Assembly (NCBI RefSeq): GCF_964204645.1
Contig: NC_134030.1
Span: forward strand, 1,471,355-1,535,354
Source: Tubulanus polymorphus
Taxonomy: Eukaryota; Animalia; Nemertea
Length of the DNA stretch: 64,000 nucleotides
Direction: 5' to 3'
Positions within the stretch are counted from its first letter, which is position 1. The number at the start of each line of letters is the position of its first letter. This document shows positions 1-64,000 of this stretch, piece after piece. The position numbers were made by a program, and so were the translations under genes. The notes beneath the pieces were generated by a model. The model made no database searches, was not told where the DNA came from, and saw nothing but the letters and a program-made list of their open reading frames with translations.

Positions 1-1384
1 GTGGCCCTTATTTAACAATAATGTGTACATATAAGCACAAGGGCCCCCAAACTGCAGTTGCTCTGTTGGTTTTAAATCTGTATATAGTCATAGTCATTTT
101 TGATCTTATCATCTGTTCTCCACCTTTTTGAGTGTGAGAGTTTTATGAACTGTTGTGAAGATTGAGGAAGTCGATAGAAAGAGATGAAAATTGTTTAAGT
201 TGTTATCATGAAAATGACTGAGCTTACTATGTACGGTACATACGACCCAGAGGGACATGGCTTATTATGAGAAACATTGAGGTTTTCATGAAAGTTCATG
301 AATTTTGCATGAAAGTACAATGTTGGAAAATATATCCCCTATGTCACACTCCCTGATTCTTTTTCATTGCCCTCATTTCTCTGAAAGGCCCTTCAATTGA
401 ATCAGTCTCCAGTCGAAAAGGTTCCTCTTATAAGTTCAATTGTCTATAACTGATGATGTGATGTGAAGAGTCTACAATTGAACAAATACCGCATTGAAAT
501 CAAATCTTCTCTATTTCAGGCATTACTTCTGGCATAAAACACTATTCAAGCAATGTAGGAGCATTTATAGGCGCAGCAGGAAGGAGGAGTTCAGGAGCAG
601 CATCATATAGGAGTTGCACAGGAGCAGCATCATAGGAGTAGTGCAGGAGCAGTGAGAGCTTCATAGGAGCAGCAAGACCAGCATCATAGATAGGAACAGT
701 AGCTGAAGAAATGAAACAAGATAAGTAGCATTTGAAATATAGAAAATAGAAAAGCTGTAGAATGTTTTCTATTGTAAAAATATTTTCAAATTCAGTCTGA
801 TTTGTGCCAGATTGTAACTGTAGAAGTTTCACTCATTGTTTCAGTCTAATAGAGATGTGGCTGGTGTACATGTAACATTGACTGTGTAACACTGCAGTCA
901 TTTCTTCAATTATTCCTCCTCAGTTGGAAGAATGTTTGTTCTCTCATCTTCATTAGCGATAAGAATCAATCCCATCCATCTACCAACAACATCGTCAAAT
1001 TTCCACTTATCTAATCCTAGAGGGAATGAGTAGTATGAGGTTTGGGTATGGAATTGGGCAGGGTATGGTGTAGTTGACAGTTAGGGTAGGATAGGGTAAT
1101 GTGATGAGGTAAGGTCGGTCAGATGATGCAGGGTTATTTGATGTGGTTGGATTGGATGATGAGTTTGATATGGAACTGGTCGAGGTGGGTGTATGTGGTA
1201 GTGTACGGTGTGTATGTTCGGAGGGTGTATGATAACTGATTGAAAGGTTGCTGTTAGAGGTCAGTGCAGTAGTGATGCTGGTATAGTTTGTGTAAGGTAG
1301 GCGTCGGTGTACCGGGTTAAGTATAGGGTAAGGCATGGTCAGAGTAATGTTACCGTAGAGGAAAAGTTATGTGGGGAAGGGTGT

Positions 1385-1640
1385 TTTTGTTTTCAGCCCA
1401 CTTGAGACTTAAGTCTCAGCGGGCCGTTGCATTTTCTTTTCATCCGTTGTCCGTTTGTGTATCCGCAGACGGAATACAGTTATTTTTGGAGGTTTTTAAG
1501 TTTTCCAACGCCACTGCACATGTTCTCCAGGGGGTGTTGAGTATAGAATTTTCAGATTGTCAGGAATTTCACCAAGTGTGCATTGGTGTCCCTGGACTCC
1601 CCAATTTTGAAATTAGGGTGAATTCTGTAGAATTCTAATG
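1385..1640 (+). mobile_element. HINE/Helentron-like 5' end
   Basis: T-tract, hairpin gcccacttgagac-tta-agtctcagcgggc, then degenerate (tccg)n microsatellite. Confidence 0.4.
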
Positions 1641-2229
1641 ATTGGTTAAATGGGCATCACTCTTTATTGGAATTCTGTGCTTAAAATATTGAATACGAAA
1701 GTAAGAACAGACGTGGAAGCTGTCACTGTGGACAGTGAATCTATTTCTGATTTGTCTGGATGTGATGGCGCAGGTGGTGGCCATAACTTCGAGGTCACCT
1801 CTTAATCATTACATGTCCTTAGATGGATAGGACACAAGGGTAAATGAAAACATTCTTTAGGTTACTGCCAGGTTTTAGGGTATCGTACCAAGCCTTACCT
1901 TCCCGACCTCCTTCCCGCGCTAGCTATTCCAAAATCTCTATATGAGATACATCGAGAACGATGCTATTGAAGATTGAATTCATCGATTCATTTTGGAATT
2001 GAAACTTGTTTCATGGAACAAATGGTGCTGCAAATAAACAATATCATCAAACAATGATTCTGATTGACTATAGTGAACTGCTGCCCTACTACTGGTTTTA
2101 AAAGCAATTATTGAGATAGATTCCAGTCCAGTTCAATTACTATATTTCCCATATAGACACTTACTGCCGGTTGGTACTGGTACATAGCCAGGAGAGACAG
2201 CCATAAGAAAAAGAAAGAATATGAAGAAC

Positions 2230-2510
2230 ATGAAGAGTGGGGGGTTTAGTCCACTGTCTGCCTAGCGGGTAGGCAGTGGTCTATTCCTACCTCGACTCAA
2301 AAAAAGAAAAAATATATGAAGAGTGGGGTCCGAGAGCAATTCGAAGGTTTAGTCCCCTGTCCACCTAGCGGGTAGGTAGTGGTCTATACCTACCTCGACT
2401 CAAAAAAAAAAGGTGAGCTTAAAGCCACCAAGCACAAAAGTGGGGTCCGAAGGGTAGTCCTCTGCTGGCTTAGAGGGCAGGCATTGGTCTATTCTTACCT
2501 CACGTGCTTA
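2230..2510. repeat. Three degenerate direct repeats of about 100 bp
   Basis: agtgggg..tagtcc..ctagcgggtaggcagtggtctattcctacctcgactc. Confidence 0.8.
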
Positions 2511-4231
2511 AAAATGTTCACAAAAATGGCTATTAAGAGAGAGAGTGAGAGAGAGGAGGTGCTAAGTTTCCTGTACTTGACTGGGTGTAAAGTGATCAAT
2601 AATGGAAATCATTTACGGTAAACCTAGAGTTTACTAACAATGTATTTTGGGTTCAGAGTCTATTTCTCAACAGTTTGCTGTTAACAAGCTGGTAGTAGGG
2701 TAAAAACTACCGGTATTCAGAGATTTGTGAATCAGAAGTTTTGCCGTCATTTGCTTCATGAATCATTCACTTGTTAAAATGAATGATGTGACACACATGT
2801 AAAATACTGTTACTGATTTATCATTGTTTTGATGGTGTCTTAATGTTCAATATCTTGCAGGTATCATCTCCTTGCATTTCACATAGAATTGAGGAGTAGT
2901 TTGAGTGAATGGGAGGCATGGAGATTTGGCTCAAGATATCTCACTCGTTCGTTTAGGTTTAGTTCGAGATCATCTAATCAGCTTAAGTGTATACATCCTC
3001 GACTACTTTTCAACTAGTAGTTCATCGTAGGTTTTAGACATCACATACATAGCTCCTTCCACTACTCGTGAATTTACAATTCATTCCTATCCGATGATGT
3101 TATTTATGATGGAATGTGTTAAAGTAGATGTCTATGTGTTTTCATCTTTTGGTAAATCGTGAAAAAATCTGGCTAATTTGAATCGAAAGCCATTGATTAT
3201 CTTGCGCGGTAATGATGGAAAAATTCAAAATGCGAATAGCTGTGTGGAATAAGAGAATGTCTTGAAAGGATTTGAGACATTGAGATGTGTAAAGGGAGAC
3301 TGATTACACCTGTACTGCCCTAGCCCCTCCCCAGGCAGTCACCACCTCGCCCCAACCAATTCTTCCAAATCACCCTCACCTCAACAAGATCAAAATCCCT
3401 TTCACTTTTCCTCTACCATTATTTTTACCATGCCGGCTACCTTATCCCTAACCCTGCAAACCACACTCTACTCTACACAAACCATATTAACATCACAACT
3501 GTACCGTCCTCCAGCACCAACCTTTCTTCATTGTCAGACACCTCTCTAACATCGTACACTACCACATACACCCACCTCGACCGGTTCTATAACAAGCTGA
3601 TCATCTAATCCAGCCATATCAAACAACCCTGCATCATCCAACCTGACCTTACCTTACCACAATACCCTATCCTCCCCTAACATGTCAATCACACCATGCT
3701 TTGCCCCATTCCATACCCAAGCGCCATAACACTCATTCCCTCTATGATTGAATAAGATAGAAATGTTACAATGTTGTAGTTAGACGGATGGGATTGATTT
3801 TCTTTGCTAATGAAGATGAGAGAACAAACATTCTTCTAACTGAGGAGGAATAAGTGAACAAATTACAGCGGTGTTACACATTCAATGTTACATGTACATC
3901 AGTTATATCTCTATTAGACTGAAACAATGAGTGAAACTTCTACAGTTACAATCTGACACAAATCAGACCGTGTCAGAAAACATTTTTACATTAGCCCCAC
4001 GTGCTGAGTGGATGATAGACATCATGAGACTCATCAAATTTTGTGAAATTAGTTTAATTGAAAAATTAATTTAAGCAATGTCTGTTTTTGCATTTCAGAG
4101 GTTGATGTTACCTGAACATGCAGTTCTGAGCTGACTCCAGATCAGGTGAGCATGTATGCAGTGAAATTGGATAAAATCATGACATTTTCCAAGAGCTCTT
4201 ATTAGTGGAATTTTATCTCTAATAGCCCTTG

Positions 4232-4524
4232 ATCCAAGTGCTGCCCAGTGAGACACTGTCTGGTGAACTCAACATCCAAGTGCTACAGAATCTACCCCCA
4301 GTGAGACACTGTCTGGTGAACTCAACATCCAAGTGCTACAGAATCTACCCCCAGTGAGACACTGTCTGGTGAACTCAACATCCAAGTGCTGCAGAATCTA
4401 CCCCCAGTGAGACACTGTCTGGTGAACTCAACATCCAAGTGCTGCAGAATCTACCCCCAGTGAGACACTGTCTGGTGAACTCAACATCCAAGTGCTGCAG
4501 AATCTACCCCCAGTGAGACACTCT
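4232..4524. repeat. 53-bp tandem repeat, array 1 (about 5.5 copies)
   Basis: ccccagtgagacactgtctggtgaactcaacatccaagtgctacagaatctac. Confidence 0.95.
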
Positions 4525-5731
4525 CCACACGCTACAGAAGGTGAGTAATGAATAGACAAAATTCTCTTAGAATTTTTTGACCTAAAATTCTAAAATATTC
4601 TGTAAAGACAACAATTTGACCAGTTGTCCTTTTGACTGCATGTTTTGAGTGATTTCCAATTAGCTACATGATTCAATGCGTGGTTGTCAAATGGCTCAAT
4701 ATTTCCAAACCATTTTCTAATTTATAACTGTCAAAATTCATTTGTTCAATCATGAGGTCTAGAATTGGTTTTCATTGAATACATGAAATCCAGATATTTC
4801 ATTTGTTGATTTCAAAATTATTTATTTCGCCGATTCATTTCTAATCTCACTTTGGCAACTCATTCTGAATCAGCGACGGAAGGTGACAAAATGGTCACAT
4901 CGAAATATGTTGTGCTCGGTGCCTCGGGATCCGAACCCAAACCTGACCACACGTATAAATCCAATTGAATCCATTCGGGTTCTTCCTTTTCTGAGTTAAA
5001 CTCATTTCTGTGGTTGCGAGACGGCGGGAAGAAAAATAGTGGTGGCGGTTAGGGGGGTGGTAGCCCTTAAAGTGAATATGCTCGGTGACAGGGATGGCGA
5101 AAGGCCACCCGGGGAGGACGATAGTATCAGGGCATCGGACGCTCCTTTACTGAACCGCGGACTCCGGGGCCCGAGAGTATCGTGTGTATGATCACTTACT
5201 CGATAGGGTAGACATGTGTGTCAAGAGATACGGGCATTTCTATCCTAGCCTCAGTTGTCTGCGGGACGCACCTTAAAACAGTTTGAAAAAATCACCTCGA
5301 ACATGTTTAAGCATTATTCACGGGCGCAAAAAAAGAATGAACAGAAAGAAAGAAAGAGGTGTCGGTCGTCTTTATAAACCACTAGGGGCGAGTTTAGCTT
5401 AGACGAGGAATTTGGCATCTTAGAAAAATATATTCGAAATTCCTAGGTTTTAATGGAGAATTCAGCAGGTAAAATATTTGAGTATTTTATGTGATTCAAT
5501 TCTAAATTGTAACCTCATCGTGCAATGTATTTTATTGGAATGAACTTAAACATGCAGGCTGGACTTTCACGTGATGTTTTGAAATATAGATTCAGGAACA
5601 TTGACAATTCCTGATTTGAAGCACATGTTTTTACCACGAGTCAAAGCAGTTAAACTTTACTCTGTCTACTGTATGATTATATTCTAACATGTATATCTTT
5701 TCATTATTTTTCTATCATTCACGCTGAGATC

Positions 5732-6506
5732 ATCTACTCCCAGTGAGACACTGTCTGGTGAACTCAACATCCAAGTGCTGCAGAATCTACCTCCAGTGAG
5801 ACACTGTCTGGTGAACTCAACATCCAAGTGCTGCAGAATCTACCTCCAGTTAGACACTGTCTGGTGAACTCAACATCCAAGTGCTACAGAATCTACCCCC
5901 AGTGAGACACTCTCTGGTGAACTCAACATCCAAGTGCTACAGAATCTACCCCCAGTGAGACACTGTCTGGTGAACTCAACATCCAAGTGCTACAGAATCT
6001 AGCTCCAGTGAGACACTGTCTGGTGAACTCAACATCCAAGTGCTGCAGAATCTATCCCCAGTGAGACACTGGTGAACTCAACATCCAAGTGCTGCAGAAT
6101 CTACCTCCAGTGAGACACTGTCTGGTGAACTCAACATCCAAGTGCTGCAAAATCTACCTCCAGTTAGACACTGTCTGGTAAACTTAACATCCAAGTGCTG
6201 CAGAATCTACCCCCAGTGAGACACTCTCTGGTGAACTCAACATCCAAGTGCTACAGAATCTAGTGAGACACTGTCTGGTGAACTCAACATCCAAGTGCTG
6301 CAAAATCTACCTCCAGTTAGACACTGTCTGGTAAACTTAACATCCAAGTGCTACAGAATCTACCCCTAGTGAGACACTGTCTGGCGAACTCAACATCCAA
6401 GTGCTACAGAATCTACCCCCAGTGAGACACTGTCTGGTGAACTCAACATCCAAGTGCTACAGAATCTACCTCCAGTGAGACACTGTCAGGTGAACTCAAC
6501 ATCCAA
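5732..6506. repeat. 53-bp tandem repeat, array 2 (about 15 copies)
   Basis: Same unit. Confidence 0.95.
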
Positions 6507-8270
6507 GGAGATGATCTGTTAATTACACTCATGGTTGTGCTGGCTACTGATATGGGAGGTATGTATCGTATCTGGAGCCAATTTTACTTTGATTCCAACA
6601 ACTAATTCCTTATGATTCTCCATTTCATTTTCCATTAGAAGGAACTGTGTTATTATGATTTGTCTGAGTGTCCGTTAATGTTAGTTGAACTGTAACTCGG
6701 AGAAGTGAACCGTGGATGTGACAACTCCACACAGATGTCATGTATGTATCTGGACAATTTTCATTATCAATGTCTTTCTGTTTTACGCAGAAGAATCTGA
6801 TAAATATAATGTTATGGACTTTGTGTTTTTCTTTTGAGTGTCTATCATCATTAGCTTATTTCATCATTAACAATTTTATTAATTTTTTCCTTCAGTTTAA
6901 AGAATCTGTTTAAGGAGATGATCTGTTAATTACACTCATGGTTGTGCTAGCTACTGATGAGTGGTATGTATCGTATATGGAGCCAATTTCTATTTGATTT
7001 CAACAACTAATTTCTTATGATTTTATTCAGTTTGTTTTCCTTCAGAAGAAACTTTGTTATTATCAATTGACTGAGCCTCCATCATTATTAGTTAAACTGT
7101 AACTGAGAGACATGAACCACGAATATCCTAACTCTTTAGTCAATGTGTATGTATCAGGACAACTTTCTGATTATCGATATCTTACCGTATGATTTTCCTG
7201 CAGAAGAATCTGATGAATATAATGTTATGGACTGAATGTGTTTTTCATTTTAGTGTCCATCATCATTAGTTTAACTATAACTGAAGAGACCTGAACCAGG
7301 GATGTTATAATTCCAATGTTGATATATATGTATCACGACAAATTCGTTATCAATGATTTTCATTTTTCGAAATCTATGAAATACGGTAGATGTGTGATTG
7401 AATCTATTTTGTTCTCATTTCAGAGTCTGCTACATACATGTGATACGTGCACAGAGAGACAAATTCTATTAATTTTAAACACTTATCCCTTAGTTATCAA
7501 TGATTTTCCATATTGTTTTAATCTGTTAGGAGAACTGAACTCTGGTCCTGAACATGTTTCAACTCTTCTATCAATAAGTGGTTTGTATGGAAACAGAATT
7601 TCCTGCAATAGAATCTGATGAATAGATGTCATGATATTATGTTATTCTCATTTCAGTGTCCATCATTATAAGTTGAACTGTACAGAAACCAATAGCTGAA
7701 TTGAACTGATCTCCGCAGTCAATGGTTGCAGATGGCTACAGATACGAGTGGTATGTGTGTATGGACACAAATTCATTTTCAACAACTGATTTTGTATTTT
7801 ATATTCTGTAGAGGAATCTTTGAGAGATAGATGTTATAGAATCTGTTATTTTCAGTGTTGATCAATGTTAGTTGAACTGTAATGAGTAGAACCAGTAGTT
7901 ACTCCACAGTCAATGGTTTAGTCAGTTACAGACATACATACAAATAGTCAGCAATAATTCCCTCAAGTGCTGTTCTGTTAAGACAATTTGTTGTAAGTAA
8001 ACCCACAATGTACGTGATGTGGTTTGTGTGTATGGAGACAATTTCATTATTTTCATTAATTATTTGTTAGGCAATGACAAATTGTCCATGGGATGACCGA
8101 TTACCAGTAGATGACCAGGGAACAGTCTACATGTATGTATCGAGACAATTTTCTGTTGTTTTGAGGAATCTATAAGAGATAAATGTTATAGAATCTGTTA
8201 TTCTTATTTCAGTGTCCGTCATCATGAGTTGAAACAAATATCTGATTTGAAGTGAACTCTGCAGTCATTC
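6507..8270 (+). repeat. Old degenerate repeats of about 190-400 bp with exon/intron-like boundaries
   Basis: Recurring tttcagtgtccatcat..gttgaactgta..gtatgt..gacaatt..gaatctgatgaata. Confidence 0.65.
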
Positions 8271-10230
8271 AACCCTTACACATATATAAGTTACGTATTA
8301 GTGATATTTACCACTGACAGACAATTAAAACAACTTGTATAATAATGATTCACTGTTTGTGAATGAACTTGTGAACAGTCGCTACTCCTTAATGCTATCA
8401 GTTACAGCCACCTTTTGATAGAATCTCTGTCTAAACCTCTTGCATGATCATCTATATCTCAATTATAATATAATAAATACTAATCCTTCATTTTAACTCT
8501 CTTCTATTCTAATACATTGTATGAGTCAAAAGATGGTTGTCATTGATAGAATTAGGGACGCTATACAGCTGGCTAATTGTCATAATCTAAACCCTTTTTG
8601 TGTTCACTGCATACTCTGTGACCCTCCACTTCAATGCATTTTAATTGATTCAATTTCACCAACTTTTTATATTTTTTTTTCATGTCAGCGTCAATCATTT
8701 TTACCTGCCGCAGGTAGAAATGAATCCACTGCTTGAGTGGCTATAAAAGTCGTTGGTGAAGACAAGTACACTCAATTGGAGACAATAATTTCTTTTAGAT
8801 CTGACAGTGGTAGGAATTGTAACATTTTAATATATAAGGGGCACATCTAGAAAATTGGAAGACACGTTTTAATTGATATCTGTTATTTTACGTGTTTCAG
8901 CTTCAAAATTATCCGAGTTCTACCAAATGAGATTATTCACCCATGAAGACTCGACTGATTCATACCCACATAAGGTAGTTGTACTTTCATTTTTATTAAA
9001 CATTTCAATAATTAAAATTGGCGATATTAAGAAGAAAAAAGAAATTCGTAAAAATTGCATTATTTAAAGTACTTAAAACCTATTCATAAATAACAATGCG
9101 GTACCGCTACATAACAGATGGCACCACTATACGGTCGTTGCTACTACTAGACTGGTTACCTGTATAATAAGTACAATACAATGAATTTTATTCGCACGGT
9201 GACGTATGTGTTGGCATTGAAGCGCTCACTTATAATTCTATTGTTTTGAATGGGGATACTATGTAGACCCAGAAAACAACGAAGGCTGCATTACGATTGC
9301 ACCTTACACACAGGGCCACCTTCGGTTATCGGAGTCAGTCGACTTATAATAGTCCCGAGTAACTCATGTCAAATGTCGGAACTATATTCCGGAAATAGTT
9401 CGAAAATCAAGCGCATTCGGTTATTAGTTCCAACCACTGGTCGACTAGCTACCTATTACCGAATTTGGCCCAGCCTGTCTAACTCTGGATTCGCAACTGG
9501 CAACCGAGTTAAGTGCTTCTCGCTAGCCAGGTTGCCGCTAAGCGGCCACCAGTCTATAATATTAACCCAATCACACGTCTGTCACTCGCTGATTCGCTAC
9601 GCATCTGATTGGCTAGATATATAGACTGGTGGCCGCTTGACCATTGAGGCAAGCGAGGATGGTTGCGTGACTTATCGAAATGTTCGCTTGCCACAGGAAT
9701 ACCGTCCAATGTAATAAGTGTTTATGTATTATTAATTGTAGGAATGCCTGGTGATGTAGATCAAGTTCACAGAAACTGAAAACAGAAAGAAACCTTGCGG
9801 AATCTATTGTGTATAAATAAATATATTTATTATCGTGTTGTGTTGTTTATTCTGAGTGCGATCTGTGGTGATTCAACCACTTGGTCCTCTCAAGTTTTTT
9901 CCCCATCCAAATTTTTGAATCCGTTTGCGCCGTTTTGACTGAAGTGATCTTTAAATTTGTATTAGTTCTAAGACTTAGACAGGTCTTAAATTCTTTCAGT
10001 TGCGGCCACCTCTCGACAAAAATCTATTGTACTAATCCTTAATAACTTTTAATAACTTCTAATCGCATGCATCGAAAGGTGGCTGTCATAGATGCAATTA
10101 GAGATATGATCGATGTCTAAGATGAATACAATTGCGTTTAATTTGAAACTGCTAAACAGTTGCAGTAAGAGTTAAATAACGATCATCACTGTATCTATGC
10201 TTGTGATGCTTGTTCCACTCTCAGTAATTA

Positions 10231-10418
10231 CAGAGCTGCCAACTGTTACTGATTTCCAGTATTAGTTAGTATTTTATAACGAGAAATACTGATCTGATTT
10301 GTGAAGGTCTTGCCGTTGATTACTGATTAATTGAACATTCCTTTCATATTTCAATGAAACCTTACTGAAAAAAATTCAATTTGCTACTGATAGGACTTTT
10401 CAAAGGTTGGCAGCCCTG
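10231..10418. mobile_element. 188-bp MITE
   Basis: TIR cagagctgccaac / gttggcagccctg (12/13), flanked by TA, internal tactga repeats. Confidence 0.75.
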
Positions 10419-13400
10419 TAGTTATCTTGGTCTCGCAACTTTACCACCTCAGTACCGGCGACGCATCACTCGTAATCCTCGCCTTCCATGCCGCGCATTT
10501 AGCTATCCTCGCTTGCCGGGGTTTAATTGGTTCTGCCCAATCAGATGCGTTGTTTTTCTACCAATAAGGGGCGCCAATTTAAACCCCGGCAAGCGAGGAT
10601 TAATTTGTCAGCGTTGCCACCGTTAGCTCCAGTACTGTGCCATTGTCAGTTAGACTGGGTCTGAAATGGTGGTGGCAAGCTGCAGGTCTGGACTGCGCGA
10701 CCAACATTTTCCGTTTCTACATCCGAAATCTACACGTTTTCTTTGCACGTGGTAATAAGAGTGTGGTTGGTTTTTGTTCGAACGCGCCTCTGGTAGTAGA
10801 CTGGTTGCCAGTTTAAAATAGACTGGTTGCCGGTCTCTTCCTGTAGACCGTTTACCGGTCTCTATCTTTCATTAGAGACCGGTTGTGCCCATCCTCCATT
10901 TTACATTTTCGATGCATGTCAAATAAGGTCAAACATGTAAAGTAGCAAGTTACTTCCTGGTTAAGATGGCGTCTCTTCGAATCTGCTTGGCTTCGAGCGA
11001 TATTAAAATTGTCCTTTATAATGGACGGAAAGACATTAATTGCTGTAAGTATCAGATAAATCCGCTGATAATTTACCTGGTATTCGAAATACCGACTAAC
11101 AAGGATCGAAATCTAATGCGAGGTGAGCTCTGCCGCGACCGTCACTGAATACAGAACATTCTGAAGGAACAGAGGACATCCTTCCTATAACTACCGTTCG
11201 TGGGATGTATTTAGTGAATTGATGTTTTAATACAGTGTTGTAAAATGACTATATTTAGTTTCTGAATAAAGTTTACAATTGCTGAACTCCTTAGTGCTTT
11301 GTTAGATCAGATATTTGGATCCACCTCAGCCAACTGATTTCCTGATACAGACAGCAAGTTGGGACAGTCAAATTAAGAGATTTGGTCAAGACAAATTACT
11401 CAGATCACACTGGAAATTCGCAATATCCTCTCTCCTCATGGACCACACATTGTCAATGTTGACTTTGCTAGAAATCGATTATAAAATTCATCACGACCAA
11501 TTCTTTTTCACTGAATTCAATATTTATTGTTCACTTCTGGTACAAAATCTTGTTCAGCCCCTGACAAGAGAATAAACAATGACACTACGTATTTCATGAC
11601 ATAGAACAGTAGTTTTTTTTTCATCGACAAATTGGGACGATCCTGATATCCCTGATTTGAATGATAGTGTCTTTAGAATCATAAAGACCATGTCTCGACC
11701 AGACAGATAATCCAATCACAATTCAAATTGAAGGCTCGCTAGTGCAGTTATTCACAGAATCCAGCTCTTTAAACCTCATCAGTTTATCAGAATCGAGGAG
11801 TTTCACCACCTGTTATTTGGAATCTCATTTCATGACAGCTAGTGCTGATTCTTTATTCTCTTTGATTACTGCATGATGTTATCATTCTGAAATTAAAATA
11901 CATATCACACTTATAATTAAACCTGGATTGACTTTACAAATTAATGGTTCAGAATCCATTTTTCTAACTTACCTTGATGTATTGCAATCTATTCATTTTA
12001 TGTTGAGCTAATTTGATACGCATAACTTCAATTTCTTAAAACATCCTACGAGTTGTGACTCACAAAATCATCACTAAAACGCCACAATAATCTACAATAG
12101 ATAATCAATATAGTTTTTGTGAAATAGCACTCATATTCAATGTTCACATCTTACGAAGTAAGTAAGTAGGTGAAGTTACCTCGTTGGTGTGATTATTTTC
12201 ACTGGATCAACTGCTGATGTCCAATGTCGCATAAAGAACAATCAATCAATCGCCTCGAGTGAACAAATAAGTTGCCTCTGCTGCATGGTTCAGTATGTTA
12301 GTAGTGGTAGTAGTATTGTATGTATTGTTACCGATATTTTCGGTACCACACGCTAAACAAGTGCCTGCAGAAGCGTTACCCGGCAGTTTTAATGAAATTT
12401 CGTTCTTCATTGATATAAACAAGAAAATTAATTTTGATAAACTATTTGACGCCTGCGAAAAAATGTAGAATTTCTAGGATAAGCTAATGTGGATTTGCAA
12501 ACTTGAAATCGAAGTTTTAAGAAATTTGAGGAATTATAACATTTGGCGATTGGGTAGATGATACTTCGACTGTAGGTATAGTGGTTTAATTTTTTTATCA
12601 ATATTTTTATCAATTATTTTGTCAATAATTGATAACTTGCGACCGACTTCATTCATTCATATTTGCCTCTAAGCTGGTCTGCAACTTCATTGCCTCCATA
12701 GTTGAAGAAAGAGCTCTTCTGATGTCTGCTTCATCATGACTTCGAGCATATCGTGTGGCTTAGAAGGCTGGCCCGGTCCCCGGGCCCGGGTTTGGCTGTC
12801 ACTCGATATACTAAAAATTTAGTCTTGAGTCTGGGTTGAAGTAGACATTGTCATTTAGAATAATTTGTTTATGTTATTCTCTATGAATTACTCGTGTGTC
12901 TTGTATGTTGTATTTTCTTACTTTAAAATGTGTAACTTTATTGAATTTAGGAATTTAAATCCCGGAATTTCAATGTAATAACGATCATAAAGAATTGAAT
13001 TGAATTGTCACCTAATACACTTGCCATCAGAGCACGCGGAGCCGTATGTAACAGCTAGGCTATTATAAATTGCTAATCTCATGAAACCTGCATATCCCCC
13101 TAATATCGAACATATTTTCTAAAAAATTTGAATATTGAAATTATATGTTTACACATTTGAATATTGACCGCTTGTAGCCGCTGATGAAATTCACACCGGC
13201 CCTACACAGATCGTAGATAGCTTCGTCATTCCACCAACATCCCCATGTCAGGGTCTGACTTTAATATCAGACTTCCGCATCGTGTATACATCCGCCATTT
13301 ACTTATCATTTCTATTTATGCCTGCCGCTTCTGATATAATCATACATCCTTAACTATTACAATACGTCTCCTAATGATATTCAATGCAATATAACATTCC

Positions 13401-15365
13401 GACGTTCAAATAGAGGTCATTACATAATCACAGGAAGCCTTTCTACATGTTTGTCAATAATATTTTGCCAAATAGCTTGTATGTGTACACATAGACCTGT
13501 GACGTTTTGCACATCGATTTACGGTTGTCGTTTGTAAAATGACGCTGAATGGTTAACATTGTTCAGGTTTCATAATAGTAACGTTTTATAAGGCGTCAAA
13601 ATGACTTTAAAGAGGTCCATGCGGGAACGTAAATCGCGACTCTGTGTAGGCGGCCATGTTACATAGTTCACGTGATGAAATACTGAAATCTGATTGGATC
13701 CGTAGATTCCGCGGAAAATGGCGGACGGGCAAAACCTGTCCCATATTGAATGGCACAGGCAACCAGTCTAGTTTTCTAAACGATGTATTTATTACTCGCG
13801 TACCACAATATTTATTACTCGCGTACCACAGTCGGACAATCGACCTATGTACGATCTCCACCGTCGCGTGCTGCCTTTACATAAACAATAAGCGGTAAAT
13901 CTGTGAACTAATTTCTAACCTCACTTGCCACAGTAAGACACCGATCGGCAGCCGACGAAGTTAATCCCAGTCCAGTGACTAAATCGCAAATTTAGCACCA
14001 GAGGCTGAAAGTTGTTGGGAATGCGTGGCTGTAAATCATAAATAAAATATATATTAAACTAAAAGTATGTGTTTATGTTGATGGTTGAGTTTTTGTCAAG
14101 GTGTGGAATGCGCGTTTGTGCCGATCATACAGCAACTTATGATTGTTTGTACATCAGCCAGAACCCAGGTCCACTCATTAGGATCCAGTTCCACAGATCA
14201 GGATCCAGCTCCTAGGATCCAGTTCCACAGATCAGGATCCAGCTCACAGAATCCAGTTGCATATAGTTTGATCCAAGGTTAGACTTAGTGATATGTTCAT
14301 TTCCACAGTGTTAGTCTTGACTTTAATTTTGAGCATACAAAAACATCTCGATTCAACGGACGGCTAATTACGATTCAAGAGAGGCTTCTAGGTATAATGT
14401 GAACAAATGTTTTAAATGAAGTTAAATGATTTAATGTAGATAGTTTAAAGTCGGTGAGCCTCTGATTTTAATCTATACATGTTCACGGATTTGTCCCATT
14501 ATAACCTATTTCTTATAATCACAGGTCAGCGGTCGCCATTGTGTCCGGATTCAGGTTGAATTTTGATCGACTTTTTTCACAATGGAATCGGTGCGCATTC
14601 CTTTACCGGATATCGATCGTATGGTATTGTTATAGATAATCGCTTGGATGGACCGCAACTCTTCCGATCCATTTTACCTGACCAGCACCTTCCTTTCGAC
14701 CACTGGACACCAGACAGCAAACACCTCCTGTGAAAATTCTCCCGGAACCCGAACGTGTTTGGTAAGTGTTAACATTTGACATAACCATTAGAAATTTATT
14801 CGTAAGAAACTTTATGAACTTGTTTCATTTCCGCTTATGTTTTCCGCACCCAGTTGAACAGTTGATTTTGACTCTTTAAAAGTTAAATTTTTTGACGATG
14901 AAATAAATTACTCTTACTAAACAATTCATTTCAAATGTGGCTGACTCTTGACTGGTTAAACTCAATTCGATTGACTTTAAGCCCGGGTTAATATTGATAC
15001 TGCTCTATTAAACCAGCCCCTGTTCTCAATTTTTTAGTTTTATTGCCAACAATTCGTACTTAACCGTTTTTAGCTTAATGTTCTCACAAACCCGCTAGGC
15101 CATGGTGTCAAATTTTAATTTCATTGAAGTTTGTACTGTTTAATACATGTCATCTAAATTTTAATTTCAAAATCAAAATAGTTTGAAGTGTTCAATGTGT
15201 TGTCCTCTTTTGTAGGATAGCGAAAACACACTGTTGGAAATAACTGAAGTCTGAACAAATCGTTGAGAAGCGCAATTCTTTTTGGTGAGTAAGTATATAT
15301 CGCTTTCTTTCATCATTTTCATTCTTTTACAACTCCCAGTCTTAAATGTATCAATCAGTTTCCCT

Positions 15366-15485
15366 CAGGCCAGGTACCCATCTTGGGTGGAGCAGGGAGG
15401 TCACCTCCCTGAGTGTCGTGCGGAATTCGAACACGCGAGTTGGCTTCCCAGATTCGAACGCGACAACCACGGCTCGCCCACCGCT
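15366..15485 (-). mobile_element. tRNA-derived SINE remnant
   Basis: On -: B-box-like GTTCGAATTCC followed by ccacccaagatgggtacctg, a SINE-core-like motif; no full cloverleaf. Confidence 0.45.
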
Positions 15486-16009
15486 GTTAAATCTTTCGTA
15501 ATTTTTTAGGAGTCCTAAAACCGTTTTTAGTCTGAAAAAATTGTATTCAAAACTTCTTAAAAAACTATTTACTTATTGAGATAATGCGCAAATTCATTTC
15601 TGAAATCCCTTTGGAATCGAACCGGGTGACACTGATTTATCTCATCGCCATATCTGCGGCGAAAAAACCGATATGCGCGAGCAGTTCAGAACGACGGGGA
15701 ATCCCCGTAACGTTCTCCGCAGCAAAGCCACGTGACGACTAACTTGTACGTGCGTGCTCCGTATTAGTGAAGACACTGTTACTGGGGTCATCATTCTAAA
15801 ACAAGGTTATTCACGAGATGCTGGTTCAGAGATCGCCGCCAGTACTCTTAGACTAGTTGATGTCACACTCTAGAGGAGCGAGATTTATAAAATAGATACC
15901 GCGCTCTTTGAATTGATGTCAGTAGTCTTTAGATCTCTCAAACCGGCTGAGTAACTTTTGAATTTTATGTTTTCTAGCATTTGCTGGTGAGTCATCGATC
16001 CACACCGGG

Positions 16010-16286
16010 GACCGCACCTAGGAGCAGCAAGTAGGAGCAGCCACAGGGACCACACCTAGGAGCAGCCACACCTAGGAGCAGCAAGTAGGAGCAGCCGCAC
16101 CTAGGAGCAGCAAGTAGGAGCAGCCGCACCAAGGAGCAGCCACAGGGACCACACCTAGGAGCAGCCACAGGGACCACACCTAGGAGCAGCCACAGGGACC
16201 ACACCTAGGAGCAGCCACAGGGACCACACCTAGGAGCAGCCACACCTAGGAGCAGCCACAGGGACCACACCTAGGAGCAGCCACAG
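16010..16286. repeat. 25-bp-based tandem repeat
   Basis: ggagcagccacagggaccacaccta and shorter variants. Confidence 0.9.
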
Positions 16287-17151
16287 GAGGGACTGACCTG
16301 AATTGGGAATCACTGAATTGGAAAGATAAGTAGAGATATATTTATTATTAAACTACAATATTTTTGGAGTACAGGTCTTGAGATGTTTTCAAACTTCCCA
16401 TCATCTCTTCAGGTGTTTCTGTTGTAGTATGTGGTTATTTTTCTGTTCAGGTGTCGCCCCCATATTTTTCTGATTGCTAGCAAAAAACAGGGTTAAATTG
16501 CTGTATCAAGCATATTACGATGTTAGATTAATTTGTTCTTGTTGTTCAGGCGTTTCTGCAGTTTTTGAATGTTTTAATGTAAAGTCCATCACCGATTTAC
16601 ACACCGCATTCAGGTATTCTCTATCGTGATAAATTGTGAATCAAAAACTTACATATTTAGACTTAATTAGAAATTCATTGGTTCAAAAGGTTTTCATTTA
16701 TAAAAAAATGTTAAAATTGATTGAAAATAATAACATTGTTGTAATGGGAGTGATTTTTCGACCCTAATTAACATCGAAAAAGTTAAACAGAAAATTTAGA
16801 AAAAAATAATGAAATAAATAATAAAATAGATAAGTAAATCTAGTCCTGCTTTCACAAAAAAGTTTTGTTCAGACTTTTTGGGAAACTGGATATATATATA
16901 TATAACTTATATTTATTTTAATCATCAGGTATAATATAGCAATTGACTTGAAATGAATATCATACTAGTATTTATAAACATACAAATCTTCATTAACAAA
17001 CTAGGGCAAAACATCCCAAAAACGTTAGTTAAAGATATATCATAATTCATTTACTCATTTCAAAATGAGATTTACCATATTTACATATATCATATCATAT
17101 ATCGTTATCTCAATTTTTATGGTTATTCAACTACCTCAATTCTGGGATTTA

Positions 17152-17670
17152 TTAAATAGCAACAATTGTGCAAAATCTTAGTATTTTCACTGGTGTCACT
17201 TTCTTCTTTTTGCCGCTGCTTTTATTTAAAGAAAACACGTTGGCCTTCGTCAATTTGATAAAAATAATTGTCTTATTTGGAAAGAAATTCTTGGATTCAG
17301 AAAATATAGCACTTGTATCTGAATTCTTGGAAATATTCATTGAATCATCAATCGAAGTGACAAAAATTTGACAAAAAATACTTTTAGTGGATAAATGGTG
17401 GTTGTAAGCGGGATTGTTAGACGGAGAGGGGAGATAGAGGAACCGCTCGTCTTTTCTTCTGATGCTGTCCTGTCTTGCATTCTGTGACGCAGATTGTAGT
17501 TGGATAAACACAGCTGATATCTCATTATCATCGTAATTGAAATGTATGTTGTACCTCTGAATCTGCATTATTTTTGGCGGCCGAGGTCCACTTGTTCCCT
17601 CACTACAACTGCTGTCCGATCCTTTTCTCTTTCTCGAGGTTTTGGAATTAATATTAAAAGTTCCGTCCAT
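17152..17670 (-). CDS. 172-aa ORF of unknown status (possible terminal exon of a diverged paralog)
   Basis: Longest non-repeat ORF in the window; RKRK and KKKK clusters; same strand as and downstream of the exon 7/8 fragment; no recognisable domain. Confidence 0.25.
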   Translation of the reverse strand: MDGTFNINSKTSRKRKGSDSSCSEGTSGPRPPKIMQIQRYNIHFNYDDNEISAVFIQLQSASQNARQDSIRRKDERFLYLPSPSNNPAYNHHLSTKSIFCQIFVTSIDDSMNISKNSDTSAIFSESKNFFPNKTIIFIKLTKANVFSLNKSSGKKKKVTPVKILRFCTIVAI

Positions 17671-18136
17671 CAGCTCTTAGCCGTTGAGAAGTACTGCGTG
17701 AAAATGAGCAAAACTAGTAATCATAGCTTGACCTGGTTTCTCAATGATGATGTCACTGGGAAAGCCTTTTGGAATAGTTGAAAGGCTTGATGTTAATACT
17801 TGATCTGGATGGGTCCGCGCCCCTTCTATAGTGTCAAAAATATATAAATTGTGAAATTTTCCAATTTGGATGCTGTTCTGGGAAATGAAAGGATAATTTC
17901 ACTCTGTTTTTATCATTTGGTTTTAACGGATAATTCTTGCTGGAAACTACCGTCTTGTGTCTAAACACTCGATATATCGATTTCACTTGTGTGTGTGTCA
18001 TTAGCATGTGTTGCTTGAAATGTGACTTTTGCTCAAACTATTGACAGCATATTACAGTTTGATTCATTATTATCACCAGTAGTCATTGCACGCTTTAATC
18101 TAACATTGCTAAGGTAATTTTAGGTAATTGCCCTCC

Positions 18137-18670
18137 CATTCTATCTGGTGTGCAGCTATCTGATAGGCCGCTGCTGAGGCGTATTAATCCGATTTTGGGG
18201 AAAGGCAGCAGCGGGCGACATAGGATTAACCGGTGGTGGTATCCTATCGGGAACCAAGTTTCTTTTGAATTCCCCCACCAAGTCCCCAAACGGGCAGTCT
18301 TGTAAAATGATCATCACTGTAAAATAAAAATAGAGAGAAATACATTAAACAACAAGTCGAATGGTTTCGATGCTACGGTTAAGAATTCTGGTACTCGGCG
18401 AGGTTAAACATTCATTTCTTAAACTTTACAATCGATTGTCACATTGATGGCGCCATCTATCCTTTCTAAAAACAACTATAGGATTTCAATTGCACAATGT
18501 TAATACTAGGGAACAACAGTTATTATTAGATTTTGATTATCAGTGACACACGTCACACTAAATGATATTGTATGAAAATAGTTAAACTACTTACACTTCG
18601 GTAGAAATAAACGTACAAACTCCTCCCGCCGGAACGCACGACGAATTCTAAAAGCAAGTGTTCCTGCTTG
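18137..18670 (-). pseudogene. Paralog fragment: exon 6 end fused to exon 7, short intron, exon 8 with premature stop
   Basis: 18670-18595 reads QAGTLAFRIRRAFRREEFVRLFLPK then gtaagt; from 18316 it reads MIILQDCPFGDLVGEFKRNLVPDRIPPPVNPMSPAAAFPQNRINTPQQRPIR-stop. Confidence 0.85.
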
Positions 18671-19834
18671 ACAAAACTAGTTTGAATAAGAGCTGTTTGT
18701 TTTAATGAGATGAACTGAATCAATAGAATTATGTAACTGAACCTAAGTGTGTCCAGTTCCCAAATAAGGATTTGTGTTTTTCTAACCCATTTACGTAAGA
18801 TATCAACAGACAGGGTTCATTCAGAGGTCAATCCTAAATGTCCCTCCCTTGAGAAGAATGACATTTCAGGTCATCAAAAGATAAAAATTCATTTAAAATC
18901 TGAATCTTTGGCTTTTCTATAAACAGATTGCAGATTGCATTGGCTTGAAACCTGCTTTTGGCATCTAGAAAAATAAGTAAAAATCATTTGAAAATACATT
19001 TTATAATCGAGTCCGTCAAACAGTTCAATACTTTCTTACACTTATTCTTAACAAAGTATGAATAAATTAGCATGAAAACAGTACATTTGTAATTGCAGCA
19101 GCTTAGCCGCTTGAAGTCGAAGGGTCTGCCCCCCCCCCCCCGTGTTTTTCTCTGAGCTTTCGGCATCTAGTAAGATAACTATGATATAATGATATTAATA
19201 GAAAAATTTAAAGTAAAAGTATTGAATAAATTGAAGATACATCATATAATCGAGGCAGTCAAACAGTTCAGTACTTTCTTACAACTATTCTTAATCATGA
19301 ATAAATTAGCATGGAAACAGTAAATGTGTACTTACAGTAGCATACGGGCTGGAACTTGAGGGGCCCGCGGCCCAGGTTTTTCTAATTGCTTTAGGCATTG
19401 TTGTAATGCATGGTATGAATAATTAGCATGGAAGCAGTACATTTGTAATTGCAGCAGCTTATGGGCTGGAGGTCGGGCTGGAAGTCGAAGCTTCTGCGCC
19501 CCCTGTTTTTCTCTGAGCTTTCGGCATCTAGTAAAATAACTATGATATAATGATATTAATAGAAAAATTTAAAGTAAAAGTATTAAATAAATTGAAGATA
19601 CATCATATAATCGAGGCAGTCAAACAGTTCAGTACTTTCTTACAACTATTCTTAAGCATGGTATGAATGAATAAGCATGGAAGCAGTAAATTTGTACTTA
19701 CATTAGCGTATGGGCTTGACGTACTCGGACCTGCGCCCCGGGTTTTTTTTATGGCTTTAGGCATTTTCTGAAAAACAAGTAAAAATATTAAATCATTTGA
19801 AAATATATCAGTCAGTCTTATTCTGGTTCAGTGA

Positions 19835-20109
19835 ACTAATTCTTTATATGGTGCATGTAGGGGTCCAGGAACACCACATCCACTAATTCTCTATATGGTG
19901 CATGTAGGGGTCCAGGGACACCACATCCACTAATTCTCTATATGGTGCATGTAGGGGTCCAGGAACACCACATCCACTAATTCTCTATATGATGCATGTA
20001 GGGGTCCAGGGACACCACATCGACTAATTCTCTATATGGTGCATGTAGGGGTCCAGGGACACCATATCCACTAATTCTCTATATGGTGCATGTAGGGGTC
20101 CAGGGACAC
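19835..20109. repeat. 47-bp satellite array 1 (about 6 copies)
   Basis: Unit actaattctctatatggtgcatgtaggggtccagggacaccacatcc. Confidence 0.97.
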
Positions 20110-20318
20110 GTATTGTTAAAAAGAGGCAGTTTAACGTCGTACCACAGGACAAACAGATAAAAATCGCTGATAAAATGTATTGATAAAACGTATTGTTAAA
20201 AAGAGGCAGTTTAACGTCATACCACAGGACAAACAGATAAAAAATCACTGATAAAATGTATGGATAAAACGTATTGTTAAAAAGAGGCAGTTTAACGTCG
20301 TACCACAGGACAAACAGA
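20108..20318. repeat. 80-81-bp tandem repeat (about 2.6 copies)
   Basis: acgtattgttaaaaagaggcagtttaacgtcgtaccacaggacaaacag at 20108, 20188 and 20269. Confidence 0.9.
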
Positions 20319-21164
20319 GTGCAATAATCAATGATTTTAATCCAAATAAGATCTTTTTAGTTGTGACTGTTTGAATTGAGAGGCGGCGATCTCGCTAGTG
20401 AGCCAAAAGACGGACACTTGAAATGAAAATAATATAAATAGTCAATTTCATTCGACATTTTTATTATGACGTTCATTAATTAAAAAATTAGCATGAAAGC
20501 AAAGAATTTATAATTACAGGAGCATATGGGCTTGATGTTGAGGGACGCCCTTGTCCGCTGGGTGTCTTTTTCGTGGCTTTTGATATCTAAAAAATTAGTA
20601 ATAATATTGAATAAATTGAAAATATATCATATATCGAGCCAGTCAAACAGTTCAGTACTTTCTAACAACTATTCTTAATCATGAATAAATTGAAAATATA
20701 TCATATATCGAGCCAGTCAAACAGTTCAGTACTTTCTAACAACTATTCTTAATCATGAATAAATTAGCATGGAAACAGTAAATTTGTACTAACAGTAGGA
20801 TACGGGCTTGATGTTGAGGGCCCGCACCCCACGTTTTTTTCACTGCTTTCGGCATTATCTAGAAAAATAAGTAAAACTATAAAATCATTTGAAAATAAAT
20901 TATATATCAGATTGTCAAACGGTTCAATACTTTCTTAATCATGGTATGAATAAATTAGCATGGACGCAGTAAATTTGTACTAGCACCATCGTTTGTACTG
21001 GACGTGAGGGTGCCCTCGCTCATTGAAATTCCCTTTTGTTTACCATGAGGTAACATTTCAGATGGAGCCACTTTGACTATAATAAACGGTTGTAGTTCTA
21101 CAGTTCACTGCTTCAGGTTTTCTATTGCAATATGTCACTATTGAACAAGAAACAAGAAATCAAT

Positions 21165-21594
21165 CGAAGTTTGTCCGAACTGGTTTTTCAGTTTTTCTCC
21201 ACTCGTCTATAACGGGCTATCAATCAATATGGTCGAATGTGCAGAATGTTCCAGCTGATAAAAACTGGGTTCCAAAATAATCAGCCCTTTGCATGTGATG
21301 ATGCGAACGATCTGCCTGGGTGCACCCTGGTATAGATTTGACGATGCAGTAATGTATGACGGACATTACCTGTCAGTAGCAGAAGCAGGGTTTAATATTC
21401 TATATATATAAATTTCGGTTTCAAGCTCAAGAATGATGACTTCAAACAGGCGTTTACGATAACTTACTTCAATTCAGGACATGGAAATGTTAAAACGTCG
21501 TTTTTGTTGTTGTTGTTGTTTTTCAGTTCTTTTTGCATACGGGCTTGATGTACTTGGACACGCGCCCCGTGTTTTTTTTCATTGCTTTAGGCAT
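21165..21594 (-). pseudogene. Paralog fragment: exon 1+2 fused, followed by intron 2
   Basis: MPKAMKK/TRGACPSTSSPYAKRTEKQQQQQKRRFNISMS-stop (1-nt frameshift), donor at 21467, then about 300 bp almost identical to 36634-36940. Confidence 0.85.
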
Positions 21595-21665
21595 AATCTA
21601 GAAAAACAAGTAAAAATATTTAATCATTTGAAAATATATCAGTCAGTCTTATTCTGGTTCAGTGA

Positions 21666-22514
21666 ACTAATTCTCTATATGATGCATGTAGGGGTCCAGG
21701 GACACCACATCCACTAATTCTCTATATGGTGCATGTAGGGGTCCAGGAACACCACATCCACTAATTCTCTATATGGTGCATGTAGGGGTCCAGGGACACC
21801 AAATCCACTAATTCTCTATATGGTGCATGTAGGGGTCCAGGGACACCACATCCACTAATTCTCTATATGGTGCATGTAGGGGTCCAGGGACACCACATCC
21901 ACTAATTCTCTATATGGTGCATGTAGGGGTCCAGGGACACCACATCCACTAATTCTCTATATGGTGCATGTAGGGGTCCAGGGACACCACATCCACTAAT
22001 TCTCTATATGGTGCATGTAGGGGTCCAGGGACACCACATCCACTAATTCTCTATACGATGCATGTAGGGGTCCAGGGACACCACATCCACTAATTCTCTA
22101 TATGGTGCATGTAGGGGTCCAGGGACACCACATCCACTAATTCTCTATACGATGCATGTAGGGGTCCAGGGACACCACATCCACTAATTCTCTATATGGT
22201 GCATGTAGGGGTCCAGGGACACCACATCCACTAATTCTCTATATGGTGCATGTAGGGGTCCAGGGACACCACATCCACTAATTCTCTATATGGTGCATGT
22301 AGGGGTCCAGGGACACCACATCTACTAATTCTCTATACGATGCATGTAGGGGTCCAGGGACACCACATCCACTAATTCTCTATATGGTGCATGTAGGGGT
22401 CCAGGGACACCACATCTACTAATTCTCTATACGATGCATGTAGGGGTCCAGGGACACCACATCCACTAATTCTCTATATGGTGCATGTAGGGGTCCAGGG
22501 ACACCACATCCACT
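21666..22514. repeat. 47-bp satellite array 2 (about 18 copies)
   Basis: Same unit, near-identical copies. Confidence 0.97.
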
Positions 22515-22706
22515 TAGTTGTTGGGCCCGGGCGCTTTCACCCTTCTTGCTGAAAATCAACTGATATCCTGAATTCTGACTAATTACAGATTGAAAACTGT
22601 GATTCACAAGTGCATAATCAATTATTTCAATCCAAATAAGATTTTCTTAGCTACAGTTTAAATCATCTTAGTTTAATGAAATATGAAAACAAATAAAGAT
22701 TCTTAC

Positions 22707-23710
22707 CTCCGTCAGATCTCCTTAAACACCCGCCCACGGACTCTTTCTGACCATCTTTTGGCACCCGGGGGCGGCTGTCTGACAGGCCGCTGCTGAGGCG
22801 AATTCATTTGGCGTGGGGGAGGGGCAGCAGCGGGCGACAAAGGATTAAGCGGTGGTGGTATCCTATCGGGAACCAAGTTTCTTTTAAACTCCCTCACCAA
22901 GTCCCCAAATGGGCAGTCGTCTAAAATGTTGATCACTGTAAAATAGAAATAGAGAGAAATACATTAAACAACAAGTCAAATGGTTTTGATGCTACGGCTA
23001 TGAATATTATTCCAACAGGGGGCGCCTGATGTTACTGAAGCATGATTTCAATGTAACTTCAGTAATTAAAATTATTTTTATTCAGCAGTTAAATTGCACA
23101 ATTATTCGTTATCTATGATTTCCTGATGAGATTTACTGTTTTGAGCATCCAGAGATTCCAAACTTTGTCGTTTAACCAATAATTGGTTTAACGATATCAC
23201 ACGGCACCTGCTGAACTCTTGTTACGTGTATCAGTCTTATATATAACTATAGTCCCAAGTGAGATAAAAAAAATTAATTAGTTTGAACTTGAAATAGATA
23301 TCGCTGTTGTGCTGGATTGGTGAAAAAACCTGTAAAAATAAAATAAAACAAATTATTAGATGGATATTCATGAATGGAAATGACAACTGTAGAGATAGCA
23401 TCATTGATATATTACTTCTACGATGATGATACTTAATCGAATTTGAATTTATTCCTAATTAGCGTAATTTATGCAAAACAGCTACTACCCTCTATTTTCA
23501 AATTACAAATTGAAATAAGCCTGATTTATTAGAAAATAGTTATCACTTACCGGCGTAGAAACACCACTGGGTGGCGTTTTCGGTAAAAACTCAATTCCGG
23601 AAATGGAAACATCAAAAGGTTGTTGTTGTTGTTGTTGTTGTTGTGTTCTAGTAGCGTACGGGCTTGACGTTGAGGGCCCGCGCCCGGGGTTTTCTTAGAG
23701 CTTTTGGCAT
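22707..23710 (-). pseudogene. Paralog fragment: exons 1+2+3 fused, intron 3, exon 4, then exon 8
   Basis: 23710-23551 MPKALRK../..SSPYATRTQ8PFDVSISGIEFLPKTPPSGVSTP then gtaagt (2 nt short); exon-4-like at about 23330; exon 8 copy 22935-22707 is 229 nt (1-nt deletion). Confidence 0.88.
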
Positions 23711-23781
23711 TATCTAGAAAAACAAGTAAAAATATTAAATCATTTGAAAATATATCAGTCAGTCTTATTCTGGTTCAGTGA

Positions 23782-24583
23782 ACTAATTCTCTATATGGTG
23801 CATGTAGGGGTCCAGGGACACAACATCCACTAATTCTCTATATGGTGCATGTAGGGGTCCAGGGACACCACATCCACTAATTCTCTATATGGTGCATGTA
23901 GGGGTCCAGGGACACCACATCCACTAATTCTCTATATGGTGCATGTAGGGGTCCAGGGACACCACATCCACTAATTCTCTATATGGTGCATGTAGGGGTC
24001 CAGGGACACCACATCCACTAATTCTCTATATGGTGCATGTAGGGGTCCAGGGACACCACATCCACTAATTCTCTATATGGTGCATGTAGGGGTCCAGGGA
24101 CACCACATCCACTAATTCTCTATATGGTGCATGTAGGGGTCCAGGGACACCACATCCACTTATTCTCTATATGGTGCATGTAGGGGTCCAGGAACACCAC
24201 ATCCACTAATTCTCTATATGGTGCATGTAGGGGTCCAGGGACACCACATCCACTAATTCTCTATATGGTGCATGTAGGGGTCCAGGGACACGACATCCAC
24301 TAATTCTCTATATGGTGCATGTAGGGGTCCAGGGACACCACATCCACTAATTCTCTATATGGTGCATGTAGGGGTCCAGGGACACCACATCTACTAATTC
24401 TCTATACGATGCATGTAGGGGTCCAGGGACACCACATCCACTAATTCTCTATATGGTGCATGTAGGGGTCCAGGGACACCACATCCACTAATTCTCTATA
24501 CGATGCATGTAGGGGTCCAGGGACACCACATCCACTAATTCTCTATATGGTGCATGTAGGGGTCCAGGGACACCACATCCACT
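23782..24583. repeat. 47-bp satellite array 3 (about 17 copies)
   Basis: Same unit. Confidence 0.97.
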
Positions 24584-25125
24584 TAGTTGTTGGGCCCGGG
24601 CGCTTTCACCCTTCTTGCTGAAAATCAACTGATATCCTGAATTCTGACTAATTACAGATTGAAAACTGTGATTCACAAGTGCAATAATCAATGATTTCAA
24701 TCCAAATAAGATTTTCTTAGCTACAGTTTAATCATTACCAAGTGGAGCTAGGAGCTGATCTAATGTGTTTTTCATCAGCTAATCATTCATATTTAGGCCT
24801 CTATCTAATACATCTGTATGATACTTACGATGATTTTAAACGAATCTGACTGTCCAATACGACGTCTGTGAAACGAATGATTCGATCAGCTGACCGCTGG
24901 TCACTGTTCAGTAGTGTTCGCTATAAAAGAGAAAACATATTCATACAATGACAACCAATTCATGATAATAATAGAAAAACTATCAGATTAAGAAATAAAG
25001 AATATCATCATATCAAATAAATTGAAAATCCATCATATATCGTGCCACAGTTCAGTACTTTCCTTACAACTATCCTTAATCATGGTATGAATCAATTAGC
25101 ATGAAAGCAGTAAATTTGTACTTAC

Positions 25126-25510
25126 AGCAGCATACGGGCTTGATGTTGAGGGGCCCGCGCCCCGTGTTTTTTTCATAGCTTTTGGCATAATTCGTAATGT
25201 GGATGGGCTGGCGTCCCATGTTTTTTGTTTGCTTTTAGCATACTTGAATGGTTAATGCTTAACATCTCTCCCAGATTGTATTGGCTTGAAACCTTCTTTT
25301 GGTATCTAGAAAAATATGTATAACTATTTAATCATTTGAAAATACATTTTATGATTAGTCAGTCATACAGTTCAGTACTTTCTTACACTTATTCTTAAGC
25401 ATAGTATGAATAAATTAGCATGAAAAGAGTAAATTTGTAGTTAGCAGCATACGGGCTGGGAGTAGAGGGGCCGGCGCCCCACATTTTTTCATGGCTTTTG
25501 GCATTGTTTT
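25126..25510 (-). pseudogene. Cluster of four exon-1-like cassettes
   Basis: 25188-25126 is intact (MPKAMKKTRGAGPSTSSPYAA then gtaagt); degenerate copies near 25240, 25305 and 25504. Confidence 0.8.
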
Positions 25511-25519
25511 CTTTGTTTG

Positions 25520-25722
25520 TGGCAGCAACTATGGGTCGGTCTGTCTTGAGTTTGTTGGTTGTTGCAGCAGCTATGGGTCTGTCTTGAGTTTGTTGATTGT
25601 TGCAGCAGCTGGGTCAGTCTTGAGTTTGTTGGTTGTTTCAGCAGCTATGGGTCAGTCTTGAGTTTGTTGGTTGTTTCAGCAGCAGCAGCTATGGGTCAGT
25701 CTTGAGTTTGTTGGTTGTCTTG
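25520..25722. repeat. Tandem repeat of about 37 bp (about 5 copies)
   Basis: gcagctatgggtcagtcttgagtttgttggttgtttca. Confidence 0.9.
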
Positions 25723-26164
25723 ATTTTTTTCTATAGGAATTCAAGAACAAAGTAGTCGCATGTAGGTAGACACATTCATGAATCACTCAGTGTCTTCCTG
25801 TCCCACCATAACTTCCTTGATCCTCATTACTCGGATTTATTCTCTGAACCACTTTTCCATGTTTGTTGTGGTTTGTTTGTTTTGATTTGCTGGTGGTTTA
25901 AGCATGCATGTAGAGGGAGCTCTATCAATCCAGGAACAGTCAGCTCACAAGCAGCCCCTGCCCAAAAGGTTTTGACATTATATTTTCAAAAGCTCTAGTT
26001 GTTCTGTAGAACCGAGAGCGGAGCTCTGACTTGTTCCCCTCACTGCTGAGGTCTACTTTCTCTGATTCGCTGATTGGCTTCTCTTTGGTACATTTTAGAT
26101 GATCAAAAACTAGAAACTGTCATGCGTTTATTCATTTTGGTATATGTTAAAATTCTTTTACAGT

Positions 26165-27233
26165 AAAGGCATATTAGGCACATCAAAACAAATCCGGAAT
26201 TGTCCCCGAACGAAGTGGCTCCCTCCACTCTCCATCAGTATGCCGGGCCACCACCTCTACCTCTCGGGCCACTCGATCCCTCGCCAGCTTTTTGGGCGAG
26301 TGAACGAGTGACCGCCCGAGATACGGATGGAGGAGCAGGACCCGCACCTGCCCCAGCCCCACCACCATCCCTCCTCGGCCTCTTCCTATTAATTCTTACC
26401 CCTTCCTCCTGATTGCCTTGATCAGCTGCGCCATCCGCAGTGGCAACTCTTGCCTCCCCTCCCTGAGGAGCCACGACGACCGCAACTTTTCTTTTCCTTT
26501 TCGTGCGAGTTTTTTTTGGCGGTGGTCGTGTCTGTAAAGAGAAAAAAATGAACAATAAGTATTTAGTATAATACACCTATGTGCGTATAATACACCTATG
26601 TGAGTCCTTCGCTATTAAACACATAGAACTGTGGAACTGGATCCCGAGGCTAATCTAAATGCGCGCAACTGAGTCCAAGTGCAACTAAAGCACACAACTG
26701 CGGATCAGATAAATCATTGGTAGATTCACTTGTAAAATATCTCGCTAAGAACAAACTAAAAACTGTAGAATGTTGTTGAAACTGTTGTGTGTTATTCATT
26801 TGGGTATATGTTATATTTGAATTTTTTTCAGTGAAGGCATATTAGGCGCACATAAACGTCTCATGCGTTCAAGGCATATCCCTTCACTGAAAGAATATTC
26901 TTTAGATCAGTTAACAAATCCGGAATTGGCCCCGAACGAAGTGGCACCCTCCACTCTCCATCAGTATGCCGGGCCACCACCTCTACCTCTCGGGCCACTC
27001 GATCACTCGCCAGCTTTTTGACGAGTGACCGCCCAAGATACGGATGGAGGAGCAGGAGGAGCAGGACCCGCACCATCTCCAGCCCCACCACCATCCCTCC
27101 TCGGCCGCTTCCTATTTATCCCCTCCCCTTCCTCCCGATTACCTTCGTCAGCCGCACCATCCGCCGGGACCACTCTTGCTCCTCCTCCCTGCGGAGCCAC
27201 GACGACCGCAACTGGTACTTTTCGGTTTCTCAT
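26165..27233 (-). pseudogene. Two tandem frameshifted copies of exon 9
   Basis: 26531-26165 keeps the ctttacag acceptor (TRPPPKKTRTKRKRK..., +1 nt before KK); 27233-26861 lacks the acceptor and has an 8-nt deletion at the same place. Confidence 0.88.
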
Positions 27234-28162
27234 GGTTTCCCACCATCTTTCAAAAGAGAACTATCGATATATCATTAGCTACAAGGAAACTTTTCAGAAA
27301 CTTTTTCAGGTCATTCTTTCTTGTATTATTACCATTTGATTCTCTATATATCGTCAGAACATGGACTCAGAGTGTTTCTTTAATGGTTAAGAATGTCTCT
27401 TTAACCAACATCCCCCTAGCCTGCTTCCTACATATCCCTTCCCTTTCCTCCTGATTACCTTTGATCCCCACTGCCTAGCAGCTAACAGCTGCTGCTATTT
27501 TATCTGGTTTACATGTTTTGCAGATAGTGTCTGTTATGCTATAGTTGTTCTTTTAATCGTTTAACTTCTTCATCTGAAATTTCATTATTCTAATTTCAGT
27601 TTCACGCAGGAAATGGTTCATGAAAATCTGCATTGAGACTGGGACGAAATGTGCATTGAGACGGATGAAATCTGCATGAACAGAGATATACTTTAAGATC
27701 CCCATTTTATCCATCGGAGTGAATGTACATCCACTACTCACAGGTAGAAAACCTACAAACGCTAAACACTCATCCCTGGGCCCTGATTCAAAAATAAAAA
27801 TAAAAGATTAAATTAAGAATTAACATTTTTATGAATCAGTGATCAGTTTCATAAAATAATTCCTAAATTAATTTTAGGGGTTTATTATTTCAGATTGAAA
27901 TGAATTCTTCATGTTTATGCAATTCTCATTATCTTTCATTGCAGCATTTATATATTCAATTTTAATCATACATGTGAAATATATAATGTATTTTCAGGGA
28001 AACGTAAACAAGAAAGGAAGGGAAGAAAGAGAAGGGAAGAAAGAGAAGGGAAGAAAGAGAAGGGAAGAAAGAGTTGGATGATTAATGCGCACTTATTCTC
28101 CATTCCGAATTCCTGTACTCGACTCTAGGTGATCATCATACGAACGAGATATAGAAAAAAAA

Positions 28163-28675
28163 ACATTACTGAAGTCATCTCTATTTTTTAGTCTCAATTT
28201 GTATTTCTAATTCAATTTACTAAGTGTGTAAGTCATCATTTGGATAAGTCGTCACATTACTGAAGTCATCTCTATTTTTTAGTCTCAATTTGTATTTCTA
28301 ATTCAATTTACTAAGTGTGTAAGTCATAATTTGGATAAATCGTCACATTACTGAAGTCATCTCTATTTTTTAGTCTCAATTTGTATTTCTTATTCAATTT
28401 ACTAAGTGTAAGTCATAATTTGGATAAATCGTCACATTACTGAAGTCATCTCTATTTTTTAGTCTCAATTTGTATTTCTAATTCAATTTACTAAGTGTGT
28501 AAGTCATCATTTGGAAGTGTAAGTCATAATTTGGATAAATCGTCACATTACTGAAGTCATCTCTATTTTTTAGTCTCAATTTGTATTTCTAATTCAATTC
28601 ACTAAGTGTGTAAGTCATCATTTGGATAAGTCGTCACATTATTGAAGTCATCTCTATTTTGAAGTCTCAATTAGT
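28163..28675. repeat. Tandem repeat of about 92 bp (about 5 copies; about 3 copies at 62209-62525)
   Basis: acattactgaagtcatctctattttttagtctcaatttgtatttc... Confidence 0.92.
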
Positions 28676-29948
28676 ATTCAGTTTACTTCAGATAACGTAA
28701 TTTAGTTTAATCACAAGTCGTCAACATTATAATCAATGTAACTACATTGACTACATTATTGTCCTTTTATTGAGAAATTTATGTTAATTTTTGATTTCTG
28801 GGATAAATCAAAATTCAAATGTTATCATTTTTTGTATCAAAAATTGTAAAAAATTGAATAATTTGTGTGCTATTTAAACATTCAGTTATGGGGAGTTCTA
28901 AGCTCAGAAAACTTTGAGCCTGTTTATACAAGTGTTGTAACAAGTGTTGAACAATTCAAAGATCATGTTGTTTATACTTTGTCATGTTAGAAAAAATGTT
29001 TTCTAGTATATTGATGTTTCTAAAAAAACATATGATTCAACTTTAAAAGGCCAACAAGCCTTCTAATAAAACTAGTTTGTCATATATATATATATTACTT
29101 GGTCATTGTCAAGTTTTTTAAAAAATATTTTGGTTTTCTCAGCTTTCTCTGGTGGAAATTTCTTCGTGGAATTCCTCTTCTATACAAGTTCCTCCTCAGA
29201 CTGTTTTTATGCGAGAGTTTATAACAACCGGATCCTCAGAAAATGGTCGGAGTGCCAAGTCATCGATTTAAGATCACCAGTCTTATCTGAGACCATAAGT
29301 TCACTAGCAAGTTTCACTAGCGATTCCAACAGCTATAGGATGGAACAGTATTATTATATAGGTCACCACTGTGCAATTGAGCCCAGATCATCAGAAAAAG
29401 ATAAAAGTGAAGATATGTGATGGGATTCATTGAAAATTTTGCATATACAATTAATTCATTGAACTACTTAATTTGTATGATTTATTTTTTGGGAATTTTC
29501 GAATTTGTCATCAATAACTAGTATATATTTCTTTTCAAGTTGTGAGCGATCTAGTTCTCTGTCGACCCATTGAAAATGAATCGACTCTGAACTGTAGAAC
29601 TGGACCCAGGGAGCTGAATCTCGCGTGCCACAGCAAGATACAGAGCTCTTCAATGTCTTAACCGTCAGGTGCTGCCCCTAAACAAATCAATTGCGGTAAA
29701 TCTGTGAACTAACTTATAGCTCGCTTGCCAGAGTAGAATCATAGCGAGCTGTCTAAAATCTTGAACCGTCTAGTGCTGCCCCTTAATCGATATGTATCGG
29801 AAAAGTGAATTTATTACTCGCATGCCACAGTAGTTGAGTAGTTGGAACATCACGATAGACTCGTTTTTCTGTGCAGCTATAACGGGAACTATTTCAGATC
29901 TGATAATGAATATAAACTCAGTCACAGTTCGATAACAAACGCCGCTGG

Positions 29949-32148
29949 GTGAAATTGATGTAAACAAATAATCGTGTTGAAATTGAATTTAGTTTAAGAT
30001 ATATTTTCGTGGTAGTTTTTATTTTCAAGCTGTTTACGTTCACTTCAAATGATGAAACGATGAAACCATATTAAATACATACCTGTTTTAGTGGGGATTT
30101 TGAGTTTTGGTCCTTTCCGTATCTTCTAGAAACATCAAGTAGAAAGGCATTAACTGAACCCTATGTCTTTAACTTCAGGAGTCTATGGAGTTTTCGGATG
30201 CCTCTTTTCCTCACTTCTTGCATTCGTCACTATTAGAAATCCGGACAAACTGAATTCAGTTCGACGAGGCCGAAGAACAGAAGACCAAAGAGTGATCTGC
30301 ACTAGGCGCAGGGTTCGTGTTGGCTTGGATCGGTGAGAGGCAATCAAACCCCGACACGTGAAGATGTATCCTCAAAAATGGATACCGGAACGCTTCTCTG
30401 GTTTACGATGATTAATTAGTCTGCAGGGATAACTCTTTGGCGGGGCGTGATCGCGTGAATAGCCCAAACTAAACCTTCAGAGTTCACTGTACTACAGCAT
30501 ACAACATCTGATAACTTGCATAATAAAGCGCGGCGTGCATGAAAAGAATTGTATAAATGCGGGCAAGATTCCGTGCCCTGGCAATCGAACGCCGGAGTGG
30601 AGGTATTCCATACACTGGTAGGTGAGTCGGAGCATAGACTGGTTGCTTGTCCCATAGAGACCGGTAACCAGTCTAGCCACCTCACGATCAGTCTACATTG
30701 AAAAACCATTACTGAAATATGGTTGACGGAAATATTCATTTCATATCAGATTCTGAAATATTTTCTCATATTGACTACAAAATTTTTATTATCTTAATAA
30801 GATAAATCTGCCAAAGCTCAACAATTTGCATTAGTGAAAACCGATGTGCGAAGTCGTCAATTCAGTAGCCCGATAGAGCCCGGTAACCAGTCTAACTGAC
30901 AATGTTCATTGCGCGGGAATGAACGGGCAACCAGTCTACGATGAAAAATCATTTCTGAAAAATTATGAACGGAGATATTCATTTTACTTTGAATTTTGAA
31001 TTATCTTATAAAACTGACAGCCGTATTAATGTGAAATTGATGTAAACAAATAATCGTGTTGAAATTGAATTTAGTTTAAGATATATTTTCGTGGTAGTTT
31101 TTATTTTCAAGCTGTTTACGTTCACTTCAAATGATGAAACGATGAAACCATATTAAATACCCTATGTCTTTAACTTCAGGAGTCTATATGGAGTTTTCGG
31201 ATGTTACATACCTGTTTTAGTGGGGATTTTGAGTTTTGGTCCTTTCCGTATCTTCTAGAAACATCAAGTAGAAAGGCATTAACTGAACCCTATGTCTTTA
31301 ACTTCAGGAGTCTATGGAGTTTTCGGATGCCTCTTTTCCTCACTTCTTGCATTCGTCACTATTAGAAATCCGGACAAACTGAATTCAGTTCGACGAGGCC
31401 GAAGAACAGAAGACCAAAGAGTGATCTGCACTAGCCGCAGGGTTCGTGTTGGCTTGGATCGGTGGGAGGCAATCAAACCCCGACACGTGAAGATGTATCC
31501 TCAAAAATGGATACCGGAACGCTTCTCTGGTTTACGATGATTAGTCTGCAGGGATAACTCTTTGGCGGGGCGTGATCGCGTGAATAGCCCAAACTAAACC
31601 TTCAGAGTTCACTGTACTACAGCATACAACATCTGATAACTTGCATAATAAAGCGCGGCGTGCATGAAAAGAATTGTATAAATGCGGGCAAGATTCCGTG
31701 CCCTGGCAATCGAACGCCGGAGTGGAGGTATTCCATACACTGGTAGGTGAGTCGGAGTAGACTGGTTGCTTGTCCCATAGAGACCGGTAACCAGTCTAGC
31801 CACCTCACGATCAGTCTACATCGAAAAACCATTACTGAAATATGGTTGACGGAAATATTCATTTTATATCAGATTCTAAAATATTTTCTCGTATTGAATA
31901 CAAAATTTTTATTATCTTAATAAGATAAATCTGCCAAAGCTCAACAATTTAAATTAGTGAAAACCGATGTGCGAAGTCGTCAATTCAGTAGCCCGATAGA
32001 GCCCGGTAACCAGTCTAACTGACAATGTTCATTGCGCGGGAATGAACGGGCAACTAGTCTACGATGAAAAATCATTTCTGAAAAATTATGAACGGAGATA
32101 TTCATTTTACTTTGAATTTTGAATTATCTTATAAAACTGACAGCCATA
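29949..32148 (+). repeat. Tandem duplication of about 1.1 kb
   Basis: gtgaaattgatgtaaacaaataatcgtg starts units at 29949 and 31031; the copies are near-identical. Confidence 0.95.
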
Positions 32149-32239
32149 TTAACCAAAGTATTAATAGTAAATCTGATAAAATCTAATACCGGTTTTAGAA
32201 TAGGTGAAAACTGATTTATGTGATGCCGTCGGTTCAGAA

Positions 32240-32425
32240 GACTGATCCGTAGAATCGTTCGCCACTTTCTTCCGGTCCACTTACTTCCGCGTTTGTGATT
32301 TGCATACAAGTAGTTTGAATGTTAAATGTATTAAGCCGCGTGTTGATTGGTTGAGGTCAGTGCGGTTTACTGAACGATGACCAGCTGTCAGCTGATCGAA
32401 TCATTCGTTTCACAGACATTACGAC
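32240..32425 (+). promoter_or_regulatory. Candidate promoter and non-coding 5' UTR exon of the 343-aa gene
   Basis: CpG-richer patch with ETS-like CTTCCG twice, octamer ATTTGCAT, inverted CCAAT (GATTGG) and a gtaagt donor at 32426. A homologous exon (cagctgatcgaatcattcgtttcacagac) with a donor lies at about 24830-24920 (-), also upstream of a satellite plus exon-1 module. Confidence 0.55.
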
Positions 32426-33039
32426 GTAAGTATATTTTACATCTTTGATCAAAAATTGTAGTGTAAAAAAACTCAAAACTAAGGCCTCTATAAATGATCG
32501 ATTGACTTTAAATGATTACTTTAGCACAGCTCTTGTAGACAATGATTAGGTGTCATAGTAGTTTAGCTCGAAAGTGCACATATAAGGTTAATTTTCATCC
32601 CTTATTTAGAGACCGAGGTATTGAGCGTCCATTTCAGCCCTTAAAACATCATCAACCTACCTCAAACCGACTGTTTTTAAATCCAGCAATAGTTAACTAT
32701 TGACTCATCATGGATTCGATTCAAAAACAATTTTTGATGATCATAGTGATTCGAAACGTTTGAATTTTTGAAAAACACGAATGCTAAACGACGGATCCGG
32801 ACTTCGATTGCGGCCCAATGGCAGAGTTGATTTTCTTATTTGGAATTTGAAGATATAAATCACTGAAATCAATTGGTTTTCTCAACCAAAATTAAAATTA
32901 AGAAGAATTTAGGATGGAGATGTTTGATTTTCATTTTGTCTAAAATGCTGACTTAAAAATTAATTCAATTGAATCAAATTAATGAATTCATCATTTCACG
33001 ATATTATAGATAATCAAAATGTGAATATGAAATCACCTT

Positions 33040-34520
33040 TTCAATCGCTGTTTTTGGGTAAGATCGCAGTTTTTGTGTTAGATCGCAGTTTTTAGGTTAG
33101 ATCACCGTTTTGAGGTTAGATCACCGTTTTTGGTTAGATTGCTGTTATGTGTTAGATCACTTTTTGTGTTAGATCACAGTTTTTGTGTTAGATCGCTGTT
33201 TTTGGGTTAGATCGCTGTTTTGTGTTAGATCGCTGTTTTAGGTTAGATCGCAGTTTTTAGGTTACATTGCAGTATTTTGGTTAGACCGCAGTTTTTTGTT
33301 AGATCGCAGTTTTTAAGTTAGATCGCTGTTTTGGGTTAGATCACAGTTTTTGTGTTAGATGGCTGTTTTAGGTTAGATCGCAGTTTTTAAGTTAGATCGC
33401 AGTTTTTGTGTTAGATCGCTCTTTTAGGTTAGATCGCAGTTTTTAAGTTAGATCGCTGTTTTCGGTTAGATCACAGTTTTTGTGTTAGATCGCTGTTTTT
33501 AGGTTAGATCGCAGTTTTTAGGTTACATTGCAGTATTTGGGTTAGACCGCAGTTTTTTTGTTAGATCGCAGTTTTTTTGTTAGATTGCTGTTTTGGGTTA
33601 GATCACAGCTTTTGTGTTAGATCACAGTTTTTGGGTTAGATCGCTGTTTTTGGGTTAGATCGCTGTTTTGGGTTAGATCACAGTTTTTGGGTTAGATCGC
33701 TGTTTTTGGGTTAGATCGCTGTTTTTGGGTTAAATTGCTGTTTTTGTGTTGGATCATTGTTTTTTGTGTTAGATCATTGTTTTTGGGTTAGATCGATGTT
33801 TTTGTGTTAGATCGCATTTTTGTGTTAGATCACTGGTTTTTTGTTAGATTGCAGTTTTTAGGTTAGATCGCTGTTTTTGAGTTAGATCGCTGTTTTGTGT
33901 TAGATCGCCGTTTTGTGTTAGATCGCCGTTTTTAGGTTAGATTGCTGTTTTTAGGTTAGATCGCTGTTTTTAGGTTATATCGCAGTTTTTGTGTTAGATC
34001 ACTGTTTTTGTGTTAGATAGCAGTTTTTAGGTTAGATCGCTGTTTTTGAGTTAAATCGCCTTTTTGGGTTAGATCACAGTTTTTGTGTTAGATCACAGCT
34101 TTTAGGTTAGATTGCTGTTTTTAGGTTAGATCCCTTTTTTTTCTTAGATCGCAGTATTTAGGTTAGATCGCTTTTTTTGGATTAGATCGCTGTTTTTGGG
34201 TTAGATCGCAGTTATTGTGTTAGATCGCAGTTTTTTGTTAGATCGCTGTTTTTGGGTTAGACCGCAGTGTTTAGGTTAGATTGCAGTTTTTGGGTTAGAA
34301 CACTGTTTTTCTGTTAGATCGCATTTTTTTGTTAGATCGCTGTTTTAGGTTGGATCGCTGTTTTAGGTTAGATCGCAGTTTTTTGTTAGGTCGCTGTTTT
34401 TGGGTTAGAAAGCTGTTTTTGTGTTAGATTGGTGTTTTTAGGTTAGATCGCTATTTTTGTGTAAGATCGCTGTTTTTGGGTTAGATCGCTGTTTTTGGGT
34501 TAGATCGCTGTCTTTGTGTT
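33040..34520. repeat. 19-20-bp minisatellite (about 75 copies)
   Basis: Consensus gttagatcgc(a/t)gtttttg(g/t), strongly T/G-skewed. Confidence 0.95.
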
Positions 34521-34569
34521 TTTGTCAATCATCATATCAAGATTTGCAATCCCAGTTGCCTTCAAGTTT

Positions 34570-35243
34570 CATATAGAGAATTAGTGGATGTGGTGTCCCT
34601 GGACCCCTACATGCACCATATAGAGAATTAGTGGATGTGGTGTCCCTGGACCCCTACATGCACCATATAGAGAATTAGTGGATGTGGTGTCCCTGGACCC
34701 CTACATGCACCATATAGAGAATTAGTGGATGTGGTGTCCCTGGACCCCTACATGCATCATATAGAGAATTAGTGGATGTGGTGTCCCTGGACCCCTACAT
34801 GCATCATATAGAGAATTAGTGGATGTGGTGTCCCTGGACCCCTACATGTACCATATAGAGAATTAGTGGATGTGGTGTCCCTGGACCCCTACATGCACCA
34901 TATAGAGAATTAGTGGATGTGGTGTCCCTGGACCCCTACATGCACCATATAGAGAATTAGTGGATGTGGTGTCCCTGGACCCCTACATGCACCATATAGA
35001 GAATTAGTGGATGTGGTGTCCCTGGACCCCTACATGCATCATATAGAGAATTAGTGGATGTGGTGTCCCTGGACCCCTACATGCACCATATAGAGAATTA
35101 GTGGATGTGGTGTCCCTGGACCCCTACATGCACCATATAGAGAATTAGTGGATGTGGTGTCCCTGGACCCCTACATGCACCATATAGAGAATTAGTGGAT
35201 GTGGTGTCCCTGGACCCCTACATGCACCATATAGAGAATTAGT
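34570..35243. repeat. 47-bp satellite array 4 (about 14 copies, opposite orientation)
   Basis: Reverse complement of the unit; ends about 70 bp before the exon-1 acceptor. Confidence 0.97.
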
Positions 35244-35314
35244 TCACTGAACCAGAATAAGACTGACTGATATATTTTCAAATGATTTAATATTTTTACT
35301 TGTTTTTCTAGAAG

Positions 35315-35377
35315 ATGCCTAAAGCAACAAGAAAAACACGGGGCGCGGGCCCCTCACATTCAAGCCCGTATAATAAA
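35315..35377 (+). CDS. Coding exon 1: MPKATRKTRGAGPSHSSPYNK
   Basis: Acceptor ttttctag at 35311 just before the ATG, donor gtaagt at 35378; the peptide is conserved in about 15 other copies in the window. Confidence 0.9.
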
Positions 35378-36553
35378 GTAAGTACAAATTTACTGCTTCC
35401 ATGCTTATTTATTCATCCCATACTTAGTATTTTGTACCCCTGGGTCCAGTTTCACAAAAAGGATAAACGCCTTAATCGATTTAAGATAAACTGAATTAAT
35501 GAAGAAATTAAATCGATTTAAGAGTTAAACCTGTTTGTGAAACTAGGCCCTGAATTGCATCTAGAATGAAAAAAAAGAAAAAAAAATATTGAAAATAACG
35601 TTGGTGAAATATTTCTGGATCTTTCTGGATTTCTGCTCAATGCATCGTTTAGTAAAATATCGATATTCTCTAAAAGTAAAGATATAAGAATAAAAATATT
35701 GTATTGAATCGTGATTAGTTACTGTATGCGCTGCTAGTTGTTGCCCAACCCATAGCCTCATTTCTCTCCATTCTAAATTTGCATTGTTTAACATTGTCTG
35801 GTCGCTATGGAAACTATTTATTTAAGTTTCTTTGTGGTATCCATGGCAACAGTAACGTTTAGGTAGTGGCACCAATTATGGGTCCCAACGTTCCCATGGC
35901 GATACATGAGAACATTTATCCTATTTTTGACCTACATGACGTAAGATGGTAGTGAGTCGATGACGTCATTTTCGTCTCACCACTAATGAAAAAAAAAATT
36001 AAATGAAAAAAAAGGAAGAAATCGTTAGAATTACGTTTATGAAATTTTTCTGGATCGGCTAAATGTATTGTTCCATTAAATATCGACATTCTCTAAAATT
36101 ATAGGCATCAATATCAAAATGATGATACAGCAGACTCCGCTTAACTCTGTTCTATTTGGACCATTAATTAACCGAATACCAACTTTTTAAAATTTTAGGA
36201 TTTTTACGTTAAGGATCAGAAAATGTGTATGCAATTTCAACCGGGTACCGAGTAGGGTGGCCGAGTCTACTGTAGTCTGCTGCCCCCTCGAATCCATTAC
36301 CTTATCATCTCTCAATTTGCATTGTTTGACCTCGTCTGGTTGCTATGGAAACTATTTAGTTATATCAGGAACGGTTTTTTCGAGGTAACCAGTGGCAACA
36401 TTTAACAGGCGTGTCCGTCCTAGAGATAAACTGTCTGATTTCACAGCCACATCCGTCCTGGAGATAAACTGTTAGATAAACTCTGATTTCGCGTCTGTCC
36501 TATTTCTTGTCATTGTATGAATATGTTTTCTCTTTTATAGGGTACAGCGCAGC

Positions 36554-36596
<43 letters not shown>

Positions 36597-39500
36597 GCAA
36601 CAAAAATTTGATATTTCGATGTCCGGAATAGACGTAAGTTATCGTAAACGCCTGTTTGAAGTCATCATTCTTGAGCTTGAAACCGAAATTTATATTATAG
36701 AATATTAAACCCTGCTTCTGCTACTGACAGGTAATGTCCGTCATACATTACTGCATCGTCAAATCTATACCAGGGTGCACCCAGGCAGATCGTTCGCATC
36801 ATCACATGCAAAGGGCTGATTATTTTGGAACCCAGTTTTTATCAGCTGGAACATTCTGCACATTCGACCATATTGATTGATAGCCCGTTATAGACGAGTG
36901 GAGAAAAACTGAAAAACCAGTTCGGAAAAACTTCGATTGATTTCACTCACATTTACAGAAATTTGGTCCGACCCCAAAACCATTTACTTACACTATACAA
37001 ATCAGATCAGGTTTTTAACATTGTCTTTGATTGTATTTTCAGTTTTTACCCACAACGCCGCCCAGTGGTGTTTCGACGCCGGTAAGTGATAACTATTTTC
37101 TAATAAATCACGCTTATTTCAATTTGTAATTTGAAAATAGAGGGTAGTAGCTGTTATGTATAAATTATGCTAATTAGGAATAAATTCAAATTCGATTAAG
37201 TCTCATCATCGTAGAAGTCATATATTAATGATGCTATCTCTAAAGTTGTCATTTAAATTAAGTGTTATATTTACTACTTCATTTGCTTCATGACCCAAAA
37301 ACCTCTACTATATAACTACTGGTTTTGTTCTAATCTTGGAGAATTTGCTGCAAAATTTACTTATCATTTGTTAAACAGTTTTTATTGAAAACCTGAATCA
37401 GTGATACATGCATTCATGAATATCCATCTAATATTTTGTTTTATTTTATCTTTACAGGATTTATCACCGATACAGCACGTGGACGTAAGAGATTAAACAT
37501 TGATCTTGAATTTTAAGTTCAAACTAATTTATTTTTTATCTCACTCGGGACTATAGTTATTGCGTTCACTTTGCGTCCAGTTGTCTCGGGTAGTTTTTGA
37601 TTTATCGTGTTGATAATTGGTTTATATACTCAAACTCAAAATATCGGCGCAATTGGAATTAAGATGGCGCACTTGTATGTCCATTTTTTTCCCCGGCAAA
37701 ATTAGCACTTTAGCAGATTTTAAGGATCAATTCTGTTGTTATATTACATTGAAATCAGAGTTTAATATATATCGGTATAGAGCAGATTTTTGCTCTAGTT
37801 ATAAATAAAGTTATAAATAATCTCATGACATGTTCTGTATATGTGTAGTGAGTTTCAATGTCTTTGGTTCCTTTTAAACCAGGGGGAGTTAAATTTGAAA
37901 ATGTCAGATCGTCGAGCATTTCAGACCGCATCCAAAGTGGGTCCCTGCACCCCTAGTTATACCGTTAATATTTTAATAATACATTAATATTTTTATTTGA
38001 TAGAATATATTGATATACCATACATTGATATCGGTCTTGTAATTGGATCAACAACCATGAGATCAAAACACAGCAAATATGAACCTGCTGTGAATCAATA
38101 GATTTGTGATAAATGTAATGAAATTGTTATTTTTCATATTGACTTTTTGAGTTAAGGGTCTGTTGTATAAGAGTCTTTGGTCTCGCGTGTCAATGTATGA
38201 TATCAATCTGTTGTATTTCCTCGTTCCAATGTTTAAAAGGTGTTCGTCACCTTATATTAATAAACTACTTTAACCGTTAGATGGCGCCATAAGTGTGATA
38301 TTTGATTTATGGGATACCCGCAAAACCAGCTATTCCACCAGATGGCGCAACGAGTAGTAGGTCGTTCGTTGTCAAAATTAGTTCATTTTCGATGAACTTT
38401 GAACTGGTTTGAAGAAGAAATACTTTCATTCTTCTACTCTGACATCGGTTTAGTTTTCATTAATAATTGATTCATTTAAGAGAACAATTCATTCAGATTT
38501 AATTGAAATGTACAAGAAAATCGAACGCAGACGACCAACTATTTACTAGCGACACCTGGTGGATCCTCGCCTGCCATAAGTGGAATCCTCGATTGCTACA
38601 GTAAGACTGCGGGTAACCCATTGTTTGGCGTGTGAAGTAAAGTAAAGTTAGAAAACGGATGTTTAACTTTGTTGTGAAACGAAAGCGTTTTGGAGATTTT
38701 TAAACCAATCAAATCAATATTTTGATATTACGCTTGAAACCCTTCCCACTCATATTCTACTTACTAAGTATATATTCTTGTTTCCGTGGAAATCATGGTG
38801 AGTGGCGCCATCTATACAGTGGAGTTAGCTTTATAAATCGAGCTTGCTTCGACAAGTGGCTCCATCTATTCCCTAATACTGAAGCGAGGTAACCAGCAGC
38901 GCCCTCATATACAGGAAATGAACGCCTATCAAGTTTAACAATGCACGGTGTATTGACCACAGCGACCGGTGATAATTATATCAATGTTGATTAGCTATTG
39001 CCATAGACAGGTCCGTAGCGTTTGACTGGACCAGAACGGGGCCCCCTAACCAAAACAAATTTTGAAAACGTGCCCAGATAAATTGCCTCTGGGAGATTGA
39101 TTTAACGAGGTTTTGATTAAATGAACAAATTTTAATATTTGTAAGTTTAACATTTCTGTTTTTAATTTTTCTTTGCGAGGAACTGAATTTTCGAACCCCC
39201 CCGAACCGCCTCAAGCTATGTTCCTGATATAGTGCTAGCTATACCTGAATACTTTTCTCTTATTGAAATTGTCTAAAAAACCAGCACCTTGAACTAATGA
39301 ACGTCATAATGAAAATGTTTAAAAATTCAACCGTTAATGAATTTGACTAATGTATTTTTTTTATTTTCATTTCTAGCATCAGTTTGCCTCAGAGGCAAGG
39401 TCGCCGTCGCTTAATGTAAGTATCAGTGACGCCCTCAATCTCACATGCCTCACTTCCCTCCTAATGTAACCATTTTTATGAAATTCCTCAAGAAAATATA

Positions 39501-42500
39501 TACTAGTAATCTTAGAATACACGTTTTTGTACCCAGACCCCTTCATTCTACTGAACTACCGTGTAATAAGTGCCTGTTGTGTTCATTTTCTGTTGCATTG
39601 ATTTATATATTATTTCTATTTACAGTTGTCAAACAACAGCAGCAGCAGCAACAGCAGCAGCAGCGCACCCCTCCCGCCGGAGACGCCTCCCGACTTGCAA
39701 GCAAGAAGTAAGTTCAGTCTTCAAATACAATTTCAACGCATTCAATTTTTTGTATGGCGTTAAAACGGTTAAAGTTGTGACTAGTTTTCATAACTCCGTG
39801 ACGTCATATTTCCATCGAGTACCGGACCCTTTCCTATGTTTTTTGCCAATTTGGATTGAATGATCGCCAGCGGTTTTTCTATACGACCCGGCTCTGCTGT
39901 ATTGCATTTAGCCATCCTTTTTCTTGGCGTTTTTATAAGAAGGTGTTTGATTTTGTCTCTAAGGGATTTAGGAATTTAAGAGACACTTGTACTTTCTATG
40001 CAGTGAGTTTGTTCTGTTTTTGTTCCCTCGTGAATTTTATTTTTGTTTGAATCAAATCAAATCAGTACATCTTTCTTGAATTGCGTGTATGTTATAATAT
40101 TATGTAAGTTATAATGTTATCAAATATCTGTTATATTTAAACCGAATATTTAATTGTTGTATTTTGAATGCGATAATGCCGCTCCCTGCTAAAGTCCAGC
40201 GTCGTCATCGTGAGGGATGCGGTCATCTGTTCGGGCCCTGATTACGTTCTGTGTTCATCCTGTTGGGCTACATCGGGCGTTATATGAGTTAATCCTTCCT
40301 CGACTTGCGGATTGTGGTCGGAAGATCTATGGGTTCGGGCCGATAAGTCCCGGAAACAGAAAGTACAGTTTCTGCCGATGTGCCCATTGATGTCTCTATT
40401 TCAGAACATCACAGCGGTCGCCGGCTGTACAAGCACGGTCGGCTTCCCAACTCCTTTCTCTGAGGAGGATCGCTGGTTCTCTAGTAACGGTCAGTCACCA
40501 GTCAATCAACGGTTCAGCTGGTTCAGTTTCCCAGGTATCGGCGCGCGACAGTCGGGATACCTGCACAGGAACTCAGGTCCGGTCCGGGCTACTCCGAGCA
40601 CCGGTCCGGTCCAGGCCTCACTGGGTAATGAACATCTGGTCCGGTCCGGGCGGCTTCGAGCACCGGTCCGGTCCAGGCATCACCAGATACTGAACATCCT
40701 GTCCAGTCAGCTCCGTGCACCGGTCCGGTCCAGGCATCACCGGGTACTGAACATCTGGTCCGGTAGCTTCGAGAACTGGTCCGGTCCAGGCATCACCGGA
40801 TACTGAACATCCTGTCCGGTCAGCTCCGTGCACCGGTCCGGTCCAGGCATCACCGGATACTGAACATCTGGTCCGGTCAGCTTTGAGAACCGGTCCAGGC
40901 ATCACTGGGTACTGAACATCTGGTCCGGTAGCTTCGAGAACTGGTCCGGTCCAGGCATCACTGGGTACTGAACATCTGGTCCGGTAGCTTCGAGAACTGG
41001 CCTGGTCCAGGCATCACCGGGTACTGAACATCTGGTCCGGTCAGCTCTGTGCACCGGTCCGGTCCAGGCATCACCAGTTACTGGTCCGGTCCGGGCAGCT
41101 TTGAGCACCAGTCCATTCCAGGCATCACTGAGTACTGAACATCCAGTCTGGTCCGGTCCAGGCAACACCGGGTACTGATCATCCAGTCCGGTCCGGTCCA
41201 GGCATCACTGGGACTGAACATCCAGTCTGGTCCGGTCCAGGCATCACCGGGTACTGATCATCCAGTCCGGTCCGGTCCAGGCATCACCGGGTACTGAACA
41301 TCCAGTCTGGTCCGGTCCAGGCATCACCGGGTACTGAACATCCAGTCTGGTCCGGTCCAGGCATCACCAGTTACTGAACATCCAGTCCGGTCCGGTCCAG
41401 GCATCACCGGGTTCTGATCATCCAGTCCGGTCCGGTCCAGGCATCACCGGGTACTGAACATCCAGTCCGGTCCGGTCCAGGCATCACTGGGTACTGAACA
41501 TCCAGTCCGGTCCGGTCCAGGCATCACTGGGTACTGAACATCCAGTCTGGTCCGGTCCAGGCATCACCGGGTACTGAACATCCGGTCTGGTCCGGTCCAG
41601 GCATCACTGGGTACTGAACATCCGGTCCGGTCCGGTCCAGGCATCACCGGGTACTGAACATCCAGTCCCGTTTAGTCCAGGCATCACCGGGTACTGAACA
41701 GGGTTCGTCGCGGTGCTTGAAAAGCTTGAAATGGCTTGAATTTGAAAAATACTACTCAAGCGCTTGAAAACAGCTTGAAAATAGATCGAAAGCTTGAAAT
41801 AATTATTTTTGACTTGAAATAAAAAGTTATGGCTTGAAATGCTTGATTATCACAAATTTTCTTCTTCGCGAATTTTTTTCGATGAAATCGCAGACAGAAT
41901 ATGTTCTTGAGTTGTTTCTACGCGTGCGTCATGTTTTAGGCATCAATAAAGAAATTAATTGAATTGTATTGAATCGCTATGAGACTCTTGTGGTGAAACT
42001 CTACGGTGTCTGGAGACATGAACATACAGGGAAATTTCAGTCATGCATGTTATCGAGCATTGATGTAAAATGGCATTGAAATCCCACACCAGGAGTGAGA
42101 GCCATGTTGAAGGCACAGCGACCTAGTCAAAGTCATTGAACATTACAAATTTCGTATTAGGCCATACAAAAATCAAGGTCTGTTTGCCGTCATCCGACCG
42201 ACCCGACTTCAAAGGTACCCAGTGGAAACTTTTTTCTTGGATTCATCGAAATAAATTGTATTTTTGATACAAATGGCCGACCCACTGCCGATGTATGAGC
42301 TATGTATGTTTGAAGTTAAGTGTGCATCATGTGAAAACATGCCTCGACTATAGTTGAAGTTTTCCAGGAAACTGGCAGTGTTCCAATAAGCTGCCATTCA
42401 TTCTAAAGCTGGTAATGTTATAGCGTGCATATATTCAATCTACTGTTTCATTTTGAACGCAGATTTCGGATGTTGTTTCCGCTAAAAGTGGTGATGATAA

Positions 42501-45500
42501 ATTTGTTGTTTTTTTTGCCCCAAAATTTTGCACAAAAAAAATGATGCTACCTTCCTACTGACTTATCCCAAAAATAGTAGGTGTAACGGCAAAACAGACA
42601 ATTAATTTGGGATGGCCAAATATCCAAATCTTGATTGATATGAATATTTAAGCTAGGAAATGCTGAAAATCATTGTGATGAACAGGTTTCATCTCTAACA
42701 GAATCGTATCAACTCGGAGGTTCCACTGGAATCAAAATTTTACCTCTTTTTTAACATTTTTATACGAACCTGTTCAAAATAGGCAAATTGGCTGCGACTA
42801 ACGAAAATTGCTTCCAACGTGCCTTAAAAAATAGCTTGAAAATGGTATAAATCTAGCTTGAAATGGCTTGAAAATACCTGAGCTTGAGACAATGAACCCT
42901 GCTGAACATCTGGTCCGGTCAGCTTCCAGCACCGGTCCGGTCCAGGCATCACCGGTTACTGAACATCCGGTCCGGTCAGCTTCCAGCACCGGTCCGGTCC
43001 AGGCATCACCGGTTACTGGTCCGGTCCGGGCAGCTTTGAGCACCGGTCCGGTCCAGGCATCACTGAGTACTGAACATCCAGTCCGGTCCGGTCAGCTCCG
43101 AGCACCGGTTCAGGCATCACCAGGTACTGAACATCTGGTCTGGTCCGGGCGGCCTGGCATCAATGTTTCGAATTTAAAACATAGTTATCATGGTTCTAGG
43201 TTTGGTAGAGGGCGCTCTTCTACCAGATGCAGGAGCGAGGTCACCTTCACGGAGATCGAGATCGAGGGATTATGATTGATTCTGTAGGAACCATCATCAT
43301 TCATCAGTTCAGGTCGAGGGACCGTTTAGGAAGTTCACGTCTTTCACGTCGAGGGACCGTTTAGGAAGTTCACATCTTTCACGTCGAGGGACCGTTTAGG
43401 AAGTTCACGTCTTTGACGTCGAGGGACCGTTTAGGAAGTTCACGTCTTTCACGTCGAGGGACCATTTAGGAAGTTCACGTCTTTCACGTCAGGGACCGTT
43501 AAGGAAGTCGTCACAATAATCAGGATTTCCGCGATTTCGAAAGTCAGATTTTAAACTTGTTATTGTCATTGTAAGCTACCGCAGTTACAGGTAAGCCTAT
43601 TCTTGATTGCCCGAGACAGGCGTGCAGATATTGTTCCCGACTTTTGGTTGATTTTCTTGTGACTTGTTTGTTTTAGGGGTGAGATGGATGAGCCTTATTG
43701 TTTTTTGACATATATAGGTCATCCAAGATGGCCGCCACAGCCATTACAATGTGTAAAATAGCCATTTTGAAGCTTGTGACAACTCTACAATCTACAGTTT
43801 CAGACCAATTTACCAATTACTTATTCTGTGGTTTCATAATGGTAGGAGAATGAGCCTTATTGTTTTTGACATATATAGGTCATCCAAGATGGCCGCCACA
43901 GCCATTTCAATGTGTGAAATAGCCATTTTGAAGCTTGTTACCGCTCTACGGACTTGAGTTTTAAGCTTAAGACTTAAGATGGCCACCACAGTTATATCAA
44001 TGTGTTAAATCTTATCCGATTTGGAGCTTGTTACTGCTCTAAGATGTAGAGGTTTAGAGGTTTATAATTTTATTCATACTTGTACTGTGGTTTATTTATG
44101 GTGGTCAGAGGATGAGACCTATTACAATTTGCATTCTCTACTTGACTCACTGGTCAAGGGTTAATATCTAGTTTGATAAATGTGGAGCATGTCGGTGAAT
44201 CACCCCCCCCCCCCCCCCCCGGACTCTGATCTCAATGTCTGATGTCAATCGTCAGCAGTTTCAATGGAATGGGCTCGATTAGGTGTGGAACAAGTGGAAT
44301 CCTCGATTGCCACAGTCGAACCTAGAGTATTAAGAGCTCAATTAGGTTCTTCTTTGCGTCTCTTCTCCGGTTGGAGTGCTCCAGTTTCCACCGAATGGAG
44401 GAAGATTAGAGATGTGCAGATTCAAGTCCACCATGCGGACTCCGGCTCCGGCAGCTCAAGGTTCAGCTCCGGCTCCGGCAGCTCAAGGTTCAGCTCCGGC
44501 TCCGGCAGCTCAAGGTTCAGCCCGAACTCACACAATGCCATCTCAAGCATCTACTAATGCTGGTTGGAGAACAAGTGCACAGCTCCAACATTCTCGTGCC
44601 CCTTCTGGTCAGAATAATTCTAGTTCATATCGGGGAATGCTCCTAAAAGGAGCTCTTCCTCTCGGAGAAACTCAAAATGAATGCTCGGGGCCAGTGAGAG
44701 GTTGTCTATAACGAGCAGCCACCTACTGATCCGGCGTTCCCGGGTCGTATCACGGCGGCTACTGTCTTCAATTCTGAACACCTCCCGACATGCGCCCGAA
44801 AGCAGGTCACGAGACACTAATCTCGTCAGCTCTCAAAGATCTGGCCAAAAAGAGAGCAATAGAACCAGTACGGGACGAAGCCACATCCGGCTGGTTTTCA
44901 TGAATATTTATGCTCCTTAAGACCACAGGGCCTCGATGGACTGTCATTCCTCGAGCGGCACCTGGATATCCCGAGGCTTCCGATGACTAAAACAGGGAGG
45001 TAATTCAAGGTCTCCGCCGAGGTTAATGGGCGGCTTCATTGGACCTGAAAGATGTCAGGTTCCTATTCACCCGAAATCTCATCAATTTTACAGAATGAAG
45101 TGGAAACTCCGCCAGTTCCAGTTCAGGTCTCTTCCAGTCGGCCTCAGTACAGCCCACGCCCTGGGTATTTACCAGCTTGGGTCAAGTCCAGAAGGTACAC
45201 TACACTCCAGGGCTGGGTTTCATAGATATGGAAGAAAAATAATTCCAGGGAACATTTTGAAATTTGTCAGTTATAACCATGGTTTCTCATTGTTAGTATG
45301 GTGATTGAGGATTTATCCCTTTGGATAACTTTGATACTCAGTCTATGAAACCGGGTCCTGGAGTATTTGTCTGTTGGTTTACCTCGACGACTGGTTACTA
45401 GTACCAAACTCGACTATAGAATGTCAGGAGGCGGTGACCGCTGTCGACCGCTGTCGTAGACTTAGTTCACCAGTTCCGCGTAAACTAAGTAAAATCTCAC

Positions 45501-48500
45501 TTGATGCCGTCCCAACAGTTCACATCTCCGGATCAGCACGGTCTTTCCGTCCATGGCTCGAGTAGCCAAACTTCAAGAAGCGTAGTTACCACAAACGAGA
45601 GGACAGCTAGTTATCGGTGACGCCTGTGGCTAAATGCAATACCGCACTGCCAGGGGTCGTATCTCTGGCTATCTACACATTCAGAGAATATTAACTAAAA
45701 CCATAGGAAAGGGTCAAGCACTACTCCGAAAAAAACTAATTTTATTTCCAAAAAATTATGATATTATATGGATTGCATGCTGTGTGGAAGAAGTTTTCAA
45801 AATTATTTAGGAGCTTATTATAATTTGAATGCATGAATTGAGAGCAATTTGAAATGTGTTGATATCCGAAAGTGTTTCCATTGACTTCACTCATTCACCT
45901 GATGAAGCTTCTATACATTAGTACCCAAAGCTTGTGTGTCAAATAAACTAGTTACACGTCCTATAAAGTACTACTTGTCTCGTTATATATTCTAAACGCC
46001 AGTTAACAATTCCAGTAAGTCAGGTTTAGGGAATAGATATTTAAACCTTCAGATGATACCGATGTTATACAATTCCAGTAACTCAGGTTTAGGGAATAGA
46101 TATTTAAACCTTGAGATGATACCGATGTGATACAATTCCAGTAAGTCAGGTTTAGGGAATAGATATTTAAACCTTGAGATGAAACCGATGTGATACAATC
46201 CCAGTAAGTCAGGTTTAGGGAATAGATATTTAAACCTTGAGATGATACCGATGTTATACAATTCCAGTAAGTCAGGTTTAGGGAATAGATATTTAAACCT
46301 TGAGATGAAACCGATGTGATACAATTCCAGTAAGTCAGGTTTAGGGAATAGATATTTAAACCTTCAGATGATACCGATGTGATACAATTCCAGTAAGTCA
46401 GGTTTAGGGAATAGATATTTAAACCTTCAGATGATACCGATGTAATACAATTCCAGTAAGTCAGGTTTAGGGAATAGATATTTAAACCTTGAGATGATAC
46501 CGATGTTATACAATTCCAGTAAGTCAGGTTTAGGGAATAGATATTTAAACCTTGAGATTAAACCGATGTAATACAATTCCAGTAAGTCAGGTTTAGGGAA
46601 TAGATATTTAAACCTTCAGATGAAACCGATGTGATACAATCCCAGTAAGTCAGGTTTAGGGAATAGATATTTAAACCTTGAGATGAAACCGATGTGATAC
46701 AATTCCAGTAAGTCAGGTTTAGGGAATAGATATTTAAACCTTGAGATGATACCGATGTGATACAATTCCAGTAAGTCAGCTTTAGGGAATAGATATTTAA
46801 ACCTTCAGATGATACCGATGTAATACAATTCCAGTAAGTCAGGTTTAGGGAATAGATATTTAAACCTTCAGATGAAACCGATGTGATACAATCCCAGTAA
46901 GTCAGGTTTAGGGAATAGATATTTAAACCTTCAGATGATACCGATGTGATACAATTCCAGTAAGTCAGGTTTAGGGAATAGATATTTAAACCTTCAGATG
47001 ATACCGATGTAATACAATTCCGGTAAGTCAGGTTTAGGGAATAGATATTTAAACCTTCAGATGAAACCGATGTGATACAATTCCAGTAAGTCAGGTTTGA
47101 TATTTAAACCTTGAGATGATACCGATGTGATACAATTCCAGTAAGTCAGGTTTAGGGAATAGATATTTAAACCTTCAGATGAAACCGATGTGATACAATT
47201 CCAGTAAGTCAGGTTTAGGGAATAGATATTTAAACCTTCAGATGAAACCGATGTGATACAATTCCAGTAAGTCAGGTTTAGGGAATAGATATTTAAACCT
47301 TCAGATGATACCGATGTAATACAATTCCGGTAAGTCAGGTTTGATATTTAAACCTTGAGATGATACCGATGAATTTAGCAATTTTGAATGAATTAAACCA
47401 ATATGAGATTTCGATCCTAAGAATATTGGAAGCTTGTGTTTAACGTTACTAAATAGTAATATTATATAAAGCTAGAAGGACACGAGCGTATCCATTTTTC
47501 GCCCGATCGCGACGATTAAATTCGCCGGTGAATTTATACGCCCGATACGAGCGGGTACCGATCTATCTATAAATCGGCCGTCACGGTGATTTCGTCGCCC
47601 GCCGACATTAAACATGTTCGATATTTACGCCGGTGTTCGGGTCACTTGTTAATTCGCTCGGCTTGTCGGCAAGCTTAAAAAGATTTAGAAAAAACTATAA
47701 ATTCTCATTCCTGAATGAACTGGATTCATCTGGGTTCAGTTTCATGAGACACAGTTCAAACTGCTCTTGAATTTGAGTTTGTAATTAATGTATGTGATTA
47801 TAATGAATTGTATTTTTGTTTTACAGCTTTGGCATTTCGGTTAAGTCGTGCGTTCCGGCGGGAGGAGTTCGTCAGAATATTTCTACCGGAGTGTAAGTAG
47901 TTTAACTATTTTCATACAATATCATTTAGTGTGACGTGTGTTACTGATTCAGGCACGGATCCAGGAATGTTTCCAAGACGGGGTTCATAAAAATGCTGAC
48001 TAAAATCTCTAATAATAGCCGGGGCCTATACGGCATATTTTTTGGCCAAACATAAGGCCTTTTTTTAATAGCATGGTTTGGTTGCTCCCAAAATTTGAAG
48101 AAACATAAAATAAAAAAGAATTAGAAAAAAAATTTTTTATTCCTGTCTGTGAAACAAATTCAGTGAAAAACCGAGCAAAAAAGATTTTTCACCTCGGCCG
48201 AATGAGAATCCTGGATTGAACGATGAAACAATTGAAAAACGCGAGGTTCTTTTTTGATCGCAGTGTGCAGAATTCAAACTTTCCAAGATTCATTTGTTCG
48301 GACATATGTATATTGCCCTATTGACAGTTCCCTCTTCCTTCTAAAAGTGATTTTATCTCACTGAGGGAATTTTTAAAAAATTTTCTCTGAAATGATATGG
48401 TAGCGTTTTTTTTTTTTGCTTTAAAAATTTTTTGGTAGCCGATCAGCGGGGTCACGACCCCTGAAACCCTCCCTGGATCCGCGCCTATGATATCTCCTCA

Positions 48501-51431
48501 AAATCTAATAAAAACTTTCAATGAATTAATGCTGTAATGACGATATGTAGCCATCTGTCTATTTGAATGCATTTGCAAAAAGACAAAAAGAAATAGTAGC
48601 AGAATTTTGGCTAAAAGTTTAGAATACCCAAATTCAACATTGCTTGCAGCAGACGGAATATCCGCCATTTTGGTTAACAGGGGATTCCCCCCTCCGGTAC
48701 TTCCCATGATCAATAGTGTCTATGACGCGTTGCGTACGGAATGCCATGGAATTCCCTCACATGATTTATGATAATAATGTTTACTTGCATTCTGATTGGT
48801 TAAAATCGCGTGTAGTTTGAACGTAGGCAATGTTTACATTTGTAACGTCACCGGCGAGTCGCTGACATTAACGTAGTCATTGAGTTAACATTATCTTGCA
48901 CTGAATGGTGATATCAATCGCATTCATTTTATAAATATTTTGAATATGAATTTGTTTTTATATATCAACTGCGAGTAACAGTGTTACGCTATTGAGTCTT
49001 AAGAGACAGCCTTTATGGACCTTATTGGTTGTTATAACTCACAAGCTGACTGAGTTAGCATTCTGGATCCGTCAGATTAGTTACTTCTAGAAAATATGTT
49101 AGTCACATTTTCTGACTATATTCTGGAAAACAGTGGAAGCTTGTATCCACCCTAGATTAGAACCAATCAGAATAGAACCAATCAGAATACACTATTTTAC
49201 AGAAAATATATTTATGACAATTGCGTAAGGTTTTAGTAAAATAGTGTTTTTTCTCGAGTAGTTGCCGAAGAAGCATAAAAATTTGATTCAATTTCATTCA
49301 GATTTAAACAAACAAATCGAATTTCATTTCATTCAGCGCAAACTTCAAATCTAATTAAAATTTTGTTCAGTATGAATAAGTTGCAAATCATTGAGAGGAA
49401 AAAATAATTAATTGTGTTACTTAAAAAAATCACAATTGTACTGTGTTTATCAAAACAGGAGACCACAGGACCTTTGGTCCTCTAGTATTCTTTTCCTAGT
49501 TATTCCAAAAACACTAAAACAGTCCAATCAGCGATCGCTGCCAGACCAACACGATTACATTGAAATCAAACTTAAGTAACATCAGGCGCCCCCTGTTGGA
49601 ATAATATTCATAGCCGTAGCATCGAAACCATTCGACTTGTTGTTTAATGTATTTCTCTCTATTTTTATTTTACAGTGATGAACATTTTAGAAGAATGTCC
49701 GTTTGGGGACTTGGTGGGGGAATTCAAAAGAAACTTGGTTCCCGATAGGATACCACCACCGGTTAATCCTATGTCGCCCGCTGCTGCCCCTCCCCCACGT
49801 CCATTAAATTCGCCTCAGCAGCGGCCTGTCAGACAGCCGCCCCCGGCCGCCACTCGTTCGTCAGACAGAGTCCGGGGACGGCTGTTTGAAGGAGATCTGA
49901 CGGAGGTAAGAATCTTTATTTGTTTTCATATTTTATTCAGGATATCAGTTGAAGTTCAGCAAATAAATTACCAGACCTGTAAACAGAAGAGTAGTTATAA
50001 ATTTCCATTTGCGGGTAAAACCCCATAGTCGAAAACCTTCGGTTATTGATCTATATCTGCTTAAGACCAATGGTTGTACACACGAGTGCGAAAACTTATC
50101 GCTCAAACTTTGATTGTATCCATGGTAACGCGTACAGTATACTATGCGTGACTACCGTTTCCTATCACTGGAATACAATACTGTTTTTGACCATGAGCGC
50201 CATCTGCGGCGGTCATAACGGACTGACTGGTGATTGGCTGAAATGCTCGTCTACCGTGGTGACGATTATTCGGTGTTACACGTGCAGCAGACACGTCTCT
50301 GAATATCTAACATTTGATTGTTGTAACTCATCGGGAAAAATATGTTTATGAGTCGATTTTTTGTCGAAATTTTGTTCGGCAGAAAATTGGCTGCGTACGT
50401 CAAGAAGGCGGCTGATATTTGTATCGTGTGACCCCTCGTCCCGGTAATATGCCGACCCACGTACACCTGAGACCAGTTGCATATTCAGAGCTTAGAATTA
50501 AGACCGTTTTAAGACCAACTTAGTTCTATAGCCAATCTAATAACTTAAGACCAGTCTTTAGATTTAAGACCACTTTTGGACGTAAGTCTTGACCATGGAA
50601 TCGGCCCCAGATGCTTATTCCGCTGTATTGGATGCTGACGTGCTCGTGTCTTCCAGCAATGTTGTTATTCACCAAAAATATCATGTTTTGTTCGAATAAC
50701 ACAATTCATCTGAGTCTGGGTTTAACGGATGACACGTTCAAACAGAACTACGAAATCAATATCAGAAGTCCTTTTATATTGAAACGGTCCCAGAAGTCCC
50801 TGTTATAATGGGTACTTTTTCAAAAAAAGTAACGAGAACTCCGATGGCTTTCCGTATCGGTAAAAACTAACTATTTCTATGAGCGTCACTCGTAGATTTA
50901 CCGAAACGCCACCTTGTGACACGATATCCTAACTACGTATAGGTGTTTTATTTGCTGAATCGCTGGTTTCTCATTCTCATTTTTTATACTTGTGTTTAAT
51001 TTTATACTAAACAAATTTTTCACTTTTTCTCTTTACAGACACGACCACCGCCAAAAAAAACTAGAACAAAAAGGAAAAGAAAAGTTGCGGTCGTCGTGGC
51101 TCCGCAGGGAGGAGGAGCAAGAGTGGTCCCGGCGGATGGTGCGGCTGAAGAAGGTAATCGGGAGGAAGGGGAGGGGATAAATAGGAAGCGGCCGAGGAGG
51201 GATGGTGGTGGGGCTGGGGATGGTGCGGGTCCTGCTCCTCCTGCTCCTCCATCCGTATCTCGGGCGGTCACTCGTTCACTCGCCAAAAAGCTGGCGAGTG
51301 AACGAGTGGCCCGAGAGGTAGAGGTGGTGGCCCGACATACGGATGGAATGTGGGAGGAGCGGCTTCGTTCGGGGACAATTCCGGATTTGTTAACTGATTT
51401 AAAAAATATTCTTTCAGTGAAGGGATATTAG
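35315..51431 (+). CDS. Intact spliced gene, 9 coding exons, 343-aa protein of unknown family (basic N-terminus, Q18, S/TP-rich, short predicted helical core, Pro-rich linker, basic NLS, Gly-rich C-terminal region)
   Basis: join(35315-35377,36541-36633,37043-37081,37458-37484,39377-39415,39626-39707,47827-47892,49676-49905,51039-51431) = 1032 nt, no internal stop. All introns are GTAAG...YAG with pyrimidine tracts; phases 0,0,0,0,0,1,1,0 are consistent. Junctions 1/2, 2/3 and 6/7 occur already fused in paralogous copies at 23551-23710, 21468-21594 and 18595-18670. Confidence 0.85.
35440..35553. mobile_element. Short palindromic MITE in intron 1
   Basis: ctgggtccagtttcacaaa / tttgtgaaactaggccctg with internal inverted aatcgatt repeats. 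Confidence 0.7.
36541..36633 (+). CDS. Coding exon 2: GTA-Q18-KFDISMSGID
   Basis: tcttttatag acceptor, gtaagt donor, in-frame (CAA)n; homologous QQQ..FDVSISGIE in the copy at 23.6 kb. Confidence 0.88.
37043..37081 (+). CDS. Coding exon 3: FLPTTPPSGVSTP
   Basis: ttttcag / gtaagt, 39 nt; paralog FLPKTPPSGVSTP with the same donor at 23551. Confidence 0.88.
37458..37484 (+). CDS. Coding exon 4 (27-nt microexon): DLSPIQHVD
   Basis: tttacag / gtaaga; paralog VFSPIQHNS after the same acceptor at about 23330 (-). Confidence 0.8.
38274..38910. promoter_or_regulatory. Cluster of CTCF-like motifs in intron 4
   Basis: CCACCAGATGGCGC 38335-38348, GCGACACCTGGTGG 38549-38562, weaker matches at about 38274, 38803, 38858 and 38897. 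Confidence 0.55.
39377..39415 (+). CDS. Coding exon 5: HQFASEARSPSLN
   Basis: Long pyrimidine tract plus ttctag, donor gtaagt, 39 nt phase 0-0; no paralogous copy seen, and skipping it would keep the frame. Confidence 0.65.
39626..39707 (+). CDS. Coding exon 6: LSNNSSSSNSSSSAPLPPETPPDLQAR
   Basis: tttacag / gtaagt, 82 nt phase 0-1; its 3' end (CAA GCA xGA A) is found fused to exon 7 at 18670-18660 (-). Confidence 0.8.
41699..42901. mobile_element. Non-autonomous DNA transposon with 5-bp TSD (hAT5-like)
   Basis: Termini CAGGGTTC / GAACCCTG, TSD CTGAA (41694-41698 and 42902-42906), subterminal CTTGAAA repeats; removing it restores the host repeat unit. Confidence 0.85.
42160..42617. mobile_element. 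Nested MITE (Harbinger- or Kolobok-like ends)
   Basis: Imperfect TIR of about 32 bp: ggccatacaaaaatcaaggtctgtttgccgt / acggcaaaacagacaattaatttgggatggcc. Confidence 0.6.
43313..43505. repeat. 35-bp tandem repeat (about 5.5 copies)
   Basis: gtcgagggaccgtttaggaagttcacgtctttcac. Confidence 0.95.
43570..44170. mobile_element. Helentron-associated (HINE-like) element with central repeats of about 165 bp
   Basis: Repeats containing gagccttattgtttttgacatatataggtcatccaagatggccgccacagccatt at about 43690 and 43852, partial at 43975. Confidence 0.4.
46006..47372. repeat. 63-bp satellite (about 21 copies)
   Basis: acaattccagtaagtcaggtttagggaatagatatttaaaccttcagatgataccgatgtgat. Confidence 0.97.
47827..47892 (+). 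CDS. Coding exon 7: TLAFRLSRAFRREEFVRIFLPE
   Basis: ttttacag / gtaagt, 66 nt phase 1-1; paralog TLAFRIRRAFRREEFVRLFLPK with many synonymous changes. Confidence 0.88.
47951..48486. mobile_element. MITE in intron 7 (Harbinger-like TIR)
   Basis: TIR aggcacggatccagg / cctggatccgcgcct (14/15); absent at the homologous site of the paralog intron (about 18530-18545). Confidence 0.8.
49676..49905 (+). CDS. Coding exon 8: LMNILEECPFGDLVGEFKRNLVPDRIPPP...RGRLFEGDLTE
   Basis: ttttacag / gtaaga, 230 nt phase 1-0; matches ORF 49675..50028; two paralogous copies share the acceptor. Confidence 0.9.
51039..51431 (+). CDS. Terminal coding exon 9: TRPPPKKTRTKRKRKV...LKNILSVKGY-stop
   Basis: ctttacag acceptor, in frame with ORF 51096..51431; three frameshifted copies on -. 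Confidence 0.9.
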   Translation, partial: TRPPPKKTRTKRKRKVAVVVAPQGGGARVVPADGAAEEGNREEGEGINRKRPRRDGGGAGDGAGPAPPAPPSVSRAVTRSLAKKLASERVAREVEVVARHTDGMWEERLRSGTIPDLLTDLKNILSVKGY

Positions 51432-51889
51432 GTGCCTTGAACGCATGAGTCGTTCATGCGCGCCTAATATGCCTTCACTGAAAAAAAATCAACTATAACA
51501 TGTACACATATTTTTTGATTTAATTTTAGTCCAATTCCACAATTATTTCGGCTTACAATAGTGTCTTCAATTCTTTAAAGCCCAAAGCACCTTTTTGACT
51601 CAACATCCAGTATGAAGGTGGCCGGGAATCGGGCCTGTTTTCTTCCATTTTTGTATCCCGCCCAGCATACTGGTTGTTGACTCGAAAAGGTGCTCGCTCT
51701 GGGAGCTTATCAAAGGCAGGTGATGGGAAAGGTGCCATCACACACTCTCCTTTGATAAGTTTCCTAGAGTGTCACGGGCTTTAACGGGTTGAATTCACTA
51801 TAATACCAATTTTCCAAAATCAATTTAATTTCTTTCAGGCCATTCTTTTTCCATGTTTTTCTGGTACATGTTATGGTTGATTTCCATTT

Positions 51890-52030
51890 TCGAAAATCCG
51901 GAATTGAAGCCGTTCGAAGTCGGGGGGATGGTGGTGGGGTTGGGTTAGTTTAGGGTTCCTCTCTGATTACCTTCTTTAGCTCATCATCCGTGCAGGTGGC
52001 GCTTGCTCTTCTAGCCGGTGTTCCCTGGGG
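51890..52030 (-). pseudogene. Strongly diverged inverted fragment of exon 9
   Basis: Reverse complement contains gagcaagcgccacctgcacggatgatgagctaaagaaggtaatcag and caattccggattt, resembling 51115-51165 and 51377-51389. Confidence 0.45.
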
Positions 52031-52084
52031 TAAACATTTTAAATTTAAAAAATCAAAAATAAAAAAAAAATTATAAAATCTTTA

Positions 52085-52540
52085 AAAATCTCATCTCATT
52101 TCATCCAATTTATTTATTTGCGGGTGCGATGCCTATCGCACCCATTCATGTCATTCATCCAAAAAAAAATAAAAAACTAAAAACGAAAAAAAAATATTAA
52201 AATTAAAAAATCTCATCTCATTTCATCCAATTTATTTATTTGCGGGTGCGATCCCTATCGCACCCATTCATGTCATTCATCAAAAAAAAATTAAAACTAA
52301 AAACGAAAAAAAATATAAAAATTTAAAAAATCTCATCTCATTTCATCCAATTTATTTATTTGCGGGTGCGATTCCTATCGCACCCATTCATGTCATTCAT
52401 CCAAAAAAAAATAAAAAACTAAAAACGAAAAAAAAATATTAAAATTAAAAAATCTCATCTCATTTCATCCAATTTATTTATTTGCGGGTGCGATTCCTAT
52501 CGCACCCATTCATGTCATTCATCCAAAAAAAATTTAAAAA
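52085..52540. repeat. Tandem repeat of about 120 bp (4 copies), each with a GC hairpin
   Basis: gggtgcgat-nnnn-atcgcaccc in every unit. Confidence 0.92.
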
Positions 52541-52794
52541 CTAGAAATTAAAGTTCTAAGTTTGTTGTTAGATTCTATTCAAAGAACGTTGTAAAGTTCT
52601 TAATTTGTCGTAAAAAACGTTAGAAAAAAAGAACTTCTTAAAGTTCTCAATCTGCCGTAAAATGCAATTGAAAAGATTATAACTCACATGAAAATTAAAA
52701 AGATAAAATAATTGATAAATAATCATTAATAAGAATTGAACTTTGGTCTCGCAATGTTTCCCCGTTATGCATTTTTTACTCGTCGTCAAACATC

Positions 52795-53390
52795 GGCAGC
52801 TCATCGTCGATACTCGCAGCTCGATACACACCAGCAGCTCGTCGTCGATACACACCAGCAGCTCGATACACACCAGCAGCTTGTCGTCGATACTCACCAG
52901 CAGCTCGATTCACACCAGCAGTTCGTCGTCGATACACACCAGCAGTTCGTCGTCGATACACACCAGCAGCTCGTCGTCGATACACACCAGCAGTTCGTCG
53001 TCGATACACACCAGCAGCTCGATACACACCAGCAGTTCGTCATCTATACACACCAGCAGTTCGTCGTTGATACACACCAGCAGTTTGTCGTCGATACACA
53101 CCAGCAGTTCGTCGTCGATACACACCAGCAGTTGGATACACACCAGCAGCTCGATACTCAGCAGCAGTTTGATACACACCAGCAGCTCGTCGATACACAC
53201 CAGCAGTTCGTCGTCGATACACACCAGAAGCTCGATACACACCAGCAGCTCGTCGTCGATACACACCAGCAGCTCGATACTCACAGCTCGATACACACCA
53301 GCAGCTCGTCGATACACACCAGCAGCTCGATACTCACCAGCAGCTCGATACACACCAGCAGCTCGTCGTCGATACACACCAGCAGCTTGA
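52795..53390. repeat. 18/21/24-bp minisatellite
   Basis: gatacacaccagcagctc(gtc)n; explains the ORFs in five frames. Confidence 0.95.
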
Positions 53391-54364
53391 TACCAAAACA
53401 GCTTTTAGCTGGTGAAAACCTACCCCCCATCGGGGTTAAACATGATCAAGCTATTATTCTAGGAATATAACTGTTGCAAGGGAAGTTAAGATTCATTATA
53501 TCCTAAACTTGATACAAAGAGATTATTGCTAATCATGAATTTCAAGGGTTTAAAAACTGATTTAAAAATCTTGAAAGACGCTCGGTCTCACTAGAGATTT
53601 TCATCTTAAAGATTTATTGTCCTCTTACTATTGTTTAGGTGATCTATAATTTGGTAAATGCTGCTGTTGGAAAGATGCCAGAAGAAAGTTGATTCGTGCA
53701 CATCTTCACTTCACGTATTTATTGCACAAGGCGCCGACTTGCACCTGCACTACACCATTCACACTTCACCACTTCTGCATCTTTATCAATTAATTCTGGC
53801 ATCTATTTGAAAATTACTTTAAACATCAGATCTCAAACTGAAACATTGAGGTATTGAATTTCAAACTGAAATATCGAGCTATCGAATCTCGATCTCAAAT
53901 GTTTACTGGAAGCCATATTTGATGTTGTATTATTCATCATAAATTGTTTAGTGTTTTCTGGCATATGCGGGCCATTTAAGATGGTCAGATAAATTCCCCG
54001 GTGGAAAATATATCTCGTGGAAGAGTCATGGAAATGAAAAATATCTTATGTAGATGTGAAGTTAGGAACCTTGCAACAGTTATTCCACCTGAGGATAATT
54101 TGATATAAGATGAATCAGTTATTGGATCATTTAACTGAAGCCAAATATAGTGAAAAATCTTAGTAAAAATTTGTCTCAAACTACAATTGAAAGGACTTAT
54201 CACAGTTCTAATTCGACTCTAGGTGCGTTCAGAAGAACTTCTTAACAGTGAAAAAACTTGACTAAAAATCAGGAATCGACCCTGTTCATTGATAAGATTT
54301 GATCTTTATTTGAAGATTAAGAATCAAACTCGCTAATTCACAATTTTTGGTAGTAAATACTGTT

Positions 54365-54572
54365 GATCCATCATATTCGCAGCCCCCCGTGGGCTTACCA
54401 ATCCATCATACGTGCAGCCACCTTGCGCTTACCAGTCTATCATACTCGCAGCCCCAGTGGGCTTTTCGATCCATCATACGTGCAGCCCCCGTGGGCTTAC
54501 CAGTCCATCATACTCGCAGCCCCAGTGGGCTTATCAATCCATCATACGCGCAGCCCCCTTGGGCTTATCAAT
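54365..54572. repeat. Tandem repeat of about 35 bp (about 6 copies)
   Basis: atccatcatacgtgcagcccccgtgggcttacca. Confidence 0.85.
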
Positions 54573-55434
54573 GAGAAACATTCAGACATAGTAACCGTTT
54601 TACTCGTGCTTTTCAACGACACCGTCTTATCACTCTGTAGAACGGCGATCGCAGCGTGAAATTTGTAATCGTATTTCTCCGCTGAATTTGAATATTTGAT
54701 ACGCGACGCGCGTGATTGAAGCTTTGTTTATGTTCGTGCTTGCCGCGATGAATTGTCATAAATATATCCTCCGTACAGGAGGACCATGAAAAGGTTTGAA
54801 GGGATCCCTAGTTAGCGCTTGTCCAGGTTTGGCTCTGGACCCGCTTGTTCGACTAGGCATCTTGTTGGAAATTTTGTCGACTGAAACTTCCGTAACTTTC
54901 GTTTTAGACCTCGCTGCTCGAAGAGCCGTTGCTGCGTCGGTTACTGTCATGCTTCGGCACAATTTTGAACGATTGTTGGAAACCGCCTTGTTCTTCTGCT
55001 GCAGATGTTGACTGTGTCGTACCCACAGTAAAGTAGCCATCTTAAATTCAAATAGTTTCGGACATTTGAGGTCCTCATCAACTCCGAGTCTTCATTCAAC
55101 TGCAGTTACTGCCATTTGCCAGTGTCTGATGTAGAAGTTCTGACTTGACATTTTGATTTTCAGAATTAAAACCTTTTTTCTATTAAAGAAATTAGATATT
55201 GGTTAAAAAACAAGTGAATAATTGTTTGTAAGAAAAAAGAAAATCATGTTAGAAAAAAATATAGATGTAAAAAAATATAGATGTAAGAAAAAAAAAGTAT
55301 ATTGTAAATCGACGAGACGACAGAACCAGCATCAGCAACAACAACATCAGAGGAAGCAGTAACCAGTTATTTATCAGCTCCATAAATTACTGAAACGAAA
55401 TCCACAACTCGGATACCAACCACACTCAACTCTA

Positions 55435-57085
55435 GAATTGTTCATACAACTGTCAACATGGAGTTCATCTCACAAGCAAATTAGGTAATTATCTTATGAA
55501 ATTGTATGAATTGCCAATTTAACATTTTTGCATTTCAAGTAGGTGTAATTGAATGTTTGTCAACCTTACTCTTATAAAACTGTGTTAACCGTTGAACAGG
55601 ATTCTAAGACTGTGCAGAAAACCCGTTATCGCTGCTTTGCAGCTATAATTATCTGATAAATTAGTATGGAATGCCAATTTTACATTTTTGCATTTAAGTT
55701 TAAGTGAGTTTAAAATCACGTTTCATTTGTTGTTTATTTTGTCTTTTCAGTTTTCAATTTGCCGAGATCAGTCGTCAAAAACTGTTACAACGGAAACTAA
55801 GATAACAAAGACTTGATTTGGCAAAGATTGAAGAAATCCTGCGAAAAGATTATTCATGAATTGTTCATACAACTGTCAACATGGAGTTCATCTCACAAGC
55901 AAATTAGGTAATTATCTTATGATTTTGTATGAAATGCTAATTTTTACTCGTTAATTTTTTACAAATAAGTTGACTTTGAAATCTTTATTAATTTCTTGTT
56001 TATTTTGTTTTTTCAGTTTTCAATTTGCCGAGATCAGTCATCAAAAACTGTTACAACGGAAACTAAGATAACAAAGACTTGATTTGGCAAAGATTGAAGA
56101 AATCCTGCGAAAAGCTTATTCATGAATTGTTCATACAACTGTCAACATGGAGTTCATCTCACAAGCAAATTAGGTAGTTATCTTAGGATTTTGTATGAAA
56201 TGCTAATTTTTACTCGTTAATTTTTTACAAATAAGTTGACTTTGAAATCTTTATTAATTTCTTGTTTATTTTGTTTTTTCAGTTTTCAATTTGCCGAGAT
56301 CAGTCATAAAAAAACTGTTACAACGGAAACTAAGATAACAAAGACTTGATTTGGCAAAGATTGAAGAAATCCTGCGAAGAGATTATTCAAGAATTGTTCA
56401 TACAACTGTCAACATGGAGTTCATCTCACAAGCAAATTAGGTAATTATCTTATGGTTTTGTATGAAATGCTAATTTTACATTTTTGCATTTAAGTTTAAA
56501 TGAGTTTAAAATCACGTTTCATTTGCTGTTTATTTTGTCTTTTCAGTTTTCAATTTGCCGAGATCAATCGTCAGAAAACTGTTTCAACGGAAACTAAGAT
56601 AACAAAGACTTGATTTGGCAAAGATTGAAGAAATCCTGAGAAGAGATTATTCATGAATCATATAACTGTCAACATGGAGTTCATCTCACGAGCAAATTAG
56701 GTAATTATCTTATGATTTGTATGAAATGCTAATTTTTACATTTAAGTTTAAATGAGTTTAAAATCACGTTTCATTTGTTGTTTATTTTGTCTTTTCAGTT
56801 TTCAATTTGCCGAGATCAGTCGTCAGAAAACTGTTACAATGGAAACTAAGATAACAAAGACTTGATTTCGGCAAAGATTGAAGAAATCCTGAGAAGAGAT
56901 TATTCATGAATTGTTCATACAACTGTCAACATGGAGTTCATCTCACAAGCAAATTAGGTAATTATCTTATGATTTTGTATGAAATGCTAAATTTTACTCG
57001 TTATTTTTTTAACTAATAAGTTGACTTTGAAATCTTTATTTATTTCTTGTTTATTTTGTCTTTTCAGTTTTGAATTTGCCGAGAT
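55435..57085 (+). repeat. Tandem array of about 265 bp of exon+intron-like units (about 6 copies)
   Basis: ttttcag then ttttcaatttgccgagatc...gcaaattag then gtaatt; units start at about 55751, 56016, 56283, 56547, 56799 and 57068. Confidence 0.9.
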
Positions 57086-57109
57086 TCACATGTAGCAGAT
57101 ATAATGGAA

Positions 57110-57510
57110 TTAAGTATTGAGAACCGCAACTTAACAATAAACCGGATCAACTTAATATAGTGCTGAGGACCAAAAATAAAGGATAAACCCGACCAGTGTA
57201 ATTCAGTGTCGAGAACCGCAGTTAAACGATGAACCCGACCAGTGTAATTCAGTGTCGAGAACCGCAGTTAAACGATGAACCCGACCAGTGTAATTCAGTG
57301 TCCAGAGCCGCAGTTAAACAATGAACCGGACCAGTGTAATTCAGTGTCGAGAACCGCAATTAAACGATGAACCGGACCAGTGTAATTAAGTGTCGAGAAC
57401 CACAATTAAACGATAAACCGGACCAGTGTAATTCAGTGTCGAGAACCGTAATTAAACGATGAACCGGCCCAGTGTAATTCAGTTTCGCAATAACCGCAAT
57501 AAAACGATAA
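57110..57510. repeat. 46-bp tandem repeat (about 8 copies)
   Basis: gaccagtgtaattcagtgtcgagaaccgcagttaaacgatgaacc. Confidence 0.92.
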
Positions 57511-57679
57511 TCTGGAGTTGTAATAGTGTTGTGTATTTGCGTAGTGGATCAAGTGGAAGGATTTTAAGTGTATTTGGTGACTTTAATTCGTTCGCATCCA
57601 ACAGAATCAACAAAGACATTACAAAAAACGACAAAAAATGATTGAATGTAAATGCATTGAATTTAGGTTTGATGATCAA

Positions 57680-58650
57680 GATAATCACTGATCAAGATTG
57701 ACAGTTATAATCCATAATTGTTGAACTTGATCAGAGATTTTCAAGATCGATTTTAAGGTGATTCAGAAGTTTAAATCTGATGTTTTAATCTCTGGGACTC
57801 AGATATTAAATCAATAGATTTTTACTGCTGAATGATCTTCATGTACAGATGAGCTACAATTGTTCCTAGTGTGTTCTGTTAAGACTGATTAAAGGGTGGA
57901 AAAACTTGACTCAAATTCAAATTGAGTCGAGTTTTTCCAAGATAATCTCTGATCAAGATCAGCAGTTACCGGTATAATCCATAATTGTTGAACTTGATTG
58001 GTGATTTTCAAGATCTGTTTTAAGGTGATTCACAAGTTTAAATCTGATGTTTAAATCTCTGGGTTCCAGATATTAAATCAATAGATTTTTACTGCTGAAT
58101 GACCTTCGTGTTCAGATAAGCTACAATTGTTCCTAGTGTGTTCTGTTAAGGAAGGGTGGAAAAACTTGACCCAAATTCAAATTGAGTCGAGTTTTTCCAA
58201 GATAATCTCTGATCAAGATCGGCAGTTATAATCCATAATTGTTGAACTTGATTGGAGATTTTCGAGAACTGTTTTTAAGGTGATTCAGAAGTGTGAATCT
58301 GATGTTTTAATCTCTGGGTTTCAGAGATTAAATCAATAGGTTTTAACTTCTGAATCACTTCGGGTTTAGGTAAGTTAAAGTGTTTCCTATTGTAATCTGT
58401 TAAACTGATTAAAGGGTGGAAAAACTTGATTCAAATTAATAATCTGAATCAAGTTTTCCAATGATAATCCGCGATCAAGTTCGGCAGTTATAATTCATAA
58501 CTGTTGAACTCAATTCACAATTAAATGAACTTTTTTAAGGTGATTCAGAAGTATAAATCTGATGTTTTAATCTCTGGGTTTCAGAGATTAAATCAATAGG
58601 CTTTACTTCTGAATCACTGTTAGGTTTTGATAAGTTGTAAGTTGTTCCTA
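57680..58650. repeat. Tandem repeat of about 260 bp (about 3.7 copies)
   Basis: gataatc..tgatcaag..cagttataatccataattgttgaacttg at about 57680, 57941, 58201 and 58463. Confidence 0.9.
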
Positions 58651-59344
58651 TTGTTTAATGAATTGGTAGAAATTCTATTTTTAGGTGACAGGTCAAATAG
58701 ATTAGAACAGTAATTTATGCAGAGGTTGAATTAATTTAATGTTTGATATACCAAAGAATGGTTTATTGTGAAGATTTAATTAAAATCTTAAATAAAGAGT
58801 TGTTCAATTTCATAAATGTTTTGTTTTCGATGAAGTTTTTTCATTTTCTGGATTTGAGGAATTTGACTTTAAACACATCGGTGGATTCAGCACAGTTCTG
58901 TGGACACAGTTTTTGGACCGAGACACAGCTCAAGACCCAGTTACAAGTTCAACTGGACTCCATCCCAAAAAACCCTGGGCCCTTCAAACCTTTAAGTAAG
59001 ATGCTCACTTACAGATTCATAAAATTGACCCTTATTATCTTGTCATCTGCAGAACCATCTCAAGAGGCTTAAACCAAGAATTTCTTGTAATGTTCAACAA
59101 ATGTGAATTACATTAAGTAATTTTTGAGATCGACTTATTACCACCAGTATTGAGTTTTTTCTAAATCACAGTCTACTTATTTTATATTCATCCACGATTT
59201 CATAGCTCTTTAACTATTCAACCCTTTCCCTGATGGGCCCTGGCCCCAATTGCTGAACCCAGTTCTCCAAGTCTAACGTCTGGGTTTAATGGTTTATCAG
59301 AGAATTAATGGATTAATTGGAAATAATCTAACAATCAATAAAGT

Positions 59345-61309
59345 TGTTCTTTTTTGATACGGGCTAGAAGTTGAGGGGCCCGCGCCCCGGGTTTTCTTTA
59401 AAGCTTTTGGCATTATCTAGAAAAACAAGTAAAAATATTAAATCATTTGAAAATATATTAGTCAGTCTTATTCTGGTTCAGTGAACTAATTCTCTATATG
59501 GTGCATTTAGGGGTCCAGGGACACCACATCCACTAATTCTCTATATGGTGCATGTAGGGGTCCAGGGACACCACATCCACTAATTCTCTATATGATGCAT
59601 GTAGGGGTCCAGGGACACCACATCCACTAATTCTCTATATGGTGCGTGTAGGGGTCCAGGAACACCACATCCACTAATTCTCTATACGATGCATGTAGGG
59701 GTCCAGGGACACCACATCCACTAATTCTCTATACGGTGCATGTAGGGGTCCAGGGACACCACATCCACTCATTCTCTATACGATGCATGTAGGGGTCCAG
59801 GGACACCACATCCACTAATTCTCTATATGGTGCATGTAGGGGTCCAGGGACACCACATCCACTAATTCTCTATATGGTGCATGTAGGGGTCCAGGGACAC
59901 CACATCCACTAATTCTCTATATGGTGCATGTAGGGGTCCAGGGACACCACATCCACTAATTCTCTATATGGTGCATGTAGGGGTCCAGGGACACCACATC
60001 CACTAATTCTCTATATGATGCGTGTAGGGGTCCAGGGACACCACATCCACTAATTCTCTATATGGTGCGTGTAGGGGTCCAGGGACACCACATCCACTAA
60101 TTCTCTATATGGTGCGTGTAGGGGTCCAGGGACACCACATCCACTAATTCTCTATATGGTGCATGTAGGGGTCCAGGGACACCACATCCTCTATTCTGTT
60201 TGGGGCATGGAGATTGCCCAGATTGCCTCTGCTAACAACAGACACCCATTCAACATTTCTCTTTGTGGTACTTTCTTCTTCCTCTTTTCTCTCATTTTAC
60301 AAATTGATATTCAACTATGACCTTTTTCATTTTGATATGATGTTTATCTTTACATCATGGTTGCTGGAGATTGTACAAGGAATGACACAAGAAATAATAT
60401 CCTTAGTTTTAAACTCACAGCTGTTTGCAATTCTTTCATTTAAGCACAGGTTCAATTGAAACGATGCATTCCTATACATATACGCAATCATATCTTTTTT
60501 CGAGTCATCATTCTCAGGGAAATTTGATCTCCACTCAGGTACAGTCTACTGGCTTGCCAGTTATCCTTTAACTTTTTTACAAAATTATCTTTTCAAAATG
60601 AATTACCATGAAAGCAGTAAATTTGAACTTGCCTTATCATAAGGGCTTTTTCTTTTACTCTTTGTTTTAGCTTTAGGTATCTTTGATTTGCTGGTGGTTT
60701 TAACATGCATGTTGAGGGAGCTCTATCAATCCAGGAACAGTCAGCTCACAAGCAGCCCCTGCCCCAAAAGGTTTTGACATTATATTTTCAAAAGCTCTAG
60801 TTGTTCTGTAGAACCGAGAGCGGAGCTCTGACTTGTTCCCCTCACTGCTGAGGTCTACTTTCTCTGATTCGCTGATTGGCTTCTCTTTGGTACATTTTAG
60901 ATGATCAAAAACTAGAAACTGTCATGCGTTTATTCATTTTGGTATATGTTAAAATTCTTTTACAATAATGGCATATTAGGCACATCAAAACAAATCCGGA
61001 ATTGTCCCCGAACGAAGTGGCTCCCTCCACTCTCCATCAGTATGCCGGGCCACCACCTCTACCTCTCGGGCCACTCGATCACTCGCCAGCTTTTTGACGA
61101 GTGACCGCCCAAGATACGGATGGAGGAGCAGGAGGAGCAGGACCCGCACCATCTCCAGCCCCACCACCATCCCTCCTCGGCCGCTTCCTATTTATCCCCT
61201 CCCCTTCCTCCCGATTACCTTCGTCAGCCGCACCATCCGCCGGGACCACTCTTGCTCCTCCTCCCTGCAGAGCCACGACGACCGCAACTGGTACTTTTCG
61301 GTTTCTCAT
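59345..61309 (-). pseudogene. Convergent paralog fragments: exon 9 copy, degenerate exon 1, satellite, exon 1 fused to start of exon 2
   Basis: 61309-60985 frameshifted exon 9; about 60680-60620 degenerate PKAK..SPYDK; 59413 MPKALKKTRGAGPSTSSPYQKRT. Confidence 0.85.
59485..60189. repeat. 47-bp satellite array 5 (15 copies)
   Basis: Same unit. Confidence 0.97.
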
Positions 61310-64000
61310 GGTTTCCCACCATCTTTCAAAAGAGAACTATGAATATATCATTAGCTACAAGGAAACTTTTCAGAAACTTTTTCAGGTCATTCTTTCTTGT
61401 ATTATTAGCATTTGATTCTCTATATATCGTCAGAACATGGACTCAGAGTGTTTCTTTAATGGTTAAGAATGTCTCTTTAACCAACATCCCCCTAGCCTGC
61501 TTCCTACATATCCCTTCCCTTTCCTCCTGATTACCTTTGATCCCCACTGCCTAGCAGCTAACAGCTGCTGCTATTTTATCTGGTTTACATGTTTTGCAGA
61601 TAGTGTCTGTTATGCTATAGTTGTTCTTTTAATCGTTTAACTTCTTCATCTGAAATTTCATTATTCTAATTTCAGTTTCACGCAGGAAATGGTTCATGAA
61701 AATCTGCATTGAGACTGGGACGAAATGTGCATTGAGACGGATGAAATCTGCATGAACAGAGATATACTTTAAGATCCCCATTTTATCCATCGGAGTGAAT
61801 GTACATCCACTACTCACAGGTAGCAAACCTACAAACGCTAAACACTCATCCCTGGGCCCTGATTCAAAAATAAAAATAAAAGATTAAATTAAGAATTAAC
61901 ATTTTTATGAATCAGTGATCAGTTTCATAAAATAATTCCTAAATTAATTTTAGGGGTTTATTATTTCAGATTGAAATGAATTCTTCATGTTTATGCAATT
62001 CTCATTATCTTTCATTGCAGCATTTATATATTCAATTTCAATCATACATGTGAAATATATAATGTATTTTCAGGGAAACGTAAACAAGAAAGGAAGGGAA
62101 GAAAGAGAAGGGAAGAAAGAGTTGGATGATTAATGCGCACTTATTCTCCATTCCGAATTCCTGTATTCGACTCTAGGTGATCATCATACGAACGAGATAT
62201 AGAAAAAAACATTACTGAAGTCATCTCTATATTTTAGTCTCAATTTGTATTTCTAATTCAATTTACTAAGTGTGTAAGTCATCATTTGGATAAGTCGTCA
62301 CATTACTGAAGTCATCTCTATTTTTTAGTCTCAATTTGTATTTCTAATTCAATTTACTAAGTGTGTAAGTCATCATTTGGATAAGTCGTCACATTACTGA
62401 AGTCATCTCTATTTTTTAGTCTCAATTTGTATTTCTAATTCAATTCACTAAGTGTGTAAGTCATCATTTGGATAAGTCGTCACATTATTGAAGTCATCTC
62501 TATTTTGAAGTCTCAATTAGTATTCAGTTTACTTCAGATAACGTAATTCGGTTTAATCACAAGTCGTCAACATTATAATCAATGTAACTACAGTGACTAC
62601 ATTATTGTCCTTTTATTGAGAAATTTATGTTAATTTTTGATTTCTGGGATAAATCAAAATTCAAATGTTATCATTTTTTGTATCAAAAATTGTAAAAAAT
62701 TGAATAATTTGTGTGCTATTGAAACATTCAGTTATGGGGAGTTTTAAGCTCAGAAAACTTTGAGCCTGTTTATACAAGTGTTGTAACAAGTGTTGAACAA
62801 TTCAAAGATCATGTTTTTTATACTTTGTCATGTTAGAAAAAATGTTTTCTAGTATATTGATGTTTCTAAAAAAACATATGATTCAACTTTAAAAGGCCAA
62901 GCCTTCTAATAAAATTAGTTTGTCATATATATATATATATTACTTGGTTATTGTCAAGTTTTTTAAAAAATATTTTGGTTTTCTCAGCTTTCTCTGGTGG
63001 AAATTTCTTCGTGGAATTCCTCTTCTATACAAGTTCCTCCTCAGACTGTTTTTATGCGAGAGTTTATAACAACCGGATCCTCAGAAAATGGTCGGAGTGC
63101 CAAGTCTTCGATTTAAGATCACCAGTCTTATCTGAGACCATAAGTTCACTAGCAAGTTTCACTAGCGATTCCAACAGCTATAGGATGGAACAGTATTATT
63201 ATATAGGTCACCACTGTGCAATTGAGCCCAGATCATCAGAAAAAGATAAAAGTGAAGATATGTGATGGGATTCATTGAAAATTTTGCATATTTAATTAAT
63301 TCATTGAACTACTTGATTTGTATGATTTATTTTTTGGGAATTTTCGAATTTGTCATCAATAACTAGTATATATTTCTTTTCAAGTTGTGAGCGATCTAGT
63401 TCTCTGTCGACCCATTGAAAATGAATCGACTCTGAACTGTAGAACTGGACCCAGGGAGCTGAATCTCGCGTGCCACAGCAAGATACAGAGCTCTTCAATG
63501 TCTTAACCGTCAGGTGCTGCCCCTAAACAAATCAATAGCGGTAAATCTGTGAACTAACTTATAGCTCGCTTGCCAGAGTAGAATGATAGCGAGCTGTCTA
63601 AAATCTTGAACCGTCTAGTGCTGCCCCTTAATCGATATGTATCGGAAAAGTGAATTTATTACTCGCATGCCACAGTAGTTGAGTAGTTGGAACATCATGA
63701 TAGACTCGTTTTTCTGTGCAGCTATAACGGGAACTATTTCAGATCTGATAATGAATATAAACTCAGTCACAGTTCGATAACAAACGCCGCTGGGTGAAAT
63801 TGATGTAAACAAATAATCGTGTTGAAATTGAATTTAGTTTAAGATATATTTTCGTGGTAGTTTTTATTTTCAAGCTGTTTACGTTCACTTCAAATGATGA
63901 AACGATGAAACCATATTAAATACATCCCTGTTTTAGTGGGGATTTTGAGTTTTGGTCCTTTCCGTATCTTCTAGAAACATCAAGTAGAAAGGCATTAACT
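60685..64000 (+). repeat. Segmental duplication, copy B (runs off the window)
   Basis: Spurious ORFs recur almost unchanged (for example 29106 vs 62951, 29770 vs 63615). Confidence 0.95.

Follow-up and report, generated by a model that had tools for sequence, protein, structure and literature searches.

Introns 1 and 2 of a many-copy gene of the ribbon worm Tubulanus polymorphus have each been removed once from truncated copies, exactly at the splice borders, and chimeric versions of the same joins persist beside the finished ones. The direction of change is loss, and the copies lack the hallmarks of retrocopies. The study began from a window of 64,000 nucleotides (C6:1471355-1535354), the whole stretch of DNA analysed, in which a sequence-only reading had proposed precise absence of introns 1, 2 or 6 in four copies. 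The proposal is borne out for introns 1 and 2 and for the copies at 23710 and 21594; intron 6 and the copies at 59413 and 18670 have other histories. At about an even chance, in our estimate, the joins arose when short patches were copied in from a template lacking the introns, which would have been spliced RNA or its cDNA at first and already fused paralogs later. An RNA template would in turn imply germline expression; against it stands that the carrier copies are pseudogenes, whose own transcription is conjectural.

The intact gene and its broken copies

The window contains one intact nine-exon gene on the plus strand (35315-51431), an orphan with many copies in a gene array and no Pfam match when its exons are scanned singly. 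GT..AG borders flank 8/8 of its introns, and it serves as the reference for all comparisons below.

35315-35377, plus strand: exon 1 (E1)
36541-36633, plus strand: E2
37043-37081, plus strand: E3
37458-37484, plus strand: E4
39377-39415, plus strand: E5
39626-39707, plus strand: E6
47827-47892, plus strand: E7
49676-49905, plus strand: E8
51039-51431, plus strand: E9

The minus strand of the window carries scrambled, broken partial copies of this gene, and every string quoted in the sequence-only reading is found there. These pieces are pseudogene debris; functional paralogs are ruled out, and annotation should read the pieces accordingly. The three long ORFs of the window that were scanned (164-244 aa) have no counterpart in Pfam, and none was thus recognised as a reverse transcriptase, a point against a cDNA origin of the joins. 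Satellites and near-identical repeats crowd the region, among them the following.

18930..21000, minus strand: variant E1 cassettes in an array, an intron-1 head in each and the 5' splice site degenerate in several; the context for the fused copies
21666..22514, no strand: 47-bp satellite array, ~70 nt upstream of E1 of the 21594 copy
23782-24583, 34570-35243, 59485-60197 and 19835-20109: equivalent 47-bp arrays preceding other E1 copies, including that of the intact gene

Exons were handled singly, and evidence for joins came from alignments of the copies with the genomic reference or from matches to short patterns. The family's arrays lie at 0.66-0.69 and 1.03-1.74 Mb of C6, at 0.40-0.73 and 1.23-1.32 Mb of C3, and at 15.61 Mb of C8. 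Copies beyond 200 kb of bulk array sequence are 3-kb loci from genome searches, with C3 and C8 thinly sampled.

Across this family the intron-bearing state is general. In the 28 full-length copies (18 on C6, 9 on C3, 1 on C8), the stretch from E1 through intron 1 to E2 aligns end to end at 92-100% identity, and homologous intron 1 is present in every one, on all three contigs. E2 followed by an intron-2 head occurs 44 times in the genome. The sequence-only reading had allowed for recent intron gain, in which the fused state would be ancestral and introns 1 and 2 inserted, possibly as an introner-like element. Nothing beyond the presence/absence pattern speaks for gain, which the distribution of both introns leaves with almost no probability: the intron-less state is confined to truncated copies, which branch among intron-bearing ones, and the scored matches in genome searches with the two introns all lie within the family's own arrays on C6, C3 and C8, although for intron 1 these were 40 of 747 first-look candidates and weak repeats may lie among the remainder.

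Introns 1 and 2 in the fused copies

Two minus-strand copies carry the joins in the window.

21156..21594: the 21594 copy, E1 fused to E2, then intron 2; frame broken
21594-21531: its E1, 64 nt
21530-21468: its E2, with the E1|E2 join between 21531 and 21530
23551..23710: the 23710 copy, with E1, E2 and E3 fused; frame broken
23710-23650: its E1, 61 nt, frame broken
23649-23590: its E2
23589-23551: its E3
22675..23550: remainder of the 23710 mini-gene copy, comprising intron 3 (155 nt deleted internally), E4 (donor site destroyed), an intron-4 head joined to an intron-7 tail, E8 and an intron-8 head

The 21594 copy lacks intron 1 and keeps intron 2, as described earlier: the intron-2 head begins at 21467, directly after E2, and homology to the reference intron extends down to 21156. 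On C6, 14 places lack intron 1 exactly, as do 2 on C3; the E2 head there is always of the same type and never the canonical one. All these places trace to one event. E1 of the fused copies stops where GT follows in intron-bearing cassettes, and an intron-bearing counterpart of the fused E2 head (L040, on C3) starts directly after the intron's AG. The reading frame remains open across the E1|E2 join in fused copies such as L024.

The description of the 23710 copy as a seamless E1-E2-E3 that retains intron 3 also holds. There are zero bases between E1 and E2 (23650|23649) and between E2 and E3 (23590|23589), and intron 3 opens with a GTAAGT head at 23550. The length across E2|E3 is exactly that expected from the reference GT..AG borders (36633/37043), exon plus exon. 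The joins thus confirm the gene model internally, as had been claimed for it as a whole, at the E1|E2 and E2|E3 splice borders.

Intron 2 (409 nt) is missing to its exact length in the 23710 copy and in a single duplicate, which lies 230 kb from it (C6:1.724 Mb). E2|E3 joins occur at only 3 family places in the whole genome (C6:1494.9, 1724.3 and 678.2 kb), and all 44 other E2 ends keep the intron. Trees place the fused copies within an intron-bearing clade of eight mini-gene copies, which have common internal deletions and separate from full-length copies with support 100/99; intron-2 sequence is present in 6 of the 8, and the tail of the 23710 copy is 99% identical to that of an intron-2-bearing sister (L025). 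Because the trees do not resolve branching order inside the clade, the sisterhood of the two intron-2-less copies rests on the E1 frameshift and E2 subtype common to both and on positional homology.

These relations suggest that the minus-strand pieces descend from one truncated mini-gene of the form E1E2 - intron 2 - E3 - intron 3 - E4 - deletion - E8. Each intron was lost once and in a separate step, intron 1 probably early, before copies spread to C3 and C6, and intron 2 probably of late, in an ancestor common to the 23710 copy and that duplicate. Segmental duplication of a ~33-kb array unit then multiplied each state, which replaces the repeated conversion proposed earlier by one event per intron.

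A copy made from, or converted by, cDNA of a partially spliced pre-mRNA, its kept introns reflecting incomplete splicing, would account for the 23710 copy, which lacks introns 1 and 2 yet retains intron 3. We regard such a semi-processed retrogene, of which rodent preproinsulin I is an example, as very improbable. The fused copies share with this class only the mixture of lost and kept introns: they lie in the parental array and retain the parental 5' flank, with the 47-bp array ahead of E1; the genomic deletions in their 3' parts and the deletion joins at their ends recur in intron-2-bearing sisters, and their introns went stepwise. E7|E8 and E8|E9 joins are absent genome-wide and the copy ends that were read show no poly(A) tract, so these copies are not retrocopies. 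The earlier judgement that they are not ordinary processed pseudogenes was therefore correct, although partial splicing of the template is not required for neighbouring introns to have stayed, since short transfer tracts suffice.

An assembly or alignment artefact would be a natural suspicion among such dense satellites and near-identical repeats. It is extremely unlikely, because all of the joins are repeated across several array units, with private substitutions and flanks that differ, and are embedded in an ordinary intron-bearing genomic context.

Half-finished joins and the route of loss

Other copies carry joins that stop partway. In L023, the end of E2 is followed by the first 17 bases of the copy's own E3, after which intron 2 resumes from its base 20 and runs whole into E3; the right end of the insert is a shared 7-base motif at which the intron resumes. 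On the E1 side the half-finished joins belong to a type of cassette that the sequence-only reading took, in the 59413 copy, for loss of intron 1.

59321..59413, minus strand: lone E1 cassette (E1 at 59413-59351, 63 nt) and, after it, a damaged intron-1 head from which the initial GTA is missing

Downstream of this E1 there are neither CAA repeats nor E2, and the copy, which still carries an intron-1 head, is no case of intron loss. Over the 30 bases after E1, 21/30 agree at a fixed offset with intron 1 as counted from its 4th base, a level reached by 1 of 100,000 shuffles; the significance lies in the fixed-offset test only, local alignment of the same tail to intron 1 scoring no higher than shuffles. 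Cassettes of this type occur once per array unit (12 places) and read E1 end, AGAAC, then intron 1 resumed. The tracts transferred in the half-finished joins thus extend only ~5-17 bases past the join. No further exon joins were seen in 328 kb of sampled arrays.

Under the short-patch reading, a patch whose end found no homology would have been resolved at microhomology inside the intron, giving a half-finished join, and neighbouring introns would stay because the patches are short. Some observations fit this reading poorly. Loss affected 5' introns, and no join exists at E7|E8 or E8|E9, contrary to the 3' bias that oligo-dT priming of cDNA should produce. In addition, the final base of E2 is G in 3/3 join-bearing copies and in 0/44 intron-bearing ones (41 C, 2 A, 1 T), at odds with a spliced template, for which any sampled copy would give C. 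The end of E2 is deleted in L026, and so the ancestral final base of the join-bearing E2 subtype is not readable there.

That G is what a DNA-level loss would leave. If a break in intron 2 was end-joined at the in-register tetramers TTGA (E2 end) and TTCA (intron-2 end), a crossover after the A would remove exactly one intron length and leave the intron's last G as the final base of E2. The 23710 copy, L022 and L023 have a common E3 body subtype that is absent from the other sampled copies, and are therefore related near the join. L023 could then be a polymerase-theta-type templated insertion, its right end coinciding with the 7-base microhomology, or an intermediate whose 18-base direct repeats later recombined. 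Microhomology-mediated loss has been published as a model for worms and flies by van Schendel and Tijsterman in 2013 (PMC3698931), and the present case resembles it in the in-register removal of a short intron and perhaps in a join base that would fit the tetramer crossover. We consider this route a serious but less likely rival for intron 2. The tetramers match at 3/4 positions, with a single perfect base beside the crossover, and deletions elsewhere in the family, the imprecise one in L026 included, do not keep register. The carriers, unlike the published cases, are pseudogenes, so no selection would have favoured an in-register deletion. Further coincidences at splice borders would have to be assumed for the second exact loss in the same lineage, that of intron 1, and for the E1-side chimeras.

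A two-step course, distinctly less likely still, would make the partial joins true intermediates of an exact loss caught midway. A spliced-template patch resolving inside the intron would first set the head of the next exon against the previous exon, as in L023 and the 59413-type E1 cassettes, leaving direct repeats of 17-18 bases around the intron; recombination between these repeats would then delete the intron exactly and yield the 23710 state. Such patch traffic might also lie behind the family's divergence, which is limited to exons and sits beside near-identical introns.

How exact intron loss, familiar from species comparisons, comes about is disputed: one model invokes a template of spliced RNA, the other end joining. 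The dispute persists because intermediates are, to our knowledge, almost never seen. Four states coexist in the array, which is young and rich in copies: parents that bear the introns, two losses that are complete, one join left half-finished, and ordinary imprecise deletions. The array illustrates a known process cleanly, adds a few half-finished joins that are instructive, and may be a natural test case for the mechanism, in which the diagnostic base at E2|E3 could tell a spliced-template from an end-joining model. Like intron loss mediated by reverse transcriptase and cDNA, the losses described here removed part of the intron set exactly at splice borders, left the flanking exons intact and started from an intron-bearing ancestor. 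They differ in affecting 5' rather than 3' introns, in showing no simultaneous loss of adjacent introns, in having pseudogene fragments as carriers and in the one E2|E3 base that matches no sampled donor. Piecemeal loss by short conversion tracts, as opposed to whole-cDNA replacement, is also described for localized retroprocessing in plant mitochondria (PMC4987113). The evidence there comes from RNA-editing footprints in an organelle, whereas the present array is nuclear, belongs to an animal and has no editing markers.

Introns 6 and 7 in the 18670 fragment

The 18670 copy had been read as E6 fused to E7 across the site of intron 6, with intron 7 kept. It is a composite, all on the minus strand.

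18539..18760: the fragment as a whole, made of intron-6, E6-like, E7 and intron-7 pieces
~18760-18711: diverged 3' part of intron 6, followed by 40 unalignable bases
18670-18661: E6-like tail, 10 bases with a 9/10 match
18660-18595: E7
18594-18539: intron-7 head
18152..18386: intron-7 tail and truncated E8

The rest of E6 is missing; alignment of the sequence upstream of 18670 with the 3' part of intron 6 scores 54 (shuffles, 26.8 +/- 3.8). There is accordingly no E6-E7 fusion; an E6-like tail of 10 bases adjoins E7, with intron-6-derived sequence just upstream. Intron 7 is retained in its head and tail, its internal part being gone (278 nt, against 1783 in the reference). The odd head of this E7 is carried by only six known copies and has no donor paralog genome-wide. 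The E6-like decamer itself can be read in two ways, as a patch from the E6 tail (9/10) or, in a MAFFT alignment, as a diverged acceptor with a 3-base insertion.

The intact gene, its array and the minus-strand block

The sequence of C6:1471355-1535354 (C6 being contig NC_134030.1) is repeat-rich animal DNA and not human, and its plus strand carries one intact gene of nine exons (E1-E9, intron n following exon n), with GT..AG at every intron and consistent phases. A Pfam search with its single exons returned no match.

Exons of the reference gene (window positions)
35315-35377, plus strand, E1
36541-36633, plus strand, E2
37043-37081, plus strand, E3
37458-37484, plus strand, E4
39377-39415, plus strand, E5
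39626-39707, plus strand, E6
47827-47892, plus strand, E7
49676-49905, plus strand, E8
51039-51431, plus strand, E9

This gene forms one unit of a tandem array repeating every ~33 kb. Genome searches found 28 copies with an end-to-end alignment over E1-intron 1-E2 (92-100% identity; 18 on C6, nine on C3 and one on C8, the latter two being other contigs of the assembly), and 44 E2/intron-2 heads genome-wide. The C8 copy (G000:C8:15611357-15613506, minus strand), the single family member outside the arrays, shows 95% identity over E1-intron 1-E2 and a mere 77% over E3-intron 3-E4; it may represent the ancestral locus, usable as an internal outgroup. Most full E1 copies, that of the intact gene included, are preceded at a distance of ~70 nt by an array of 6-18 units of a 47-bp satellite, which may belong to the promoter region or to the duplicating unit.

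Arrays of the 47-bp satellite (window positions)
34570-35243
23782-24583
21666-22514
59485-60197
19835-20109

The sequence-only reading had proposed intron losses in four copies, named here by window start (23710, 21594, 59413 and 18670). All four are on the minus strand, within a block where gene pieces are scrambled together: a variant E1 cassette array, 47-bp satellite arrays before each E1 and truncated gene copies. The losses proposed for 23710 (introns 1 and 2) and 21594 (intron 1) proved to be exact joins, but those in 18670 (intron 6) and 59413 did not stand. Three partial E9 copies, on the minus strand at 26187-27223 and 60989-61299 and with 87-92% identity to the reference, sit away from the other gene fragments. 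An orphan piece (24915-24954, minus strand), also present in sampled family loci L002 and L022, starts with ~34 nt from the end of intron 1, AG included, continues with six bases resembling E2 and then passes into unrelated sequence.

Exact loss of introns 1 and 2

Joins were tested by short patterns or by alignment of copies to the genomic reference. At 14 places on C6 and two on C3, E1 stands directly before an E2 starting AGAAC. 5' of the join, E1 stops exactly at the position from which intron-bearing cassettes continue with GT; 3' of it, 5 of 12 bases set the fused E2 head apart from the canonical one, which raised the suspicion of an imprecise deletion reaching into the intron head. Against this stands locus L040 on C3, where an E2 of the same subtype begins right after a normal intron-1 AG, its body the same as that of the fused E2 and its head differing in a single base and in having a longer run of A. 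The E1/E2 join therefore lies at the splice borders. The loss of intron 1 is real, exact, single and older than that of intron 2, and the lack of any fusion of E1 with a canonical E2 head anywhere in the genome fits one event with later spread to C6 and C3. The reading frame is broken in both fused copies of the window; L024, a better-preserved relative, has an open frame across the E1/E2 join.

At L039 (1111-1628; C3:551219-554238) and L040 (1135-1628; C3:670286-673305), both minus strand, a first exon of fused E1-E2 leads into a hybrid intron of 177 nt (seven bases of intron-2 head joined to ~170 nt from the end of intron 1) and then into a second complete E2 in frame. This tandem E2 duplication could still be spliceable.

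The 23710 copy belongs to a family of mini-genes, which probably descend from one truncated copy laid out as E1E2, intron 2, E3, intron 3, E4, a deletion and E8. All eight sampled members (the window's copy and L022 to L028) have in common a 155-nt deletion inside intron 3 and an intron-4 head joined to an intron-7 tail, and they form a clade against the full-length copies (support 100/99). As had been noticed, the 23710 copy lacks intron 2 yet keeps intron 3: E2 (23649-23590) directly adjoins E3 (23589-23551), and intron 3 is next. The pattern of this join occurs at only three family places genome-wide.

Places of the E2/E3 join (pattern search)
Window, 23710 copy
C6:1724302, L022
C6:678222, L023

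L022 is a duplicate of the 23710 copy (95% identity over 421 nt), and the intron-2-less state is now found in two array units, as positional homologues. Intron-2 sequence is still present in six of the eight mini-genes, the tail of the 23710 copy is 99% identical to L025, an intron-bearing sister, and L026 has the same unusual E2 subtype joined to the remainder of intron 2; the loss of intron 2, which is real, exact and derived, is therefore recent and happened once. In contrast to this exact loss, L026 (655-680; C6:675.4 kb) carries an ordinary out-of-register deletion with 2-base microhomology, which takes the E2 tail and ~130 nt of intron-2 head.

L025 to L028 have two tandem E3 exons per mini-gene, of unequal, expanded lengths (57-66 nt versus 39), each with a separate intron-2 tail copy (including L026 1224-1510).

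Mechanism of exact loss

Recent intron gain in some copies, one of the origins first suggested, is excluded by polarity, the intron-bearing state being ancestral and the losses derived; scored matches to introns 1 and 2 all fall inside the family's own arrays. Classical retroposition is likewise excluded, and the view that these are not ordinary processed pseudogenes is borne out: fused copies keep the parental upstream flank, no poly(A) tract was seen at the copy ends read, no E7/E8 or E8/E9 join exists in the genome, and no other exon join occurs in the 328 kb sampled.

Two exact losses, together with chimeras at exon borders, in pseudogenes without selection to keep frame, point to an intron-less template, a model to which we give an even chance. 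At the origin the template would have been spliced RNA or cDNA, and afterwards already fused paralogs. The main counter-evidence is the last base of E2, which is G in all three copies with the E2/E3 join and in none of 44 intron-bearing copies (41 C, 2 A, 1 T). Microhomology-mediated end joining, for which an intron loss model has been published (PMC3698931), would yield exactly this G by crossover after the common A of the in-register tetramers TTGA and TTCA. The three copies also have in common an E3 subtype found nowhere else in the sample, which marks them as relatives near the join; the G may be ancestral to that subtype, now lost. We regard end joining as a serious but less likely rival.

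The intron-less template model can draw on half-finished joins. The most instructive copy is L023, in which the E2 end runs into 17 bases from the start of its own E3, then into the rest of intron 2 from base 20, resuming at AAACGCC (a 7-base motif common to the intron head and E3 head), and finally into a complete E3. In 59413-type cassettes, on a smaller scale, the E1 end leads into the E2-head pentamer (AGAAC), with intron 1 taking over at a point where there is hardly any difference between the two sequences; one short patch, copied from an intron-less donor, would account for both the missing GTA and a T-to-A change in these cassettes. Both show patchwise sequence exchange in the family. 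Because patches reach only about 5-17 bases past the join, neighbouring introns stay, and the partially spliced cDNA first invoked for them is not needed.

The process is a known one, exact intron loss occurring piecemeal, observed here in paralogous fragments of very young age. It is not a new kind of system; its added value lies in its intermediates and in the diagnostic base at the E2/E3 join. Given RNA or population data, it would be a good natural test case.

The 59413 and 18670 copies

The 59413 copy, taken to lack intron 1, is a lone E1 cassette (E1 of 63 nt), present once per array unit (12 places), with neither CAA repeats nor a later exon after E1. Of the 30 bases after E1, 21 agree with intron 1 read from the fourth base onward, a value that only 1 of 100,000 shuffles reached at this fixed offset; free local alignment to intron 1 was not significant. 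In a second cassette type (L001, L011), the same AGAAC is followed by unmistakable intron-1 sequence.

The string CAA GCA GGA ACA CTT GCT TTT, read as a join across the intron 6 site, is present in the 18670 copy, and the same fragment occurs at six C6 places. It is not an E6-E7 fusion: the likeness to the E6 tail covers ten bases only (9/10, in frame), the remaining 72 bases of E6 are absent, and what lies upstream can be aligned to the 3' part of intron 6 (score 54, against 26.8 +/- 3.8 and a maximum of 42 in shuffles). This homology stops 40 bases before the decamer, which could equally be an E6-tail patch or, in a MAFFT reading, the copy's own diverged acceptor with a 3-base insertion. Intron 7, reported as kept, survives as head and tail, the remainder being gone.

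Divergence here is limited to exons. Between 18595-18660 and E7 of the reference (47827-47892), nine differences fall in the first 20 bases with the peptide nearly the same (TLAFRIRRA versus TLAFRLSRA), whereas the remaining 46 exon bases and the 56 nt of intron-7 head hardly differ. E2, E3 and the E6 tails follow this pattern too.

Follow-up and report, generated by a model that had tools for sequence, protein, structure and literature searches.

Mammalian sex-chromosome ampliconic families are multi-copy, at least 97% identical and mostly testis-expressed (PMC13616518); among them, the SPANX genes are described as encoding small unfolded nuclear sperm proteins (PMC1831492). A nine-exon gene of the nemertean Tubulanus polymorphus resembles them, in that dozens of 97–100% identical copies are carried in large units and the predicted product is small, disordered, nuclear-looking and apparently lineage-restricted. 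Specifically, 30 of the 34 full-length copies of exon 9 are 97–100% identical at the protein level, as is the DNA of exons 2–4 across the 18 copies of contig C6. The likeness does not extend to sequence, where there is no similarity, nor to location or gene structure, because the arrays lie near three contig ends and not on a known sex chromosome, and the gene has nine exons, including micro-exons.

The micro-exon genes (MEGs) of Schistosoma consist of symmetric exons of 3–81 bp and encode secreted products (bioRxiv 10.1101/2023.06.21.545858). The Tubulanus gene likewise combines a number of very short symmetric exons with long introns between them, an orphan product and a structure that is elusive to gene finders. 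However, only four of its nine exons are of this type, the product looks nuclear and lacks a signal peptide, and there is no sequence similarity. Three exons (39, 27 and 39 nt) fall within the symmetric 3–81-bp class, and together with a symmetric exon of 93 nt they make up 198 of the 1032 coding nucleotides; judged from its sequence, exon 1 is basic and has no hydrophobic stretch.

Other parallels concern the way in which the gene is amplified. In Drosophila simulans, the Dox family of drivers is accompanied by hairpin-RNA suppressors (PMC10292708). Here, too, a young family of basic, nuclear-type proteins has been amplified next to satellites, and copies that are inverted and in part processed lie close by, although the two families are not homologous and this protein does not derive from a protamine. 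The D4Z4 macrosatellite array carries one gene, DUX4, per unit. Like D4Z4, the arrays described below lie close to chromosome ends and consist of tandem units that each hold an intact frame and are common to different ends, but the unit is ten times larger and holds a spliced nine-exon gene with no homeobox or other known domain.

Exon anatomy

The gene resides in a stretch of 64,000 nucleotides (contig NC_134030.1, positions 1,471,355 to 1,535,354), called the window here. An earlier note on this DNA had proposed a hidden intact gene of nine exons. We rebuilt its structure exon by exon from the window sequence, and all exons were recovered with AG/GT sites, matching phases and 343 codons.

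35315..35377, + strand: exon 1 (E1), 63 nt, 21 codons (MPKA..SPYNK), phase 0, donor gtaagt
36541..36633, + strand: exon 2 (E2), 93 nt, symmetric phase 0-0, run of 18 Q
37043..37081, + strand: exon 3 (E3), 39-nt micro-exon (FLPTTPPSGVSTP), phase 0-0
37458..37484, + strand: exon 4 (E4), 27-nt micro-exon (DLSPIQHVD), phase 0-0
39377..39415, + strand: exon 5 (E5), 39-nt micro-exon (HQFASEARSPSLN), phase 0-0
39626..39707, + strand: exon 6 (E6), 82 nt, poly-Ser/Asn and then PLPPETPPDLQAR, phase 1 end with A
47827..47892, + strand: exon 7 (E7), 66 nt, first half of an amphipathic helix segment (LAFRLSRAFRREEF...)
49676..49905, + strand: exon 8 (E8), 230 nt, remaining half of the helix segment, Pro-rich linker and conserved RVRGRLFEGDLTE motif
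51039..51431, + strand: exon 9 (E9), 393 nt including the stop, NLS-like KKTRTKRKRKV, acidic/Gly stretch and RKRPRR

The exons total 1032 coding nucleotides. Each internal exon is preceded by a pyrimidine tract and AG, and such a tract with AG is also located 3 nt 5′ of the E1 start codon. Donors are GT in every case and mostly gtaagt. Phases are compatible at all junctions and give one open frame, with split codons at E6/E7 (A|CT, encoding T) and E7/E8 (T|TG, encoding L). The 39-nt exon at 39377–39415 came from a phase-0 scan and brings the total to exactly 1032 nt. Treating the 82-nt exon as the fifth one was also tried, and a phase-1 scan for the exon to follow it found nothing convincing. 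If the gene is expressed, it also shows that ORF-based annotation overlooks micro-exon genes in this genome.

A multicopy family in three arrays

The single hidden gene of the earlier note turns out to be one of at least 34 array copies with decayed inverted copies around it, and membership in such a family makes it a different kind of object. E9 is present in at least 34 full-length, stop-free copies that are 87–100% identical and occupy three arrays, on contigs C6 (18 copies), C3 (10) and C8 (6); copy numbers of E8 and of E2–E4 DNA agree with these counts. The arrays are positioned roughly 0.4–1.75 Mb from the ends of their contigs, which are chromosome-scale, since TTAGGG arrays occur at or close to contig ends. 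Each repeat unit is rich in satellites and holds one nine-exon gene, with a spacing of 30–36 kb that rises to about 60 kb where an inverted decayed block comes between copies. At the high identity of the array copies, frames would stay open for some time even without selection.

Copies were compared in a sample of 11 from C6 and four paralogues from C8. In all ten further C6 tandem copies the nine exons occur in order with AG/GT sites and frames kept, bar one frameshift: length changes among them are multiples of three except for a 1-nt change in the E1 of one copy. The poly-Q run of E2 varies in frame (E2 is 84–102 nt), the 3′ half of E6 is conserved among the C8 paralogues, and E6–E9 stay open in paralogues at 8–25% nucleotide divergence. 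Retention of this extent goes beyond chance and makes the gene look real.

Two blocks on the opposite strand of the window present another picture.

18159..27461, − strand: inverted degenerate copies, about 11 E1-like cassettes and E7-, E8- and E9-like pieces with stops
59357..61537, − strand: second inverted remnant, one E1-like cassette (59413) plus E9-like pieces (60989–61537)

These partial copies lie 8–17 kb upstream and 8–10 kb downstream of the gene. Unlike the full-length E9 copies, all 34 of which are stop-free, minus-strand copies contain stops, as would be the picture for copies free of selection. In two of the inverted partial copies intron 1 is missing, either by itself or along with intron 2. 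The first block includes a paralogue in which E1 abuts E2 and E2 is fused to E3, with intron 2 missing precisely at the predicted E2/E3 junction, which also speaks for the exon model.

A more distant family comprises about ten copies, which are scattered over contigs C11, C9 and C8 in blocks longer than 5 kb that are 85–96% identical. Its E8-type exon (236 nt) is in the same phase and retains the motif GRLWEGEL, and identity reaches 40–44% across the C-terminal helices. The stretch GRL[FW]EG[DE]L is thus conserved between the gene and this paralogue family, which indicates that it is constrained, for some reason. An acidic stretch takes the place of the basic cluster, there being no counterpart of KKTRTKRKRKV.

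Selection on the reading frame

Comparison with the older C8 paralogues, at pS values of up to 0.3, gives ω values of 0.21–0.29 for E7, 0.14–0.46 for E8 and 0.17–0.19 for E9, the last against three of the paralogues; the fourth has zero synonymous differences in E9. For the last 80 codons of E9, pN is 0.006 and pS is 0.06–0.11 against the same three paralogues, and the C-terminal ~60 residues, with four predicted helices, are the most constrained portion of the protein. Among C6 copies, pN/pS is 0.04–0.19 in E1, E2, E3 and E7, and about 1.4 in E8, the latter value arising from very few changes. Because dN/dS is 0.14–0.46 against the C8 paralogues, we conclude from these alignments that the frame is under purifying selection.

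Predicted protein and family searches

The 343-residue protein has a net charge of about +15, and six amino acids (S, T, P, Q, G and A) together account for half of the chain. The motifs quoted in the earlier note were all found, namely the MPKA..SPY start, the 18 Q of E2, RGRLF, RKRPRR and the NLS-like basic cluster PPPKKTRTKRKRK. The nuclear, mostly disordered character proposed there is consistent with this cluster and with the low-complexity composition. A classical monopartite NLS has a K-K/R-x-K/R core within an exposed basic cluster; KKTRTKRKRKV at the start of E9 matches this consensus and is retained in the C8 paralogues. By eye we saw no signal peptide in E1, which reads MPKATRKTRGAGPSHSSPYNK and is basic without a hydrophobic stretch. 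These motifs suggest a nuclear protein. Protamine-like sperm nuclear basic proteins have Arg and Lys at roughly a third or more of their residues, compared with 50 of 343 (14.6%) here.

Phosphoregulation had been proposed from numerous SP/TP sites, but there are eight S/T-P sites where composition alone predicts about six, which provides no evidence of control by CDK or MAPK. The suggested cyclin docking through RxL-F goes no further than the motif. CIP/KIP inhibitors of CDKs have a cyclin-binding RxLF motif within a CDI domain (Pfam PF02234). In E8, as in these inhibitors, acidic residues come after R-x-L-F, a likeness of four residues; an hmmscan search of E8 against Pfam yields 0 families at E ≤ 10, and there is therefore no CDI-domain match around it.

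Sequence and fold searches, in which exons were queried separately, recovered no known family, in line with the earlier note, which recognised none: nothing came back from Pfam, the PDB, the representative proteins, the ESM Atlas or Foldseek. Searches of PDB sequences with phmmer and profiles, a word-index search with E8 and a search of the ESM Atlas returned nothing significant. E9 went unmatched in a library of 1.84 billion representative proteins, which means that exon 9 is present in none of the annotated or called proteins held there. AlphaFold models reach a pLDDT of 53 for E9 and 62 for its last 64 residues, with a low-confidence four-helix C terminus, and Foldseek found nothing below E = 8 in the PDB for the better of the two (pLDDT 62). 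The only parts likely to be folded are the amphipathic helix over the E7/E8 junction and the C-terminal four-helix block of about 60 residues. A literature search under the name T. polymorphus returned nothing concerning the gene.

Exon-limited divergence among array copies

Introns differ by 0.8% between tandem copies, whereas E1 and E3 differ by 12–13%, mainly at synonymous positions. E1 is the most variable of all exons among copies (π 0.133), and E3 has a nucleotide π of 0.118 with an almost constant protein. In both, synonymous diversity is 0.32–0.35 with the protein conserved (pN/pS 0.1–0.2). E8 and E9 are not hypervariable among C6 copies, with pS values of 0.013 and 0.007. Exons diverging faster than introns are not stated as a feature in the SPANX paper.

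A clean mosaic is seen in the E1 of one copy, where the 5′ half is one mismatch from an inverted cassette and the 3′ half equals the window gene. Such a pattern might arise if exons 1–3 were diversified by a process confined to exons. In one form of this idea, the variant, partly intron-less inverted cassettes beside the genes would serve as repeated donors for templated patching; in the other, selection on nucleotides would favour evasion of small RNAs made from the inverted copies. We regard an exon-only process as a tentative and rather unlikely explanation. Near-identical introns next to diverged synonymous exon sites do offer a concrete test of exon-limited exchange or selection in tandem arrays.

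Interpretation of the family

The window gene is probably one intact member of a coding family that was amplified recently, is maintained by selection and has no detectable relatives outside this genome. This reading builds on what the analysis demonstrates, namely the exon structure, the number of copies, a frame under purifying selection and the lack of known families; the label 'lineage-specific' is no stronger than the blank database searches behind it. The gene could instead be a silent relic, copied with its satellite-rich segment, whose frames are open only since the copies are young and homogenised. Copies that are 97–100% identical, a position among satellites and decayed copies, a frameshift already in one array copy and the missing match for exon 9 all fit such a relic, but the low dN/dS against C8 paralogues at pS up to 0.3 indicates long-term constraint, E1 and E3 have kept their protein at a pS of about 0.3 between copies, and stops occur in inverted copies and in none of the 34 full-length E9 copies. 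A relic is accordingly unlikely. The same inverted copies, two of them lacking introns, flank the gene and could be a source of small RNAs, antisense or hairpin in type, by which the gene, as a germline factor that is selfish or sensitive to dosage, would be silenced, as the Dox system would suggest by analogy, in which case exon-restricted nucleotide divergence would be escape from silencing. Massive amplification next to satellites and the mainly synonymous exon divergence beside near-constant introns are compatible with such a conflict. Yet E8 and E9 have inverted copies too and show hardly any synonymous divergence, the protein is not protamine-like, and the inverted copies may simply be dead genes, because they have the same 47-bp satellite upstream as the intact gene. 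We consider genomic conflict improbable.

34570..35243, + strand: 47-bp satellite (14.3 copies) whose end lies 71 nt 5′ of the ATG; also preceding inverted E1 copies at 19835–20109, 21666–22514, 23782–24583 and 59485–60197
39708..47826, + strand: intron 6, 8.1 kb, length varying between copies

Two further readings concern how the gene is assembled and how it spread. Each of the four exons E2–E5 (93, 39, 27 and 39 nt) begins and ends in phase 0 and any subset of them would keep the frame, so that the gene might be a cassette gene producing many isoforms by skipping or combining exons in the style of schistosome MEGs. We judge this very improbable: such exons contribute just the 198 nt noted above, a signal peptide is absent, and each exon is single per gene, with no + strand arrays of alternatives. 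Intron 6 contains GC-rich 57/40-bp satellites (40578–41700 and 42902–43145), a 63-bp satellite (46006–47342) and, at 45026–45565, a stretch with a YLDDWLL motif that by eye is reverse-transcriptase-like. This stretch and the dispersal of the distant family could point to a gene that a large mobile element carries as a passenger or accessory. However, the stretch is broken, intronic and without a match in a Pfam search, close copies are limited to three tandem arrays, and inspection of the window revealed neither a transposase ORF nor an integrase nor terminal repeats. A transposon origin is thus unsupported, and we hold it to be extremely improbable.

On the favoured reading of a maintained coding family, the protein would enter the nucleus through its KRKRK-type basic cluster and might act as a binding or adaptor factor, using its conserved helical ends together with the GRL[FW]EG[DE]L motif. 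Amplification could serve dosage, by analogy with germline-expressed ampliconic families of other animals. If expressed, the genes would constitute an unannotated orphan family whose gene bodies (~16 kb × 34) occupy about 0.5 Mb, within three arrays that take up about 3 Mb in a genome of 268 Mb, and would represent gene amplification near chromosome ends in a non-model animal that is neither arthropod nor vertebrate.

A hairpin at the 3′ end of the gene

The end of the coding region overlaps a predicted RNA structure.

51412..51483, + strand: hairpin, 72 nt, spanning the last codons and the stop, then an A8 run

An Rfam search and a tRNA scan gave no matches. Downstream of the stop, no AATAAA occurs on the + strand until 627 nt. 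Folding of the 106-nt stretch 51395–51500 yields −45.9 kcal/mol (z = −10.4), and the hairpin, absent in the distant family, is retained in the C8 paralogues.

Exon structure of the gene

We located each peptide quoted in the earlier note in forward-strand frames, read the surrounding DNA and sought the small exons by scanning. The nine-exon chain that the note had claimed was confirmed in this way at the sequence level, with the same numbers and split codons (T at E6/E7 and L at E7/E8). The exons total 1,032 nt (343 codons) and are separated by spliceosomal-type introns in AT-rich DNA (G+C about 38% in the window). Every acceptor carries a pyrimidine tract and AG, and every donor carries GT, with gtaagt in most.

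Exons of the gene (window coordinates)
E1: 35315-35377, +, 63 nt
E2: 36541-36633, +, 93 nt
E3: 37043-37081, +, 39 nt
E4: 37458-37484, +, 27 nt
E5: 39377-39415, +, 39 nt
E6: 39626-39707, +, 82 nt
E7: 47827-47892, +, 66 nt
E8: 49676-49905, +, 230 nt
E9: 51039-51431, +, 393 nt

The E1/E2 and E2/E3 junctions are independently supported because paralogues lack those introns precisely. In an inverted copy at 23710-23552 (-), E1 abuts E2, and E2 is joined to E3 exactly at the modelled junction and followed by a gtaagt donor; in another at 21594 (-), E1 abuts E2 and intron 2 is kept. A pyrimidine tract and AG also lie 3 nt 5′ of the E1 ATG, and this AG could accept a leader spliced from upstream or in trans, or just be part of a short 5′ UTR.

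Copy number and arrays

A six-frame search with E9 through the assembly that the window comes from (268 Mb in 77 contigs) yielded 114 matches, 34 of which cover all 130 residues, stop-free, at 87-100% identity. These full-length copies form three arrays, and the claim of a single gene is therefore abandoned. Copy numbers and spacing obtained from E8, from E2-E4 DNA and from E1 DNA agree with those from E9.

Full-length E9 copies
C6 (the window's contig; window at 1471355-1535354), 0.65-1.75 Mb of 23.0 Mb: 18 copies
C3, 0.42-1.33 Mb: 10 copies
C8, 15.1-16.3 Mb of 16.7 Mb: 6 copies

Successive genes on C6 lie 30-36 kb apart, and the interval grows to about 60 kb wherever a block of decayed inverted copies separates them. 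Such a block occupies part of the first 35 kb of the window:

18159-27461, -, decayed copies in inverted orientation, with about 11 E1-like cassettes, 3 of them with a gtaagt donor, and with E7-, E8- and E9-like pieces that contain stops

In this assembly TTAGGG arrays are found at contig ends or close to them (among the matches listed, none is on C6, C3 or C8), which places the three gene arrays near chromosome ends. We regard the gene as one unit of an amplified orphan family in these locations.

Divergence limited to exons

The protein is not the most interesting feature of this family; that is the mostly synonymous, exon-limited divergence of otherwise identical tandem copies. Ten further C6 copies were fetched and compared with the gene in the window. 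All ten retain the nine exons in order with intact AG and GT sites. Length variants of E2 (84-102 nt), E3 (39 or 45 nt) and E6 (76, 82, 85 or 91 nt) are in frame, and E1 of one fetched copy has a 1-nt deletion.

An alignment of the 11 copies over 4.6 kb from E1 to E6 (window 35245-39860 and loci L017-L036 on C6) places the divergence peaks exactly on exons. The pooled exons have 48 variable positions in 343 columns (odds ratio 5.8, Fisher p = 1e-17), and the most divergent 60-nt windows of the region fall on E1, then E3, then E2, where changes are mostly synonymous. Synonymous divergence in E1 and E3 is about 40 times that of the adjoining introns. Variation in E1 starts 3 nt ahead of the ATG and stops at codon 18, with nearly invariant intron on either side.

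Divergence among C6 copies
Introns and flanks: pi 0.0084, 117 variable of 4,275 columns
E1: pi 0.133, pS 0.35, pN/pS 0.19
E2: pi 0.044, pS 0.22, pN/pS 0.04
E3: pi 0.118, pS 0.32, pN/pS 0.12
E5: pi 0.037, pS 0.00
E8: pS 0.013, pN/pS about 1.4 (few changes)
E9: pS 0.007, pN/pS 0.37

Several copies appear to be mosaic. In three of them (L025/L026, L031/L032 and L035/L036), intron 7 is about 200 bp rather than 1.8 kb, the 3′ half of E7 is recoded (for example, AGA to CGT, with Arg kept) and E8 starts with an MIILQD variant; the same mosaic is present in an inverted copy at window 18642-18159. That these three features travel together points to mosaic ancestry with a contribution from another lineage. 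In one copy the 5′ half of E1 has 1 mismatch to the inverted cassette at 59413 and 8 to the E1 of the window, and its 3′ half is identical to the latter.

We prefer a reading in which the young genes of the array would have exchanged patches with paralogous cassettes that are old and diverged. Exchange tracts would be confined to exons because only exons retain homology. The same concentration of differences in exons might instead reflect selection against homogenisation of exons, or selection that favours nucleotide changes by which exons escape small RNAs.

Purifying selection on the reading frame

Because the C6 copies are young, the older paralogues on C8 provide the stronger test of selection. 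Across 16 kb, what the gene shares with the most diverged C8 copies is chiefly the 3′ half of E6, E7, E8 and E9. Nei-Gojobori counts were made against four C8 paralogues, with E7 found in three of them.

Comparison with C8 paralogues
E7: omega 0.21-0.29, pN 0.053-0.078, pS 0.22-0.29
E8: omega 0.14-0.46, pN 0.013-0.100, pS 0.09-0.22
E9 (three of the four paralogues, as no synonymous difference separates the gene from the fourth in this exon): omega 0.17-0.19, pN 0.031-0.045, pS 0.16-0.21
E9, last 80 codons: pN 0.006, pS 0.06-0.11

Judged from these counts, purifying selection has acted on the frame. The many minus-strand copies contain TGA, TAA or TAG stops, which show the fate of copies without selection.

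An orphan protein family

The gene had been said to belong to no recognised family and to be hidden, and both statements hold for searches run on individual exons, which covered the amphipathic segment that spans intron 7 in two pieces. No exon matches Pfam above noise, PDB sequences give no match by phmmer or profile, the ESM Atlas gives no usable match, and Foldseek of an E9-derived AlphaFold model against the PDB returns nothing below E = 8. A word-index search with E8 found none, although its length window would miss full-length proteins anyway. With phmmer, E9 has zero matches at E <= 0.001 among 1.84 billion representative proteins. Exon 9 is thus absent from every called or annotated protein of that library, and 'hidden' is apt.

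Within the genome, about ten dispersed copies lie on contigs C11, C9 and C8; they match residues 16-76 of E8 at 53% and residues 66-130 of E9 at 45%. The E8-like exon of one of them, L009 (C11:2082000-2088000), is 236 nt long, has the entry phase of E8 and a gtaagc donor, and contains RVDGRLWEGELRE. The last exon of this distant family ends in helices with 40-44% identity to the end of E9, with W, EE, LL.DLK and GY invariant in the alignment. Upstream of the helices the distant family has acidic EP repeats, whereas the nine-exon gene has a basic cluster. Distant copies, L009, L010 and L011 among them, lie in shared dispersed blocks of >5 kb at 85-96% identity.

Composition of the predicted protein was counted exon by exon and summed. 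It contains 50 K+R against 35 D+E, and half of its residues are S, T, P, Q, G or A. A proposed reading of CDK/MAPK sites and cyclin docking has no support beyond composition-level motifs: eight [ST]P sites are observed against about six expected, so they are not enriched and carry no information on kinase control. The KKTRTKRKRKV cluster at the start of E9 fits the consensus of a classical nuclear localisation signal. AlphaFold, given E9 with a small paralogue alignment, predicts helices only at residues 75-127 (pLDDT 53), and four helices for the last 64 residues (pLDDT 62). The predicted product is mostly disordered and probably nuclear, with two short conserved modules predicted to be helical.

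Hairpin and satellites around the gene

A near-perfect 72-nt hairpin (51412-51483, +) takes in the last codons together with the stop, and an A8 run comes after it; the surrounding 106 nt (51395-51500) folds at -45.9 kcal/mol (z = -10.4). The distant family lacks this hairpin; in the C8 paralogues it has hardly changed, which leaves covariation uninformative. Rfam, hairpin included, and a tRNA scan gave no match in the window.

A 47-bp satellite ends 71 nt before the ATG and recurs upstream of inverted E1 copies, as if the two formed a single module of satellite and exon 1. The array may act as a promoter or enhancer.

The 47-bp satellite
34570-35243, +, 14 units
19835-20109, 21666-22514, 23782-24583 and 59485-60197, reverse complement, upstream of inverted E1 copies

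Intron 6 holds a broken open frame with a YLDDWLL motif (45026-45565, +), which by eye looks like a reverse-transcriptase remnant; this stretch has no match in Pfam. Several further satellites flank the gene or lie within it, at 33044-34520, 40578-41700, 46006-47342 and 55725-58654, comprising a 19/56-bp array, GC-rich 57/40-bp arrays, a 63-bp array (21 units) and 266/260-bp arrays. The length of intron 6 varies among copies mainly through its satellites.
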